Below are positions 1 through 64,000 of a DNA stretch of 64,000 bases, one piece after another. A program made the translations under genes and the position numbers. Each line of letters opens with the position of its first letter. Position 1 is the stretch's first letter. Source of the DNA: Candidatus Latescibacterota bacterium (GTDB lineage: Bacteria; Latescibacterota; UBA2968; GCA-2709665); NCBI GenBank assembly GCA_965116875.1, contig OZ220733.1:2784001-2848000 (forward strand), in the 5' to 3' direction. Under the pieces are notes generated by a model. It was not told the DNA's origin. It was given only the letters and a program-made list of their open reading frames with translations, and did not search any database.

Positions 1-1
1 G

Positions 2-1567
2 GCGGGAGACCGGCACACGTTTATCAACCTGTTCCATGCCTCCAACCGGAAGAAACCCGTGGACGACCGGATTCGCCGCGTGGGGGATTCCGCGGCGGTG
101 GTCGAGGGGTCGCAAGGACGGTTGCTGGTGGGGACCGGGGGCGGAACGGGTACGTTTGAGGTCGGGCCGTTATCCGGCCGCGCCGGTATCTACGCGGCTG
201 GCGACGGGTGGTTTGCGCTGTGTAACGGGACATCGCTTTGTTCGGAGCGCGCGGTTTTTGAAAGCGAATACCCCGTTTCAATCGAGTTCGATCTGGATGC
301 GGGCGAAGGTGTGGTTGTGGCAACGCGGCCCACTGAGATCACGCTGAACGGAGAGCGGTTACACGTTGCGTCCGGGCGGCAGGAAGTGACAGTGCGTACG
401 CCGGGGGCAGGTGGTTTTTCGATGGGCGGGATTGCGGCCCTCCCGGCGTACGAGGCGGACTCTCAGGCGTCCGCAAAGACAGTGGCCGTGCCCGGGCTGC
501 GCAGGGTCCGGACGTACGACGCCGGCTCCGGGGTGCGCTGCGCCGCCGCGAGCCGGGACGGGGTGGTCCTTGGCACGGAGGACGGACGGGTCCTGGCGCT
601 GGACGGAGACGCAAAGCCGGTCTGGTCCTTCCATGCGGAGGGGCGCGTGCTTTCTGTGTGTACTGCGGAACTGGAAGGCCGAAGCTGCGTGATCGCGGGC
701 GCCGGCGACAGGCGTCTCTATCTGCTCGAGGAAGGCGGACACGTACGGTGGTCCCGCGAATTTGAGATATACAGGGGGACGTGGGACCGGTACGCCCGGA
801 ACTCCGCCGTGGAGTTCGTGACGGCGGCGGACCTGCGCGGCGACGGTGGGATGGACGTCCTGGCGGCGGTCTCGGACCGGAAGCTCCACTGTTTCGACGC
901 GAACGGGGACGAGCGCTGGAGTTTTATGATCTACGGAATATTCGCGCCGCTGCGTGTCGCGGACATCGATGGGGATGGAAGGCAGGAGGTCATCGGCGGT
1001 CCGGGCCGGATTACCTGCGGGGGCACCTGTTACGTGCTGGATGCCCACGGCGCAGAGATTGCAAGCCACGGGCTGGACGGGTGGGCGTCGATGATGCCCG
1101 CGTGCGACGTGTGGACGAAGGACGAGGAGCACCTCATCGTGTGCGGAACGAACCGGTCGCACGTGTTTGGCTTGAAATTGGACGACAATCGACTGGAGAC
1201 GCTCTGGAAGCAGCGGGTGGGGGAGGAAGTGAACGCGGTCTGCGCCGCGGACGTGGACGGGGACAACAGGCCGGAAGTCCTGGTCGGGTCGGACTGTTTC
1301 TATCTGTATCTTTTGGATGAACAGGGTAAGGAACGATGGCGGCGAAACCTGGGGGCGCCCGTTCAACAGGTGTTGGTGGCTGAACTTGAGGGAGACGCAA
1401 AGACCGTCGCGGCGTGTGAGGACGGGTCCGTGTGGGTGCTGGACGGGGATGGCGCGCCCGTTGCGAAACACCGGACGGGCGGGGCGGTTCACGTACTCGC
1501 GGCAGACGGCAGAGGCCATCTGATTCTCGGCGGGTCCGACGGGACGCTCTCGGTCATGGGCCTGTGA
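2..1567 (+). CDS. C-terminal part (5'-truncated by window edge) of lyase-like/FG-GAP beta-propeller protein; close paralog of 28543..32139
   Basis: Frame is open from base 2 (AGDRHTFINLFHASN...) and matches AGDRHTFINLFYASN in 28543..32139. Has repeated ADxDGDG..EV FG-GAP motifs and the same C-terminus (GSDGTLSVMGL vs CSDGTLSMLGL). Confidence 0.85.
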   Translation, partial: AGDRHTFINLFHASNRKKPVDDRIRRVGDSAAVVEGSQGRLLVGTGGGTGTFEVGPLSGRAGIYAAGDGWFALCNGTSLCSERAVFESEYPVSIEFDLDAGEGVVVATRPTEITLNGERLHVASGRQEVTVRTPGAGGFSMGGIAALPAYEADSQASAKTVAVPGLRRVRTYDAGSGVRCAAASRDGVVLGTEDGRVLALDGDAKPVWSFHAEGRVLSVCTAELEGRSCVIAGAGDRRLYLLEEGGHVRWSREFEIYRGTWDRYARNSAVEFVTAADLRGDGGMDVLAAVSDRKLHCFDANGDERWSFMIYGIFAPLRVADIDGDGRQEVIGGPGRITCGGTCYVLDAHGAEIASHGLDGWASMMPACDVWTKDEEHLIVCGTNRSHVFGLKLDDNRLETLWKQRVGEEVNAVCAADVDGDNRPEVLVGSDCFYLYLLDEQGKERWRRNLGAPVQQVLVAELEGDAKTVAACEDGSVWVLDGDGAPVAKHRTGGAVHVLAADGRGHLILGGSDGTLSVMGL

Positions 1568-1667
1568 GGCGGTCGGGCAGTGGCGTACCAGGCGCCTTGA
1601 TCCTCCGGCACGGCAGGAAACTGGCGGCGGTCGGCTCCGGATTCTCGGGGGCGTCGGGGGAGGTGGA

Positions 1668-4409
1668 ATGATGCGGCGATATTTCTATCCTGTCCTTTTC
1701 TTTGTCTTGTGGATGGAAAACCCCGCCGCTGCAGTGCCTGATGATCCTTCCAGGAGCGATCTGATAAGAGAAGAAGAGCTCTTTTCGGCAACGGGTGAAG
1801 GGCTCAACAAGGTTGCTTCCGGGAGATTCGATCTGGTCCGACGCGAGCCGGGGACTGTGGTTCGCACCCTGGGGACGGATTTCGCGTTGACGCTGGAACG
1901 GGACATGACGCCGGGGATCTACCGGCTGAGCGTGCTCTGTTCGGCTCCGACAACGTCGACCGATTCCTTCTGGCTGGAGGTGAACGGGGAGCGGCAGCCG
2001 CAAGCGATCGTGTTGCCCAAAGACGAGTACAGCGAGGTGCATCGGGGCTTTCGGCTGGACGTGCCGGGAAGGACGTCTATTCGTCTGGTGCTGCGGGAAC
2101 GTCCCGGCGTGAGCGTTGCCCGTCTGAAGCTGACACGTCTGTCGGTACATTTCAATGCCGCGTCGGTTATCCGTCCCTCTCTGGCCGGGCAGCGCCCGCG
2201 ACTGTTCGTGACGCGGTGGGACATCCAACGTCTGCGCGACGCCCAGCGCAGCGAGGACGGACAGCGGCTCTACCGGCTGCAGGGGATGTTGCGGGGGACG
2301 CCGCCTCCCCGTACGGGTCCGCCAAGGCGCGCGGGATGGGCCTGGCGCATGGAAAATCAGGCGATCTCCTGCCTGCTCGCCAATACCCCCGATGCGGCCG
2401 AACGCTTCGAGGCCATCCGGCGCCACGTTCTCACGATATGCACATACGATAAGTGGCTTCCGGACGGCTGGTCCCACGCGACACCCGATCTGGATCTTGA
2501 CGCGGCCTACATGATCCACGGGACCGCCGTCGCGTACGACTGGCTCTACAACTGGTTCACGGAGGATGAACGACGGATCATCCGGGAGAAGCTGGCGTAT
2601 CAGGCCAGGCTCATGTTCGAGGCGTCCTTTCTGGAGCGGATGTACTGGGCGCGCACGGTGCAGCAGAACCACTACTGGTTCGACAATTACGCCATCGGCG
2701 CGGCCGGCGCGGCGCTCTACGGTGAGGTGCCGGAGGCCGAGGTATGGATGGCCTGGAGCTGGGACCGCCTCCAGGGGACGCTGAAGACATTCGCCCGGGA
2801 TGGGGGGTTCCACGAAGGACCTGCCTACTGGAACTTCTCCATGGGTTCGCTGTTTCGATGGATCGACCTGTACGAACATACAACGGGACAGACCATCGCG
2901 TATGCGGATACGTGGCTGCGGAAGACAGGTTATTTCCCGATCCACTACGTCTATCCCGATCTGCTTACCGGCGCAGCGTTTGAGGATACGTTTCGACCGG
3001 GGGTTGTTCCCGGGTTGGAAACGCTGCTCTGGCTGGCCGCCCGGAACAGAGACGCACGGCTGTTCAGGGTTGCCGGGTTGATTCACGAGGGGAAGCGGAG
3101 CACGCATTGGTGGACATTGAAAGCGCTGGCCTCGGGAACCGACGACGTGACGGGGACGCTGGACGACCTGTTGCCGAAGCTGGCCTATTACCCGGATGTG
3201 GAGGCGTACTTCGCGCGGACCTCGTGGCGGAGGGATGCCACGATGTTTGCGCTTGGCGCGCGACCCCTCGGCGGTCACACGCTGGCCCGGCTGATCGAGG
3301 CTTATCCGTGGATCGGCGGCGTAGGGCACAACCATCCGGCACAGAACAGCTTTGTGCTATACGGCGGTGGAAAGGAGCTGTTGATTGATCCCGGCTATAC
3401 GCTGAAAAAGGAAACCGCGAACCACAACACGGTCCTGGTGGACGGACAGGGGCAGTACGGCGACGGCGAGCGGTGGCCGCGCTGGTATCCCGGATGGTCG
3501 TACATCGGGTACGCCTCCACGAAGTTCCCGTATGTACGCGGAGAGGCGGCATCGGCGTACCCTCCGGAGCTGGGACTGAAGCGGTTCACGCGCCAGATGT
3601 TGATGCTGGACCACCAGCGCGTCCTGATTGCCGATCACCTGGAGGCGGACCGTCCTCGCCGGTTCACGTGGCTGCTGCAGTTCGATGAGGACGCGGAGGT
3701 GGTGTCAGCGGGCAACGGGCGGTTTTCAGCGACGTACGGAGGCGCATCGCTTCAGATCGATGTTCTGACTCCGGACGACATGGCATCGCAATTCGACCGT
3801 TACGAACCGACGTGGAACAATATCGCCCGGCCCGACTACCACGACAGGGTCGGCCGGCTGCAGTTGACCACCGCGCTGTTGAGGGCAACGCCGATCGTGG
3901 CCGCGCTTGCCCTTGACCCCGCCGCGGCGCGCCCGGTGCTGGAGATCAGGCCCGGCGTCCTGTTGTTGACGTTTCCGGACAGCATTCGAGTGGGGTTCAA
4001 TAGAATGGGCGAGGTGGTCGCGGTGGATGGCCTGGAGACCGACGGGCGCGCCGTGGTGATTACGCCTGACGGGACCGGCGGACGGAGGGCACGGGTTCTG
4101 GACATGCTCCGGTATCGCGACGGGTCCGGCCGGCTGCGTGATTTCCAGGATGGAGAGGGTGAATTCGTCCTGGCGAACGGCGCCTGGCTGCCGGCGTTCG
4201 CGGAGGCGCCGGTTGTGCTGACCGCGGACTTCGACGGGAACGGTACGGTGGGTTTCAGTGACTTTCTGAGGCTTGCGCAGGTGTTTGGTTCGCGCGCCGG
4301 GGCGGCGGACTGGGACGCCAGATTCGACCTGAACGGCGACGGCGAAATCGGGTTCCGGGACTTCGTGATCCTTGCGGCCCAATTCGGCAGGCGCAATATC
4401 GGAAACTGA
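1668..4409 (+). CDS. Secreted DUF4962/heparinase II/III-like polysaccharide lyase with C-terminal dockerin-like EF-hand pair
   Basis: Signal-peptide-like N-terminus. Motifs RPRLF, AVAYDWLY, QNH, DGGFHEGPAYW, GHNHPAQNSF, HNTVLVDGQGQ. C-terminal DFDGNGTVGFSDF...FDLNGDGEIGFRDF. GGAGG RBS. Confidence 0.8.
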   Translation: MMRRYFYPVLFFVLWMENPAAAVPDDPSRSDLIREEELFSATGEGLNKVASGRFDLVRREPGTVVRTLGTDFALTLERDMTPGIYRLSVLCSAPTTSTDSFWLEVNGERQPQAIVLPKDEYSEVHRGFRLDVPGRTSIRLVLRERPGVSVARLKLTRLSVHFNAASVIRPSLAGQRPRLFVTRWDIQRLRDAQRSEDGQRLYRLQGMLRGTPPPRTGPPRRAGWAWRMENQAISCLLANTPDAAERFEAIRRHVLTICTYDKWLPDGWSHATPDLDLDAAYMIHGTAVAYDWLYNWFTEDERRIIREKLAYQARLMFEASFLERMYWARTVQQNHYWFDNYAIGAAGAALYGEVPEAEVWMAWSWDRLQGTLKTFARDGGFHEGPAYWNFSMGSLFRWIDLYEHTTGQTIAYADTWLRKTGYFPIHYVYPDLLTGAAFEDTFRPGVVPGLETLLWLAARNRDARLFRVAGLIHEGKRSTHWWTLKALASGTDDVTGTLDDLLPKLAYYPDVEAYFARTSWRRDATMFALGARPLGGHTLARLIEAYPWIGGVGHNHPAQNSFVLYGGGKELLIDPGYTLKKETANHNTVLVDGQGQYGDGERWPRWYPGWSYIGYASTKFPYVRGEAASAYPPELGLKRFTRQMLMLDHQRVLIADHLEADRPRRFTWLLQFDEDAEVVSAGNGRFSATYGGASLQIDVLTPDDMASQFDRYEPTWNNIARPDYHDRVGRLQLTTALLRATPIVAALALDPAAARPVLEIRPGVLLLTFPDSIRVGFNRMGEVVAVDGLETDGRAVVITPDGTGGRRARVLDMLRYRDGSGRLRDFQDGEGEFVLANGAWLPAFAEAPVVLTADFDGNGTVGFSDFLRLAQVFGSRAGAADWDARFDLNGDGEIGFRDFVILAAQFGRRNIGN

Positions 4410-4514
4410 CCCGGCATCCCGCGATCCATCGGATCTGGCGCATGAAATGCGGCAATCTGTTTCATTTGGCGACAATCTCACGGCTCGTTTTTTGGGTGCA
4501 GGAGGGAAACAGAC

Positions 4515-5549
4515 TTGATCGAACTCGTTATTGCCGTCTGTACGGTTATTCTCGTCTCCGCAATGTGTTCTCTGTTTGAAGCCGTTCTGTACGCGGTTCC
4601 CGTCAGTTACGTCGAGAGCCTCGCACAGAAGGGAGCGCTCTCCGGCCGGATACTCAAAGACCTGCGTTTGCGCAATGTCGACCGTCCCATCTCGGCCATT
4701 CTCTCCTTGAACACCATCGCAAATACCGGTGGCGCGTTTGTGGCCGGCGCGGCGTTCATCAAGGTCTTCGGAGGACAGTGGGAACACTACTTTACCATCT
4801 TCATTACGCTGTCCGTGCTGCTTCTTTCCGAGGTCATTCCCAAGACCGTCGGGGTGGTCTACAGCCGGTCCCTGGCCAGTCTGATCGCCATTCCGCTACA
4901 GTGCCTGGTCTGGCTCCTTTATCCCCTGGTGGACATGTGCCGGCTCGTAACCCGGGCGTTTGCAAAGGGCCGTTCCAGCCAGGATGTGTCTGAAGACGAA
5001 ATCGCCGCAATGGCGCGCATGGGCCGGCAGACCGGGGCGATACAACCCGATGAAGCCCGCGTGATGCAGAATATCCTCTCGCTAAAACGCAAGACGGCCA
5101 GAAACGTGATGACGCCGCGAACGGTCGTGTTCGCGTTGAGCGCCGATCTGACCGTTGAGCAGGCGCAGAAGGAGGCCGGGACCTGGCAGCACAGCCGGGT
5201 TCCCGTTTACGAGAATGAATTCGAAGACGTGATCGGCGTCGTGATGCGCCGGGACGCGCTGAATGCGATGGCAGAGGGTCAGGGGCAGCAACCGATTTCG
5301 AAGCTGATGCGCCCGGTTCACTTCGTCGCCGAGACGGTGTCTCTGGACCGCGTCCTGGAGATGTTCCTGGAACGGCGGCAGCATCTCTTCGTGGTCATCG
5401 ACGAATATGGCGGGTTGGCCGGAATCCTGACGCTGGAAGACGTGCTGGAAGAGATCCTGGGCAGGGAGATCGTGGATGAGTCCGATACGGTGACGGACAT
5501 GCGTGAACTGGCGCGCCGCCGCCGCCGGCAGGTATCGGAAGGGGAGTAG
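4515..5549 (+). CDS. CNNM/DUF21 + tandem CBS domain membrane protein (HlyC/CorC family, putative Mg/Co transport)
   Basis: Motifs CSLFEA, ILSLNTIAN, SEVIPKT, VMTPRT, HSRVPVY, VIDEYGG...LEDVLEEILGREIVDESD. TTG start with GGAGGG RBS. Confidence 0.9.
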   Translation: MIELVIAVCTVILVSAMCSLFEAVLYAVPVSYVESLAQKGALSGRILKDLRLRNVDRPISAILSLNTIANTGGAFVAGAAFIKVFGGQWEHYFTIFITLSVLLLSEVIPKTVGVVYSRSLASLIAIPLQCLVWLLYPLVDMCRLVTRAFAKGRSSQDVSEDEIAAMARMGRQTGAIQPDEARVMQNILSLKRKTARNVMTPRTVVFALSADLTVEQAQKEAGTWQHSRVPVYENEFEDVIGVVMRRDALNAMAEGQGQQPISKLMRPVHFVAETVSLDRVLEMFLERRQHLFVVIDEYGGLAGILTLEDVLEEILGREIVDESDTVTDMRELARRRRRQVSEGE

Positions 5550-5630
5550 CATGTGCTTAGACCGTGCCGCGAATTGCCAATTCGCGATACCGGATCATGC
5601 GCCCTCAGGGCTGAGTGGCTCCTCGTCGCC

Positions 5631-5656
5631 GTATAGGGGCGTCCCTTTGGGCGCCC
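5631..5656 (+). repeat. Degenerate GTAG-family REP-like hairpin
   Basis: gtataggggcgtccctttgggcgccc resembles GTAGGGGCGACCCTTGTGGTCGCCC, the reverse complement of 37574-37598. Confidence 0.55.
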
Positions 5657-5745
5657 GGGCCGGCGTAAGAGATGATGCTCAGTAGCCAATCGCGGACCAT
5701 GGCGATCTGAATTCTTGAATCCAGGCTATCTCCCGGAGGAGTCGA

Positions 5746-7017
5746 GTGGCCGTTCTGCAGACGGAGTTATTCGACCGCACCGATACGTCAATACGACCCC
5801 TGTCGTATGAAGAGTTTCTTGGCGATATCGTGCGTTTCGACGACTTTCACAAAGAAACGTCGGTCCTGGAATTCCCGGATCCGGAGTTCGACATTCCCGT
5901 CTGCGTCAATGAATTCTGGACGTCGCGACAGAGGGCCGCTCACTCGCTGCACGAGGTCTCGTACCGCGCCTGCTTCAAACCCCAGTTGCCGCGATTTTTC
6001 ATTGAGCGGTTGACCGGTCCGGGTGACGCGGTCTACGATCCCTTCCTGGGTCGCGGGACGACCGCCATTGAGGCGGCATTGCTCGGGCGCGTACCTATTG
6101 GCACGGACGTTAATCCTTTGAGCGAGATACTCGTGGCGCCGCGTCTCGATCCTCCTCCCCTTGCGGCGGTTTCCAAACGCTTGAGCGAACTGCCTCTTGA
6201 AGGCGACTGCGAGACGCGGGACGACCTGCTGGCGTTCTATCATCCGAATACGCTGCGGCAGATAAATAACCTGCGGAATTACCTGATCGCGAAGGAGCAC
6301 GACGGCGGTCTGGATACGGTTGACCGGTGGATCAGGATGGTGGCGACCAACCGGCTGACGGGGCATTCGCCTGGTTTCTTTTCGGTGTATACGTTGCCCC
6401 CAAACCAGGCTGTAACAGTAAGCCGGCAGCAGGACATCAACCAGCGTCGAAATCAAACTCCGCCGGTGCGTGACATAAGGGAACTGATCCTTAAGAAATC
6501 AAGGTCGCTCCTTGGCAAACTGGAGGAACACGAATCCGAAAGGATGAGAAAGGCTTCTGAAACGGCATTGTTCCTCACCGGTTCATCGGACAGTACCCCC
6601 GGGATTGAGAGCGGTTCGGTCAGCCTCGTCGTCACGTCGCCGCCGTTTCTGGACGTGGTGGATTACCAGACGGACAACTGGCTGCGTTGCTGGTTCAATG
6701 GTATCGACCCGATGAACGTGGAGGTATGGCACTTCAATAGGCCGCAGGAATGGCAGGCGGCCATGGCGAGCGTATTCGTCGAACTCAGGCGAGTGCTTGA
6801 ACCGGGGGGATATGTCGCTTTTGAGGTCGGGGAAGTCCGCGGCGGGAGAATCCTTCTGGAATCGCTCGTCGTGCCTGCGGCGGCGCAAGCGGGGCTGGAA
6901 CCACTCATGGTCCTGGTAAACGACCAGATCTTCACCAAGACGTCGAACTGCTGGGGCGTGGATAACATCAAGAAGGGAACCAATACCAACCGTATCGTCT
7001 TGCTGAGAAAGTCATAG
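5746..7017 (+). CDS. Orphan amino (N4-C/N6-A) DNA methyltransferase
   Basis: Motif I YDPFLGRGTT precedes motif IV VTSPPF (alpha-type order); RVLEPGG also present. No adjacent endonuclease gene. Confidence 0.85.
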   Translation: MAVLQTELFDRTDTSIRPLSYEEFLGDIVRFDDFHKETSVLEFPDPEFDIPVCVNEFWTSRQRAAHSLHEVSYRACFKPQLPRFFIERLTGPGDAVYDPFLGRGTTAIEAALLGRVPIGTDVNPLSEILVAPRLDPPPLAAVSKRLSELPLEGDCETRDDLLAFYHPNTLRQINNLRNYLIAKEHDGGLDTVDRWIRMVATNRLTGHSPGFFSVYTLPPNQAVTVSRQQDINQRRNQTPPVRDIRELILKKSRSLLGKLEEHESERMRKASETALFLTGSSDSTPGIESGSVSLVVTSPPFLDVVDYQTDNWLRCWFNGIDPMNVEVWHFNRPQEWQAAMASVFVELRRVLEPGGYVAFEVGEVRGGRILLESLVVPAAAQAGLEPLMVLVNDQIFTKTSNCWGVDNIKKGTNTNRIVLLRKS

Positions 7018-7158
7018 GGATTGGCTGTCGAATTCAGCGGTCACCAGGTTTAGACGCGCTGCAATCGGCAGTCTCAGGTGAGAATCGGCGCCAATGTTCG
7101 ATATACGGCCTGAGTTGAACCCATTTACGCCAACCTTCCGTGGAGAGGAATGTGCCGG

Positions 7159-9210
7159 ATGACTGCGAGAGAGCGTATCGTATCAATTGCCACGTTGGCG
7201 TTTCTGTTGTTCATCGTTTCTTTGGCCGCGGATTCGAACGCGTTTGCCGACTCCATGACGTTACAGAGACCCAAGGCCAATTCTCACGGCCACGTCGCCA
7301 CGTCTCTTCCGGATTTCGATGGCGACGGGACGGTTGGCTTCGGTGACTTTTTGCTGTTTGCAGAAAACTTCGGACTGAGTCACGGCGATGATGGATATGA
7401 TGCGCGGTTCGATCTGAATGGGGATTGGGAAGTCGGATTTTCGGATTTTGTGATCTTTTCACGGAACTTCGGACGGGACGGGTCTACCGATAAGCTGCAG
7501 CCCTGGGATCTTTCGAAGATTGTGGTCATCGACTCCGTGCGGTCGGCGCCCGTGGGTACCCCTGTGTTCCTCCGGACCGAATTCGCCAATGGCGAACTCG
7601 TCGACCTGGAGATGAGATTCATCGAGGTGGTGGATGATTTCATGCCTCCGATGCCGGTGTACATGGTCGAGGCATCCGATTCTGTCCTGGTAAGCCTGGG
7701 AGGCATCTCCAGGGGCATGAGCGGCTCCCCCGTATTTACGGAAGAAGGCACCTGGGGTGCGATTGCCTTCGGATTCAACTCACAGGACAGCCCGCCCTAT
7801 TATTTTTTCGCCACGCCCATCGAATGGGTGATCGGGAAAAAGGGGACGGTACCCCTGGCCAAACGCGCAGCGGAATGGAACGACAGCCGCGTCGTACCCC
7901 TGGACATCCCGCTTCTGAGTACCGGTCTCAACCGTGTCGAGCTACGGCCGGAAGGAAGTCCGTCTCTCCTGAGCAACGCCGTTGCCGCGGGTCTGACGCG
8001 TCAGCGCCAGACCAGCTTCGCGCCCGGCAGACCCCTGGCGGTCGCGTTGCTTCTGGGCGAACTGACGTTCGCCGGCCTGGGGACCATCTCCTTCGTGGAC
8101 GGCGACCGGGTCTATGGATTCGGACATTCGATGTCGGACGCCGGACCCGTGGCGCTTCCGATCATTGAGGCGAAGGTGCTCGGGGAAATATCCAGTGTGT
8201 CGGCGCCGTTTAAATTCGCAGCGCTGAACCCCACCGTGCGGGGTACGCTTACGGAAGACCGGCTGCCGGGTGTCCGGGGCGTACTGGACGACGGACCGGA
8301 CCTGGTGCCCATCAGAAGCGTATACGCCTTTCCATCGGGCGGCGAAGTTGAACTCCTGCATACGATGCCCACGATCGGCCTGACCTCTAATACCTCGGTC
8401 GAACTTGTCGCCAACGCGTTCTTCAGGCCGCTATCCAACCGGGTGGAGTTGGATCCCGATCACAGTATCCGCGTTACCGTGGACGTTTCCTTCGACGGTA
8501 CCGATTCCACGCTCTCACGCACGCGACTCTACGCCTCGCCGGAAGGACACCTGGCCTCTCTGATCCATACTGCGTTCGCCGATATGTCCTTTACGCTCGC
8601 CGGTCTGGTGACGAGGGCCGATTATGCATTGCAGGTTTCCGATGCGGGGGTTCGCGTCGAAGTGATTTCAGAGCCCCGATTCGCCCAGATCGTCGGAGTA
8701 ACCGCGGACACGGTTATGAGTGCCGGGGACTCGTTGGCCGTTACCGCATCACTGCGAGTGGGGCGCCGGATTGACCGTGAGATCGACCTGGGGCTCAGCC
8801 TTCCCGATACGTTTCCTGCAGGTATCTACCGTCTTGAAGCGAGTTCGGCTGCCGCGTTGGAAGACGACGCTTCGGGTGGAGACGGACCGCCATTGTTGGG
8901 CTTTTTCGGACCCTCCAATGGATTCGACGGCAATGAGACGCTCGAAGAAGCATTTTCAAGGGCCAATGCCAGGGACGACAATGTCGCAATAAAGGCGCGG
9001 TTGACGTTCGCCATGTCTCTCGAAGCAGTCGCCGACTCGACTGTTGCGCCCGGTGCGGGGTTCATCGGCGCATTGACCGGTGGGCTGGTGGGAGAGGGAA
9101 TTCCGCCCCCGGGTCCGACGCCGACTGTTTCCGCACAGAAGGACGTCGATCTCTTTCTGGATGGCTCAGCCAGCCTGAGCGTAAGGGTCCACGCACCGCC
9201 GGATCCGTGA
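7159..9210 (+). CDS. Secreted SpoIVB peptidase S55-like protein with N-terminal dockerin-like EF-hand pair (copy 1)
   Basis: Signal peptide; DFDGDGTVGFGDF / FDLNGDWEVGFSDF; GISRGMSGSPV; ATPIE; GT..F.DGDRVYGFGH. Start chosen by homology to the MTSRE start of its paralog. Confidence 0.8.
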   Translation: MTARERIVSIATLAFLLFIVSLAADSNAFADSMTLQRPKANSHGHVATSLPDFDGDGTVGFGDFLLFAENFGLSHGDDGYDARFDLNGDWEVGFSDFVIFSRNFGRDGSTDKLQPWDLSKIVVIDSVRSAPVGTPVFLRTEFANGELVDLEMRFIEVVDDFMPPMPVYMVEASDSVLVSLGGISRGMSGSPVFTEEGTWGAIAFGFNSQDSPPYYFFATPIEWVIGKKGTVPLAKRAAEWNDSRVVPLDIPLLSTGLNRVELRPEGSPSLLSNAVAAGLTRQRQTSFAPGRPLAVALLLGELTFAGLGTISFVDGDRVYGFGHSMSDAGPVALPIIEAKVLGEISSVSAPFKFAALNPTVRGTLTEDRLPGVRGVLDDGPDLVPIRSVYAFPSGGEVELLHTMPTIGLTSNTSVELVANAFFRPLSNRVELDPDHSIRVTVDVSFDGTDSTLSRTRLYASPEGHLASLIHTAFADMSFTLAGLVTRADYALQVSDAGVRVEVISEPRFAQIVGVTADTVMSAGDSLAVTASLRVGRRIDREIDLGLSLPDTFPAGIYRLEASSAAALEDDASGGDGPPLLGFFGPSNGFDGNETLEEAFSRANARDDNVAIKARLTFAMSLEAVADSTVAPGAGFIGALTGGLVGEGIPPPGPTPTVSAQKDVDLFLDGSASLSVRVHAPPDP

Positions 9211-9215
9211 TTTGC

Positions 9216-9296
9216 AGGACGTTGAACTGGCGGGGCGTGGAATACCTCAAGACCGGATTCAATACCAACAGGATCGTACTATTGAGAAAACTCTGA
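9216..9296 (+). pseudogene. Relic of the 3' end of a DNA methyltransferase homologous to 5746..7017
   Basis: Translates RTLNWRGVEYLKTGFNTNRIVLLRKL* versus KTSNCWGVDNIKKGTNTNRIVLLRKS* (6937-7017); 16/26 residues identical. Confidence 0.8.
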
Positions 9297-9476
9297 GGAT
9301 TGCCATCTGTCACGAAAAAGAATAAGGGAGATCATATGACCCACTGACACCATTCTTGACAGCGAATCAAGACAAGCCCTTTGGACTCTCGAATGGGCTG
9401 AAATACCGACAGCAAGTCTACTACGCAACTCGATTTATCCGCGTTAACGCTAACCAGCCGGGGTAAGGACCGCTTT

Positions 9477-11444
9477 ATGACATCAAGGGAGAAATTTGCT
9501 TTTGCTTGCATTGTAGCGTCGCTGGCATTCGTTTCATTCATCGCCGCGGGCCTGGACGCGCATGCCGATCCTACGACATTGCAAGAGGGGACCGTCAATT
9601 CCGACGACGAAGACACGACATTCCTGCCGGATTTTGACGGCGACGGGACGGTCGATTTCAACGATTTTTCGCAGTTCGCGTCAAAATTCGGACGAAGGCA
9701 AGGCGATGACGACTTTGAGGCCCGGTTCGACCTGGATGGAGACGGGGAGATTGGGTTTTCTGACTTTGTGTCGTTTTCGCAAAATTTCGGGAAGGACTTT
9801 TCTTACGGGATGCTCCTGCCCTGGGATCTTTCCAGAATCGTGCCGATCGACTCAGTCAGGTCCACGCCGGTCGGTACGCGTGTCTTCATGCGGACCGAAT
9901 TCGACAAAGGCCGACTCGTCGACCTGGAGATGACGTTCATCCAGGTGGTGGACGATTTCCTGCCGCCCATGCCGGTCTATATGGTGGAAGCTTCCGATTC
10001 CGTGCTGGTGGCTCTGGGAGGCATCGCCAAGGGGATGAGCGGTTCCCCGATTTTTTCGCCGCAGGGCGTCTGGGGGGCGATCGCCTACGGTTTTAACGCA
10101 CAGGACAGCCCGCCCTACTACTTTTTCGCCACGCCCATCGAATGGGTCATCGGAGACAGGGGCACGGTTCCACTGGCCAAACGCGCGGCCGCGTGGGGCG
10201 AAAACAGTATCGTGCCCCTGGACGTGCCGCTGTTGAGCACCGGCCTTAACGGTCATCAGATTCTTCCCGAAGAGAGCCCGTCGCCCCTGAGCCACGCGGT
10301 CGCCGCCGGTCTGACAACACTGCGCCAGACGAGTTTTGCGCCCGGCAGACCGCTTGCGGTGGGTTTGCTGCTGGGCGAACTGACGCTCGGCGCCTTCGGG
10401 ACCATCTCCTTCCTGGACGGCGACAGGGTCTACGGATTCGGACATTCCATGGATGACGCCGGCCCGATCTCGCTGCCAATCATCGAGGCAGTGGTTCTGG
10501 GAGAAATCTCGAGTTTGTCGGCGCCGTACAAATTCGTGACGCTGAACCCGACGGTACGGGGAACGCTCACCGAAGACCGCATTCCCGCGGTGCGGGGAAT
10601 ACTCGGCGAAGAGCCGGAGCTTGCACCGATCCGAAGCGTGTATTCGTTTCCTTCCGGCGGAAAAGTTGAGCTACTTCATACGATGCCCACCGTTGGAGTC
10701 AGCCCGGATATGTCTGTCGATCTGGTCGTGCGTGGGTTTTTCAGACCGCTCCTGGGCAGGGTTGAGAACGATCCGGACCACAGCATCCGCGTAACGTCGA
10801 ATGTCTCATTCGACGTTACCGATTCCACGCTGACGCGAACCCGTCTCTTCGCCTCCCCGGAAGGACGGTTGTTTTCCCTGATCAGAAATGCGACCTCGGA
10901 CCTGTCCGTCTCGCTCGGCCGGTTGATGGGGAGGGACGACTACGCTTTGCAGGTGACGGAAGCCGGGGTCGACGTAGAGCTGATCGCAGAGCCCCGATAC
11001 GCCAGGATCCTCGAAGTGAACGCGGACACGGTCGCCAGCCCCGGGGACACGCTGGACGTTACCGCGTCGTTGCGGGTTGGGCGGCGGATCGATCGGGAGA
11101 TCGATCTGAGACTCGGCGTTCCCGAACAATTCCCCCCCGGTGTCTACAGTCTGGTCCTGGGTTCGGCCGCGGAGCTGGCGGCGGGCGGCGGACCGGGTTT
11201 CGGCCGATTCCCAATCCGGCAGACGCTGGAAGAAGCGATCGACGAGGTCAACAGCGCGGATCACAACGTCGTGCTGGAAGCCATGCTGACGTTCGATATG
11301 CCCTTCGGATCGCCCGGAGGTCAGGGACGTCCACCCGGTCAGGGGGGTGGCCCGCGGCCGTCCACCTCGGTACAGAAGGACGTCGATCTGGTCCTGCGTG
11401 GGCTGGAGAGCGTGTCCGTAAAGATCGTTGTACCGGCGGAGTAG
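9477..11444 (+). CDS. Secreted SpoIVB peptidase S55-like protein with N-terminal dockerin-like EF-hand pair (copy 2)
   Basis: Colinear paralog of 7159..9210; GIAKGMSGSPI, GFGHSM. Confidence 0.8.
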   Translation: MTSREKFAFACIVASLAFVSFIAAGLDAHADPTTLQEGTVNSDDEDTTFLPDFDGDGTVDFNDFSQFASKFGRRQGDDDFEARFDLDGDGEIGFSDFVSFSQNFGKDFSYGMLLPWDLSRIVPIDSVRSTPVGTRVFMRTEFDKGRLVDLEMTFIQVVDDFLPPMPVYMVEASDSVLVALGGIAKGMSGSPIFSPQGVWGAIAYGFNAQDSPPYYFFATPIEWVIGDRGTVPLAKRAAAWGENSIVPLDVPLLSTGLNGHQILPEESPSPLSHAVAAGLTTLRQTSFAPGRPLAVGLLLGELTLGAFGTISFLDGDRVYGFGHSMDDAGPISLPIIEAVVLGEISSLSAPYKFVTLNPTVRGTLTEDRIPAVRGILGEEPELAPIRSVYSFPSGGKVELLHTMPTVGVSPDMSVDLVVRGFFRPLLGRVENDPDHSIRVTSNVSFDVTDSTLTRTRLFASPEGRLFSLIRNATSDLSVSLGRLMGRDDYALQVTEAGVDVELIAEPRYARILEVNADTVASPGDTLDVTASLRVGRRIDREIDLRLGVPEQFPPGVYSLVLGSAAELAAGGGPGFGRFPIRQTLEEAIDEVNSADHNVVLEAMLTFDMPFGSPGGQGRPPGQGGGPRPSTSVQKDVDLVLRGLESVSVKIVVPAE

Positions 11445-11448
11445 TGAT

Positions 11449-12495
11449 ATGGAGGACGTTGATATCCTGAATAACGACATAGGGATTGGAATTATCGGCG
11501 GCGGGAAAGCGGGGCGGAATTTTGCCCTGGCCATCCGGTCGTGCGCGGGCGCCGAGGTGCGAATGTTCTGCACGCGGAACGAGGACTCGGCACGGGCGGC
11601 GGCGGAATCATGTGGTGTTCCAGGATGGACCGCCAGCTATCCCGAGATGTTGCGGGATCCGGATATCCACGCGGTCATTGTCGCCACGCCCGATGAGTTT
11701 CACTGCGAGCACACGGTCCTGGCCGCCGGGGCGAAAAAACACGTGCTGTGCGAGAAGCCGATGTGCCGCTCTCCCGAAGAGGCCGATCAGATGATCCGGA
11801 AGACGCGGGAGAACGGCGTAATCCTGATGGTGGGGTTCACCGAACGGTACAGCCACCCGTGTATGGAAGCCAGGAGGCGGATCGATGCAGGCGAGATCGG
11901 CACGCCCCGGATGATGCTCGCCAGGAGGTGCCATCCGCATTCCGTGCTGAGAGGCCGGGCGTGGGTGAACGACGAGGAGACCGGCGGGGTCCTGAACTAT
12001 GCCGGACCGCACAATATCGACCTGATCTGCTGGCTGATGGGCGGGCCTCCCGAGCGCGTGTACGCGGAGATGGGACAGCTCATCCTGAAAGACCAGGACT
12101 TCACGGATTGCGCGGTGATGACGTTCAGGTTCCCCAACGGGTCCATCGCGACGCTCTACGAGACCTTTGCATACCCGGGGACCTATCCCCATGGCGTGGA
12201 CCGGAACATCGAGATTCTGGGAGACCGGGGCGTCCTGCACGTGGATTTCATGTCCCAGCCCCTGAAGGCGTTTACGGATTCCGGCTACCAGGTGGCCGAT
12301 TCGGTGACGTGGCCGATGGGGGAACGGGGCATCCAGGGAACGCTGCAGGCCGAAGTCGAGCATTTCATCGGATGCGTACGAGAGGGAAAAACGCCGCTGA
12401 CAACGGGCGAAGACGGCAAACTGGCCATGAGAATCGCACTTGCGGCAAGAGAGGCGGCCAGTTCCGGCAAGGCAATACCAATCCAGGACGCGTAA
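11449..12495 (+). CDS. Gfo/Idh/MocA family oxidoreductase
   Basis: GIIGGGKAG Rossmann motif, VATPDEFH, HVLCEKP, GGVLNYAGPHNID. Confidence 0.9.
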   Translation: MEDVDILNNDIGIGIIGGGKAGRNFALAIRSCAGAEVRMFCTRNEDSARAAAESCGVPGWTASYPEMLRDPDIHAVIVATPDEFHCEHTVLAAGAKKHVLCEKPMCRSPEEADQMIRKTRENGVILMVGFTERYSHPCMEARRRIDAGEIGTPRMMLARRCHPHSVLRGRAWVNDEETGGVLNYAGPHNIDLICWLMGGPPERVYAEMGQLILKDQDFTDCAVMTFRFPNGSIATLYETFAYPGTYPHGVDRNIEILGDRGVLHVDFMSQPLKAFTDSGYQVADSVTWPMGERGIQGTLQAEVEHFIGCVREGKTPLTTGEDGKLAMRIALAAREAASSGKAIPIQDA

Positions 12496-12526
12496 GTGAA
12501 TCGCTGGAATGCGCTCGGAGGTGAAG

Positions 12527-15500
12527 ATGATGTTGCCTGTCGTGCAGGATGCGCCGGTCCCGCGGCCGGGACGGTCCATCTGGTACACGGTGGATGCGAT
12601 TCGGAGGGCGCGGGAGAATATCCGTACCCATGCGTGGGCAGAAAGAGAGTGGGCGCGTATCAGCGCGGTTGCGGAGAAGTGGGTTCGGATGACTGACGAC
12701 CAGATACACGCACTGGTACCGGCCCGGGGGTCGATTTTCTGCAGCGGGCGGAACGGGAGCCCCTGCTGCAAGGCGGCCTGGCGGTGCGACGTGTCGCAGC
12801 CCGAAAAGGCGTACTGCGAGGCGTGTGGAAGGGAGTATCCCGAGACTCGCAAGGGGTCTCCGTTTCGGGACGAAGGACACGGTTTCTATTACGAGGGGAA
12901 ATGGTTTGCGCCGGTGCCCGTGTGGAACAGCTTTATTGTCAGTATGCTGAGTACCTATTCGTACGGGTCGGGCGGCCCCACGGATAACGCACTGTTGAAT
13001 CTGGCACTGGCCTACGCGATTACGGGCGAGACCCGATTCGGTGAAAAGGCGCTGTTCATTTACGATGCGCTGGCCACACTGGCGCCCACAACGATCGGTC
13101 CGCTGGATATTCCCGAGGGTCAGGAGCGGGAGATGGGTCGCATGCACGCGGAAACCTGCCACGTCAACCGGCAGCGCTTCGTGGACATGCAGGCGTACGA
13201 CCTGATCTCCGGTCTTCCGGCAATGGACGAGGTTTCGCCCTCGCGGGAGAACGGGCGCACAAGCATCCGGGAGAATATCGCCGGGGGGATGCTGGAAGAC
13301 TACGTGATGACGGAGGGCGGCGGGTACAATCTGCGCGAAGGAAATCTCACGCACTTCCAGAATCACGAACTGGACGGATTCCGGGCGCTGCTGTCCATCG
13401 GACTGGCGACGGACAGGCCCGATTTCATCACGTGGGCGGGCAGCGCGTTCCGGTCCTTTCTGGACAACGTGATCGGCCGGGACGGGGGGTACTACGAGAA
13501 CTCCGAGATGTACGCGTACTTCTCCGGTACGCTGATGCAGGACGTGGCGGAGTTGATGTACCACTACGATCCCGCCAGGTACGCGTCGTCCGAAGAATAC
13601 CCGAGGGCGGAAACGCTGATGGGGATCAGAAACGCATTCGATCACCCCCGCCTCGTCCGGCTGTGCCTGGAATACCCGGAGCTGACGCGGGCGTGCGGGC
13701 GCATCCCGTCTTATGGAAACACGAACGCGCTCCCGGGTTACCGGCCGCCTTCGGAACGGCAGGTGATGCCCTCGCAATGGTCTCTGCTGGAGCGGCTCTA
13801 CACTCGGAGTGACGACGCCGGAACGAGGCTCCGGGCGAAGGAACTGATGCTGGACCTGTCGGACGGCGCGGCGGAAAACGTCCGCAACGGCGCCTGGGCG
13901 CTGTTCAATTCGGAACCCGGGCCTGCCGGGGAAGGGCGGGCCGGTCCGCAATCCGCCTCTTCGTTCGCCGGTCACAAGGGCGTGGTGGTACTCCGCAGCG
14001 GCGCCGGCGACCGGTCGCGGGCGCTGGTTGTGCGGGGGGGCGCGAATCTGCTCTCACAGGACGACCAGTTGGCGGTTTTCCTGTACGACAGGGGCAGGAC
14101 GGTCATCGAAGACGTGGGGTACGCACTGGCCGGTTCGCAGGTGCACAAAGGATGGGGCATGCGGGCGATCTCCCACGCGATGGTGACGGTGGACGAGGAC
14201 ATTCCCACGTCCCAGGGCTACGAATTCGTACCGAGTGCGGACCTGGTCGCCTTCGAGGACCTGGGCGACGTGAAGGTGGCGGAATATTCGGCGCCGCTTT
14301 CACGCGTTCACCAGGGCGCAACCGGGTACCGCCGGGCGCTGGTCTTCTGCGACGTGGATGAGGCAACGTCCTATACGCTGGACCTGTTCCTGGTGGCCGG
14401 GGGGCGCATCCACGACTACGCGATGAACGGGCCCAGGTTCTTCGAAGAGGACTCCGGGTCGTATTCGCTGGAAGGCGTCTCGCCCCGGGCCGTCCCGGGG
14501 GTCTGGACACTTGCGGCGCTGGGGACGATGGACGGCTCCGAGGAGGCGAACGCGCCAGGCAGGAGTTGGGGGGAGCGGATCGGCCCGAACGACCGCATTC
14601 AGGGCGTGGCCGCCCCGGATGGAAGCCCGTTGCCCTACGGGTGGCTGCCGCCCCCCGGGAACGGGTACGCGTTCATCCACGACGTCAGGACCGCCCCGCT
14701 GGATCGCGACGCGTACGCTCGCTGGCGGTTCGGAGATGCGCGGGATACCCGGTTCGGCGTCTGGTTTCCCGCCGATCCTTCAGCGACGCTGGTGGCAGCG
14801 AAGGGTCCCGATCTGCGAGGCGCGCAGCAGATCCACCGTCTGATCGTTCGGAGGGAAGGCGAGAACCTGAAGAGCCTCTTCGTCAGTGTATTCGAGGCTC
14901 ATTCCGGGTCGCGCAGCGTGACGGGCGTAAAGGTGCTTGCGCGAGAGGAGGAAGCAGGGAGCGCGGCCGTGCGGGTCGAACTGGCGGACGGCCGGCGGGA
15001 CACGCATCTGTTTTCAAGGTCCGGCCGGATGGAACTGCGTGACGGCGACGGGGTACCGATCGCGCTTGAGGGACGGTTCGGCGTTGTTCGCGAACGGAAC
15101 GGCGAGGCGGCGCTTCACCTCGTGGAAGGGACGAGACTGCGGTATGGGAGCACCGAAACGCGGCTCTCCCGGGCGGTCTTCGACGCACGAATCATGGAGC
15201 TGGACGCCGATGGGGAATCCGTCACGATCGACCGGAGTCTCCCGGACGGTTTGCCGCTGGACGGGCGCCTGTGCCGGGTGGAATCGGGCGAGGCGGAAAC
15301 GCCCTATTCTCACGGCTCCGCATATCGGATTGCCGCCGCGGAGGACGGGAGGAACGCCCGTCTCCTCCTGCAGCACGGCGATCCCCGGCTGGTGAGAGGC
15401 AAGATTGTCTCGGTCGAGCCCCCGGACGTTCTGGTCTGCGACGTGCCGCTCGCGTTTGCATGGGGGTTCAACAACAGTGGGGACAAGGGTGAATACAGGG

Positions 15501-15691
15501 GAAAGCAGTTGCGTACGGAGGACGGCGCCTTCGCGTCGCGAATCGTCGAACTGCTTGCATTCAAGAAGATCCGGCTGGAAACTGTGGCAGGACTGCGGGC
15601 GGGGAGCCGGTTCGAAATCCTGGACTTCAAGCCCGGCGATCGGATTTCGATTCCGAATTCCGGCAGCGAATGCCTGGATCGGCGGGGCTGA
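12527..15691 (+). CDS. Large heparinase II/III-like (lyase-fold) protein with N-terminal Cys cluster
   Basis: Motifs LALAYAITGETRF, QNH, DGGYYENSEMY, IPSYGN, VVVLRSG, EDVGY, SHAMVTVDE; CEACG Cys cluster. No signal peptide. GGAGG RBS before 12527. Confidence 0.7.
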   Translation: MMLPVVQDAPVPRPGRSIWYTVDAIRRARENIRTHAWAEREWARISAVAEKWVRMTDDQIHALVPARGSIFCSGRNGSPCCKAAWRCDVSQPEKAYCEACGREYPETRKGSPFRDEGHGFYYEGKWFAPVPVWNSFIVSMLSTYSYGSGGPTDNALLNLALAYAITGETRFGEKALFIYDALATLAPTTIGPLDIPEGQEREMGRMHAETCHVNRQRFVDMQAYDLISGLPAMDEVSPSRENGRTSIRENIAGGMLEDYVMTEGGGYNLREGNLTHFQNHELDGFRALLSIGLATDRPDFITWAGSAFRSFLDNVIGRDGGYYENSEMYAYFSGTLMQDVAELMYHYDPARYASSEEYPRAETLMGIRNAFDHPRLVRLCLEYPELTRACGRIPSYGNTNALPGYRPPSERQVMPSQWSLLERLYTRSDDAGTRLRAKELMLDLSDGAAENVRNGAWALFNSEPGPAGEGRAGPQSASSFAGHKGVVVLRSGAGDRSRALVVRGGANLLSQDDQLAVFLYDRGRTVIEDVGYALAGSQVHKGWGMRAISHAMVTVDEDIPTSQGYEFVPSADLVAFEDLGDVKVAEYSAPLSRVHQGATGYRRALVFCDVDEATSYTLDLFLVAGGRIHDYAMNGPRFFEEDSGSYSLEGVSPRAVPGVWTLAALGTMDGSEEANAPGRSWGERIGPNDRIQGVAAPDGSPLPYGWLPPPGNGYAFIHDVRTAPLDRDAYARWRFGDARDTRFGVWFPADPSATLVAAKGPDLRGAQQIHRLIVRREGENLKSLFVSVFEAHSGSRSVTGVKVLAREEEAGSAAVRVELADGRRDTHLFSRSGRMELRDGDGVPIALEGRFGVVRERNGEAALHLVEGTRLRYGSTETRLSRAVFDARIMELDADGESVTIDRSLPDGLPLDGRLCRVESGEAETPYSHGSAYRIAAAEDGRNARLLLQHGDPRLVRGKIVSVEPPDVLVCDVPLAFAWGFNNSGDKGEYRGKQLRTEDGAFASRIVELLAFKKIRLETVAGLRAGSRFEILDFKPGDRISIPNSGSECLDRRG

Positions 15692-15774
15692 AGAACGGTC
15701 AAAAACGGATGGGGGAATGCCGCCGCGAGGCTTGATCACACGGTTCGGAGTTCGGATGTGGAGGCCCTTTCCCC

Positions 15775-15802
15775 TTGAAAATTCGAGATATTTCCATATT
15801 AT
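15775..15802 (+). promoter_or_regulatory. Candidate sigma70 promoter for the membrane-protein operon
   Basis: TTGAAA-16 nt-TATTAT in an AT-rich patch about 110 nt upstream of 15913. Confidence 0.45.
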
Positions 15803-15912
15803 GCGCGGTGTCGTTTCCCCTTTTCCGTTGCAGTCGGGACGGCAGGCCGTCCGGGTGTTGGTACACGTGAGAGTTCAACCCGGTTTCGGCGCCTGAAAAC
15901 CTGGAGAGGGAT

Positions 15913-17877
15913 ATGCAACAGACGCAACCGGATTCGATTCCTGAAACGGCGTCAGGCCTGGAACGACGCGGCGTAACCATGCGGGCGGTGGCGATCGGGC
16001 TCGGCGTCGCTCTGTTCATACAGGGCTGGGGCATCTTTTCCAGCCGGGTGATCCGGTCGTCCGGCGTGACGTCCGGATTTCTTTCGCCCGCACTGTTTAT
16101 CGCGATCCTACTCGTCCTGTTCGTCCTGAATCCCTTCCTGAGGCGGGTCGTTCGGTCCGCGGGGCTCAGCCTCGCGGAGATCCTGACGATATTCGCGATG
16201 GGACTGATGGGCGGCGCGCCCATCGCGGCATTGTATGCCTTCATCACCATACCGTACTACCTGGCCACTCCGGAAAACCAGTGGGGCGCGCTTCTTCACC
16301 CGCACCTGCCTTCGTGGGTCGCGCCCCTCGACGTGGACGGCGCCGTTACGCTCCTGTTCAACGGCCTGCCGGGCGGTCAGGGCGCGATTCCATGGGGGGC
16401 GTGGGTCGTGCCCATGTTCTGGTGGGTGCTGCTGTTCTGCGTGCTGGCGTTCGCCGCGGCTTCGCTTTCGGTGATCCTCCGGAAACAATGGGTGGAACAC
16501 GAGCGGTTGAGATACCCGGTGCTGGAGCCGATCGTGGAGATGGCCTCCGGCTCCGATACGGGCGGTCTGTGGCCGAAATTCGCCCGGGGCAAGCTGTTCT
16601 GGTTCGGGGCGGGGTTCGCGTTCGTCTTTATCTTCTGGAATGCGCTGCCCTGGATCTCCCCCGCCTTTCCCGAGATGCCGGTTCGGGGGCGGGTGTACGC
16701 CTTCTTCGGGCGGGATATGCCGCCGATGTTCAGCTATATCGATCCGTTCACGTTCGCGTTTTCCTATTTCGCGAATCTGGACGTTCTGTTCAGCGTGTGG
16801 TTCTTCTTCGCCGTGTTCGTGCTGGAATTCGGGATTTTCAACCGGCTGGGCTACAGTATCGGAGGGCGCGGCGACCGGTACGGTTCCTATGACGCGGCAT
16901 CAAGCTGGCAGGGCCTGGGCGCGTTCTGCGTCTTCGTGCTGTTCGGTCTGTGGATGGCCAGGCGCCACCTGAAAGACGTTGTGATGAAGGCCTGGCGGTC
17001 CGACCACTCCGTGGACGATTCCGGTGAGATGCTGTCGTACCGCACCGCGGTTGTCGGCATTCTGTTGGGCTTCGTGTTCACGGTCGTGTGGCTGAACCGG
17101 GCGGGCATGGACCTGCAGATGGCCATCCCGCTGGTGGCGATGCTGTTTGTTCTCTACATCGGCGTGGCGCGGATTATCGCCGAATCGGGCCTCCTGTACG
17201 TGCAGGGCCCAATGACCGCCCAGAGTTTTTCGGTCTATCTGCTGGGGGCCAAAGCCGTGTCGCCGTCCAGCCTGACCACGCTCCTGTTTTCCTACCCGAT
17301 CCACGCGAATTCGACCTCGCAGATGTCTCACGTGGCCAAGGTGGGCGAACAGGTCCGGGATCGCGGAAGGCGCCTGTTCTGGGCAGTGGGCCTGTCCTTT
17401 CTGGCGACGACAATGGTCGTGATCATCGGGACGCTTTTTCTGGGCTATACCCGCGGCGCCGAGAATTTCGGACACGGCTTCATCTGCGGGGGCGTCCATA
17501 ATTTTCCGGATACCGTGAGCAAGATCAAGGAGCCGTTCGACGTCGACTGGAACCGGATCATGTTCTTTGGTATCGGCGCCGCGGTGATGGTGGTCCTTAC
17601 GTTCCTCCGCTACCGGTTCCCGTGGTGGCCGATCCACCCGGTGGGGTTCGCCATTATGGGTACGGATCTGGTACGGAATTTTGCGCTGACCCTGTTTCTG
17701 GCGTGGTCGTGCAAGACGGTTATCCTGCGGGTTGGCGGGAACTCACTGTTTCGGCAGGCGCAGCCGTTTTTCCTCGGCCTGCTTGTGGGGCACGTCCTTG
17801 GGATAACCGGGGCATTTCTCGTGGACATGTTCATGTTCCCCGGAGCCGGGCACAGCATCCATCCGTGGATCGAATAG
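15913..17877 (+). CDS. DUF6785/DUF6784-like multi-pass membrane protein (putative oligomer transporter)
   Basis: Many TM segments; PYYLATPENQW, IPWGAWVVP, RKQWVEHERLRYP, RIIAESG, WWPIHPVG, QPFFLGL. Confidence 0.8.
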   Translation: MQQTQPDSIPETASGLERRGVTMRAVAIGLGVALFIQGWGIFSSRVIRSSGVTSGFLSPALFIAILLVLFVLNPFLRRVVRSAGLSLAEILTIFAMGLMGGAPIAALYAFITIPYYLATPENQWGALLHPHLPSWVAPLDVDGAVTLLFNGLPGGQGAIPWGAWVVPMFWWVLLFCVLAFAAASLSVILRKQWVEHERLRYPVLEPIVEMASGSDTGGLWPKFARGKLFWFGAGFAFVFIFWNALPWISPAFPEMPVRGRVYAFFGRDMPPMFSYIDPFTFAFSYFANLDVLFSVWFFFAVFVLEFGIFNRLGYSIGGRGDRYGSYDAASSWQGLGAFCVFVLFGLWMARRHLKDVVMKAWRSDHSVDDSGEMLSYRTAVVGILLGFVFTVVWLNRAGMDLQMAIPLVAMLFVLYIGVARIIAESGLLYVQGPMTAQSFSVYLLGAKAVSPSSLTTLLFSYPIHANSTSQMSHVAKVGEQVRDRGRRLFWAVGLSFLATTMVVIIGTLFLGYTRGAENFGHGFICGGVHNFPDTVSKIKEPFDVDWNRIMFFGIGAAVMVVLTFLRYRFPWWPIHPVGFAIMGTDLVRNFALTLFLAWSCKTVILRVGGNSLFRQAQPFFLGLLVGHVLGITGAFLVDMFMFPGAGHSIHPWIE

Positions 17878-17887
17878 ACTGACGTAA

Positions 17888-18049
17888 GAAGCTGTCTTAA
17901 AATTACCGGTGCGTTCCCGAGCGCGAGCGAAAAAGCGGCGGTCAAGGCGGGAAAAGCCGCCCATATTTGTCTATACGGGTGGATTTGACCAACGCCGACC
18001 GGCGCTTTTGCAGCCGCGCAAAGACCGCTGGGAATTTTAACACAGCTTC
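17888..18049. mobile_element. 162-bp MITE with 17-bp terminal inverted repeats and TAA target duplication
   Basis: gaagctgtcttaaaatt (17888-17904) and aattttaacacagcttc (18033-18049) are 16/17 complementary. TAA lies on both flanks. There is also an internal inverted pair. Confidence 0.7.
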
Positions 18050-18061
18050 TAAGGGTGAACG

Positions 18062-21000
18062 ATGATCAGCGGAATCAAAAGGGTACTGCTTTCTCTGTTG
18101 ACGCTCGGCGTCCTCGCACTCGTGGTGGTGTTCGACCCCGAGGATGTGTCCGACGTGATCAGGGATACGCTCGATATCCGGCAGTCACCGCCGCCCGCAG
18201 AGGTCCGGGGGGACCTGTCGGCCGCGGACCGGGCGGTACGGCGGGTTGTGGATGGAATCTCTGAAGACGACGTCCGCGCCCACGTGGCGGCCCTGACCCG
18301 GATGCCGTCGCGCGTGGTGGGATACGGCGGCGAACGGCAGGCGCGGGCCTACATCAGATCGCAGTTCGAGGCGCTGGGTCTCGAGCCGGTGAGCACGGAG
18401 ACGTTCGATGTGACCGTGCCGGTGGACCGGGGCGGCGTACTGAAGGTGACCGCCACCGGGGAGGAGATTTCCATTTACGGCCTCTGGCCGAACGACGTCC
18501 GGACGCCGACGCTCCCGGCCGGAGGCGTCGAGGGGCACCTGATCTACGGACGGCGCGGGGAGTTTTCGGACTTCAACGGGTCGGTCGTGGACGGAAGCGT
18601 CGTGTTGATGGACTTCGGCTGCGGACAGAACTACCTGAACGCGATGACCCTCGGCGCGAAGGCCATTCTCTTTTTCGACGACGGGAACGTGACCCGAGGT
18701 GAGGCGGAGGACAAGTTTCTGGAGGTGCCCGTGAACGTGCCCCGGTTCTGGGTGAACCGGGAGGATGCGCAACGCCTTCTGAATAAGGTTGAGCGCGGAG
18801 ACGTCAGGGTGCGTCTCACGGCCCGGATGGACTGGCAGACGGTGAAGGCGGCCAATGTCCTCGGATATCTGCCCGGATCGGACGCGCGCATTCCGGGAGG
18901 AACGGGCGCCAGGTGGAAGGACAGGCTGATTGTGGTAAGCGCCTATTACGACGCCATGTCCGTGGTGCCCGCGCTCGCCCCCGGCGCCGAAAGCGCATCG
19001 GGAGCCGCCGCCCTGCTCGAGGTGATCCGTTCGCTGAAGCGACACGGTTCCAGGTACTCCTTCCTCTTTCTGGCGACGTCGGCGCACTTCGAGGGGCTGA
19101 CGGGAATCAACGATTTTCTCTTCAGACATTCCCGCCGAAGCGATTATTTCCGGGACCGGATCCCCGAGGGCGAACGGATCGATTTCAGCCTGTTCATCGG
19201 GCTGGACCTGTCCAGCCGCAGCAGACAGGTGGGCGGATTCGCGATGGGGACCTTCTACAACGCCCGCAAGGGGACGGACGAATACCTGAAAAACCTGCTG
19301 ACGCCCTATTCGCACCGGTTCCGCGAGTACACCGGAGCACTCTTTCCGGATGAAGAGCGCTACGTGGACGTGGTCGCCCCTGCCAAGCGGCCCTGGACGT
19401 CGTATATGCCGGTCCCGCTGGCGCTGGAAAGCGAGGCCGCCGTTTTTGTCGGTCAGGAGGCGATGACGCTCGTGACCCTGTATGACGGTCGCGTCCGCAC
19501 CGACACGCCGCTCGATGTTCCGGAGGCGATGGCCTTTCCCCGGTTGACGGACCAGGTGCGGTCGGTTGCCGCAATGATGATCAGGGCGGGTAACGACCCG
19601 GGCTTCTTCCGCGAGACCCAGCTCCGGCTGATGGACCGCGGGCACCGCCTGTCCGGGCGGATTCTCTGGTTCGACCGGGACGTTGACTTCGCGATTCCCA
19701 GGGTGCCGGTTCCGGGAGCGCTGGTGACGTACAAGCAGCCGGGCCCCGGCAGTCTGGCCGGCGTGCGGACGCTCATGGTCACGCAGACCACCAGAGGCCC
19801 GATTTACGAGGGGCCGGCCTCCGGAGGGGGGTTGTACGGTTCCGGGAAAGCGGTCGCGCAGACCGGCCGGTTTGAATTCGATATCGTGAGAAACCGCTTT
19901 TCAAATCAGATTCTGGCATATGAACTCGACGCTGAGGGACGGATTGTCTCGGCGCCGGATATGGGAATAGACGGCGCCGGGTCGGATGGAAGAAACGGGA
20001 AGTATCCCCTGGTCCAGGGATACGGATGGTGGGACAACGAGATGATGGGCGTGCTGTTCAGGTGCCGGTCGCTGAGCCTGTTCGAGATTGTGGATTCCAG
20101 CTATCTGTCCGTGCTGGACCATATGAAGGTGCTGGGAAGGGACAACAGCGAACCGATAGAATACGGATTCCGGTACGTGGCCAACCAGGGCCGGAAGGAA
20201 GGAAAGGTCACCCAGGCGTCCGTGGCATTCGCTCCACCCGGCGAGCGGATCAAGATCCTGATGAGCAGCGGGCTCTTCGGAATCAAGTACCTGCTCATCA
20301 ACGCGCCGGAAGACCTGTTGAACGATCCCGTGGCTGCGCGACAGGTGAACGCGGAGACGGTGAAACGATCCATGGGAGCCGGGTACGTCCCGGACGGAAA
20401 TGCAATTACCCTGCCTTCATACCGCGCGGCGCGGGATATGTGGATCGTGGATGACGTCCGGATGAAGCAGCTGGCCCGGTACGGCGTCGAGAACCAGAGG
20501 CTTTCAAGGCTTCACGACCGTGCGCGCGCGTCTCTGCTCGAGGCGAACAGTCACCTGGAAAACCGCCGGTACGACCGTTTCATTGCATCGGCCAGGGAGG
20601 GCTGGGGGCTCGAGGCGCGCGGCTACCCCGAGGTGAAAGAGACAGCCAACGACACGGTCCGCGGCGTCATCTTCTATTTCGTCCTGCTGCTGCCGTTCTC
20701 GTTCTTCTGCGAGCGGCTGTTTTTCGGGTTTTCCGACGTCCACCGGCGGATTATCGGATTCGCCGCGATTCTCATTGCCATGTTCCTGGCCTTGCGGTGG
20801 GTACATCCCGCGTTTCAACTGTCCGGTTCTCCGTACATCATCTTTCTCGCCTTTGTCATCCTGTGTCTGGGCGGGGTGGCGATGGTGATCGTCGTGTCCC
20901 GGTTCGCCGATCAGGTCAGGCGCCTGAAGCAGTCCGCAACCGGTGTGTACGAAGAGGACGTGGGACGGATCTCGGCGACCATTGTGGCGTTTACGCTGGG

Positions 21001-22774
21001 GGTTTCGAATCTGCGAAAGCGACCGCTGCGCAGCGGGCTCACGGCGGTGACGCTGACCCTGCTGACCTTCACGGTGCTATCGTTTACGTCGGTTCAGACG
21101 TACTTGCGTTTCTACAAATTGCCGAGAGACAACCGGCCGCCCTACGAGGGAGCGCTGGTGAGAGACCGGAACTGGAGGGGCATGCAGCCCTCCGCGCTGA
21201 CCTATATCCAGAGTCACTTCGGCGGCTTCGCCCGGGTAGCGCCCCGGGCGTTTTACATTTCCGAAAAAAGAGGCGAGCGGGCGTATATCGACTTTGAGGA
21301 ACCCGAAAGCGGCCGGCGGAGTTTCGCGAACGGGCTGCTGGGCGTGACGCCGGTGGAGCCCCACGTGCTGGGGATGGACAGGCTGCTGACGGCCGGCCGC
21401 TGGTTCCGGGAGGGCGAACGGCACGCTGTCATATTACCGGGCGAACTTGCGGAACTCGTGGGGATCACCGGTGCGGACGTCGACGCCGGCCGGGCGAGGG
21501 TGCGAATGTTGGGGGTGGAGTTGGCCGTCGTCGGGATTCTGGACTCCGGGGCCGTGGACAGGCTTGCGGATATGGATGACGAACGCCTGACGCCCATCGA
21601 CACAACGATGGAGACCGCGGGAACGAGCGACTGGCGCAACCTGAGCCAGGACCCGAGGCTGATGGGAGCGGAGCCGATCGAGGCGTTCATTCACCTGGAC
21701 ACGAGCAATACCGCGCTGCTCCCGTACGAATTCGTCATTGAAATCGGGGGCACCCTCAGGTCGATTGCAATCACCGATTTCAAGGACGCCCAGGGCAACC
21801 CCAGCCCCGACGTCCGCGGGCAGATCGAAGACTTCATGTCGCGGGTTGCGCTGACGATGTTCGTTGGGATCGACGACGAGGTGACGGTTTACAGTTCCAT
21901 CGGCACCACCTCGCTTTCCGGCATCGCGAATCTCTTCATCCCTCTGGTGATCGCCTCGCTCATCGTCTTGAATACGATGATGGGCGCCGTGTACGAAAGA
22001 TTCCGTGAAATCGGTGTCTATTCGGCGGTGGGGCTGGCGCCCAGCCACATTTCCGCGCTCTTCCTGGCCGAAGCGGCCGTGTTCGCCACACTCGGAGCGG
22101 CGTTCGGCTACCTGATCGGCCAGGCGGTGGCGATGGTCCTGTACGAGCGGGGGGCGCTGGGCGGGCTTTCGTTGAACTACTCTTCCCTGTCGGCGGTTTC
22201 TTCCACGCTTATGGTCATGCTGGCGGTATTCCTGTCCACCCTCTATCCGGCCAGGAAGGCCGAGCAGATGTCCGTACCGGACGTGACGCGGCGGTGGCAG
22301 TTTCCGGATCCGGAAGGGGACGCCTGGACGTTCGACTTTCCGTTCACCCTGGCGGGATCGGAAGCCCTCGGGATGTACACCTATCTCTTTCGGTGTTTCG
22401 AGTCGTTTGGCGAGGGTTCCCTGGGCCGCTTCGTTTCGCAGGACGTGCGTTTCGGGTCCGATCCGCTTCCGGCCGGAACGGGATACCATATCGCGCTGCG
22501 GATGTGGCTGGCGCCATACGATCTGGGCATCAGCCAGGACGTTCAGATGGTTGCCATTCCCACGGGAGAACACGAAATTTACCGGATAGAGGTCCGTATC
22601 CATCGCCTGAGCGGAGACGTGAACTCGTGGCAGCGCGTGAACAGGGGCTTTCTGAACGACCTCCGCAAGCTCTTCCTGGTATGGAAGACGATGCCTCCGG
22701 AAACGAAGACGGACTATGCGCGGCAGGGCGAGGCGGAACTGGAATCGTCGCCGGTCCGGGAGGTCGCGTCCTGA
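18062..22774 (+). CDS. FtsX/MacB-like permease fused to N-terminal M28-peptidase-like (PA-inserted) extracytoplasmic domain
   Basis: SRVVGYGGE; PA-like GHLIYG..G.FSDFNG; VSAYYD / GAESASG; NLRKRPLRSGLT; LTAGRWF; VYERFREIGVYSAVG; LYPARKA. Confidence 0.8.
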   Translation: MISGIKRVLLSLLTLGVLALVVVFDPEDVSDVIRDTLDIRQSPPPAEVRGDLSAADRAVRRVVDGISEDDVRAHVAALTRMPSRVVGYGGERQARAYIRSQFEALGLEPVSTETFDVTVPVDRGGVLKVTATGEEISIYGLWPNDVRTPTLPAGGVEGHLIYGRRGEFSDFNGSVVDGSVVLMDFGCGQNYLNAMTLGAKAILFFDDGNVTRGEAEDKFLEVPVNVPRFWVNREDAQRLLNKVERGDVRVRLTARMDWQTVKAANVLGYLPGSDARIPGGTGARWKDRLIVVSAYYDAMSVVPALAPGAESASGAAALLEVIRSLKRHGSRYSFLFLATSAHFEGLTGINDFLFRHSRRSDYFRDRIPEGERIDFSLFIGLDLSSRSRQVGGFAMGTFYNARKGTDEYLKNLLTPYSHRFREYTGALFPDEERYVDVVAPAKRPWTSYMPVPLALESEAAVFVGQEAMTLVTLYDGRVRTDTPLDVPEAMAFPRLTDQVRSVAAMMIRAGNDPGFFRETQLRLMDRGHRLSGRILWFDRDVDFAIPRVPVPGALVTYKQPGPGSLAGVRTLMVTQTTRGPIYEGPASGGGLYGSGKAVAQTGRFEFDIVRNRFSNQILAYELDAEGRIVSAPDMGIDGAGSDGRNGKYPLVQGYGWWDNEMMGVLFRCRSLSLFEIVDSSYLSVLDHMKVLGRDNSEPIEYGFRYVANQGRKEGKVTQASVAFAPPGERIKILMSSGLFGIKYLLINAPEDLLNDPVAARQVNAETVKRSMGAGYVPDGNAITLPSYRAARDMWIVDDVRMKQLARYGVENQRLSRLHDRARASLLEANSHLENRRYDRFIASAREGWGLEARGYPEVKETANDTVRGVIFYFVLLLPFSFFCERLFFGFSDVHRRIIGFAAILIAMFLALRWVHPAFQLSGSPYIIFLAFVILCLGGVAMVIVVSRFADQVRRLKQSATGVYEEDVGRISATIVAFTLGVSNLRKRPLRSGLTAVTLTLLTFTVLSFTSVQTYLRFYKLPRDNRPPYEGALVRDRNWRGMQPSALTYIQSHFGGFARVAPRAFYISEKRGERAYIDFEEPESGRRSFANGLLGVTPVEPHVLGMDRLLTAGRWFREGERHAVILPGELAELVGITGADVDAGRARVRMLGVELAVVGILDSGAVDRLADMDDERLTPIDTTMETAGTSDWRNLSQDPRLMGAEPIEAFIHLDTSNTALLPYEFVIEIGGTLRSIAITDFKDAQGNPSPDVRGQIEDFMSRVALTMFVGIDDEVTVYSSIGTTSLSGIANLFIPLVIASLIVLNTMMGAVYERFREIGVYSAVGLAPSHISALFLAEAAVFATLGAAFGYLIGQAVAMVLYERGALGGLSLNYSSLSAVSSTLMVMLAVFLSTLYPARKAEQMSVPDVTRRWQFPDPEGDAWTFDFPFTLAGSEALGMYTYLFRCFESFGEGSLGRFVSQDVRFGSDPLPAGTGYHIALRMWLAPYDLGISQDVQMVAIPTGEHEIYRIEVRIHRLSGDVNSWQRVNRGFLNDLRKLFLVWKTMPPETKTDYARQGEAELESSPVREVAS

Positions 22775-22799
22775 ACGGGCAAACTGAGGAATATGCGGT

Positions 22800-24767
22800 A
22801 TGGCGAGTCCCGCCGGGCAACGCGAAGTCGATGCAGCCGGACCGAAGTTGGCGATCACCGGGGTTTCGGCGCGCGCCCTGAGCGTAGGCCTGGGCATTGC
22901 CGCCCTGCACAATTTCTGGAGCCTGCACTCGCTCTATATCATCCGGGGATCATGGCTGAACCGGACTCACTTCCCCATGGGCGTGTTCGTGCCGTTCCTG
23001 ATCCTCGTCCTGGCGACTCCGGTCCTCCGGCGGTTCGTACCCAGATGGGCGATGTCCGGCCCTGAACTCCTGGTGGCGCTGTGTGCGGGCCTGGCGGGGG
23101 GTATGGTGCCAACGTTCGGGCTGTCCACGACCTGGATCGGCATGCTGGCCATCCCGCATTATCTCGCCACGCCGGAGAATCAGTGGGGAGAGTACCTCCT
23201 GCCCCACGTGCCGGGATGGATGGTGCCGTCCAACGCGCAGGGAGCCATGAGATGGCTCTTCGAGGGTCTTCCCCCCGGTGAAGGGATTCCCTGGGGTGAA
23301 TGGGCAGTTCCCCTCTTCTGGTGGACGGCGCTGCTGGGCGGCATGGCGCTGGTTTCGTTCTGTACGGTTGCAGTGCTGCACCGGCAGTGGTCGGGGCACG
23401 AACGGCTGGCCTATCCCATCCCCTCGGTGGCCTCGGACATGGCGGAGGGAGCCGTAGGCAGAGGTGAATGGGCGGGGCTTTTGCGGAACCGGCTGTTCAT
23501 TGCAGGATTGTCGGCCGCGCTGGCGATCAAGGTCTGGAACATGGTGCCGGCCTTCGTGCACGGATTCCCGATGATCCGTCTGTTTCACCAGCAGTTGTGG
23601 GTGTATTTTACGCAGTACTCCATGGTCCACGTGAGCCTGAACTTCTACACGATCGGGTTCGCGTACATGACGGGCCTGGACCTGCTGCTGAGTATCTGGC
23701 TGTTTCATCTATTCTACATTCTGGAGATCGCGGCGTTCGCCAGGGTTGGGCTGGGCGTCGCGGGATTTTCCGGCGGAGACGTGTCATGGCAGGGCGGCGG
23801 AGCGATGATGTGTTACGTGGGGCTGGCGCTCTGGACGGCCCGGGGGCACCTCCGGCGCGTGGTTCGCCGGGCGCTGGGACGAACGGACGGCGCAGAGGAC
23901 GCCGGGGAGATCATGCGGTACCGATGGGCGGTGTGGGGCCTGGTTCTGGGGTTGGCTTTTGTCATCTGCTGGTTGCGGATGGCCGGTATGGGACTGCTTC
24001 TGGCCACGGCGCTGACCCTGCTGTTGTTCATCAGTTACCTGGGTCTCGCGCGGATCGTGGCGCAGACCGGCCTGCTCTACGTCAACCTGCCGCAGAGCGC
24101 CCAGGGGTTCGTTCTGGGCACCGCGGGCGCGGCGTCCATTCCGGGATCGGGACTCACGGCCATGGCGTTTACCAATGTCTTCGCCAACGACCACATGGGC
24201 CTGTTCATGCCGGCCTTCGTGCAGATTGCAAAGCTGGCGGAACGGGTGGAGCGTCACCGCAAGCGGCTGGGTTGGGTTGTGGGGCTGGGCCTGTTGACGA
24301 GCATCGCGACGTCCGTGGCCCTCACCCTTTACTGGGGGTATTCCGGCGGGGCGTACAATTTCGGCAGTATCGCGCTGTTCCGGAGAACGGTGCCGAGCGT
24401 GAACGGATACGTGAGCCACATGCGCAGCCCGGACCCCGTTCAGGCGGCGCCGTTCATTCTCTTTGCGGCCGGCGCCGCGGGGATGGCCCTGCTGGCGTTC
24501 CTGCGATACCGGTTCAACTGGTGGCCGGTGCACCCGGCCGGGCTGGCGGTGGGCTACACCGGCATGACGAGGCACGCGGCCTTCAGCATCTTTGCCGCAT
24601 GGGTCTGCAAGTTTATCGTGATTAAAACAGGCGGCATGCTGCTCTACCGGCGGACCGTGCCGTTCTTTATCGGGACCATTGTCGGATACGCTTTGGCCGT
24701 TCCCCTGGGTTACGTGCTGGACGTAATCTTTTTCGAGGGTCAGGGGCATGCCGTACACGCATACTGA
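22800..24767 (+). CDS. DUF6785/DUF6784-like multi-pass membrane protein (paralog of 15913..17877)
   Basis: PHYLATPENQW, IPWGEWAVP, RQWSGHERLAYP, WWPVHPAG. Confidence 0.8.
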   Translation: MASPAGQREVDAAGPKLAITGVSARALSVGLGIAALHNFWSLHSLYIIRGSWLNRTHFPMGVFVPFLILVLATPVLRRFVPRWAMSGPELLVALCAGLAGGMVPTFGLSTTWIGMLAIPHYLATPENQWGEYLLPHVPGWMVPSNAQGAMRWLFEGLPPGEGIPWGEWAVPLFWWTALLGGMALVSFCTVAVLHRQWSGHERLAYPIPSVASDMAEGAVGRGEWAGLLRNRLFIAGLSAALAIKVWNMVPAFVHGFPMIRLFHQQLWVYFTQYSMVHVSLNFYTIGFAYMTGLDLLLSIWLFHLFYILEIAAFARVGLGVAGFSGGDVSWQGGGAMMCYVGLALWTARGHLRRVVRRALGRTDGAEDAGEIMRYRWAVWGLVLGLAFVICWLRMAGMGLLLATALTLLLFISYLGLARIVAQTGLLYVNLPQSAQGFVLGTAGAASIPGSGLTAMAFTNVFANDHMGLFMPAFVQIAKLAERVERHRKRLGWVVGLGLLTSIATSVALTLYWGYSGGAYNFGSIALFRRTVPSVNGYVSHMRSPDPVQAAPFILFAAGAAGMALLAFLRYRFNWWPVHPAGLAVGYTGMTRHAAFSIFAAWVCKFIVIKTGGMLLYRRTVPFFIGTIVGYALAVPLGYVLDVIFFEGQGHAVHAY

Positions 24768-24803
24768 TTCAGAAGCCCCGTATGTCACGGAGGGAATGAT
24801 GCG

Positions 24804-27800
24804 ATGCGAATACCACCGGTGTACACGAAACTGAAGGACCTGAATCTCGATACGCAACTGGTCCTGAGCGGTAAGGCAAATGCGACGATCGTTGTCCCGG
24901 AGAGTGGACTTTACGCCGGGGCCGCGAGTCGCGTTCAGGCGGCGATTCAGGCACAGACCGGGGTACTCTTACCCGTTGTCAATGACACATCCGCAGCCGG
25001 AGGCGTGCCCATCTCCGGGCATCTCATCGTCCTTGGCAACCGGTCCGGCAACCGGACCATAGAATCGCTCTACAACCTGTACTACACGCTGCTCGACCTG
25101 CGCTATCCCGGACCGGGCGGGCACGAGGTCCGGTCGCTTCACAATCCGTTCGGCAACGGTTGCAACGTGATCTTTGTGGGCGGCAGCGATGCGGAGGGCG
25201 TGGAAGCGGCGGCCGACGTACTGGCGGGGAAGGTGTTGGACGCGGAGGCCGGGGAGGGCGGGCTTACCCTGGGCTGGCTGATGGAGATCGAACTGGGTCG
25301 GGGGGTCCGGGTTCCCGAGGACATCCGGGAATTCGAGACCTGGGAGGCGTCCGCCGGGTACGGTTCGGTGGGGTATTTCGGGTGGAACAGCATCAGCAAG
25401 CGAATGGCGATGTACTACATGACCGGAGACGCCTTTCACGCGCGCGAAGCCATCCGGCTGGCCTTCCCGGACGACCGGGCGATGGCGGAAATTACGGAAA
25501 TCGACGGAGAGCGGATCGAGAACAAGGACGAGCCGCTGAGCGGACCCTACCATTACAACGCGCATATGATGATCCTGTACTGGGATCTGATAGAAGAAAG
25601 TCCCGTATTTACGGACGATGAACGCCTGCGTGTGACCAACGCGTTCGCCGCACAATTCGGCCACGCGCAGGACCAGGGCGCCAGGCGGCGGGTCGTTGAA
25701 AACGTGCGTCGCGGCGCGAGTGGATTCGGAGAACCGCCGCACAGCGTGGGGTCGCGGCACGGGCAGTGGTCCGCGATTTCACTGTACTGCCTGGGCCGTT
25801 ACTTCCAGGCCTGTTACCCGAGCCCCCTCTGGGAGCAATCCATGGATGCCGCCAGGTGGCATTTCGCATCGCTGCATCACCACGCCCTGGTGGACGGGGA
25901 ACACGACAATCTATTCTGGTACAATACGGGAATGGCTCCTGTTCTGAGCTATATGCTGCTTACGGGCGACCGGAAGCCCATTGAAAACGGCGTGATGGCC
26001 AATCTGCTTCGCGGGCAGGAGATCCTCGCCTCGGGGCGCGAACCCGACTGGGCCCTGAGTTCCGCGTCCATCGGATTTCTCAACAAGGCCGCCTATCTGA
26101 CCGGTGACGGCCGTTACCGCGAGTACCTGCGCCGGACCGGGATGGACCTGAACATCTTCCGGCTGGGGCAGTCCTTCTGGCCGGAAGACGATATCGAGCC
26201 CGGCCTGCCCACGGATCTTGTGAACCAGTGGTCCATCCATCCCATCCCCGAGCCGCTGTGGCAGGAGCGTCACAGCGGATTGCCGCTTGAAGACTCCTTT
26301 CTATTCGGCAGTTTTCGGAGCGCGGCGGATTCGACCGGCGATTTCATCCTGGCGAAGGGGATGAACGGCGCGTCCCGAAACGCGTATCACACCTTTGTCG
26401 TCCTGGAGTTGCGGCTGGATGGAGAAACGTTGCTGGAAGGCTATCTGAACCAGGTGTTGACGCGTTCCGAAGGGATGGTGGAGCCGGTGGTGGCGATGGA
26501 TTCCGCGCTGAAGTATCGGGACGTGGTCGGTGGGACGGCCGTGGTCGCGGCAGAGGTACCGAGGGCGGCGTTCTGCGCCTGGCGCAGGACGCTGGCGCAG
26601 CGCGTCGGCCGGTATACCCTGTTTGTCGACAGGCTGACATTCCGTGCGGACAGCGAGGAGCTGGAGGTGGAGTTCCTCTGGCAGGGGAAAGGCGCGTGGG
26701 CGGCATTGCCGGATGGCGGCGCCACGCGTATCCGGGAAATCGCCCGGATCTGTATGTCGGATCCGGTAGAGACGAACGTTGAGGACAGCCAGGCCCGCAT
26801 GCTGTGGCGGGGTGCCGTGAAGAAGGGAAGCGGGAAATGCTGGTTTTCGTTACTGGCAGGGGACGGGACGGCGTGCGCGCGGCTGGACGAAAACGCCGCG
26901 GCACTGGCGCTTCCGGAGCCGGCCGTGGCCGTCTCTGGGGAATACGAGGGACTGAACGGCGAGCTTGTGGTGCTGGCCGGTACCCATCTGCACGGCGTCA
27001 ACCTGACCGCGGCGGCGCTGGGCGCGTTGCTGTTCCGCGCCAGCGCGCCGGTTCAGGTCGACTGGGACTTTTGCAGTGGCGCCATGGAGGTGGTCGCGGA
27101 TGAAGAGACCGAGGTCCGGCTCACCGTTTCCGATCCGGACGGCGTGCGCGTTGGCGGAAACGTCGCGGAGTACGGGACGGATGGACCGGGTGCGGCGACC
27201 CTCCGAATCCCCGCGGGGAGACATTCAGTTTCCGGCGCGGCGCCTGACGCGGCCGCGCTTGAAAGGGTGACGGCGCGGCTTGCGGGCCTTCTGGAGCAGG
27301 GCCGGGATGCCAGACGGCAATCCGCGGCCGCGCCATCGCCCGTTTTGCCGGATGTGCCGTCCCTGTCGCCGGTTTTCGCGTCCCGGGCGGGTGGCGGCGT
27401 GGTGGACCTGGTCGCGGTGGATTCCGGCGGGAGAACGCTGATCTGCGCTGCCGAAAACCGGAATGTCCACGTGATTTCGCAGGACGGTGAAAAACTCCGA
27501 TCCATGCCGACGGACGGTCCCATCCGTCTCCTCCACTGGTGGGGGGAACACGGCCTGCTTCTGGCCGGATGTGAGGACGAAAAGGTCGTCGCGTTCGATC
27601 CGCAATCCGGCGTCCGGAAGTGGGTCTTCGTTTCCGAGGAAGACCCCGCCGTGTTCAGGGCCGCGAAACCCTACTGGTTCAAGACGGCGCCGGGACACGC
27701 GGGCGTTCACGGACTCCATTCAGGCGTTTTTCTGGATGGCAGAAGCCAGGCATTCGTGGGCAGCGCCTGTACGCTCGAGATTCTGGATGAGGACGGGAAC

Positions 27801-28520
27801 CTGGTGAAACGGCTCCCGGTATTCTGGGGCCCGGGTTCCCGGTTCGCCCTGATCGACGGGCCCGAAGGCGGCATCGATCTGCTGATCGCAAGGCAGCCCA
27901 CGGATTCCCACGCGATGGCCGTGGTGAATAACCGGGAACTGGATCCGAAGCAGCGCGCTTTCCGCGACGTGCCGGACGGGCATACGGATATCGGCGGGTG
28001 GGCTTGCATGAGCCGGAAGCACATTTTTCACGAGGACCTTGACGGGGACGGCAGGAGGGAAGTGGTCAGCGAGATCAACGGGACCTGGAACCGGGTGACG
28101 GTCTGGACGGAGGACGGGCGCGCCCTGCACAACGTACATCTGGGCCCGGGGCAGCGTATTCCCGCGGACAACGTGCGGGACTTCGACGTTATCGACCTGG
28201 ATGGCGACGGAAGGAAGGCGCTCCTCGCTGCGCTGTCGGGCGGGCTGATTCTCGCCCTCGATCACCGGTGTGAGAAGGTCTGGTCGAGGCGGCTGCCGTC
28301 ACCACCGGCAGTGATGGCGGCATCGAGAACCGGGAGCGGCGTGAGTGTGGTGGCGGGATGCGAAGACGGGACCCTGGTCGTCCTGGACGGCGAGGGAGAG
28401 GTCGTCCGATCGGGCAGGTTGGACGGGAGGCCGACCTGCATAGAGGCGATAAACGGAGCGGTTGTCGTGGCCACGGATGAGGGGCAGGTCAGCGGGTGGC
28501 GCGCGGACGACGGGCGGTAA
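24804..28520 (+). CDS. Lyase-like alpha-toroid protein with C-terminal FG-GAP/PQQ-like beta-propeller
   Basis: Shares LKDLxLxT, YPGPGGHEVRSLHNPFGNG.NV and WDLIEESPVF with 28543 and 40836; DLDGDG repeats at the C-terminus. Confidence 0.7.
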   Translation: MRIPPVYTKLKDLNLDTQLVLSGKANATIVVPESGLYAGAASRVQAAIQAQTGVLLPVVNDTSAAGGVPISGHLIVLGNRSGNRTIESLYNLYYTLLDLRYPGPGGHEVRSLHNPFGNGCNVIFVGGSDAEGVEAAADVLAGKVLDAEAGEGGLTLGWLMEIELGRGVRVPEDIREFETWEASAGYGSVGYFGWNSISKRMAMYYMTGDAFHAREAIRLAFPDDRAMAEITEIDGERIENKDEPLSGPYHYNAHMMILYWDLIEESPVFTDDERLRVTNAFAAQFGHAQDQGARRRVVENVRRGASGFGEPPHSVGSRHGQWSAISLYCLGRYFQACYPSPLWEQSMDAARWHFASLHHHALVDGEHDNLFWYNTGMAPVLSYMLLTGDRKPIENGVMANLLRGQEILASGREPDWALSSASIGFLNKAAYLTGDGRYREYLRRTGMDLNIFRLGQSFWPEDDIEPGLPTDLVNQWSIHPIPEPLWQERHSGLPLEDSFLFGSFRSAADSTGDFILAKGMNGASRNAYHTFVVLELRLDGETLLEGYLNQVLTRSEGMVEPVVAMDSALKYRDVVGGTAVVAAEVPRAAFCAWRRTLAQRVGRYTLFVDRLTFRADSEELEVEFLWQGKGAWAALPDGGATRIREIARICMSDPVETNVEDSQARMLWRGAVKKGSGKCWFSLLAGDGTACARLDENAAALALPEPAVAVSGEYEGLNGELVVLAGTHLHGVNLTAAALGALLFRASAPVQVDWDFCSGAMEVVADEETEVRLTVSDPDGVRVGGNVAEYGTDGPGAATLRIPAGRHSVSGAAPDAAALERVTARLAGLLEQGRDARRQSAAAPSPVLPDVPSLSPVFASRAGGGVVDLVAVDSGGRTLICAAENRNVHVISQDGEKLRSMPTDGPIRLLHWWGEHGLLLAGCEDEKVVAFDPQSGVRKWVFVSEEDPAVFRAAKPYWFKTAPGHAGVHGLHSGVFLDGRSQAFVGSACTLEILDEDGNLVKRLPVFWGPGSRFALIDGPEGGIDLLIARQPTDSHAMAVVNNRELDPKQRAFRDVPDGHTDIGGWACMSRKHIFHEDLDGDGRREVVSEINGTWNRVTVWTEDGRALHNVHLGPGQRIPADNVRDFDVIDLDGDGRKALLAALSGGLILALDHRCEKVWSRRLPSPPAVMAASRTGSGVSVVAGCEDGTLVVLDGEGEVVRSGRLDGRPTCIEAINGAVVVATDEGQVSGWRADDGR

Positions 28521-28542
28521 GCCGGAAGCACCGGGAGGAAAA

Positions 28543-31500
28543 ATGAGATCGGATCAGGGGTCGGTCGGACTGAAAGTCGACAAATTGAAGGACATGCACC
28601 TGGAGACGGTACTCGCGGCCGGCGGCCAACCCGGCGGGAAGATTGTCATCGGGGACAGCCCGGCGCAACGGCGTCCGGCAGACCGGATCGTCGAACGGAT
28701 CGAAGAAACCACGGGCGCCCGTCTGCCGGTCGTCCGTGCCGGCGGGGTGTCGGCTGCAAGGGGGCTGCTCGATTCGCACGTTGTTGCCCTGGGGAATATG
28801 GCCGACAATCCCTTTATCCGCTGGCTGTATTACCAGTGGTGGGCCATTGAGGACCTTTGCTATCCCGGTGCGGGAGGGTACGCGCTGCGGACGCTTCACA
28901 ACCTGCTGGGAAACGGTAAGAACGTCGTCCTGCTTGGCGCCGGCGACGAAGCCGGACTGGATCGCGCCGCGTCGGGGTTTCTTGCAAGAGTCGGAACGGG
29001 TACGAGTGTGCGCTTTGGATGGCTGATGGACGTTGAGTTGGGCCCTGCCTTCGATTCACTCGAACATCCGAAGGACGGCTGGCTGGACGAGCGGCGCGAG
29101 GACTACCTCCGGCAGGTCAGCCAGCCGCACGCCTCGAAGGCCGGTGCGGGGCACGGGATGGTCACCGAGGCGGGAAGGCAGGGGTTTGCGTATCACCGGA
29201 CGGGATACGAGGTCCATGCGAAGGCGTTGCGCGAAGCGGTGGATGCGCACCTGAAGATGGGTGAGCACGGCGTGATGGCGCATTTTAACGTCTGGTGGCT
29301 GGCGGTGATCTGGGAGTTGATCGAGGAAAGTCCGGTTTTTTCGGATGAGGACCGCCTGCGGATCACGCGCTATCTGCTGTGGCTGATGGATTCGCACGAA
29401 GGCGCGTATAACAGATTTTTTCGTGAGGGCGTGGGCCACCGGATGTTGCGGCAGAACCACCAGACGCTGGTGGGCCTGTCGTCATGGTTCGCGGGCCGGT
29501 ACTTCGCCACGCATTACGGGATGCCGGAGGCAAGGGAGTGGCAGGAGGCATCCGCGGACCTGTTCAAGGGGCAGGCGGCATCGTTCAAGCCCACCGAGGA
29601 CGCGAATGCCTACCAGTGGACGACGCTGGACCATCTCCTGACCTATACGATGGCCAGCGGGGACGAGACGTACATTGAAAACGGCAACTGCCGGCGGTCG
29701 CTGGACCAGGCGGTGATGTACTGCAACAACCGGGGAGCCATGCCGCCCTTCGGCGATTCCGGGGGATGCCAGGTGCCGCCGCCTGCGAGTTTCCTGGCGA
29801 AGGCGGGACACGTGCTGCGGGACGGACGCGCTGAATTTCTCATTCGCTCACATTCGGACCGGGTGTCGCTCATCCATGGATTCGAGAAATATTTCGGCGA
29901 CGGCCTGGCGCCCGAAACCCCATCGGAAATGGCGGGCGTGCGGGTGCTGGAGGTTGCGAACGGCTTCTACGACTTCGCCACGGACCCGAAGGCGCGGCCG
30001 TCGGAGGTGAAGCCCCTGAACCTGCCTCGTGACGAGGCCTTCGACACGGTGTGTTTTCGCGAGGGGTTCAACCGGGACGACCAGTACCTGATGATCCACG
30101 GGATCTCGTACGGCAACCACGGGCACGACGACGGAAACACGATCGTGGAATTTTCGGCGAATGACCGGGTGTTTCTGGTGGATGCCTCCTACACGGAGGG
30201 CCCTACCCTGAAACATCACAACGGGGTGACGGCGGTACGGAACGGGGAGCCGTGGGAGGTGCCCGCCCTGTGCAGTCTGGATCGCGTGGCGGACCTGGAC
30301 CGGACGGGCATGAGCCGGACCTCGATGGATGGGAAATGGGGAGCGCGATGGACAAGAAACGTGGTCTGGCTCAAGGGGCGTTTCTTCGTGGTCATCGATG
30401 AGGTTGAGGCCACGGAGGCCGGGACGTTCGCGCTGGAATGCAACTGGCGGTCGCTGGGGACGCCGACGCTGCATGGGGATCGGCTGGAGACCGTGCAGAG
30501 GGACCCGGACAGCGGGCGGGAGGACCGGTTTGTCCTGGAAGGCGCCGGAGGAGACCGGGTGACGATGGAGCGGGACTGGGAGGCCTTCGGGCACTGGTGG
30601 AAGGACTATCCGTATTCGGATGATTTCGTCAATATCCTGCGCCAAACCGTCAGCCGGGGGATGTCCGCGGGCGACCGGCACACGTTCATCAATCTGTTCT
30701 ACGCGTCAAACGATGCGAAACCGCTGGACGTACGGATGCGGCGCGTCGGAGAGACCGCGGTCCTGATCGAAGGATCGGAGGGGCGAATGCTCATCGGGAC
30801 CGGCGGCGCGGATGGTTCGTTTGCGGTTGGCCCGATTTCGGGAAGTGCAGACGTGTACGCGATCGGAGAGGGGTGGTTCGCCCTGCTCGGAGGCACGTTG
30901 TTGCGCGGAGACGCAACGCTTTTCGAGAGCGACGCGGCGGTGTCCGTCGAGTTGGACATGGAATCCGGCGAAGGTGTGCCGACTGCGCTGTGGAGACTTC
31001 CCGAATGGCGTCCCGATGGCGGATCGGCCATCCGCAAGGGTTCGGCGCCGTCCCTTCGTCCCGTATGGTCACATGACTTCGGGTCCGCGGTTCGATGCGC
31101 GGCGGGCAGGGGAGAGGGCGTGGTTGCGGGGACGCAGGACGGGCGCGTGGTTGCGCTGTCACGGGAAGGAGAAACCGATTGGACGTTCCGGGCCGGGGAC
31201 GCGGTGTTGTCGGTGTGCGCGGCGGGGCGGGACGGGGACGCGGGCACTCCGGTGGCGGCCGGCGCCAATGACCGGTGTCTCTACTACCTGGATGGCGAAG
31301 GCGCCGTGCAATGGTCCCACGAGTTCGAAATCTTCCGGGGCGGATGGGCGTGGTATACCCGGAATTCCTCCGTCGAGCTTGTCAAGGCGGCTGACCTTCG
31401 CGGCACCGGGCGGCCGGATATCCTGGCGGCGGTCACCGACCGGCAACTTCACTGTTTCGACGCGGACGGCAACAAGCGCTGGAATTTCTTCATCTACGGG

Positions 31501-32139
31501 ATCTTCGACCCGTTCTGCACGGCGGACGTGGACGGAGACGGACTTCCTGAAGTGATCGGCGGGCCCGGCAGGATTTCATGCGGCGGGACCTGCTACGTGT
31601 TGGATGCGGATGGAAATGCAATCGCGGAAAACGGGCTGGACGGGTGGCCGTCGATGCTGCCCGGGTGCGACGTGTATCTGTACGGGAACGGCGACAATCT
31701 GATCGCGTGCGGAACGACCCGATCGAAGGTGCACGCGCTGAGGCTCGACGGCCAGAAGCTGGCGTCCCTGTGGACGCGGGAGGTGGGCGAAGAGGTGCAT
31801 GCGGTTGCCGCGGTGGACCTGGACGGCAACGGGAAGCCCCAGGTGGCGGCAGGGGCGGACTGTTACTACCTCTACCTGTTCGACGAAAACGGCATCGAGC
31901 GATGGCGGCGCAACCTGGAGGCCCCTGTGCGTCGGCTGTTTGGCATCGACGTGAATCAGGACGGCGCGCCGGAGATCGTCGCCGGGTGTGAAGACGGGAG
32001 CGTCCGGATCCTGGACGGAGACGGGCGCACCCTCGCTCTCCACCGCACAGAGTCAAAGATCCACGCCCTGTCGCCGCACGAGGACGGCCGCCTTCTGCTC
32101 GGATGTTCGGACGGAACCCTCTCGATGCTGGGGCTGTGA
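28543..32139 (+). CDS. Heparinase II/III-like lyase-fold protein with C-terminal FG-GAP/PQQ-like beta-propeller
   Basis: RQNHQ, PPFGDS, NHGHDDGN, HHNGV; FG-GAP repeats; GGGAGG RBS before ATG 28543. Confidence 0.75.
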   Translation: MRSDQGSVGLKVDKLKDMHLETVLAAGGQPGGKIVIGDSPAQRRPADRIVERIEETTGARLPVVRAGGVSAARGLLDSHVVALGNMADNPFIRWLYYQWWAIEDLCYPGAGGYALRTLHNLLGNGKNVVLLGAGDEAGLDRAASGFLARVGTGTSVRFGWLMDVELGPAFDSLEHPKDGWLDERREDYLRQVSQPHASKAGAGHGMVTEAGRQGFAYHRTGYEVHAKALREAVDAHLKMGEHGVMAHFNVWWLAVIWELIEESPVFSDEDRLRITRYLLWLMDSHEGAYNRFFREGVGHRMLRQNHQTLVGLSSWFAGRYFATHYGMPEAREWQEASADLFKGQAASFKPTEDANAYQWTTLDHLLTYTMASGDETYIENGNCRRSLDQAVMYCNNRGAMPPFGDSGGCQVPPPASFLAKAGHVLRDGRAEFLIRSHSDRVSLIHGFEKYFGDGLAPETPSEMAGVRVLEVANGFYDFATDPKARPSEVKPLNLPRDEAFDTVCFREGFNRDDQYLMIHGISYGNHGHDDGNTIVEFSANDRVFLVDASYTEGPTLKHHNGVTAVRNGEPWEVPALCSLDRVADLDRTGMSRTSMDGKWGARWTRNVVWLKGRFFVVIDEVEATEAGTFALECNWRSLGTPTLHGDRLETVQRDPDSGREDRFVLEGAGGDRVTMERDWEAFGHWWKDYPYSDDFVNILRQTVSRGMSAGDRHTFINLFYASNDAKPLDVRMRRVGETAVLIEGSEGRMLIGTGGADGSFAVGPISGSADVYAIGEGWFALLGGTLLRGDATLFESDAAVSVELDMESGEGVPTALWRLPEWRPDGGSAIRKGSAPSLRPVWSHDFGSAVRCAAGRGEGVVAGTQDGRVVALSREGETDWTFRAGDAVLSVCAAGRDGDAGTPVAAGANDRCLYYLDGEGAVQWSHEFEIFRGGWAWYTRNSSVELVKAADLRGTGRPDILAAVTDRQLHCFDADGNKRWNFFIYGIFDPFCTADVDGDGLPEVIGGPGRISCGGTCYVLDADGNAIAENGLDGWPSMLPGCDVYLYGNGDNLIACGTTRSKVHALRLDGQKLASLWTREVGEEVHAVAAVDLDGNGKPQVAAGADCYYLYLFDENGIERWRRNLEAPVRRLFGIDVNQDGAPEIVAGCEDGSVRILDGDGRTLALHRTESKIHALSPHEDGRLLLGCSDGTLSMLGL

Positions 32140-32215
32140 TTGCGGCGATCTTCGCGACGTTTTCGACCTGCTGTATACATAAAGCCCTGGAATACGCCTT
32201 CTTCAGGAGATCCTT

Positions 32216-33208
32216 ATGTCGAATCCACTGCGTGTCGGGCTGGTCGGTTGCGGCGGCCAGACCCGCATGAATCTCGCACCGGCTCTCTCCCGGATCGATT
32301 CCGCCCGGCTTGTTTCGTGTGCGGACGTGGACGAGACCAGGGCCCGACAGGTGGCTGACGCCTTCGGGATCGAAACGGTACACGATTCTGTGGCGGAAGT
32401 CACGGAGAGCGCGGACGTGGACGCGGTGGTCGTGGCGGTCCCCCACCGGTTCCTCAAGGACGTCGCGCTGTCCGCCATCGGCGCCGGGAAGCACGTCTTT
32501 ATCGAGAAACCCATGGGACTCAATGCCGCGGAGGGGGCCGAGGTGGTGGATGCCGCGGAAAGCCGGGGCGTGGTGGCCATGGTGGGCTATTGCATGCGCT
32601 ACTCTCTCAGCCGGATGTTCATCAAGTCCCTGCTGGATCGCGGCGTTGTGGGAGACGTCAGCTTCGTGGCGGCCGGCAAGGGCGGCGGCCCATTGGGAGG
32701 GTGGCTCGGGGGGCCGTACGCGGAAGGCGGCGGTCAACTTCTCTTTCTGGGCTCCCACCTCACCGACCAGGTACTGTGGATGACGGGCGATGACGCCGAG
32801 TCGGTGTCCGGAACCGTGAGATGGAATGCGGGAGGGACGGACGAGACGTCGGCCTATACCGTGCGCCTGAAAGGCGGCGCCGTCGCGACGTTTTCCGTCT
32901 CCCAGGCATCCGGCGTCGGGTACGATTTCGTAGACGTGTATGGTACCCGCGGGCGGGTTCGGGGGGACTGGAAAGGCGACGTTGTGACGGTTGAGAGCCG
33001 GGTGATCCCTGAGTACGCCCACCCAACGGTCCTGCGCATTCCCGGCGACAATCTCGAAGAGATGTGCTACCGGGAACTGGCCGCGTTCGTCGAGGCGACA
33101 AACTCGGGAGCACGTGCTCCCATTCCGATGTCGGACGGTCTTCGTGTGCTCCGGATCCTGGATGCCGTGGTCGCGTCGTCCAATACGGAGAGCTGGATCG
33201 ACGTCTAG
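32216..33208 (+). CDS. Gfo/Idh/MocA family oxidoreductase
   Basis: RVGLVGCGG, HVFIEKP, GGGQLLFLGSH. Confidence 0.9.
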   Translation: MSNPLRVGLVGCGGQTRMNLAPALSRIDSARLVSCADVDETRARQVADAFGIETVHDSVAEVTESADVDAVVVAVPHRFLKDVALSAIGAGKHVFIEKPMGLNAAEGAEVVDAAESRGVVAMVGYCMRYSLSRMFIKSLLDRGVVGDVSFVAAGKGGGPLGGWLGGPYAEGGGQLLFLGSHLTDQVLWMTGDDAESVSGTVRWNAGGTDETSAYTVRLKGGAVATFSVSQASGVGYDFVDVYGTRGRVRGDWKGDVVTVESRVIPEYAHPTVLRIPGDNLEEMCYRELAAFVEATNSGARAPIPMSDGLRVLRILDAVVASSNTESWIDV

Positions 33209-33393
33209 CGTACGTGCGGTTTCAATTCTCAACGCCAAAAGGCGGGAAGACGCGAGACGGAAGACGGTAGAAGAAATCCTTGCCCCGTCTGCTCTTCCTC
33301 GTTGCCTGCGGTCTGAACTGAAACCTCACAGGGCAGGGGAATGGGGGACGTAAAGGGGGTGGGGGAGGCGCTACGTCAATCAAGGATATTTAC

Positions 33394-34632
33394 GTGCCAG
33401 CCACAGTGCAGAACCGATGGAAAAATCACGCGGTGACCCGCCCGAATCCGGACGGAGAACCGGCTGAACTCCCCGCCCGTTCGCAGATCGTGACCGAGAG
33501 TTGGAACCGGGTGGTGGCGGTGCCCCATATCGTCTATATGCCGGAAATGGACCGGGTGCTGATGCTGGTGAGTTGCGACTATCCCGGCAGCCCGTGGGTC
33601 CACTACGCCATGGTCCTGTTCAGCGGCGACGCAGGCGCGACGTGGAGCGCGCCCCGGTACGTCCACACCGACGCGAAGGGCAATCCCGCCTGCGGGCTCG
33701 GCCACGCGCTGACTTATCTGGGCGAGGGCAGGTTGATGATGTACTCCTGCCATCCGCCGGTGAGGTGGTTCAGCGCCGATTACGGGGAGACCTGGGGCGA
33801 CACCGTGCCCGTGGAGCCGGCGCCGGGCGGGAGAACGTGGATGGCCTGGGATCCGGTTCTCGTGGACAGGGATCCCCAGACGGGATGCGTGAGGCGCCTG
33901 ATGGAAACGGGCTATTGGGGCGATTCCGTGACCATGGACTCCCAGGCCTACGTCAGATTCAGCACAGACGGGGGACGAACATGGACCGGCGCACGTCACG
34001 TACCGGAATTTGAAGGCATCAACGAGGTTTGCCCGGTTCGGGCCGTGAACGGCGATATCGTCGCGACCTGCAGGACCGATCCACCCGAGGCCTGTAAAAG
34101 CCTGCAGTTCGATCACTACGAAGGTTTCGGGATTTCCATCTCACGAGATAACGGTTACACGTGGAGTGAAGTCCAACAACTCTACGACTGGGGGCGGCAT
34201 CACGCCAGCACGGCGCTTTTGCCGTGTGGCTACGTTGTGGCTACGTACGTGGTTCGCCTGGGCTATCCCGACACTGCGGAAGGGTTCCCCCGGTTCGGCA
34301 TCGAGGCGGTCGTGAGCGATGACAACGGCCGTACGTGGGACCTGGACCGCCGGTATGTCCTCGCCAAATGGACAGGAAACAGGAAGGGCTCGCCATCGCC
34401 CGAGGGCAAACTGCGCTCCGGCGGCTGGCACGCCAGCCCCCATACGACGTCTTCGGTTGTGCTTCCCGACGGTTCGATTCTCACCGCCTACGGGACGGGC
34501 TATCGCCAGCGGGACGATGCGTTTGGGCCAGGGCTGTACGGTCCGCGAGACGTGGGTCTGATAAACTGGAACATCGAGACGAGACAAGGTCGAAACTCCG
34601 CCGGTATCGGCGCATATCATCAGGACCATTGA
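33394..34632 (+). CDS. Sialidase-like BNR/Asp-box beta-propeller protein
   Basis: Five Asp boxes: SGDAGATW, SADYGETW, STDGGRTW, SRDNGYTW, SDDNGRTW. Confidence 0.85.
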   Translation: MPATVQNRWKNHAVTRPNPDGEPAELPARSQIVTESWNRVVAVPHIVYMPEMDRVLMLVSCDYPGSPWVHYAMVLFSGDAGATWSAPRYVHTDAKGNPACGLGHALTYLGEGRLMMYSCHPPVRWFSADYGETWGDTVPVEPAPGGRTWMAWDPVLVDRDPQTGCVRRLMETGYWGDSVTMDSQAYVRFSTDGGRTWTGARHVPEFEGINEVCPVRAVNGDIVATCRTDPPEACKSLQFDHYEGFGISISRDNGYTWSEVQQLYDWGRHHASTALLPCGYVVATYVVRLGYPDTAEGFPRFGIEAVVSDDNGRTWDLDRRYVLAKWTGNRKGSPSPEGKLRSGGWHASPHTTSSVVLPDGSILTAYGTGYRQRDDAFGPGLYGPRDVGLINWNIETRQGRNSAGIGAYHQDH

Positions 34633-34663
34633 ACAGGCGTTGGACACAGCGAAAGGGGCGGGT

Positions 34664-35434
34664 ATGATCACCGATCAACAGGTCGAATTCTTCAGGACGT
34701 TCGGCTTTCTTCCGCTCCGGGAGGCGTTCAGCCCGGAGGAGATGGCCCCGATCGTCCGTACTTTCGACGACATGCTGGAGAAGGACCGGGAAGGTCAACG
34801 TTTTCCGGGTGAAAAACGCCAGGCCCTGTATGGAATCGCGGAGCGCCATCCGCTGCTGACGGAACTCGCCGGGGACGACCGCATCCATTCGACGGTGGAA
34901 CGCCTGCTGGGGCCGGGGTTTCACTGGCTCTGCTCCGAGGGCAATCTGTACGTGGGCGAAACGGAATGGCACCCCGACGGCAGCCGGCTGAACTTTCCCC
35001 CGATGAAGGTCTCGCTCTATCTGGATACCCTCACGCGAAGCAGCGGCTGTCTGAGGGTGATCCCCGGGTCGCACCGTCTCCCGCTTCACGAGGCGCTGAG
35101 GCCCATCGAAAAACTGGGCGTACCCGGCGCGGACGTACCGTGCCACTTTCTGGAGTCAAATCCTGGCGACGTTTTGTTCCTCAACATGAACATCTGGCAT
35201 GCGGCGTACGGCGGCGCGGTGGGACGACGCCACCTGGCATTGAATTTCGTACCGGAAGCCACGGAGCCCGAGCACGTGGAGATCATGGAAAGGAACCACC
35301 GCGTCCTGATCGACCTGATGGCGCGGTTCCAGTACAGCCAGCCGGGTCGGGCGTTCACCGACGAATTCCTGAACAGCGAAAGGCCGCGCATCCGCCGGAT
35401 GGCTTCAAAATGGGTGGAACTCGGTTTACAATAG
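34664..35434 (+). CDS. PhyH-family Fe(II)/2-oxoglutarate dioxygenase
   Basis: FRTFGFL, WHPD, GCLRVIPGSH, PGDVLF, WH. Confidence 0.9.
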   Translation: MITDQQVEFFRTFGFLPLREAFSPEEMAPIVRTFDDMLEKDREGQRFPGEKRQALYGIAERHPLLTELAGDDRIHSTVERLLGPGFHWLCSEGNLYVGETEWHPDGSRLNFPPMKVSLYLDTLTRSSGCLRVIPGSHRLPLHEALRPIEKLGVPGADVPCHFLESNPGDVLFLNMNIWHAAYGGAVGRRHLALNFVPEATEPEHVEIMERNHRVLIDLMARFQYSQPGRAFTDEFLNSERPRIRRMASKWVELGLQ

Positions 35435-35485
35435 GGTTCTGTTCCGGAGACTCGTTTCCGGGACGGGACACGGAGGATAGCGGCG

Positions 35486-36499
35486 ATGTCCGGAGGTGCC
35501 GGAATGCGCAAGATGATCCGCGTTTCCGAGAGGGACGGATTCAACAGGAGAAATTTCCCGTGCTCGACAAAGCTGGACTTCAGGCCCGGTGAATTCATCG
35601 CAGACGCATCGGCGAGGATGCTGGATACGGAAGGTGAACCCCGGCCCGTGCAGGTGGACCCCCGGGAGACGTGGGACGACGACAGCGTGAAGACCGCGGA
35701 GGTCTCGTTTTCTGCGCGCCTCCCCGCCGGAGGAGAGGAAGTCCTTGCGTTCGAGTACGGAGAGGGGACGCCGCCGCCTCCGCGGCAGCCGAACCCGATC
35801 AGAGTTCGCGATCGGAAAGACCGGATCGAAGTGCAGCAGGGGCCGGTGATCTACCAGGTGCGGAAGTGGCGTTTCAACTTTGTGGAGAACGTGATTTTCG
35901 ACGGCAGGGCATTTCACGGTCCGGGAGCGCCCGGGCCGGCGCTTCTCCGCAAGGACGGCAGGATCCTGTTTCCATCCGGGGAGGTCCTGATCGACGTCGA
36001 GACGCGGGGTCCCCGGTCGGCCCGCCTGCGGGTGGACGGGACCTACGGCGGCGGGTACGGGTTTGTCGCGTATCTGACCTTTTATTCGGGGGTTTCCTGG
36101 TTCCGCGCGGAACACGAGGTCGTGTCGGGCGATGTGTCGCAGATTGCGACAGTTGTCGTCGAAAACACCTTCAACCTGCCGGACGCGCCGCTCGTCTCCG
36201 CGTTCGGCGCACGCCAACGGGCCGACGGCGAGGGCACGAGTTGGGCCGTGGTTACGGACAATACGGCAACCGTGGACGTCGCCGCCGTCGGCGCATGGTC
36301 CGGGAGGGGATCCGTGCGCTACGAAGTCGAAGCCAGCGGACGCTTCCGGACGGTGTTTCCATCCGCCGGGGAACCCGGCGTCTTCTACGTACACTACCTG
36401 ACGACCCCGCCGATGGACCATCGCCACACGCCGGCAGCCGCAATGGCGACGGACCTGGAATGCCGGGTCATCCTGGATCCCGATCCGGAGAAGCCGTGA
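35486..36499 (+). CDS. Hypothetical all-beta protein, resembling N-terminal domains of some rhamnogalacturonan-lyase-like proteins
   Basis: PVQV...WDDDSVK motif and VETRGP. Strong RBS; alternative start at 35504. Stop overlaps the next start (GTGA). Confidence 0.55.
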   Translation: MSGGAGMRKMIRVSERDGFNRRNFPCSTKLDFRPGEFIADASARMLDTEGEPRPVQVDPRETWDDDSVKTAEVSFSARLPAGGEEVLAFEYGEGTPPPPRQPNPIRVRDRKDRIEVQQGPVIYQVRKWRFNFVENVIFDGRAFHGPGAPGPALLRKDGRILFPSGEVLIDVETRGPRSARLRVDGTYGGGYGFVAYLTFYSGVSWFRAEHEVVSGDVSQIATVVVENTFNLPDAPLVSAFGARQRADGEGTSWAVVTDNTATVDVAAVGAWSGRGSVRYEVEASGRFRTVFPSAGEPGVFYVHYLTTPPMDHRHTPAAAMATDLECRVILDPDPEKP

Positions 36500-37548
36500 G
36501 CGATACGACGTACCGTGTGGGAATCATCGGCTGCGGGCGCATGGCCAGCACGATGGACGGCGAGAAGCGCCGCCAGCCTGGCCGGGTCCCCCAGCCCGGC
36601 GTTCTGGCGGGGGCCTACGGTCAGGTAGCATGCACCGAGGTTGCGGCCGCGGCGGACATCCACGAGGAGAAACTGGCGGATTTTTCGGCCCGCTGGGGCG
36701 TCCGGCGCCTCTATGCCGACTATCGCGAGATGCTGGCGGCGGAAGCCCTGGACATTGTCAGCGTGGCGACGCACGCGCATCTTCACGCCGAGATAACGGT
36801 GGCGGCCGCCGAAGCGGGCGTGAAGGCGGTCCTGTGCGAGAAGGCGATGGCGCCCAGCCTGCCGGAAGCGGACCGGATGATCCAGGCCTGCCGTGAGGCC
36901 GGAACCACGTTGTCGATCCTCTATCACAACCGGTGGGATCCCCTGATGGTCCGCGTGAAAGAACTGGTTGACGAGGGCACGATCGGGGAGCTGATCAGCA
37001 TCGCGGGCAATATGGGTCCCGAACTGGTGCACGAGGCGACACACATGTTCGACCTGATGCGTTTCTGGTCCGGCGATGAGGCGGCTTGGGTATTCGGCCG
37101 GCTGGACGGCGCACGGGAGCCGCACGAAGACCCGGGAGGCAGCGGATACATTCAGTTTCAGAACGGGATGCATGCCTTCGTGAACGCGGTGACCGGATCA
37201 CCTGTGGGGTTCGAGTTCGACCTGGTGGGTACGAGGGGGAGGATCCGGATCGGGTACCACGTGGACGAACTCTGGACCCTGGAGGAAGGCCTTTATGAAG
37301 GACGCGCCCTTCTTGGACGGAAGATCCCCCAGAACATCGAAGCCAGGAGCGGCGTTGTCAAAGCGATCGAGGAACTGGTAACCTGCATCGAAGAGGGGAA
37401 AACGCCTTCGTGCTCGGGCGAGGACGGTCGCAAGGCGCTGGAGATCGCGCTTGCTTTCCACGTTTCCCACCTCGAGGGCGGCGTGAAGGTGGAATTGCCG
37501 CTGCAGGATATCTCTTTGACAGTGACGAATCCGAAGTATTTCAGATAG
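36496..37548 (+). CDS. Gfo/Idh/MocA family oxidoreductase
   Basis: YRVGIIGCGRMA, DIVSVAT, LCEKAMA, HEATHMFD; GTG start coupled to the upstream stop. Confidence 0.9.
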   Translation: MSDTTYRVGIIGCGRMASTMDGEKRRQPGRVPQPGVLAGAYGQVACTEVAAAADIHEEKLADFSARWGVRRLYADYREMLAAEALDIVSVATHAHLHAEITVAAAEAGVKAVLCEKAMAPSLPEADRMIQACREAGTTLSILYHNRWDPLMVRVKELVDEGTIGELISIAGNMGPELVHEATHMFDLMRFWSGDEAAWVFGRLDGAREPHEDPGGSGYIQFQNGMHAFVNAVTGSPVGFEFDLVGTRGRIRIGYHVDELWTLEEGLYEGRALLGRKIPQNIEARSGVVKAIEELVTCIEEGKTPSCSGEDGRKALEIALAFHVSHLEGGVKVELPLQDISLTVTNPKYFR

Positions 37549-37573
37549 GGAAAAGCAGCGATCAGCAGAAGGC

Positions 37574-37598
37574 GGGCGACCACAAGGGTCGCCCCTAC
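37574..37598 (-). repeat. GTAG-family REP hairpin
   Basis: Reverse complement reads GTAG-GGGCGACC-CTTGT-GGTCGCCC. Confidence 0.75.
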
Positions 37599-37636
37599 AT
37601 CTGCATCTTCGGCGCGTTTGATTCCGCGTCATTCGC

Positions 37637-37673
37637 TTGACACGCGATTGTAATATACATACATTGTATGTAT
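37637..37673 (+). promoter_or_regulatory. Sigma70 promoter with overlapping palindromic operator of brnTA
   Basis: TTGACA-17 nt-TACATT. A perfect inverted repeat, atacataca-t-tgtatgtat (37655-37673), covers the -10 and runs into the start codon. Confidence 0.7.
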
Positions 37674-37965
37674 GGAGAGAATCCGGTTTGAATGGGATGT
37701 GCGAAAGGAACGAGCGAATTTCAGGAAACATCGGGTCTCGTTCGAAGAAGCGCGGACAGCCTTCTACGATGAAAACTCAGTTCAATTCTTCGACCCCGAT
37801 CATTCAGAAGATGAAGACCGGTTCCTGCTCCTGGGGATGAGTCTCAAACTGCGTGTGCTTGTTGTCTGCCATTGTTTTCGAAAGAGTGAAACGAGCGTAC
37901 GCATCATCTCCGCTCGAAAGGCCAATAAGACCGAAGAACTTGACTACTGGAGGAGACGCTCATGA
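37672..37965 (+). CDS. brnT: BrnT family ribonuclease toxin
   Basis: FEWD..K...N..KH.VSFEEA, HSEDEDRF..LG, RIISARKA. Confidence 0.95.
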   Translation: MERIRFEWDVRKERANFRKHRVSFEEARTAFYDENSVQFFDPDHSEDEDRFLLLGMSLKLRVLVVCHCFRKSETSVRIISARKANKTEELDYWRRRS

Positions 37966-38180
37966 GAGACCACTATGATTTCTCAGAGATGAAGGGACGC
38001 AAGAATCCCTATATCAAGCATCTGAAGCAGCCAGTTACCATGCGGCTCGATCGGGACACGGTCACCTATTTCAAGGATATGGCGGCGGAAGCGGGCATTC
38101 CATACCAGACCTTGATCAATCTTTACCTTCGCGATTGCGCGGTCCATAAACGAAAGCTGCAGATGAAATGGGCTACGTAG
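37962..38180 (+). CDS. brnA: BrnA-like (RHH) antitoxin
   Basis: YDFS, KQPVTMRLD....YFK, IPYQTLINLYL; ATGA overlap with the toxin gene. Confidence 0.9.
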   Translation: MRDHYDFSEMKGRKNPYIKHLKQPVTMRLDRDTVTYFKDMAAEAGIPYQTLINLYLRDCAVHKRKLQMKWAT

Positions 38181-38222
38181 CGTCGCGAATCAAAGGAAGC
38201 GATCAGCTTTCAGCCGGTTTTC

Positions 38223-38250
38223 GTAGGGGCGACCGGCCGGTCGCCCCTGC
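38223..38250 (+). repeat. GTAG-family REP palindrome
   Basis: gtaggggcgaccggccggtcgcccctgc; near-identical to 54427-54458. Confidence 0.75.
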
Positions 38251-38388
38251 AAATGCCGCAACGTCACAAGACCTTGTGCAACCTCTTACATTGGTCCCTC
38301 GCCCCAACGGGAGGGAGAGGAAAACCAATGGATTCGCAAATGCCGCCTGGCGGTCGTATCTGCAAGGTTGCACGAAAGGAGTTACAGG

Positions 38389-40794
38389 ATGATGGGAATT
38401 CTGGTCATAACCGGAGCGGTTCTGCTGCTGTTGGCGGCGTCGCAGACCATGGCATCCGAACGCCCTTCAATTGACGAGACGCCCGGGAAGCCCGGCGAGT
38501 GGGGCTTTCGCCCGGCGGACGGGAGTGTCTCCCAGGTGACCCCGCCCGGGTTTTCGTGGCGGCCGCAGAAAGACGCCGCGAGCTACGACCTACAGTGCGC
38601 GCGGGACAGCGGTTTTACCGAAGTGGCGTACGAAGCGAGCGGCATCACGTTCAACGTCCACTGTCCGCCCCGTACGCTGCCGCCGGGTCGTTGGTACTGG
38701 CGATACCGCGTTTACGATGGATCGGGCACGGCGTCCGGATGGAGCAGCGTGCGGATGTTTACAATTGCGGAAGATGCAAACGCACTCCCGCTTCCATCGC
38801 GCGATGATCTGCTGGCGCGCATTCCAACCGGCCATCCCCGGCTGTTCGTGCGGCCGGAGCAGATCCCGGAATTCCGCCGCCGGGCGAAGACGGACCTTGC
38901 GGATCAGTACGAAAGTCTCGTGGCGGCGTCGGAGAAACTGCTGGAGAATCCGCCGCCCACCGAGGAGCCGCCGCTCTACCCCGAGGGCACGGTCCGGCTC
39001 AGCGAGGAGTGGCGGGCGATCTGGTGGCCGAACCGGGAGTACACCATCGCGGCACTGAACGGCGCCGCGACCCTGGCCTTCGCCCGGCTGCTGGGCGGGC
39101 GCGAGGAGTACGGGCAACTCGCCCGGGAGATTCTGATGGCCTGCGCAGAGTGGGACCCGAAAGGGGCGACCGGATTTAAATACAACGACGAGGCCGGGAT
39201 GCCCTACGCGTACTATTTCTCCCGCACCTACAGTTATCTCCACGATCTGCTCACGGACGACGAGCGTGAGACGTGCCGCCGGGTGATGCGGATTCGTGGA
39301 CTTGAAATGAATGCGCACTTGAATCCTCGCTTCCTCTGGCGCCCGTACGGGAGTCACGACACCCGGTCCTGGCATTTTCTGGGGGAGGTTGGCATCGCGT
39401 TCCTGGGCGAGATTCCGGAAGCCGCGGACTGGGTGTGGTTCGCCGCGAATGTGTTCGCCAACACGTACCCGGTCTGGAGCGATGACGACGGGGGCTGGCA
39501 CCAGGGCATGGGTTACTGGCGAAGCTACATCCAGCGGTTCACCTGGTGGGCGGACATCATGCGCACGGCCATGGGTATCGACGCCTTCGACAAGCCCTAT
39601 TTCTCGCAAGTCGGATATTATCCGATGTACCTCCAGCCGCCGGGAACCCGGGGCGGCGGGTTCGGCGATCTGACGGCCCACCTCGTTTCCGCGCAAAACC
39701 GCGGCGTGATGGCTCTCTTCGCCGCAATGGCGCAGAATCCTTACTGGCAGTGGTACGTCGAGGCGCACGGTGAGCAGCCGTCCGAGCCGGGTTACGTCGG
39801 CTTCGTCAGGGGCGCCCTGCCCCGGGTGGCGGGTAAGCGACCCGTGGACCTGCCCACGTCCAGATGTTTCAGGGGTACGGGGCAGGCCGCGCTCAATACC
39901 CATCTGGAAGACGCCCGGTACAACGTGGAGGTGATCTTCAAGAGCAGTCCCTTCGGGTCCCACAGCCACGGGTACGAAGCCCAGAATTCCTTTCTGCTCT
40001 ATGCGTTCGGAGAGCGGTTGCTGATCCGTACGGGCCGGCGGGACATCCACGGCAGCGAGCACCACAGACAGTGGATGCATCACACGAAGTCGGTAAACTG
40101 CATCACCGTCAACGGCGAAGGGCAACTGCCGAACGCCAGCGACGCCCTGGGCGAAATCCTGGACTTCCACACTTCCGAGCATCTCGATTACGTTTCTGGC
40201 GAGGCCTCCCGTGCGTACGCGGGCAAGCTGGAACGGTTTACCCGCCGCATTCTGTTCCTGAAACCGGAAGCGGTTCTCATCTTCGATACGCTGCGCGCGC
40301 CCGGACCCGCCCAATTCGAGTGGCGGCTGCACGCGCCTGTGGAGATGGCAGTCCACAACCAGAGGGACGTCCGGGTCGTCAACGAAGCAGCGGCCTGCCG
40401 TGTATCTTTCCTGTGGCCCGACAATCTGGCGCTCAGCCAGACGGACCGGTTCGAGCCGCCGCCCCGGCCTCGTATAAAACTGATCGAGTATCACCTGACG
40501 GCGATTCCCTCCGCGCCTGCCCGAGACCAGACGTTCGTGACGCTTCTCAGGCCGCATCGATCCGGCGAGACGTTGGAAGGCGAGGCGGCGTTATCGGAAA
40601 TCGACGGCGGGTACGCGGTCACCGTGCCGCTGGCTGAAGGACGCGCCGTGGTACTCCTGCAGTCATCCGGAGGCAACGTCCTGACGGGCGCGGGCATCCG
40701 GACCGACGGCGAGGTCGGCGCCGTCGCATTCGATGGGCGGGGAGAAGTGAGGCAGACGCTTGTGGCCGGGGGGACGATGATCGAAGCGCTTTGA
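38389..40794 (+). CDS. Secreted DUF4962/heparinase II/III-like (oligo-alginate-lyase-like) protein
   Basis: Signal peptide; N-terminal PP.FSW Ig-like domain; HPRLF, YGSH, DGGWHQG..YW, GFGD, SSPFGSHSH, NCITVNGEGQ; AAGGAG RBS. Confidence 0.85.
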   Translation: MMGILVITGAVLLLLAASQTMASERPSIDETPGKPGEWGFRPADGSVSQVTPPGFSWRPQKDAASYDLQCARDSGFTEVAYEASGITFNVHCPPRTLPPGRWYWRYRVYDGSGTASGWSSVRMFTIAEDANALPLPSRDDLLARIPTGHPRLFVRPEQIPEFRRRAKTDLADQYESLVAASEKLLENPPPTEEPPLYPEGTVRLSEEWRAIWWPNREYTIAALNGAATLAFARLLGGREEYGQLAREILMACAEWDPKGATGFKYNDEAGMPYAYYFSRTYSYLHDLLTDDERETCRRVMRIRGLEMNAHLNPRFLWRPYGSHDTRSWHFLGEVGIAFLGEIPEAADWVWFAANVFANTYPVWSDDDGGWHQGMGYWRSYIQRFTWWADIMRTAMGIDAFDKPYFSQVGYYPMYLQPPGTRGGGFGDLTAHLVSAQNRGVMALFAAMAQNPYWQWYVEAHGEQPSEPGYVGFVRGALPRVAGKRPVDLPTSRCFRGTGQAALNTHLEDARYNVEVIFKSSPFGSHSHGYEAQNSFLLYAFGERLLIRTGRRDIHGSEHHRQWMHHTKSVNCITVNGEGQLPNASDALGEILDFHTSEHLDYVSGEASRAYAGKLERFTRRILFLKPEAVLIFDTLRAPGPAQFEWRLHAPVEMAVHNQRDVRVVNEAAACRVSFLWPDNLALSQTDRFEPPPRPRIKLIEYHLTAIPSAPARDQTFVTLLRPHRSGETLEGEAALSEIDGGYAVTVPLAEGRAVVLLQSSGGNVLTGAGIRTDGEVGAVAFDGRGEVRQTLVAGGTMIEAL

Positions 40795-40835
40795 TCATCG
40801 TGAACGGTTCCATTGAAGAGGATTTGTGACGCGAG

Positions 40836-43800
40836 GTGACACCAATGGCTGAAACGGGAGGTCGCAGCACACAACGGCGCCGGCAGGAGTCGTACGATAT
40901 CGAGATCGAAAACAGGGAAATCCCTGTACTGAAGGATCTCCATCTCGAGACGGACCTGTCCGATCATGTACTGGTGGTGCCGCCCGACGATGAGTCGGGA
41001 GATGAAATCGGCCGCAGAATCGCTCAGGCTCTGGGCAGCGGGGCCGAAGTCCGGGCCGGATCGGAGGTCGCAGAGAGCGACTGGGGAAACGCGCAACTCA
41101 TCGCAGCCGGAAACGTCTTCAACAACGCGGCGATCCGGCGTCTCGGGATGAATTTCTACGCGTGGACGGACGAGTACTACCCCGGCGGAGACGGGTACGA
41201 GGTTCGAACGGTCCACAATCCCTTCGGATCCGGCCGCAATGTGGTGCAGTTGGGCGGAAGTACTCCCGAAGGGGTGACGCGGGCGGTGGACGAGTTCCTC
41301 GCGATCGTGGAACGGGATGGTCCGCGCATCGGACGCATCAACCGTTCCGTGTCCCGGCAGAACCCGGACTCTTCGCCCACGGACGCCGAAGCGCGGGAGA
41401 TCATCGATACGGTGAATGAGCAGGTGGCGCTTTCCGGAAGCCAGGGGCCGCTGCGACGCATGGTCGACCATGCCATGCTCTATTATCTGTCCGGCGACGA
41501 GGTCTGGGGTCGCATCTTCAGGGAGGAGTTCCTGTTCTTCATCGACCTGGCCCACGAGGCGGGCGACTGGTGCCTGTCGCAGGGTACGCATCTCTACTTC
41601 TGGATTTACCGGATGCTCACGGCCTGGGACGTGATGGAGGAGGGGCAGGCGCTGAGCGACGCCGACCGTCTGAAGATGACGAACGCGATCTACAATATCA
41701 TCCGGTGGACGTCCGAACTCACGCACTTCCGCTTCAAGTCCGTGGACGACGTGGTCCAGAACCAGAACCACCAGAGCTTCGCCGCATTGAGCCTGTTCAT
41801 CGGAGCCAGGTATTTCAAGAAGTACTACGGGCTGTCGGATTTCGATGAAAAGCTGCCCCTGGCGCACCGCACACTGGAACTTCACGCCAGATCGTACAAG
41901 CCGAACGACAACGCGGGGACGGGGTACGTCTGGATCACGCCCGGGCACCTGATCAAGTACGGATTGATGACGGACGATCTCTCGTACCTGGAAGACGGCC
42001 ACCTGGCGCGGCTGCTGGACAGCGCCGTGCTGACCATCGACAGCAGGGGCGACGACTGTACGTACGGGGACGTCGGCGCCTACCGGGCATCCCGCGCCAG
42101 CCGCCCGTCCGGGCTGCAGGCCGCGTCGATCGGCGCATGGTTCTACAACGACGGACGGTACCGGTGGCTCTACGACTGGATGGAGCAGGGGCAGCAGTGG
42201 CGGGACTCCTTCCAGCGGCAAAGGAACTGGGGCATCGGCGGATGGGAGGTGTACGACGGGTTTTTCTTCAGGGAAATCCCGTCCGTGGAACCGGTGGAAC
42301 TGCTGGGGGTTCGCGCATCCATGCTGGACGAGGCCGCGCACGACCTTGCCCGGGATCGGGCGCGGAAGACGGGACAATACCACGGAGACCCGCTGGTGGA
42401 ATCGGATGTCCCCCTGGCGGAGGCGTTCGACAAACTGGCGTTCCGGCGCGGCTTCGACAGGCGCAGCGAGTATCTGTTGATCGACGGACCTACGGGTTTC
42501 TCCCATTCCCAGGAGGACGGCAATTCCATCATCCGTCTCTGCTGGAACGACCGCATCTGGCTGGCGGACCTGGACTACATCCGGCGACTTGCAAGATACC
42601 ACAACACGGTGGTGATCGTGAAAGACGGGACGTGTTACCCGAAGCCGTCGCAGACGGCGCTCAGGGCGATTGGAGATTTCGAAGAATGGGGGTACAGCCA
42701 GACGGTATCGCCGGGGGACAACGGCGCGGACTGGGCGCGAAACATCTTCTGGCGGAAGGGATCGTATTTCCTGGTAATCGACTCGGTAGACGCGCGGGAG
42801 GGGGGAGATTTCCTTCTGGACGCCATTTGGCGGGTTCTCGGACAGGTGGACGTGGAAGAGAGCGCATTGCGCATCGAACAGGACGGTGAGCGACTCCACA
42901 TTGTGAACATGGACGACTCCGAAAAGTCCCTGACGGACCGCGAGGCGGATTTTGCGCCGGACTGGGAGAGCAACTGGGAGAATTACGAGCACGCGGACGG
43001 AAAGGTACGGATGTGGCACCAGAGGATACGCCTCTCCATGGAAGCCGGCGACCGGACCGCTTTCGTGAACCTCCTCTATCCGTCGAATGACGGGATGCCG
43101 CAGGCATTCGACCTGGAGCGCGTGGGGCCGTCCGTTGCCCTGATTCGCGACCGGCGGTCGGGAGAGGTCGTCATGGCCGGCGCAGGCGCTCCGGATCACG
43201 GCGAACTGAGCCTGGAAGGGAAGCTGTTCCGGATCGACAGCGACGGATTTGCCCTCGTGGAGGGAACCGCGCTTTCCTGGGAAGGGCCGTTGTTCAGAAG
43301 TTGGGCGCCCGTATCCGTGGAGATGGATCTGGCGCGGGGGAAGGGTACGATCGAAACGCGCGCGGAGACTCGCGTGGGCATCCGCGCCGACGGGGTCCGT
43401 GTGAACGGCGAGGCGGTCACAGGCGCCGGGGAAGGAAAGTTGCTCTGGTTCACGCTGCCGGCCGGCCGGCACGATCTGGAGGTCTCGCCGCGCATGCCCG
43501 GAATTTTCGACAGACTGCTGCGGGAGGCGCCTTCGTACCGTTCGAAACCTGTATCCACAGAACCGGCGCCCGTGGTCGGTCGTGGTCTCGAACCCCTGTG
43601 GACGTTCGACGCGGGATCGGGGGTGGCGGCCATCGACTCCGATGGATCGGGCCTGACGCTGGCGGGGACGTTGGACGGGAGCGTCCACCTGCTGGGCGCG
43701 GACGGCGCCGGGGAGTGGTCATTCGACGCGGGCGGCGAAGTCCGGGCCGTTCACCTCTCGGATATCGACGGGGACGGGGCGTCCGAAGCGGTCGTCGGTA

Positions 43801-44711
43801 CCCACGACTGCAGGCTGTACGTTCTGGATGCCGGCGGCGGGGTGCGCTGGGAGCACGAGTTTCCACCGGGAAGCGGGATGCGCCCCCAGCGGCTGACGAC
43901 CGTGTCCTCTGCCGACCTTGACGGCGACGGCAGGAGGCAGGTGCTGGCCGGCGCCGAAGGGTGGCTGTTTCACGCGTTCGAGGCCGACGGATCGTTGAAG
44001 TGGCAGACGGAGACCCATTACCATTGTATTACCGGATGCCTTGCCGTGGACCTGGACGGTGACGGAAAGGACGAGATCCTGGTTGGAACCGAGTACTACA
44101 CGATCAATTGTCTGAATTCCGACGGGACCGCGCGGTGGAGGCGGAGCACGGGCTGCGTCTCGCCGACGATTCTGTCCGCGGATATCGACGGCGACGGCGC
44201 GCTGGAGGTGGTCTATGGCGACTGGCGGGCGGTGAACGCGGCGACCAGCGGCGAACTGTTCGGACAGACGGGCCTGGGGGGCAGCGGCAACTTGAAAGGG
44301 CCGGCGACCGCAAACAGCCGGCGCGGACGGCCGGGCGCGCTGTCCTGGCGCGTGAACATGGGCGGCGAAGTGGAGGACATCGCCCTCTCGGACGTGACCG
44401 GCGACGGACGGCCGGAAGTGATCGCGGGCAGCGACGTGGGGCAACTGGTCTGCATCGCGGGAGACGGCGAGGTTATCTGGCGCCGGGACCTGGAGGACAA
44501 GATCACCTGGCTGACCACTTTTCAGAATAATGGAAACGCGCAGATCCTGGTGGGCTTCGACACCGGCGAGATCAGGACGTTTAACATGGAAGGCGGTTTT
44601 GTCGGCGGGGACCGGGTTGGCGGGGAGGTGACGCACCTTCGCGCCAACGGCGACCGGGTCGTGTGCGGCACTTCGGCGGGGACCGTGACGTCGTTCCGGC
44701 TGGTCGGATAG
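40836..44711 (+). CDS. Heparinase II/III-like lyase-fold protein with C-terminal FG-GAP/PQQ-like beta-propeller
   Basis: LKDLHLET, YPGGDGYEVRTVHNPFG, QNHQ, YGD, SHSQEDGN, HNTVVI; many DxDGDG repeats. Start could be ATG 40845. Confidence 0.75.
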   Translation: MTPMAETGGRSTQRRRQESYDIEIENREIPVLKDLHLETDLSDHVLVVPPDDESGDEIGRRIAQALGSGAEVRAGSEVAESDWGNAQLIAAGNVFNNAAIRRLGMNFYAWTDEYYPGGDGYEVRTVHNPFGSGRNVVQLGGSTPEGVTRAVDEFLAIVERDGPRIGRINRSVSRQNPDSSPTDAEAREIIDTVNEQVALSGSQGPLRRMVDHAMLYYLSGDEVWGRIFREEFLFFIDLAHEAGDWCLSQGTHLYFWIYRMLTAWDVMEEGQALSDADRLKMTNAIYNIIRWTSELTHFRFKSVDDVVQNQNHQSFAALSLFIGARYFKKYYGLSDFDEKLPLAHRTLELHARSYKPNDNAGTGYVWITPGHLIKYGLMTDDLSYLEDGHLARLLDSAVLTIDSRGDDCTYGDVGAYRASRASRPSGLQAASIGAWFYNDGRYRWLYDWMEQGQQWRDSFQRQRNWGIGGWEVYDGFFFREIPSVEPVELLGVRASMLDEAAHDLARDRARKTGQYHGDPLVESDVPLAEAFDKLAFRRGFDRRSEYLLIDGPTGFSHSQEDGNSIIRLCWNDRIWLADLDYIRRLARYHNTVVIVKDGTCYPKPSQTALRAIGDFEEWGYSQTVSPGDNGADWARNIFWRKGSYFLVIDSVDAREGGDFLLDAIWRVLGQVDVEESALRIEQDGERLHIVNMDDSEKSLTDREADFAPDWESNWENYEHADGKVRMWHQRIRLSMEAGDRTAFVNLLYPSNDGMPQAFDLERVGPSVALIRDRRSGEVVMAGAGAPDHGELSLEGKLFRIDSDGFALVEGTALSWEGPLFRSWAPVSVEMDLARGKGTIETRAETRVGIRADGVRVNGEAVTGAGEGKLLWFTLPAGRHDLEVSPRMPGIFDRLLREAPSYRSKPVSTEPAPVVGRGLEPLWTFDAGSGVAAIDSDGSGLTLAGTLDGSVHLLGADGAGEWSFDAGGEVRAVHLSDIDGDGASEAVVGTHDCRLYVLDAGGGVRWEHEFPPGSGMRPQRLTTVSSADLDGDGRRQVLAGAEGWLFHAFEADGSLKWQTETHYHCITGCLAVDLDGDGKDEILVGTEYYTINCLNSDGTARWRRSTGCVSPTILSADIDGDGALEVVYGDWRAVNAATSGELFGQTGLGGSGNLKGPATANSRRGRPGALSWRVNMGGEVEDIALSDVTGDGRPEVIAGSDVGQLVCIAGDGEVIWRRDLEDKITWLTTFQNNGNAQILVGFDTGEIRTFNMEGGFVGGDRVGGEVTHLRANGDRVVCGTSAGTVTSFRLVG

Positions 44712-44769
44712 ATTCAGATCGCCGGCGCCGGAAACTCGCCCGGGGACCGAGGGGCGACTTCATGAGAGG

Positions 44770-45639
44770 GTGACGATGGCCGGGCTGAAAGATCATCAGC
44801 TCACTGCATTCATGAATGACGGGTACCTGCTGCTGGAGGACGTACTGCCGCCCGGAGACCTGCAGCCGCTGATCGACGACATCGTCAAAGGGATTGATCG
44901 CAAGGCCCGCGCAGCCTTCGCCAATGGCGAGCTGTCCGATCCGTTCGAGGATGAGCCCTTCGAACGGCGCCTTGCGTGTATGCGCGACGCGATGGACGAT
45001 GCATCGGAGATCGAAAAGGCGGTAACGGGAAAGCGCCTCAAGACGGCGGGGATGTTTGCCGTAATCACGCACCCGGCGATTCTGGACATGGTGGAATGCG
45101 TCATCGGTCCTGAGATCCTGGCCCATCCCCAGTTCAACTGCCAGGCAAAAATGCCCAACGAAGCCCGGTCGCAGATCCCGTGGCACCAGGACCTGGGGTT
45201 CCTGCATCCCGAAGCGGAAGACACGTTCATGGTAAACTTCTGGATTCCGCTGGTGGATGTTACCGTTGAAAACGGATGCCTGGAGGTGATACCGGGGAGT
45301 CACCGCGCCGGTCTGATGCCGCACGGGGAAGTTGAGGGCTATCCGAACGCGGGGATCCGGGAAGGGTGGGCTCCGGATGGACAGCCCATCGCCTGTCCGG
45401 TGCGAAAGGGCGGCGTGGTGGTGTTCCAGCACAAAACGGCGCACCGGTCCTTCCCAAACCGCACGGACCGCATCCGCTGGAGCCTGGATATCCGCTACTC
45501 GGACCCGTCGAAGCCAACGGGAAGAGACGAGGTGCCGGGATTTCTCGCGCGCAGCAGGGCCCATCCCTCAAGCGTGGCGAAGACCCATCTGGACTGGTTG
45601 GAACGGATGCAGGGCGTGGACGAAAGTCTGCACGAGTAG
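44770..45639 (+). CDS. PhyH-family Fe(II)/2-oxoglutarate dioxygenase
   Basis: DGYL, PWHQD, WIPL, NGCLEVIPGSH, HRS..N....RWSLDIRY. Confidence 0.9.
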   Translation: MTMAGLKDHQLTAFMNDGYLLLEDVLPPGDLQPLIDDIVKGIDRKARAAFANGELSDPFEDEPFERRLACMRDAMDDASEIEKAVTGKRLKTAGMFAVITHPAILDMVECVIGPEILAHPQFNCQAKMPNEARSQIPWHQDLGFLHPEAEDTFMVNFWIPLVDVTVENGCLEVIPGSHRAGLMPHGEVEGYPNAGIREGWAPDGQPIACPVRKGGVVVFQHKTAHRSFPNRTDRIRWSLDIRYSDPSKPTGRDEVPGFLARSRAHPSSVAKTHLDWLERMQGVDESLHE

Positions 45640-45655
45640 ACCCGGACGCACCACC

Positions 45656-45870
45656 ACCTCAATTTAAAAAAAGACAGCCGGTAAATTTACCACAGAAAGC
45701 ACAAAAGGCACAAAAGGGTTCAGCGCGAGAGCGGGGTATCGAGGTCGTTCAAATGAATGAAATTTCCCCTCATGTCCAGTGACCTCAAAAGTCCGGGCAC
45801 TTTGACATCAATTTGCCTTTGTTCTTCTGCATATATTCGACATTCAGGTCCCAGAATAACCGCGAATCAA
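45656..45870. repeat. ~215-bp dispersed direct repeat, copy 1
   Basis: Aligns end to end with 49955-50167 (about 85% by manual alignment); contains CCACAGAAAGCACAAAAGGCACAAAA. Confidence 0.9.
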
Positions 45871-45906
45871 GGACCACACGTGACGACAGGAACGCCGCCA
45901 GGCCCG

Positions 45907-46740
45907 TTACGCGGGGACCGGATATTGGGGTTTTCCATAAAACAGGTTGTGAAACACCTGCCAGAACGTTTCGCCTTTGCACCGAATCGTCACGTCGTCC
46001 ACGCGTTCAGCCCCGTCCGGCACGGAAAGACGATCGGGTTCGGGACGCGTCACCTCCATCACCACGGGACTTTCGGCGATGAGCGGTTCGATGCCTCTTG
46101 CGACCGCCATGGCTTCCTGCACGCGCTTCTTGATCAGGACGCGGGCATCTGCCGGCGCCATGTGCAAGGCGCATAATTCTCCCAGGCCTTCCTTTACAGG
46201 CGCCGTGACAATGCCGCTGACCCAGCGTTCTGATTCGGTGCACGCGTGCAGGTCGCCCGATGTGAAGACCCAGGGTATGCCCAGATGACCGCACAAGTAC
46301 GCCGCCATTTCCATCTCGCCGATTTCGGCGCCATTCACGCGATAGACCATATCGCGGCTCATCGAGTGTGCGAGGCATCCGTTGGGCGTGCCGGTCATCG
46401 CGTGCATGCCCACCTGGATCAGCGCGTCAAACCGGGGCGATAATCCCGGCAACCAGCACGGCCGCCTGACGCCCTGCACCAGTTTCACGCCTGAGACCAG
46501 TTCTTCTGACAAGATCGTGCGCCCCGCGCCGTGGGCGTCATTGATGGTCACTTCTTTGACACCTGCAGCGAATAAGCCTTCGGCCGCGGCGTTGACCTCG
46601 CCTGTCAACAGGCGCTGCATCTCGGCGCGATCGTACACGCCTTTGGCGGTTGTCGCATCGTCCCGGTGTCTCGGGTCCCAATCGTCGACGCCGGCCACGC
46701 CTTCCAGATCGGTCATCATGTACACGGATTTCAAGGTCAT
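45907..46740 (-). CDS. dppA: M55 family D-aminopeptidase (DppA-like)
   Basis: TDLEGVAGV, TGEVNAA, NDAHG, VGMHA, LAHS, EIGE, SGD, VKEGLG. Confidence 0.9.
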   Translation of the reverse strand: MTLKSVYMMTDLEGVAGVDDWDPRHRDDATTAKGVYDRAEMQRLLTGEVNAAAEGLFAAGVKEVTINDAHGAGRTILSEELVSGVKLVQGVRRPCWLPGLSPRFDALIQVGMHAMTGTPNGCLAHSMSRDMVYRVNGAEIGEMEMAAYLCGHLGIPWVFTSGDLHACTESERWVSGIVTAPVKEGLGELCALHMAPADARVLIKKRVQEAMAVARGIEPLIAESPVVMEVTRPEPDRLSVPDGAERVDDVTIRCKGETFWQVFHNLFYGKPQYPVPA

Positions 46741-46799
46741 GGGATTCTCCTGGTTTTCGGGTATTTCCGAGACCCTTTTTACAGGCAGTTTGGCGGTCG

Positions 46800-48620
46800 T
46801 CAGCCTCCCGCGTGCGCAAGCGCTTCATCGACCTTTTCCGTCCACGGGTCCGCGACGCGCGCCTCGTACCTGCCGTCGTTGAAGTAGGCGGATTTGGGCA
46901 TGTTGCGGTCCTCCAGCACGGCGTGGCGGTGTGACCTCTTAAGGCGCGGCCTGAGTCTTCGCAGTTCCGCCGCTTTTTGCCTGGCCGCGGGTCCCGGTCG
47001 CATTCGCTGGACTTCGTCCGCAATATGCCAGCCGCGGATGAGGGTTGCTGGAAAGGCAAACCAGCGGCGGATGTATTCGATTCTCAACCGGACAAGCGGG
47101 TCCCGCGTGGCCCGGTAGGCACGCGAGAGCGCGGCCTCGAGGTCGTCCGCGTCGCCGGCAGTGTAACAGGGAACCTGGTCGCGAAACCCGCGCAGGCCCT
47201 GGAACCACCGGCCCTCCCGCGGCCGGCGCCAGATGGCTTCGAGACGGTCGTAAAAGGCGCGCATCTCGCCCGCCGCCCCGCGGTACAGACGGGAAAAGAA
47301 CTCATCAAGAAGCTTTTCCGGGTCCTGTCCGGCGTCCCACCAGAGTCTGGATGCCAGCCAGATCTGCGGCCCGGCTGCCGGCCAGTGGGGATAGGCTTCG
47401 GCGTAGAAGCCCTTGACACCCGCACTGTGCTGGAACTTGATGTCGTCGGCCATCAGGCCGGGAAAGTAGCGCGGCAGCACCCAGCCCAGGCCGTAATAGT
47501 CGTACTTGCACACGTGGTCGCAATGCTTGAGCCAGGAGAGGATGAATTCACGGTCCTTGTCCCGGTATTCCGGATCCAGGTGCTGGGCGGTGTCCTGTGT
47601 GAGGTATATCGCCGTATTGGGCTCGAGGCGTTCGATGCGTCTGGGTGGCTCCTCCACGTTGTGGTAGGCCAGACATCCCACGAATTTCCCGGGATGGGAC
47701 TCCTGCAGCGCGCGTGCGACGGCGTTGAAGTAGGTGAACCACCGGTCGGAATAGATCGGACGCCCCCGGAACGTGAGATCCGGAATGTCCAGGGCGCGGC
47801 AGTTGTCGCACAGGCAGAAGTTTCCGTTGTCATTCATCCCCAGTGAGAAACAGTGCGCCTCGGGGTGTTCGTCGAAGTAGGCGCGCGTGGCCGTGATGGT
47901 GACGTCCACGACCTCGGGGTTGCTCGTACACGGCTGGCCGAACAGACCGTTGCTTACGGCGTCGCTTTCAGGAATCAGCCGTTCCCCGTCGATAAACGCG
48001 TAGAACTCCGGGTGGGTCTTTCCGTATTGGTCGACCGGAAAAATCTTGTACAGGGCGTGGTGGAAGCCGGCGTAGGGCAGTTCGTGCCTGCGGCTGGAGA
48101 CGCGGTTCCGGCGTTCCCAGCGATTCCCCTCCGACCCCCCGATACCGCTGAAGACGCGGAAGAGGAAGTCGGGGGTTCTGGTTTCGCGTACCGGCGCGAT
48201 TTTCAGGGTGGTTTGCATCGGGATGTCTTCGAAGAGTTCCCCGGGCATGAACCACCGAACGCCAAGATGGTCTTCCAGCAGGCCGTAGACGCCGTATGCA
48301 GTGCCGCTATCGCTTCCGCCGAGGATGAAGAGGTCCCTTCCGGCCGTATGGATGCGGTAGCCCTCCACACCCGCGTCACCGGCATCCAGGTTCAGCTTCC
48401 GGGCGTACGTGGTGAGCCCGACGTGGATGGCGGTTCTGCCGCGGGGCGCGGGCTTTCCGCTGTCCGTGCCCATCGGGGGCGCCATACCCGTCATCTTTTC
48501 GAGGACGGACTGCAGTTCACCGGCCGCGTCGCGGAGGATCTCTCCGGCGTCGTCCGGGACGATGATGGCGGTACGGGACTGACCCCTGTCCGCCAGCGTG
48601 AGCGTTCTGTATTGTCGCAT
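46800..48620 (-). CDS. DUF4838-like protein with N-terminal GH20/GH67-N-like domain (putative glycoside hydrolase)
   Basis: GTAYGVYGLLEDHLGVRWFMPG, HPEFYA..G.R, QPCTSNP, ND...FC.C..C, LAY...EPP; AGGAGG RBS before ATG 48620. Confidence 0.8.
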   Translation of the reverse strand: MRQYRTLTLADRGQSRTAIIVPDDAGEILRDAAGELQSVLEKMTGMAPPMGTDSGKPAPRGRTAIHVGLTTYARKLNLDAGDAGVEGYRIHTAGRDLFILGGSDSGTAYGVYGLLEDHLGVRWFMPGELFEDIPMQTTLKIAPVRETRTPDFLFRVFSGIGGSEGNRWERRNRVSSRRHELPYAGFHHALYKIFPVDQYGKTHPEFYAFIDGERLIPESDAVSNGLFGQPCTSNPEVVDVTITATRAYFDEHPEAHCFSLGMNDNGNFCLCDNCRALDIPDLTFRGRPIYSDRWFTYFNAVARALQESHPGKFVGCLAYHNVEEPPRRIERLEPNTAIYLTQDTAQHLDPEYRDKDREFILSWLKHCDHVCKYDYYGLGWVLPRYFPGLMADDIKFQHSAGVKGFYAEAYPHWPAAGPQIWLASRLWWDAGQDPEKLLDEFFSRLYRGAAGEMRAFYDRLEAIWRRPREGRWFQGLRGFRDQVPCYTAGDADDLEAALSRAYRATRDPLVRLRIEYIRRWFAFPATLIRGWHIADEVQRMRPGPAARQKAAELRRLRPRLKRSHRHAVLEDRNMPKSAYFNDGRYEARVADPWTEKVDEALAHAGG

Positions 48621-48621
48621 A

Positions 48622-49866
48622 TCAGTGTCCCTCCTGGTGAGGTTGAGCCTGTTTTTCCGAGTGCAGAAATTTGGGCGCCAGGCGCCGGCTGATTTCAGGG
48701 TAGATGGCGATGAAGTGGTCCCGCATGGTCGGAAACTGGAAATCCTCCGCGGTTTCGAACCCGGTTTCCAGGTCCTGTTTCCGGGGCATGTGGCAGTCGA
48801 TGCAGTTGGACTGCATCGCGTCACCGAGTTCGGCGGACATGCCGCAGGCGTGGGTCTCGTGGCACGCCGCGCAACGAAGGGAAAACAGGGCCAGGTTCCC
48901 GCGCTCCAGGGCATGCGGATTGTGGCAGGTGATGCAGGTCATCGCTGAACTCTGCCGGAAACACTCCGATTGGGTCAACCGGGGCAGTTGATTGGTACTG
49001 TGGACCCCGATCTTGTTCAGTTCTTCGTTGGCGTCCAGTTCGAGATAGTCGCTCAGGGACTCCCCGGGTCTGTAGGAAAAAGGCCGCTGGCTCGGCGCGC
49101 CGACGCCCGAATGGCATTGCGCACAGAGGTCGATCAATCGCGGCGGGTCGAGCCGGCCGGGGTGCAGGATGTGCGGGATGTCCTTCGCATCCGGGTTTGC
49201 GCGTTGAAAGGCCGCGTGTTCCGCCCCGGGGCCGTGGCAGCGTTCGCAGGAGACGCCGAGGACGAAATGTTTCCTGTTGTATTTGTTACTGGTATAGGAT
49301 TCCGATTCGAACCAGGTGGCGTGGCACTCCAGGCATCGGGGGACAACGCCGCGTGCAAAGTTCACCTCGCCGTCCGGATAACCCGGGCTGTTGATCCACC
49401 GCTGCTGCTGCGTGAAGTAGGAAATGGGCAGTTGATAGAGGCGGTCGCCCTGCCAGAAGAGGTAGGTCTGGCCGATTTTTCCGGAGCCGGTGACAATGTC
49501 GATGCGCTCGGTCCGGCGGTATCTGCCTTCACCTCTTCCGATGATTGCGGTCTGATAGAATCCGTCTTTTTCAGCAATGATTTCGAAGCGGAGGTTGGGG
49601 TTCCGGGTCCGGACGATCGCGTGTTCGGGGGACAAGTTGCCCGGAATCGATTCGGGACCGGGAAAGCGGGAGGTGAGATGGTGGGCGGTGCGCCGGAATT
49701 CCTCGAACCGGTCCCGGTGGCACTCCGCGCAGGCCTGTGCGCCGATGTAGCCGGGTGAACGGGTCTCGCCGTCCGCGTCATCGGCGTCTGTAATCAGAAA
49801 AGAAACGCCCAGCGCCAGGCCCGCAACGAGGCTGAGGAGGACCGATCTGAAGATAACCCTTGCCAT
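48622..49866 (-). CDS. Exported multiheme c-type cytochrome (7 CxxCH)
   Basis: CAECH, CLECH, CERCH(GPG), CAQCH, CITCH, CAACH, CIDCH(MP); N-terminal signal or anchor. Confidence 0.9.
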   Translation of the reverse strand: MARVIFRSVLLSLVAGLALGVSFLITDADDADGETRSPGYIGAQACAECHRDRFEEFRRTAHHLTSRFPGPESIPGNLSPEHAIVRTRNPNLRFEIIAEKDGFYQTAIIGRGEGRYRRTERIDIVTGSGKIGQTYLFWQGDRLYQLPISYFTQQQRWINSPGYPDGEVNFARGVVPRCLECHATWFESESYTSNKYNRKHFVLGVSCERCHGPGAEHAAFQRANPDAKDIPHILHPGRLDPPRLIDLCAQCHSGVGAPSQRPFSYRPGESLSDYLELDANEELNKIGVHSTNQLPRLTQSECFRQSSAMTCITCHNPHALERGNLALFSLRCAACHETHACGMSAELGDAMQSNCIDCHMPRKQDLETGFETAEDFQFPTMRDHFIAIYPEISRRLAPKFLHSEKQAQPHQEGH

Positions 49867-49954
49867 CGCCTTGCCATTTCAATTGGAAGGTGGGAGGGTT
49901 TCTCAAAGCATACCCCTGACGGGTGTGGATGTCAATCGAAAACTCGATTAATTA

Positions 49955-50167
49955 ACCTCAATTAAAAAAGACAGCCGGCAAATCTACCACAAAAAGCACA
50001 AAAGGCACAAAGGGTACCAGCGCGAAAGCGGGGTATCGAAGTCGTTCCAATGGTTGAAATTTCCGTTCACGTCCAGCGACCACATGTGTCCGGGCGCTTT
50101 GACATCAATTCGCCCTTGTTCTTCTGCATATATTCGACATGCAGGTCCCAGAGTAATCGCGAACCAA
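49955..50167. repeat. ~215-bp dispersed direct repeat, copy 2
   Basis: Same orientation as 45656-45870. Confidence 0.9.
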
Positions 50168-50336
50168 CGTTGATAGGTGCCTCCTGCACGTAAGTACGGT
50201 CGACTCCACTGCTGTCCAAGAACCGTGGGATTCTCATAGATATGGTTTGAGAAGTGGCTTCAATTCGCGATCTTGAACGGGTCTGATCCGGATAACGGAA
50301 ACCAGGTTGCCATCGGTCGGTGTTTGGTGTAACGTA

Positions 50337-50853
50337 TGTCATTCTGAGCGGCGTCGAAGCATCTTTCGCCGCTTCCGTCTCGCGCTGCAGGCGGACGTGC
50401 TGCCTCTCCGGTATCGAGACGAGCAAATCGCAACAGGGTGATCCGATGCTGCAGTAGATCCTTCGTCGGCCTAGGGGCCTCCTCTGGATGACAGCGGGAA
50501 GCCACGTGCATGACAATCGTAAGACATGTCATTCTGAGCGCGCTGGCCTCCTCAGGATGACATGTTCTGCGAAGGTGTGGGCTCAGCGTTTTGCCAATAG
50601 TTATCGCAAGACATGTCAATCAGAGCGCAGCGAAGAATCTCCCGTATTCTCGAATGTACGTGTTGCATTTGGTCTTTGTAGATGAACTTGTGCGCGGACA
50701 CTTCAACTGCCTGATGCCCCTTCGACCCTTCGACAAGCTTGCTTCGACAGGCTCAGCACAAGCAGGACAACGGCTCAGGGACCGCAGGCTCAGGGCAAGT
50801 CCTCAGGATGACAGTCTTGTCGAAGGTAGGACCGCCTCGTTTTGCCAATGGTT
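50337..50853. repeat. Cluster of TGTCATTCTGAG...CTCAGGATGACA palindromic elements with nested CTTCGACA(A/G)GCT / GCTCAG repeats
   Basis: Three inverted pairs (50337-50493, 50527-50562, 50614-50813). GAAGGT...CGTTTTGCCAAT.GTT is repeated at about 50571 and 50822. Confidence 0.7.
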
Positions 50854-50975
50854 GTGGACGATTTTTTCAGACATTCATTTCGCGTATTTTCGCGATTCTC
50901 GTATTCAATCAAATCCGTTTTTGGACAGGTGTGGGTCGACTCGATTGCGGGAATGGCCCTGTATCCGGATCGTCT

Positions 50976-51674
50976 ATGGCCCTGGATGTACCGATCAGGT
51001 TCGCAAGGGGATTCTCTCCCGGAAGACTTGTACGCGTCCTCTATTCCCCTAAAAGAGCCTTTACCGAAGCCCGAAGCCATCCGACGCAACTGGATTGGAT
51101 CGTTCCCGCAGCCGGCTACTGGATCATCGGCATAATCGCCGTGGTTGCGGTGCCCGCCGCAAGTGCGCTGGCGACAATGGATGGCGACGCGGTCGCCGAT
51201 GTTCTTAATGAAGGCCTGCGGCTGCTGATGGGGATGTTGGGTCAGTTTTTCTTTGCGGGGGCTACTTTCGTATTCTGGACCACTGTTTACATCTTTTTGG
51301 AAGTCGTCTATCTGCTCGTCGTTTTCAATGTCTTTCTGGGCCGGGACATTGGGTTCAAGTGTGCCCTGATTGTCCTCGGATACACGATGGTTCTGGACAG
51401 CCTTGAAATCGTATTGATGGCAATTCCTTTGGCTGTTGACAGTTCATATACACCCGATACTACGTTGAACCCACTGATTCCGGATCCTTGGAAGCAGACG
51501 ACGGCTGGGTCAATCCTGGCCGCTGCGGACTTGAAGGATCTATGGAAGAGCTTTTTGTTCGAAACCGGGACGACGGTCATGGCGGGCCAACAGCGCCGGT
51601 CGTGGTTGGTGGTGCTTGCATTGTGGTGTCTGTGGACCATCGCCAGAGCATCCGGCGTTGAATTCACCCGGTAA
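50976..51674 (+). CDS. Yip1-like multi-pass membrane protein
   Basis: VLYSPKRAF...DWIVP N-terminal motif, about 5 hydrophobic segments, D...LW. Start uncertain. Confidence 0.6.
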   Translation: MALDVPIRFARGFSPGRLVRVLYSPKRAFTEARSHPTQLDWIVPAAGYWIIGIIAVVAVPAASALATMDGDAVADVLNEGLRLLMGMLGQFFFAGATFVFWTTVYIFLEVVYLLVVFNVFLGRDIGFKCALIVLGYTMVLDSLEIVLMAIPLAVDSSYTPDTTLNPLIPDPWKQTTAGSILAAADLKDLWKSFLFETGTTVMAGQQRRSWLVVLALWCLWTIARASGVEFTR

Positions 51675-51822
51675 ACGCAGCAATCGATTTCCGAAGTCTC
51701 CAGTGCGGAGCCGGCCGCATTTATGCGCGGTTTTCTTCAATATGCGCGAAGGGTACGATGCTGTGATTTGCAGCAGACAGGTCTCATGAAAACGGCGTAA
51801 TCCACAACCTGATGGAGTGAAG

Positions 51823-52113
51823 ATGACGGCGAGGAAGCGTTGGATACTCAGGGCTGTAATTCTGTCTCTGTTGGCATTTGTCCTGTTGCCAATCCCAATC
51901 CCGAACGTAGGAATAAGCGGTACGCTTAAGATCGGGCCTCGGCAGCCGCCCCTGACTCGGCACATCGAGGTCGCTCGAGATTCGATAATTACCACGGTAA
52001 AATTCGGGGTTGATACGGTCGGGTACTTTACGACCCGAACGGCCGTCGCTCTCGAGCGGACGCCGCAGGGGGATGCGGCTGGCGAACCCACGTCCGAGTC
52101 CCGGAAGCCGTGA
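51823..52113 (+). CDS. Small hypothetical membrane-anchored protein
   Basis: GGAG RBS; basic N-terminus followed by a hydrophobic helix. Confidence 0.45.
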   Translation: MTARKRWILRAVILSLLAFVLLPIPIPNVGISGTLKIGPRQPPLTRHIEVARDSIITTVKFGVDTVGYFTTRTAVALERTPQGDAAGEPTSESRKP

Positions 52114-52205
52114 ACGAGGGGTTGAATGCCAGGCAACTCATTGGGCTGACACGTAGGGTTGAGGCTGGCGGGTAGTCGAGTCAAACATCGAACCGGGAAT
52201 GCACC

Positions 52206-53258
52206 ATGTCGAAAGCGCGAACTACAGTTTTGGGGGACGACAACAAAACCCGGCTTCGTGGCAGGGCGTTTCCGGATACCGGCGGGGCGGAAATCTGCGG
52301 TGTGGCCGCCTGCTTTAGACTGGCGACGTCGGTTGCAGTCGTCGCACTGAGTTGGTTCGCAGCCACCCTTACGGCGACCGCTCAAGGCCAGGACGGCTTC
52401 TATCTGCGGGGCGATTTCGGGGACTCGGACGCCTTGACCATTCGGGGGAGCATGGAGGGTGTCGACCAGCCCACGCGTTGTGACCGGCTGTTGTATCCCG
52501 ATCCGACCGCTCTCTCAGACGACCCGGCCTGTTCTGAATCCGCTTCCGGCGTGTTCGCGACAACGGCATTTGATCGGGGCGCGGAAACCATGACCAGCGC
52601 AACCGCTCTCGCGTTGGGGTACTCCCGTGGCTGGATCCGACTGGAAGCCGAATTGAACAACACCGTGCTGGGTGCAACCTCGGCGCCGCTGGTGGACGCG
52701 GGCCGGCTGGCGTCAGAGCGGGTGGACGAGTGGAGCGCCGTCGAGGGACCTCAAGCCAGGGTTTCGGGATTCAGCATTACGGACCTGTTTGTGAACGTAC
52801 TTCTCGACTACCAAAATTCCTCGCGTTTCACGCCGTTCTTCGGCGTCGGTGGAGGCGTGTCCAATGTCATACTCGTTTTCGACGGTTTTCGGGTCCGGCG
52901 AACGCTCACTGACGGATTCGCGCCCGCAGGCGGCGTAGACCCTGCTGCCGACACCCTCATTCCTGCATGGCAGTCGCGGGCGGCGGGAACGGCCGATACC
53001 GTGTCACTACCCTTTGCCGAATCGACGACGGGGACGAACCTGATCGGAGGGGTGGCATTCGAGGCGGACGACAGATTCAGCATTGCGCTTCGGGGGCGTT
53101 ACGCGCGTTACGGGGATGTCCGCAAACCTGGCAGGTGGGACCAGATGCGAAGTCACGCGCCGGTGCTCGCAGACGGGAATACGCCCGCAACCTTCGACCT
53201 CGTTCTCGGTGACATCGTGTATTATTCGGTCACCGTCTCGTTTATGTACGACCTCTAA
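52206..53258 (+). CDS. Outer-membrane beta-barrel (opacity/OmpA-membrane-domain-like) protein with chimeric N-terminus
   Basis: Internal signal-like segment ending ATAQG; GFYLRG, ALGY...IRLEAE, FTPFFGVGGG; amphipathic C-terminal strand YSVTVSFMYDL. Confidence 0.7.
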   Translation: MSKARTTVLGDDNKTRLRGRAFPDTGGAEICGVAACFRLATSVAVVALSWFAATLTATAQGQDGFYLRGDFGDSDALTIRGSMEGVDQPTRCDRLLYPDPTALSDDPACSESASGVFATTAFDRGAETMTSATALALGYSRGWIRLEAELNNTVLGATSAPLVDAGRLASERVDEWSAVEGPQARVSGFSITDLFVNVLLDYQNSSRFTPFFGVGGGVSNVILVFDGFRVRRTLTDGFAPAGGVDPAADTLIPAWQSRAAGTADTVSLPFAESTTGTNLIGGVAFEADDRFSIALRGRYARYGDVRKPGRWDQMRSHAPVLADGNTPATFDLVLGDIVYYSVTVSFMYDL

Positions 53259-53412
53259 AAAGCTGGCCTCCCGGGATGATATTTCGGACGAACCCGCCAC
53301 GGCATTGCCGCCGAAGTGAGGAATCGGTTCCAGGTTCAGTAAGCAGGATGCGTGAACGGGAGGATTGGACGTTTATTCCAGGTCGAACAGAAAACTGAAA
53401 AGGAATTGTGCC

Positions 53413-54432
53413 ATGCCTGAAGCGCGAATCGCGATTGTGGGCGCCGGAAATATGGCTCGGGTCCGGGGCCATGCATTTCTGGATACCGGACGAGCGGAGA
53501 TCTGCGGCGTGGCCGCCCGTCGACGGGACACGGCCGAACGCTGCGCGGAGGAGTTGGGTTGCGCGGTTTCCGGCGATGACTATCGGAAGTTGGCCGAGTC
53601 CCGCCCGGACGCGGTCCTGATCGAAGTGCCGCATCGCGTTCAGGACGAAGCGGCGATGTGGGCGCTGGATGCCGGCTACGACCTCCTCGTCGGCGGCTGC
53701 CTCGCGTCTTCTCTCGAGAACGGGAAGCGGATTGTGGAGATGGCAGACCGGTCGGGGCGAATCGTGGAGGCCGGGTTCCAGCGCCGCTACGATCCGGCCT
53801 GGGAAGAGATCCGGCGCATTGTCGCGGGAGGAGAACTGGGATCGCCGGTGATGGCGGTCACCATGGCCCTGTGGAATCCGGATCCGGACGCCTGGTACTA
53901 CGATCAGGAGGCCAGCGGGGGCATGCCGCTGACCCACATGAGCTACTGTTATCTGAATGCCGTACGCTGGATACTCGGCAAGCCGACAGCGGTGTCCGCG
54001 ATGGCCAACAAAAGGCGGAATACGGGGCCCGGTCACGTTGACGAGGAGACGTGCGGGGCCCTGATCGGATTCGAAAACGGCGCATTTGCGTCAGCCACGG
54101 CCAGTTATATCGGCCCTGAGGGCATGACCGACCCGCAGCCGCGATTCATCTGTGTCAACGGCGGAATTCAGACGAATGCCGGGAGCCCGCCCGGCAAGGA
54201 CGCCATTACTGTGTATAGGGAAGGTTGCTCCGAAGTCCGGAGCTTTGAGGCGGAACCATCGTCTATGGTGAGGCAGGCGCACGCCTTTCTGGACGCCATC
54301 GAGCGCCGTCTCGAGGCCCGCAATCCTCCCGTGGATGCCTTGCTTGACGTCGAAATTGCGGAAGCCATCTCCATCTCGGTACGGGAACAGAGGACCGTCA
54401 CGATCAATTCGCGGATGCCCGATTTCCTGTAG
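53413..54432 (+). CDS. Gfo/Idh/MocA family oxidoreductase (atypical, no EKP motif)
   Basis: RIAIVGAGNMA, DAVLIEVPH, GFQRRYDP, WYYD..ASGG. Confidence 0.85.
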   Translation: MPEARIAIVGAGNMARVRGHAFLDTGRAEICGVAARRRDTAERCAEELGCAVSGDDYRKLAESRPDAVLIEVPHRVQDEAAMWALDAGYDLLVGGCLASSLENGKRIVEMADRSGRIVEAGFQRRYDPAWEEIRRIVAGGELGSPVMAVTMALWNPDPDAWYYDQEASGGMPLTHMSYCYLNAVRWILGKPTAVSAMANKRRNTGPGHVDEETCGALIGFENGAFASATASYIGPEGMTDPQPRFICVNGGIQTNAGSPPGKDAITVYREGCSEVRSFEAEPSSMVRQAHAFLDAIERRLEARNPPVDALLDVEIAEAISISVREQRTVTINSRMPDFL

Positions 54433-54458
54433 GGGCGACCGGCCGGTCGCCCCTACAG
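54427..54458. repeat. Perfect 32-bp GTAG-family REP palindrome overlapping a stop codon
   Basis: ctgtaggggcgaccgg|ccggtcgcccctacag. Confidence 0.8.
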
Positions 54459-54479
54459 ATTCACCATCACATTTAGAAG

Positions 54480-57311
54480 ATGTGCCTGGATAATCATCGG
54501 CTGTTGAAACCATTGTGCCGTCTGTTCGTCGCAACGCTCTTCATTGCCGTGCCAACAGACGCAAAGGAGGCCCATGTCATGAAAACCGATGAAGGTACGA
54601 CGGAAACCGGGAATTCGAAGACGATCGGCGTTACCGGATCGGTCTTCATGCAGGCAGAGGCCGCCGGGATCGACACCCGCCGGGCGGAGGTCGTCGCACA
54701 AAGCGGTTTCTCCGGTGAAAAGGGCGTTTCGCTCAAGGCCGGCGTGGCCGCCAACGTGGAGTCGTCCGGCGTCGGCCCGGACCTGGTTTTCAGGGTACGT
54801 GCGTCCAGGGCCGGGCGGTACGTGATCCGCACGCACGCGGCCACGGACGCCAGGGGCAGCGAGACCATGCGAAAGGCCAGGAGTAAGTTTGATTCAATGT
54901 ACCTTAAGATCGCCGTCGGAGATGCCCGCCCCACCAAACGCGTGGTATTCGTGCCATGGAGCCGACCGGAGAGTTGCACGCAGACAGCCGGAAAGTTCAA
55001 TCTCGACGAACGGGATCAGGAGATCCGGGTCTGGCTGCCGGAGGGCGTGCGCCTGGATTACCTCGAGGTAAGCCCGTACACGCCGCCTGACGTCCCTGAG
55101 GCCGCGACCGAATACCGGCCGGAGGTCGTTCCGCCGGCATCCCGTCCGCGTGTCTGGGTGAACGAACAGTCGCTGCCGGCGGTCCGGGCGAACCTGACAA
55201 AAGGCGAAAACGCGCCGCTCTGGGACCAGGTGAGGGAACAGGCGGCCGAACCCTTCGCGTTTGAAGCTGAACCGGGTACGGAAGTTCCCTATAACGCCGA
55301 ACTCGAAAAAGCCGCCGTTGCCAGGGCTTTCGTTTATTTGATGAACGGTGAAGAAACGCCCGGCCGGGAAGCGGTGGCGCTGGTTCGCGACTATCTTGCC
55401 GCGGTCGAATTCGGAAACCTGCTCGACATCACGCGGGAAATCGGTCGCGCCATCTACTCTGCAGCTCTGGTCTACGACTGGTGCTACGACTTGATGACAC
55501 CCGACGACCGGGAGAGCATCCGCGGCAATCTCATGCGTCTTGCCGACGATATGGAAATCGGCTGGCCGCCGTTCAAGCAGATCATCGTCAACGGCCATGG
55601 CAACGAGGCGCAGGTCAACCGCGATCTGCTATGCATGGCCATCGCCATCTACGACGAAGACCCGGTGCCGTATCGATACTGCGCCTACCGCATCCTGGAA
55701 GAACTCGTTCCGATGCGCCGGTTCGAATACCAGTCCCCGCGCCACAACCAGGGCGTCAGCTACGGCCCGTACCGGTTCGGCTGGGATATGCACGCCGCCT
55801 GGCTCTTTTACCGCATGACCGGCCAGCGTGTCTTCGACGACAATATCGCGGACGTCTGGAAGTTCTGGCTCTACATGCGCATGCCGAACGAAGAGACGCT
55901 GCGAGACGGCGACGGGTTTTCTGACGGCAGGCCGGCAAGTCTCGGCGCTACCGCGCTGCTCAGTTCCGCGTACAGCAGCGATCCGGTTATCAAGCGCGAT
56001 TTCGAGCGGCAGGGCGGGCTTCCCGCGGACCCGATCATGGTGCTGCTGCTGAACGACCCGGACCTGAAGGCTGCGGAAAACTTCGATTCATTGCCGCGCA
56101 CCATCGACTTCGGCCCGGTCCTCGGTTCGATGGTTGCCCGGACCGGCTGGAACATGGGCCCGGGCGTGTCCGACGTGGTCGTGGAGATGAAGGGCGGGGG
56201 ATATCACTTCGGCAATCACCAGCACGCTGACGCGGGCAGCTTCCAGATCTACTACCGCGGGCTCCAGGCGGCCGATCTGGGGCAGTACCATTTCTATGGA
56301 ACGCCCTACGATTTCAATTTCTGCAAGCGTTCGGTTTCGCACAGCATGATGCTGGCGGTCGATCCCGATGAGCAGTACATCCGCAATACCGTCAATGACG
56401 GAGGCGCGCGCTTCATTCAGTCATGCCCAACCACACCGGAACAGGCGCTTTCGGATCCGACGTTCGCCAACGGCGAGGTCGTCTCGGCCGGCTTTGGCCC
56501 GTCGCCGCAGCGGCCGTTCTACAGCACCTTCTCGGTCAACCTGACGTCGGCGTACAGCGAGAAGATCGAGGACTACGTCCGGTCTTTCTGCTTCCTGAAT
56601 CTCGACAACGAGCAGACTCCCGCGGTTCTGATCGTCCTGGACAACATGACCACCGCCAGACCGGAGTTCAGGAAATACTGGCAGGTCAACACCCTCAACC
56701 CTCCCGAAACCACGGACGACGGCGTGATCCTGAGAAACAGCGACGCTGACGGGACCGGAAAGGTCGTACTCCGGATGCTGAGGCCGGGGGCGAATGAGCG
56801 GGACCTTCAGGTTCTGAGCGGCAAGGAAGCCAACAGCGTGTTCGGACAGGTTTTCACGCCGCCGAAACCCGACCGGCCGGAAGCGAACGGGCATCGTGTG
56901 ATGTTCTCGCCTGCCAACGAGCAGGCCAACGATGTGTTTCTGACGGTGATGTCGATCTCTGAAGAACAGGCGCCGGACCTGCCGGTTGACCTCGTGGAAC
57001 TCCCCGAAGCCTTCGTCGTTTCGCTGGCAGACCGTGTGGTGGTCTTGAGCCGGACCGGCAAGCTGCTGGAACAGCCGCTGAAGGTTGACGTTGCCGCCGG
57101 CGAAAGCCGCCAGTTGCTGCTGGCCGGCCTGGCGCCGGGCGACTGGAGTATTCGCGACCGGGACGGTAACGTCCAGTATAACGCCCGCGTCGAGGCTCGG
57201 AGAAACACCGCGTATTTTGTGGTTCCCGGCGGGCAGTACACCGTTCAACCCGAAGCCATCCCCGGCGCGACGGAGTTCCAGGCCCCACCGGACTTCATGC
57301 CAGGGCTCTGA
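54480..57311 (+). CDS. Heparinase II-like (PL21/HepB-like) lyase with N-terminal CBM-like extension
   Basis: ALVYDWCY, GHGNEAQ, HNQGVSYG, LRDGD, ARTGW, NHQHADAGSFQIYYRG; these match remembered heparinase II motifs. Confidence 0.8.
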   Translation: MCLDNHRLLKPLCRLFVATLFIAVPTDAKEAHVMKTDEGTTETGNSKTIGVTGSVFMQAEAAGIDTRRAEVVAQSGFSGEKGVSLKAGVAANVESSGVGPDLVFRVRASRAGRYVIRTHAATDARGSETMRKARSKFDSMYLKIAVGDARPTKRVVFVPWSRPESCTQTAGKFNLDERDQEIRVWLPEGVRLDYLEVSPYTPPDVPEAATEYRPEVVPPASRPRVWVNEQSLPAVRANLTKGENAPLWDQVREQAAEPFAFEAEPGTEVPYNAELEKAAVARAFVYLMNGEETPGREAVALVRDYLAAVEFGNLLDITREIGRAIYSAALVYDWCYDLMTPDDRESIRGNLMRLADDMEIGWPPFKQIIVNGHGNEAQVNRDLLCMAIAIYDEDPVPYRYCAYRILEELVPMRRFEYQSPRHNQGVSYGPYRFGWDMHAAWLFYRMTGQRVFDDNIADVWKFWLYMRMPNEETLRDGDGFSDGRPASLGATALLSSAYSSDPVIKRDFERQGGLPADPIMVLLLNDPDLKAAENFDSLPRTIDFGPVLGSMVARTGWNMGPGVSDVVVEMKGGGYHFGNHQHADAGSFQIYYRGLQAADLGQYHFYGTPYDFNFCKRSVSHSMMLAVDPDEQYIRNTVNDGGARFIQSCPTTPEQALSDPTFANGEVVSAGFGPSPQRPFYSTFSVNLTSAYSEKIEDYVRSFCFLNLDNEQTPAVLIVLDNMTTARPEFRKYWQVNTLNPPETTDDGVILRNSDADGTGKVVLRMLRPGANERDLQVLSGKEANSVFGQVFTPPKPDRPEANGHRVMFSPANEQANDVFLTVMSISEEQAPDLPVDLVELPEAFVVSLADRVVVLSRTGKLLEQPLKVDVAAGESRQLLLAGLAPGDWSIRDRDGNVQYNARVEARRNTAYFVVPGGQYTVQPEAIPGATEFQAPPDFMPGL

Positions 57312-57348
57312 TAGGTGCCAGGACGAAAACAAGCTAGATTGGATTTCG

Positions 57349-58374
57349 CTATGCCGGTTTTCGGGCGTGGACGAAGTACATCGGCGTGAAGATTCCCAGC
57401 CGACCCGCTTCGACCATGGCTTCCGCACAGAGGTCCAGAGTTTCCACAACGCGGACCGATCCATGCGGCGCCACGCGGGTCGCCTCGAGCGCCTTAAGGG
57501 TATTCCTGGTGATCCAGCGCCCGAACCTCGATCTGCGAAAACCTGCCAGAGAAAAACCGGAACCGATCAGCGGTTGATACCAGGGGATGGACGGACCACT
57601 CTGGATCGAAAGATCCCGAACTTCCAATAACTCAAAGCCAACCGTTCGAAGCGCTTGATCGACCGTGTGCGTGTCGTCGATTACGAACAGGCTGCCTCCC
57701 AGCTGGATGTCGGCCTTGATTCTGAGATGGTGGGGATCGCCGACGTCGAAACGGTCGGTCAAGCAGTATTGGTAACCGCCAAAGCATCCGCCCGGTTTCA
57801 GAAGACGAAAGATCTCGCCATAGATGCTGAGTTTATCCGGTGCATGGCAGGTCGCCTCGATATCGTAGACAGCGTCGAACGACTCGTCCGGGGCGTCCAC
57901 GTTCAGGAAGTCGCATTGCAGGAACTCGACCTGGTGCGTCAGGCCCGCTTCTTCCGTGCGTTTCCGGGCGCGTTCGAGTTGATAGGCATTGATGTTTACC
58001 CCGACGATCCTGGCGCCGGAAAAGCGTGCGATCTCCAGTAACGGCCCGCCAACGCCGCAACCCACGTCGGCAACGACCATCCCGGTTTTGAGTCCGAGTA
58101 CCTGCGCCAGATGGCGTTGGTGGCGTACAAGCGATGCCTCGAAGCTCTCTCCCGGGACACGCGGGGCAAAGTGAAATGATCTGCCCCATCCGTATTCATA
58201 GAAGTCCGTAACCAGATCGTAGTAGAGAACGCTGACTTTCCTGTCGTCGCTGTCGTCATTCCCCGCGACGGCTTCCCTGGCCATCCTGAAACCTTCCTCG
58301 TATTCGCGGATGGTCTGTTGGGCGCCGGAATTGTCCTGTTTGTGTTTCAGGTCTCTTGAGAGTTTGACTGGCAT
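57349..58374 (-). CDS. smt: Sterol 24-C-methyltransferase (ERG6/SMT family)
   Basis: YYDLVTDFYEYGWGRSFHFAP, DVGCGVGGP, IEATCHAP, LLKPGG, C-terminal GIFTPMYF..ARKP. Confidence 0.9.
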   Translation of the reverse strand: MPVKLSRDLKHKQDNSGAQQTIREYEEGFRMAREAVAGNDDSDDRKVSVLYYDLVTDFYEYGWGRSFHFAPRVPGESFEASLVRHQRHLAQVLGLKTGMVVADVGCGVGGPLLEIARFSGARIVGVNINAYQLERARKRTEEAGLTHQVEFLQCDFLNVDAPDESFDAVYDIEATCHAPDKLSIYGEIFRLLKPGGCFGGYQYCLTDRFDVGDPHHLRIKADIQLGGSLFVIDDTHTVDQALRTVGFELLEVRDLSIQSGPSIPWYQPLIGSGFSLAGFRRSRFGRWITRNTLKALEATRVAPHGSVRVVETLDLCAEAMVEAGRLGIFTPMYFVHARKPA

Positions 58375-58487
58375 CGAATTGCTCCCCGGCGCGTTCTTTC
58401 GGTTTTATGGCCCGTGGCACGGAATCCGGAGACCGGACGGCCTTCCTTTCCGAAATGTAAACGAAAAATAGGCCGCCCGCCATAGAG

Positions 58488-58528
58488 AAAAAAATCGGCG
58501 CCTTGTATCGGAAACACAGGGCGCCGAT
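58488..58528 (-). terminator. Intrinsic terminator (minus strand)
   Basis: Stem atcggcgcc...ggcgccgat followed by a T-run on the minus strand. Confidence 0.65.
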
Positions 58529-58602
58529 ATCGCTACAAAGTCGCTCGCTGAAACGCACTCATGGGTTCAAACCGCACCTTCGCGACCTGCCCCGGTCCCT
58601 TC

Positions 58603-58800
58603 CTAATATTCCTGGATATCCACTTTCTCGCGAAACGCTGTCAGGTCGAGGTCTCCCCGGCTATAGGCATCGACATCCTGCTTCTTGACCTTCAGCACTA
58701 AGCTACGTTGTTTTAGCTTGCTGCTGCGTAATCCTACAAGGAAGCGAACTTCAACTACGATGTATTCATCACCCGCGGACTCGTCCTGATCACGGGTATG
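58603..58800 (-). pseudogene. Orphan C-terminal fragment of a hypothetical protein
   Basis: Protein-like tail EYIVVEVRF...LVLKVKKQDVDAYSRGDLDLTAFREKVDIQEY* followed by a terminator; no convincing start or RBS. Confidence 0.4.
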
Positions 58801-58993
58801 TGTCAGGATACCGATTGACATCATAAGGGATTTTAATCATGGTTGGATCATGATGAAGAATAGCGGGTCGCTCGTGTATGTTTTCAGTCTGTATCGTCAT
58901 CAGAACACTCGCGGCACAACCGACGCAACGAGCCGTCTGAGCGCATCCCCGAATCACAATTTCGGGGAAATGCGGGATAACAGGAGAACGTGA

Positions 58994-59773
58994 ATGAAAT
59001 CGGATTTGCGGAAGGAATATGATGACAAGGGATTCTGCATCGCGAGCGGGGCGATAGACGCGGGTCTGGCGGCAGAAACGGTCGATCACGTGCGGTGGCT
59101 GGTCAAGAGGCATCCCGAAACACGGCCCGAGAAATTGCACCATCGTCTGCTTGTGGACGATCCGTTTATGCACCGGCTGGTCTGCGACGACCGGCTGCTG
59201 GATATCGCGGCACAGTTCATCGGACCCAACGTGGCCATGTTCGGCGCCCACTATATCGCCAAGAAGCCCGAGACCGGGCAGGCCGTGCGATGGCACCAGG
59301 ACGGATCCTACTGGCCGCTGGAGCCGATGGAAGTGACAACGCTTTGGGTCGCGGGAACCGATTCCACCGTTGAAAACGGGTGCATGCGGGTCTTGCCGGG
59401 GACGCACACCCGGAAACTGTTGAAGGCCTCGGAGATGGTGGAACTGGACACCAAAAAGTACGTTCTCGGAATCGGTATGCGTCCCGATCAGATCGACGAG
59501 GCGGATGCCGTGGACGTGGAACTCAAAGCGGGGGATATTTCCATCCACCACCCCAATATCATCCACGGCTCCAACTACAATACGTCGGACCAGTGGCGGG
59601 TGGGGCTCACCCTTCGCTATATTCCCACCAGCACTCACGTCACACGGAAGGAACAGCGGTCCATCCTGTGCCGGGGGGCGCCGATCCCCGAGGTCGGAAA
59701 CTTCTATGTGCCGCGGCCGAAATACGTCGAAGGAAAACACATGGCCTTTGCGGGGTGTGAGGCGTGGGTGTAG
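58994..59773 (+). CDS. PhyH-family Fe(II)/2-oxoglutarate dioxygenase
   Basis: WHQDGSYW, ENGCMRVLPGTH, AGD.S.H...IHGS..N...RVGLTLRY; AGGAG RBS. Confidence 0.9.
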   Translation: MKSDLRKEYDDKGFCIASGAIDAGLAAETVDHVRWLVKRHPETRPEKLHHRLLVDDPFMHRLVCDDRLLDIAAQFIGPNVAMFGAHYIAKKPETGQAVRWHQDGSYWPLEPMEVTTLWVAGTDSTVENGCMRVLPGTHTRKLLKASEMVELDTKKYVLGIGMRPDQIDEADAVDVELKAGDISIHHPNIIHGSNYNTSDQWRVGLTLRYIPTSTHVTRKEQRSILCRGAPIPEVGNFYVPRPKYVEGKHMAFAGCEAWV

Positions 59774-60000
59774 TCCGGGTTCACGGGATTGAGGATATCT
59801 GGGGACCGAGGGCGCCTGCCCGCGGCGGGGAATGTGCGGAGCCGTGCCGCGGTAGCCACGAATGCCGTTCCCGGGAGCGAGGGCAGAGATGTCCTCGACG
59901 GCGAATGCGATAGGCCGTGGCGCCAACGTTTCTATGAATCCGGGCGATAGATCCGACGAGTAACCGCTGTTCTCCCACAATATCTCGAGTCAACTTTCCG

Positions 60001-63000
60001 ATGAAACTGGAAGATCTCAAGCCGGACACGACCGTCCGCGGCATCGTTCCCGACGGCGTCGTGACCGTCGTAAACGTGCAATGGCACGGCTCCGGAGCGC
60101 TTACACTGATCTACCGTCCTTCCTCCGGACAGGTTGCCGAGGAGATTCTCTACCGGCACGACGAGGCTCGGCTCGAGATCGTCGAGCACGGCCGCCCTTG
60201 GAGTTTCGACGGGGACGGCGCGTTGTTCCGTCTCGTGTCCGAAGCTTACCGCATCCGTCTCGCCCACCTTTTCGATCCTGTCCTGGCTGTCCATACCTCG
60301 CTGGTAGAGCCGCTCCCGCACCAGATCACGGCGGTATATGAGGCCATGCTGCCCCGCCAACCGCTGCGTTTCCTGCTGGCGGACGATCCCGGCGCCGGAA
60401 AAACAATCATGGCCGGCCTGTTGATGAAGGAACTCGTCGCCCGCGGCGATCTCAGGCGGTGCCTGGTGGTATGCCCCGGAAGCCTCGCGGAGCAGTGGCA
60501 GGACGAACTGTACCGGCGTTTCAACCTCCCCTTCGAGATTCTGACGAACGATAAGCTTGACGCCGCCCGTACCGGCAATTGGTTCCTCGAAAACGACCTC
60601 GCCATCGCACGGTTGGACAAACTCGCCCGCAACGAGGACCTGCAGGACAAGCTGGGCGCACGTGACTGTCGCTATGACCTCGTCGTCTGCGACGAAGCGC
60701 ACAAGATGTCGGCAACCTTTTTCGGAGGCGAGGTGAGATACACCAAACGCTACAGACTTGGGCAACTGCTATCCAATCTCACCCGTCACTTCTTGCTGAT
60801 GACGGCCACACCGCATAACGGCAAGGAAACGGACTTTCAACTCTTTCTCGCCCTTCTGGACGGCGACCGTTTCGAAGGACGATTTCGGGACGGCGTTCAC
60901 CAGGTGGAGGTTTCCGATCTGATGCGCCGTATGGTGAAAGAGAACCTGCTCAAGTTCGACGGACGCCCGTTGTTCCCCGAACGCATCGCGTATTCCGTGC
61001 CATACAAGCTGACCGACGCCGAAGCCCGGCTGTACAAAGAGGTGACGGACTACGTCCGTGAAGAGTTCAATCGCGCGGAGGCGTTGCAAAGCGATACTCG
61101 TGCGGGCACCGTAGGCTTTGCACTCACCATCCTGCAGCGGCGCCTGGCATCCTCACCCGAGGCGATTCACCAGTCGCTGAGGCGGCGGCGTGAACGGCTT
61201 GAAAGTCGCCTTCGAGAACTGAGTCTGCTGCAACGCGGCGCGGGGCAATCGGAAGCGATCCCGCAGTCCGGTCCGTTATTCGATGCCGAAGACGTAGAGG
61301 ACCTGGACGACGCCCCTTACGAAGAGGTAGAGGCCACGGAGTCCCGCTTGCTGGACGAGGCGACGGCGGCCGGCACGATCGCCGAATGGAAGGCGGAGAT
61401 TACTTCGCTCAAGCGCCTGGAGAGCATAGCAGCCGGAATCCTGAAAAGCGGCGAAGATACAAAGTGGCGCGAACTGTCCAACCTGCTGGGAGAGATATTC
61501 ACTCAGGCCGGTCTGGGCGCCCCGGCTGGTGAGAAGGCCGAACCGTACGGCAGCGGCGCCATCCCGCCGCCGGTACCGTCGGCGAGCCAGAAACTGGTCA
61601 TCTTCACCGAGCACCGCGACACGTTGAATTATCTCGAGCGGCGCATTGCGACACTCCTTGGGCGGCCTTCGGGCATCGTCACCATTCACGGGAGCATGGG
61701 GCGCGAGGATCGCCGCAAGGCTCAGGAGGCGTTTCTCCACGATCCGCTTGTGCGGGTGCTGCTGGCCACGGACGCTGCTGGCGAGGGTATCAACCTTCAG
61801 CGCGCCCACCTGATGGTGAACTACGATCTGCCGTGGAATCCGAACCGTATCGAACAGCGGTTTGGGCGCATCCACCGCATCGGTCAAACTGAGGTCTGTC
61901 ATCTCTGGAATCTGATAGCGGAAGAGACCCGGGAAGGTGACGTGTACCGGACCCTGCTGGACAAGCTCGAGCAGGCACGAAGCGCCCTGGGCGGCCAGGT
62001 CTTCGACGTGCTCGGTAGAATCCAGTTCGATGGTCGCCCGTTAAGAGAACTGCTGATTGAGGCGATCCGCTACGGCGAGCAGCCTGAAGTGCGTGCACGG
62101 CTTTCCGAGGCGGTCAGCGATGCAGTAGACCAGCCGCATCTACAGGAACTGATCGAGGAGAGGGCCCTCGCCCATGACGCAATGGATTCGACCCGGGTCG
62201 CGAGGGTGCGAGAGGAGATGGAACGCGCCGAGGCAAGGCGATTGCAGCCGCATTATATAGAGTCGTTCTTCCTGGAAGCGTTCAGACGACTCGGCGGTGC
62301 GGCGCGACGCCGCGAACCGGGCCGGTACGGGATTACGCACGTCCCGGCAACTGTGCGCAACCGCGACCGGCAGATCGGCCTTGGCGAACCCGTTCTTGCG
62401 CGCTACGAACGCATCGCATTCGATAAGAAACACCTTACGCCGCAGGGGCAGACGCCCGCCGCGTTCGTCTGCCCGGGACATCCCTTGCTCGATGCCGTTC
62501 TCGACCTCACATTGGAACGCCACCGCGACCTCCTGCAGCGCGGCGCCGTGCTCGTGGACGAACGGGACCCGGGCATGGAAACGCGGGTCATCTTCTCGCT
62601 GGAGCATGCAATTAAAGACGCGAGTGTCGTGCCGAGCGGCGAGGGTCGCGTTATTTCACGCCGGACGCTATACGTGGAGATCAATCCCGCCGGTGTGAAA
62701 CGCCGTCTCGACTACGCGCCGTACCTCGATTATCGGCCGCTGGCGGACCACGATCCGGGTGTAGCCGACATCCTGGCACGACCCGAGTGCGGATGGATCA
62801 CCCGTGAGCTGGAGCAGCAGGCGCGGGAAGAGGCCATCGCCGGGATCGTACCGAAACACCTCGGTGAAGTTCGGGACCGGCGCCTCACTCTTGTTGCGAA
62901 AACCCGCGCGGCGGTGAAGGAGCGGCTGACCAAGGAGATGTCGCACTGGGACCACCGCGCACAGGAGTTGAAGCTCCAGGAAGAAGTCGGCAAGGCCGGG

Positions 63001-63573
63001 GCAGGGCTTAACTCACGCGAGGCCCAAAGGCGGGCCGATGACTTGCAGGAACGCCTCCACCAACGCATGGCCCAACTCGAACGCGAGGAAAAAATCTCCG
63101 CGCTTCCACCCTCCGTCATCGGCGGGCTTGTGGTGGTACCCATGGGACTTCTGGCTGACATGACTGGAACCTCCGCGCCCCGGCGCCCCATCGACACCCA
63201 GAAGTCGGCGGCAAAAGCCCGTGCCATCATAATGGAAGTCGAGCGCGGCCTTGGATTCGAGCCCGTTGATCGCGAGACCGAACGCCTCGGCTATGACATC
63301 GAGAGTCGCGTTCCTGGAACCGGAAAGCTCCGGTTTATCGAAGTGAAAGGCCGACAATCCGGCGAAGATTCGGTTACCGTAACGAGAAACGAGATTCTCA
63401 CCGCACTGAACAAACCGGACGACTTCATCCTCGGCATCGTCGAATTCCTGGATGGCGGCGACCATCACGTACACTACCTGCGCCGGCCCTTCCAAAAGGA
63501 GCCGGATTTCGACGTAACCAGCGTCAACTACAAACTGAAAGAGTTGATCAAGCGGGCAGGGAAACCGGCCTGA
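60001..63573 (+). CDS. SNF2-family helicase with C-terminal DUF3883 (PD-(D/E)xK-like) domain; probable defence-system component
   Basis: PLPHQ, LADDPGAGKT, DEAH, TATPHNG, QRRLASS, ATDAAGEGINLQ, QRFGRIHRIGQ; C-terminal GYDIES...FIEVKG...VTRNE. Confidence 0.9.
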   Translation: MKLEDLKPDTTVRGIVPDGVVTVVNVQWHGSGALTLIYRPSSGQVAEEILYRHDEARLEIVEHGRPWSFDGDGALFRLVSEAYRIRLAHLFDPVLAVHTSLVEPLPHQITAVYEAMLPRQPLRFLLADDPGAGKTIMAGLLMKELVARGDLRRCLVVCPGSLAEQWQDELYRRFNLPFEILTNDKLDAARTGNWFLENDLAIARLDKLARNEDLQDKLGARDCRYDLVVCDEAHKMSATFFGGEVRYTKRYRLGQLLSNLTRHFLLMTATPHNGKETDFQLFLALLDGDRFEGRFRDGVHQVEVSDLMRRMVKENLLKFDGRPLFPERIAYSVPYKLTDAEARLYKEVTDYVREEFNRAEALQSDTRAGTVGFALTILQRRLASSPEAIHQSLRRRRERLESRLRELSLLQRGAGQSEAIPQSGPLFDAEDVEDLDDAPYEEVEATESRLLDEATAAGTIAEWKAEITSLKRLESIAAGILKSGEDTKWRELSNLLGEIFTQAGLGAPAGEKAEPYGSGAIPPPVPSASQKLVIFTEHRDTLNYLERRIATLLGRPSGIVTIHGSMGREDRRKAQEAFLHDPLVRVLLATDAAGEGINLQRAHLMVNYDLPWNPNRIEQRFGRIHRIGQTEVCHLWNLIAEETREGDVYRTLLDKLEQARSALGGQVFDVLGRIQFDGRPLRELLIEAIRYGEQPEVRARLSEAVSDAVDQPHLQELIEERALAHDAMDSTRVARVREEMERAEARRLQPHYIESFFLEAFRRLGGAARRREPGRYGITHVPATVRNRDRQIGLGEPVLARYERIAFDKKHLTPQGQTPAAFVCPGHPLLDAVLDLTLERHRDLLQRGAVLVDERDPGMETRVIFSLEHAIKDASVVPSGEGRVISRRTLYVEINPAGVKRRLDYAPYLDYRPLADHDPGVADILARPECGWITRELEQQAREEAIAGIVPKHLGEVRDRRLTLVAKTRAAVKERLTKEMSHWDHRAQELKLQEEVGKAGAGLNSREAQRRADDLQERLHQRMAQLEREEKISALPPSVIGGLVVVPMGLLADMTGTSAPRRPIDTQKSAAKARAIIMEVERGLGFEPVDRETERLGYDIESRVPGTGKLRFIEVKGRQSGEDSVTVTRNEILTALNKPDDFILGIVEFLDGGDHHVHYLRRPFQKEPDFDVTSVNYKLKELIKRAGKPA

Positions 63574-63605
63574 CGGGAGGGAAATCGCTTCGGCCAAATC
63601 GGTTC

Positions 63606-63644
63606 TTGACAATTTCTGATAAAAACGTTACCTTTTAGGTAACG
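63606..63644 (+). promoter_or_regulatory. Promoter with overlapping palindromic operator
   Basis: TTGACA-17 nt-TACCTT; inverted repeat cgttacct-ttt-aggtaacg (63626-63644). Confidence 0.5.
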
Positions 63645-63694
63645 AAAATAAATACTCTCACGAAGTATTCGTCAAGAAACGAAAGGTGGAACCG

Positions 63695-63952
63695 ATGCGA
63701 AAGAAGCGAAGAGACACATTCACCTACGACCTCAAACGAGGCCAGAAAGTCGTGTACCGCGGTTCGACCAAGAATCCGAGGGCGCGTGCGCAGATGCATA
63801 AAGCTGAAGGGAAGCAATTTGACCGGTTGGTCGTAACGTCCGGTCGAATGACAGAATCGGGAGCAAAGAAGAAAGAAGCTGCGAAACTCAAGACGTATCG
63901 AAAGGGACACGGCGGAAGGAATCCACAGTACAATAAGACTCGCCGCGGATGA
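63695..63952 (+). CDS. Small basic GIY-YIG-like protein
   Basis: TFTY...VVYRGST.NP..R...H, helix Glu (KKEA), C-terminal NPQYNK. Confidence 0.6.
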   Translation: MRKKRRDTFTYDLKRGQKVVYRGSTKNPRARAQMHKAEGKQFDRLVVTSGRMTESGAKKKEAAKLKTYRKGHGGRNPQYNKTRRG

Positions 63953-64000
63953 GTGTTCGACAGATTTGCCTGTGTGCATCGTCGGCGTACAACTAGCTCG

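Follow-up and report, generated by a model that had tools for sequence, protein, structure and literature searches.

A sterol methyltransferase-family gene in a closed Latescibacterota genome without a recognizable sterol pathway

Introduction

Side-chain-alkylated steranes, above all 24-isopropylcholestane, have been taken as fossils of early sponges, a reading that bacterial sterol methyltransferases (SMTs) weaken. Desmosterol and/or 24-methylenecholesterol were methylated by 8 of 10 SMTs from sponge symbionts and by 12 of 14 environmental SMTs, according to the available part of PMC10070321. In the same 2023 study, 4 of 24 metagenomic SMTs methylated neither of the two sterols offered, and the accessible text of a 2025 preprint gives 6 of 10 (Brown and Welander 2025, 10.64898/2025.12.19.695621). 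That preprint counts 11 SMT homologues inactive on two sterols, four of which keep all the conserved residues. [quoted passage not shown]

An active SMT was described, in the part of PMC10070321 available to us, from a Chlamydiae metagenome-assembled genome (MAG) of drinking water without other sterol genes, and the modification of host-acquired sterols was proposed. In MAGs of Ircinia sponges, SMT1/ERG6 is enriched and steroid clusters are horizontally spread over 10 phyla (Kelly et al. 2022, PMC9531527). The accessible sections of this paper place SMT1/ERG6 in sponge-associated phyla including Dehalococcoidia, Acidimicrobiia and Gemmatimonadetes, with phylogenies of the core steroid genes that conflict with the genome tree. 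SMT-like enzymes may also act on squalene: TMT-1 and TMT-2 of Botryococcus braunii methylate it and have variant sterol-binding domains (Niehaus et al. 2012, as summarized in the available part of PMC3533583).

Bacterial SMTs, including sponge-symbiont and stand-alone ones, are already published, and the SMT analysed here adds a member; the preliminary description of the present locus rightly mentioned bacterial homologues, some from sponge metagenomes. It is a closed-genome case, from another lineage, of an SMT present without a sterol pathway. Our literature search found no published report on a sterol methyltransferase in sponge-associated Latescibacter; for Poriferisocius it returned only unrelated coral work, and for SMTs in sponge-symbiont Chloroflexota only a gammaproteobacterial cluster.

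The gene and its place in the SMT family

The gene lies in a stretch of 64,000 nucleotides from a Candidatus Latescibacterota bacterium, which we call the window. Its features, in window positions, are the following.

57349..58374, minus strand: SMT gene, 341 aa (P0001); open reading frame and translation, ATG start, without internal stop
58382..58387, minus strand: putative Shine-Dalgarno-like GGGGAG, 7 nt 5' of the ATG; read from the sequence
58168..58200, minus strand: Region I sterol-binding motif YEYGWGRSFHF, residues 59-69 (translation), with Tyr at yeast positions 81 and 83
57781..58068, minus strand: SAM-dependent methyltransferase domain including Region II, residues 103-198 (Methyltransf_11, 75.1 bits)
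57838..57861, minus strand: Region III IEATCHAP, residues 172-179; E173 is yeast E195
57766..57774, minus strand: YQY, residues 201-203 (translation), yeast 223-225, usually YEW
57691..57708, minus strand: IQLGGS, residues 223-228; G227 is yeast position 249, by an offset of 22 fixed by the flanking G217 and G268
57355..57543, minus strand: sterol methyltransferase C-terminal domain, residues 278-340 (Pfam PF08498, 79.1 bits)

Every motif quoted in the preliminary description was recovered in the translation: besides those listed, Region II is DVGCGVGGP (residues 103-111), which fits DxGxGxxGP, and GIFTPM occupies residues 327-332. The C-terminal domain (Sterol_MT_C) scored far above its Pfam cut-off of 21.7 bits, and reached 82.7 bits in the whole-genome scan. 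Since the same model had no match in any of 14 control genomes, this match is far beyond chance. Methyltransf_11, _25 and _31 gave 73-76 bits on the protein (Pfam). The NCBIfam scan left every family below its cut-off, with CfaB highest at 56 bits against 650, and a PDB sequence search returned no solved SMT, the top match being MitM at 84 bits; the entry named '24-sterol C-methyltransferase' (6f5z) reached only 32 bits. The protein has each of the 25 residues that the preprint lists as conserved in functional SMTs, and these are nearly invariant in the 86 rows of its clade; they were mapped through the motif numbering of the preprint onto the clade alignment, in a register supported by the row of Cladosporium ERG6. 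Region I is canonical, its G, W, G, F, H and F being invariant in 86/86 clade rows, as is E at position 195. The dN/dS ratio was 0.19-0.30 against same-genus and Dehalococcoidia homologues. The gene is intact and kept by selection, and it is a genuine member of the SMT/ERG6 family, as had been claimed from its motifs.

The proposed phylogenetic check agreed with this assignment: in a careful IQ-TREE analysis of 63 rows, the protein groups inside the SMT family. The label 'eukaryote-type' did not survive, since a single branch (97/81*) splits 26 rows from bacterial genomes from eight named eukaryotic rows and the window SMT stands on its bacterial side. It belongs to a 20-row clade (100/99*) of Chloroflexota, Actinomycetota and its own genus; the clade is tight, with 64-85% identity to MAGs that bear the labels Dehalococcoidia and Acidimicrobiia and to MAGs of the same genus. 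We name the bacterial clade that holds the window protein type A. The window SMT is 74% identical to those of two Dehalococcoidia genomes (G003 and G004), whereas HpnD is 45-46% identical and RpoB falls in pieces of 46-75%; the pS value against one further homologue (L005) was only 0.51. Because SMT identity exceeds RpoB identity between the same genomes, horizontal transfer is likely, and sequence comparison suggests that type A SMTs moved among Chloroflexota (Dehalococcoidia), Actinomycetota (Acidimicrobiia) and the genus of the window.

Sterol genes in the genome and the probable substrate

The genome is a single closed contig of 5.45 Mb, 97.7% complete. The genome-wide search for an oxidosqualene cyclase that had been suggested found none: three models for oxidosqualene and squalene-hopene cyclases gave at best 21-25 bits here, against 500-800 bits for the cyclases of the comparison genomes. 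Squalene epoxidase was not found in the closed genome, nor was ERG4/24, for which the same model was positive in 6/6 cyclase-bearing comparison genomes (five with an OSC-like cyclase, and G092, with a cyclase left unclassified). In the window itself there are 33 non-overlapping open reading frames of at least 100 aa, and Pfam models run on 29 of them showed no sterol synthesis genes, in agreement with the preliminary description; the families present are heparinase II/III-like, GFO/IDH/MocA, PhyH, DUF6785/6784, SNF2 helicase and others similar. Moreover, no neighbour is conserved across 81 SMT loci, and the gene is indeed stand-alone, as first described. A generic SDR was considered as a partner; it is the commonest neighbour, yet occurs at only 19/81 loci, at variable distance and orientation. 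At two same-site loci (L003 and L004) an ECF sigma factor, FMN_bind and ApbE adjoin the SMT, none of them sterol-related.

Since the closed genome is without triterpenoid cyclase, squalene epoxidase and sterol reductase, the SMT most likely acts on delta-24 sterols from outside. We consider it fairly probable that it is an intact, horizontally moved sterol side-chain C-methyltransferase working on exogenous, probably host, delta-24 sterols. Such sterols would be taken up from outside, probably from a sponge host, where the preliminary description thought of host or dietary sterols. The C-24 double bond would then receive a methyl group of SAM; deprotonation would follow and yield 24-methyl(ene) sterols, perhaps 24-ethyl sterols as well. 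Family membership, the conserved residues, the place in the tree, the missing sterol pathway and the indel described below are shown; that a sterol is the substrate, that it comes from outside and how often it is methylated we infer. For the reading as a whole we count the Sterol_MT_C score, the 25 conserved residues, the dN/dS ratio, the position in the tree, the horizontal transfer, the missing pathway, the OSC and ERG4/24 links of other carriers, the published assays and the sponge runs; we count against it Q224 and Q246, the bacterium's own squalene, the inactive published homologues and the uptake side. The genome yielded no gene recognizable as serving sterol uptake or binding: the sterol-sensing-domain search gave one weak match of 26 bits, to a generic HAE3/MMPL transporter, with a model that also matches 6/14 controls, so that the match carries no information. 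This transporter is 23-30% identical to that of a sterol cluster in another genome (G017). As for the sponge runs, two labelled 'sponge metagenome' (X3 and X4) contain SMT pieces with 0-1 differences per ~180-200 nt; the small-share runs X5-X11 do not enter this habitat evidence.

The pattern is general. Of the 50 genomes that carry a type A SMT, five have an OSC-like cyclase (703-725 bits on osq_cycl) and 45 have none; of the 29 other genomes in the phylum that bear an SMT, 28 showed no cyclase of any kind. One of the five OSC-like cyclases sits in a cluster of SE, OSC, MMPL/sterol-sensing and P450 genes, and in L009 the type A SMT has an ERG4/24 homologue at a distance of 6.6 kb.

Diagnostic residues and alternative functions

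Two unusual segments, YQY and IQLGGS, had been pointed out beforehand, and both are real. The window SMT has Gln at positions 224 and 246, where an acidic residue is near-universal: in 98 of 106 other family representatives position 224 holds E or D, with Q in a single one, and at position 246 there are 80 with E and not one with Q. Position 225 is W in 88 of these 106. The preliminary description had suggested that the substitutions may change the number of methylations or the product, and this is supported in that IQLGGS holds position 249, decisive for methylation number according to the 2025 preprint. This position is G in only four of the 106 representatives, against 74 of the 86 clade rows, and D in Cladosporium ERG6 in the alignment of family representatives. 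The window protein has the Gly249 (its G227) that is necessary, though insufficient, for propylating bacterial SMTs, and Tyr (Y59 and Y61) in place of Phe81/83. Within the clade, of 86 rows, Tyr81 is found in 76 rows and Phe81 in 10, Tyr83 in 82 and Phe83 in four; the SMT of one same-genus locus (L090) has both F81 and F83. The natural variation of the clade at positions 81, 83, 224 and 249 lends itself to tests of the published rules of methylation number.

The two glutamines could mark a change of function, the protein being inactive on common sterols or having drifted to another acceptor. Their rarity in the wider family and the assay failures mentioned above (4/24 in 2023 and 6/10 in 2025, four without any conserved-residue deviation, in the accessible texts) fit this view. 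However, positions 224 and 246 are outside the 25 residues conserved in functional SMTs, all of which are present. Moreover, Q246 is found in 33 and Q224 in seven of the 86 clade rows, in genes under purifying selection. We regard a loss or change of activity as unlikely.

A second possibility is that the enzyme naturally works on squalene of the bacterium itself, or on another linear isoprenoid, supplied by HpnC, HpnD and HpnE, with methylation of the terminal double bond. Squalene shares its terminal isopropylidene group with the side chain of delta-24 sterols. The genome carries an hpnC-hpnD-hpnE operon, all three proteins scoring above NCBIfam equivalog cut-offs, by which it makes squalene, and it has no cyclase to consume it. 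In addition, an SQS_PSY gene pair is present in all 50 type A carrier genomes, of which 27 are without any cyclase, and SMT-like squalene methylators do exist (PMC3533583, in its available part). The Botryococcus enzymes, however, have variant sterol-binding domains according to the same text, whereas Region I is canonical here. HpnD behaves as a lineage trait unlinked to the SMT in three families: it was matched in 20/21, 30/31 and 3/3 genomes of families f1-f3, while SMTs occur in 9/21 genomes of f1 and 8/31 of f2. In a further family (f4), 12 of 76 genomes have SMTs, without a true HpnD. The five carriers with an OSC-like cyclase also speak against squalene, as do the related metagenomic SMTs that methylate sterols in vitro in the available part of PMC10070321. 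Squalene as native substrate appears quite improbable to us.

A third view would have the SMT end a de novo sterol pathway whose cyclase and epoxidase lie beyond recognition by the models. Squalene synthesis, two P450 genes in the genome and the sterol gene clusters of sponge-associated MAGs in 10 phyla (PMC9531527, in its accessible sections) would suit it. This explanation is already disfavoured, and we give it a very low probability, by the gap between the cyclase scores here (25 bits or less) and in the comparison genomes, by the failure to find squalene epoxidase or ERG4/24, the latter search having a working positive control, and by the stronger P450, which is nearest to non-CYP51 structures among the 60 PDB matches listed.

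Insertion site and integrity of the assembly

Two further features describe the surroundings of the gene.

57339..58803, no strand assigned: presence/absence cassette of ~1.46 kb, the SMT with ~430 nt upstream (congener comparison)
58487..58528, minus strand: putative terminator-like hairpin, ATCGGCGCC...GGCGCCGAT and a T run, upstream of the SMT; function inferred

Four of 15 genomes of the genus carry a type A SMT. A same-genus, SMT-negative genome (G108, locus L187) aligns with the window as far as 57338 and resumes at 58804, ~70 unrelated nt lying between; a second one (G106) resembles it at this site. The SMT is present at the same site in G104, L003 and L004, in the same gene order, with flanking genes 76-89% identical and SMTs 74-85% identical. 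In this genus the SMT is a single-gene indel, of which the congener has the empty site. It would have entered the genus as a ~1.46-kb single-gene cassette with a heparinase-like gene on one side and a PhyH gene on the other. The hairpin sits in an element of ~120 nt, of which L003 and L004 have two copies each; a consensus promoter/terminator scan did not return it, and the counts of that scan were no higher than in shuffled sequences.

That the gene is an assembly chimera, which the preliminary description wished checked, or a eukaryotic contamination has a negligible likelihood: Logan unitigs of run X1 do break in the last 43 nt of the SMT, where contigs of other organisms match (depth up to 221), but short-read contigs of X1 span both gene ends and those of a second study, X2, cover 58141-59900, all with 0 differences, the gene order recurs in three assemblies, a congener has the empty site, the GC content of the gene is 58.0% against 59.6% for the genome, and the protein stands on the bacterial branch of the tree.

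Wider implications

If such SMTs act on host sterols, sponge sterol profiles are partly a product of the microbiome, and SMT gene counts in host genomes are a poor guide to the sterol maker. We put forward, as a speculation that we ourselves hold to be doubtful, that type A and two further SMT clades of the same phylum are host-sterol tailoring enzymes, horizontally spread among sponge-symbiont phyla, most of these symbionts being unable to make sterols. Much of the side-chain alkylation in the sponge holobiont would then be performed by symbionts on host sterols, including 24-ethyl products and, through members with both Gly249 and Phe81/83, the same-genus L090 among them, 24-isopropyl ones. 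A bolder variant would have type A and the two other clades methylate the symbionts' own squalene.

Comparison with known systems

The eukaryotic SMT1/ERG6 enzymes have the same Regions I-IV and C-terminal domain as the window SMT, which is 52% identical to a rice cycloartenol-C24-methyltransferase 1-like protein (P0126), 47% to a Spizellomyces SMT (P0136) and 46% to Cladosporium ERG6 (P0141), in each case over most of the length. However, they carry YEW and N or D at position 249, where the window protein has YQY and G249, and the fungal proteins, of 380-393 aa, have a longer N-terminus that it lacks. The Botryococcus braunii TMTs, compared here by their description in the available part of PMC3533583, act on a terminal isopropylidene, and the window bacterium likewise has squalene available; they differ by their variant sterol-binding domains.

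The Chlamydiae SMT likewise belongs to a genome without other sterol biosynthesis homologues, as far as the available part of PMC10070321 describes it. It comes from another phylum and presumably another clade, and it has Phe83 and makes 24-isopropyl sterols, whereas the window SMT has Tyr83. The window genome, of 5.45 Mb and rich in polysaccharide-degradation genes, is not that of an obligate intracellular bacterium. In the Ircinia MAGs the SMT often flanks an ERG24-CYP51-LSS cluster, according to the accessible sections of PMC9531527; the window genome is without such a cluster.

A further close group of systems is formed by the bacterial SMTs from sponge-symbiont and environmental metagenomes (PMC10070321, in its available part; 10.64898/2025.12.19.695621). 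None of the contigs named in the main texts of the assay studies is among our 80 metagenome SMT loci. The window SMT shares with these enzymes the family, the domain pair, the 25 conserved residues, the bacterial branch of the tree and sponge-associated sources. With the propylating members it has Gly249 in common, but it has Tyr rather than Phe at positions 81 and 83, and its Ala243 and Asn180 are the residues commonest in the ethylating bacterial SMTs of the preprint (10.64898/2025.12.19.695621).

The SMT gene and its assembly

The sterol C-24 methyltransferase (SMT) gene lies exactly where the preliminary description had placed it, and every motif quoted there, the YQY and IQLGGS substitutions included, was recovered in its product (hereafter the window protein):

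57349..58374, minus strand: SMT ORF, ATG start, 341 aa, uninterrupted (0 internal stops)
residues 59-69: YEYGWGRSFHF
residues 103-111: DVGCGVGGP
residues 172-179: IEATCHAP
residues 201-203: YQY
residues 223-228: IQLGGS
residues 327-332: GIFTPM

In Pfam, the window protein scored 79.1 bits on Sterol_MT_C (cut-off 21.7) and 73-76 bits on several class I methyltransferase models. No NCBIfam model reached its cut-off, which fits the uninformative name given to the relatives in the source annotation, 'methyltransferase domain-containing protein'. The sequence GGGGAG precedes the ATG by 7 nt, and a dN/dS of 0.19-0.30 indicates that the gene is kept by selection.

An assembly chimera, against which the preliminary description had advised a check of the reads, is ruled out. 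Indeed, 0 differences were seen in the Logan contigs from run X1 (possibly the source sample), which covered window 56400-57391 and 57364-59900, and in those from run X2 (another study), which covered 58141-59900. Pieces of the SMT also occurred, with 0-1 differences, in two runs labelled 'sponge metagenome' (X3 and X4). The unitig break of X1 at the 3' end of the gene corresponds to a conserved stretch of ~54 nt (window 57349-57402), matched at ≥90% by contigs of other organisms, where the summed depth reaches 221 versus ~13 around it. A nearly identical 3' end is therefore common to many SMT genes of this sample.

A bacterial SMT clade

A word-indexed search returned 119 other clusters with 67-94% identity to the window protein, nearly all of 337-342 aa. 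In contigs representing one genome per species, relatives are encoded by 210 stretches, the best 80 of which show 63-85% identity; 63 of these 80 loci are labelled Chloroflexota (48 being Dehalococcoidia), 13 Acidimicrobiia, one Gemmatimonadota and one Ca. Latescibacterota, and two are unnamed. The Gemmatimonadota and Latescibacterota records (L003 and L004) are congeneric with the window's genome; their genomes give cyclase-like matches at coordinates identical to those of G097 and G103, of that genus too, and RpoB identity between the L004 genome and the window's genome is 97%. An exhaustive search of 50%-identity representatives gave 405 clusters at E ≤ 1e-30, the whole clade being one of them.

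A first tree (FastTree, 150 rows) contained the window protein, the SMT ORFs of 28 of the 80 loci (L003, L004 and every third locus, two loci giving two ORFs each), loci L090-L100, and 108 of 150 representatives, 300-480 aa long. A more careful tree (IQ-TREE, LG+C20 PMSF) used 63 rows picked to span all clades. In it, one branch (97/81*; one change in 100% of bootstrap trees) parts 26 rows from bacterial genomes from eight rows with eukaryotic names (rice SMT1-like, Spizellomyces SMT, Cladosporium ERG6, Mesostigma, Fabomonas and three transcriptome clusters). The window protein stands on the bacterial side, so that the label 'eukaryote-type' in the preliminary description was wrong. Its clade (100/99*), called type A here, comprises 20 rows from Chloroflexota, Actinomycetota and the genus of the window's organism, and the four rows of this genus (99/99*) are nested among Dehalococcoidia rows with moderate branch support (83-94). 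Deep branches were weak, as likewise reported by Brown et al. (PMC10070321).

Two more SMT clades occur in the window's phylum. The window's genome has type A only; some congeners have two SMT types together. In one further clade, L091 and L092 (G097 and G103) group with Ca. Dadabacteria MAG proteins; the other, including L178-L182, is long-branched and comes from ~20 genomes, with 72-74% identity to L045_14426, a second SMT in a Dehalococcoidia MAG where two different types lie within 4.4 kb (L045, 9953 and 14426). Acidimicrobiia MAGs show tandem type A duplicates (L075, 8955-9980 and 10001-11026; similar in L079 and L082).

Horizontal acquisition at a single site

The SMT gene is horizontally acquired, stand-alone and selectively maintained, and this is well documented here.

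Protein identity between the window's genome and other genomes with a type A SMT (carriers)
Dehalococcoidia G003 and G004: SMT 74%; HpnD 45-46%; RpoB pieces of 46-75%
Acidimicrobiales G006: SMT 71%; HpnD 32%
Same-genus G002: SMT 85%; HpnD 93%; RpoB 97%

Synonymous differences from a Dehalococcoidia gene (L005) are unsaturated (pS 0.51). Downstream of the SMT, gene order is conserved in L003 and L004 (76-89% protein identity) and also in G104. In G108, a congener without an SMT, homology breaks off after window 57338 and starts again from 58804, the gap being filled by ~70 unrelated nt; the arrangement in G106 is similar, and in G102 and G105 homology ends at window 57301-57338. The SMT therefore forms a cassette of ~1.46 kb, present or absent at one site, around which no flanking direct repeats were seen.

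Upstream of the gene lies a variable spot (window 58433-58850 versus 2681-9848 in L003 and L004). There, L003 and L004 have ~7 kb extra (ECF sigma factor, unknowns, FMN_bind, ApbE), with a copy of a ~120-nt element, carrying a terminator-like hairpin, at either end; in the window this element occurs once, together with a 73-aa ORF without Pfam match.

Sterol synthesis in the carriers

The absence of sterol synthesis genes from the window, already stated in the preliminary description, held in a Pfam scan of 29 of its 33 non-overlapping ORFs of at least 100 aa. The SMT is surrounded by heparinase II/III-like, GFO/IDH/MocA, PhyH, DUF6785/6784, carrageenase-like propeller and SNF2 helicase genes. 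Other features of the window were as follows:

1668-57311: dense set of genes, likely for glycosaminoglycan or polysaccharide degradation, with three heparinase II/III-like proteins, a BNR sialidase-like protein, four GFO/IDH/MocA oxidoreductases, two large proteins with carrageenase-like propeller and FG-GAP repeats, two PhyH dioxygenases, and a 1570-aa FtsX-like protein between two DUF6785/DUF6784 proteins
50326-50853: low GC (0.535), REP-like palindromic repeats such as TCGTAAGACATGTCATTCTGAG / CTCAGGATGACATGTTCTGCGA, direct repeats of 26-54 nt, overlapping ORFs without Pfam match
60001-63573 and 5746-7017: 1190-aa SNF2/ResIII helicase with C-terminal NOV_C; N6_N4 DNA methylase, encoded apart from it; possible role in defence for both

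The window's genome is one contig of 5,453,092 bases without N, 97.7% complete, with a single Sterol_MT_C match. The genome search for an oxidosqualene cyclase (OSC) proposed in the preliminary description gave, with three cyclase models, only a 21-25-bit match in a 289-aa frame; the same models give 500-800 bits on real cyclases of comparison genomes. There was no match to squalene epoxidase (PF08491) or to ERG4/ERG24. As the ERG4/24 model was silent in 14 control genomes, this search was repeated with a positive control (found in all six cyclase-bearing genomes, five with an OSC-like cyclase plus G092), and the result was the same. Of two P450 genes, the stronger has generic, carotenoid-hydroxylase and BM3-type nearest structures, not CYP51, among the 60 matches listed. 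An hpnC-hpnD-hpnE operon is present outside the window (L084, G000:C1:4434052-4437175), all three proteins above NCBIfam equivalog cut-offs. The organism thus makes squalene without an enzyme to cyclise it.

Among 50 of the best 80 carrier genomes, a cyclase exceeded the family cut-off in 23; the other 27 have none and, like the window's genome, combine a squalene operon with no squalene-hopene or oxidosqualene cyclase. None of the 50 reached the strict 851-bit cut-off of the oxidosqualene-cyclase model. On this model, an additional cyclase of five genomes scored 703-725 bits, against 189-271 bits for the others; two low scorers checked are squalene-hopene cyclases (743 and 801 bits on TIGR01507). 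The high scorer of G017, a Dehalococcoidia MAG, is OSC-like (720 bits on osq_cycl versus 286 for hopene cyclase) and lies in a sterol cluster ~120 kb from the SMT of that genome:

L183, G017:C1:2693000-2712999, ORFs 8563-16774: squalene epoxidase, OSC-like cyclase, MMPL transporter with sterol-sensing domain, P450 fused to a GPP34 domain

Similar cyclases occur in G006, G019, G021 and G023, and all five genomes have ERG4/24 homologues. At locus L009, the distance between an ERG4/24 homologue and the SMT is 6.6 kb. Sterol_MT_C was matched in 30 of 168 genomes of the window's phylum, including 8 of the 14 other genomes of the genus. Only G092 among the 29 other SMT-positive ones has a cyclase, and ERG4/24 homologues adjoin its SMT. 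From this survey, a minority of carriers can probably make sterols; most, the window's organism among them, cannot. A cyclase fragment with TGA stops in the Dehalococcoidia carrier G034 (C1:2945896-2946219) looks like a decayed squalene-hopene cyclase.

Sterols or squalene as substrate

Sterols are the putative substrate of the SMT and, in our judgement, reasonably well favoured. Squalene is a rather improbable native substrate. It is always available, since two SQS_PSY genes occur in all 50 carriers surveyed, but HpnD matches were found in 20/21, 30/31 and 3/3 genomes of three families (f1-f3) whether an SMT was present or not, and in a fourth (f4), where 12 of 76 genomes have SMTs, HpnD matches are only 70-bit partial. 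This control therefore gives no link between squalene synthesis and the SMT. Moreover, the squalene-methylating Botryococcus enzymes are described with variant sterol-binding domains (PMC3533583), whereas Region I of the window protein is canonical. Together, these two observations lead us to prefer sterols.

In PMC10070321, activity on desmosterol and 24-methylenecholesterol is reported for bacterial SMTs, of which three propylate, and a Chlamydiae MAG is reported to have an active SMT without other sterol genes. Ircinia MAGs enriched in SMT1/ERG6 and horizontally transferred steroid clusters across 10 phyla are reported in PMC9531527. The main texts of both papers leave Latescibacterota unmentioned, and that of the former (2023) names none of Chloroflexi, Dehalococcoidia, Gemmatimonadota, Acidimicrobiia or Poribacteria; our literature search found no published SMT for the window's lineage.

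Predicted number of methylations

We used yeast positions as printed in a 2025 preprint (10.64898/2025.12.19.695621). The offset between the window protein and yeast is 22 residues from position 74 to 268, equal at G217 and G268, which flank 249, so that G227 corresponds to yeast position 249. The Cladosporium ERG6 row has D in this column, as the preprint implies for yeast. In a clade alignment of 86 rows (the window protein and all locus ORFs with ≥60% identity over ≥320 residues), G249 occurs in 74, F81 in 10 and F83 in four, all three together in L090 (same genus) and L023. Q is found at position 224 in 7/86 clade rows versus 1/106 other representatives, and at 246 in 33/86 versus 0/106.

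From its residues (G249, Y81, Y83, A243 and N180), the window protein is predicted to perform one methylation, possibly two, and propylation appears unlikely. According to the preprint, propylation requires Gly at 249 but is not ensured by it, and Phe occurs at 81 and/or 83 in each of the four SMTs that propylate; the window protein shares their G249 but has Tyr at both of the latter positions. With the ethylating bacterial SMTs of the same source, it shares A243 and N180, the commonest residues among them.
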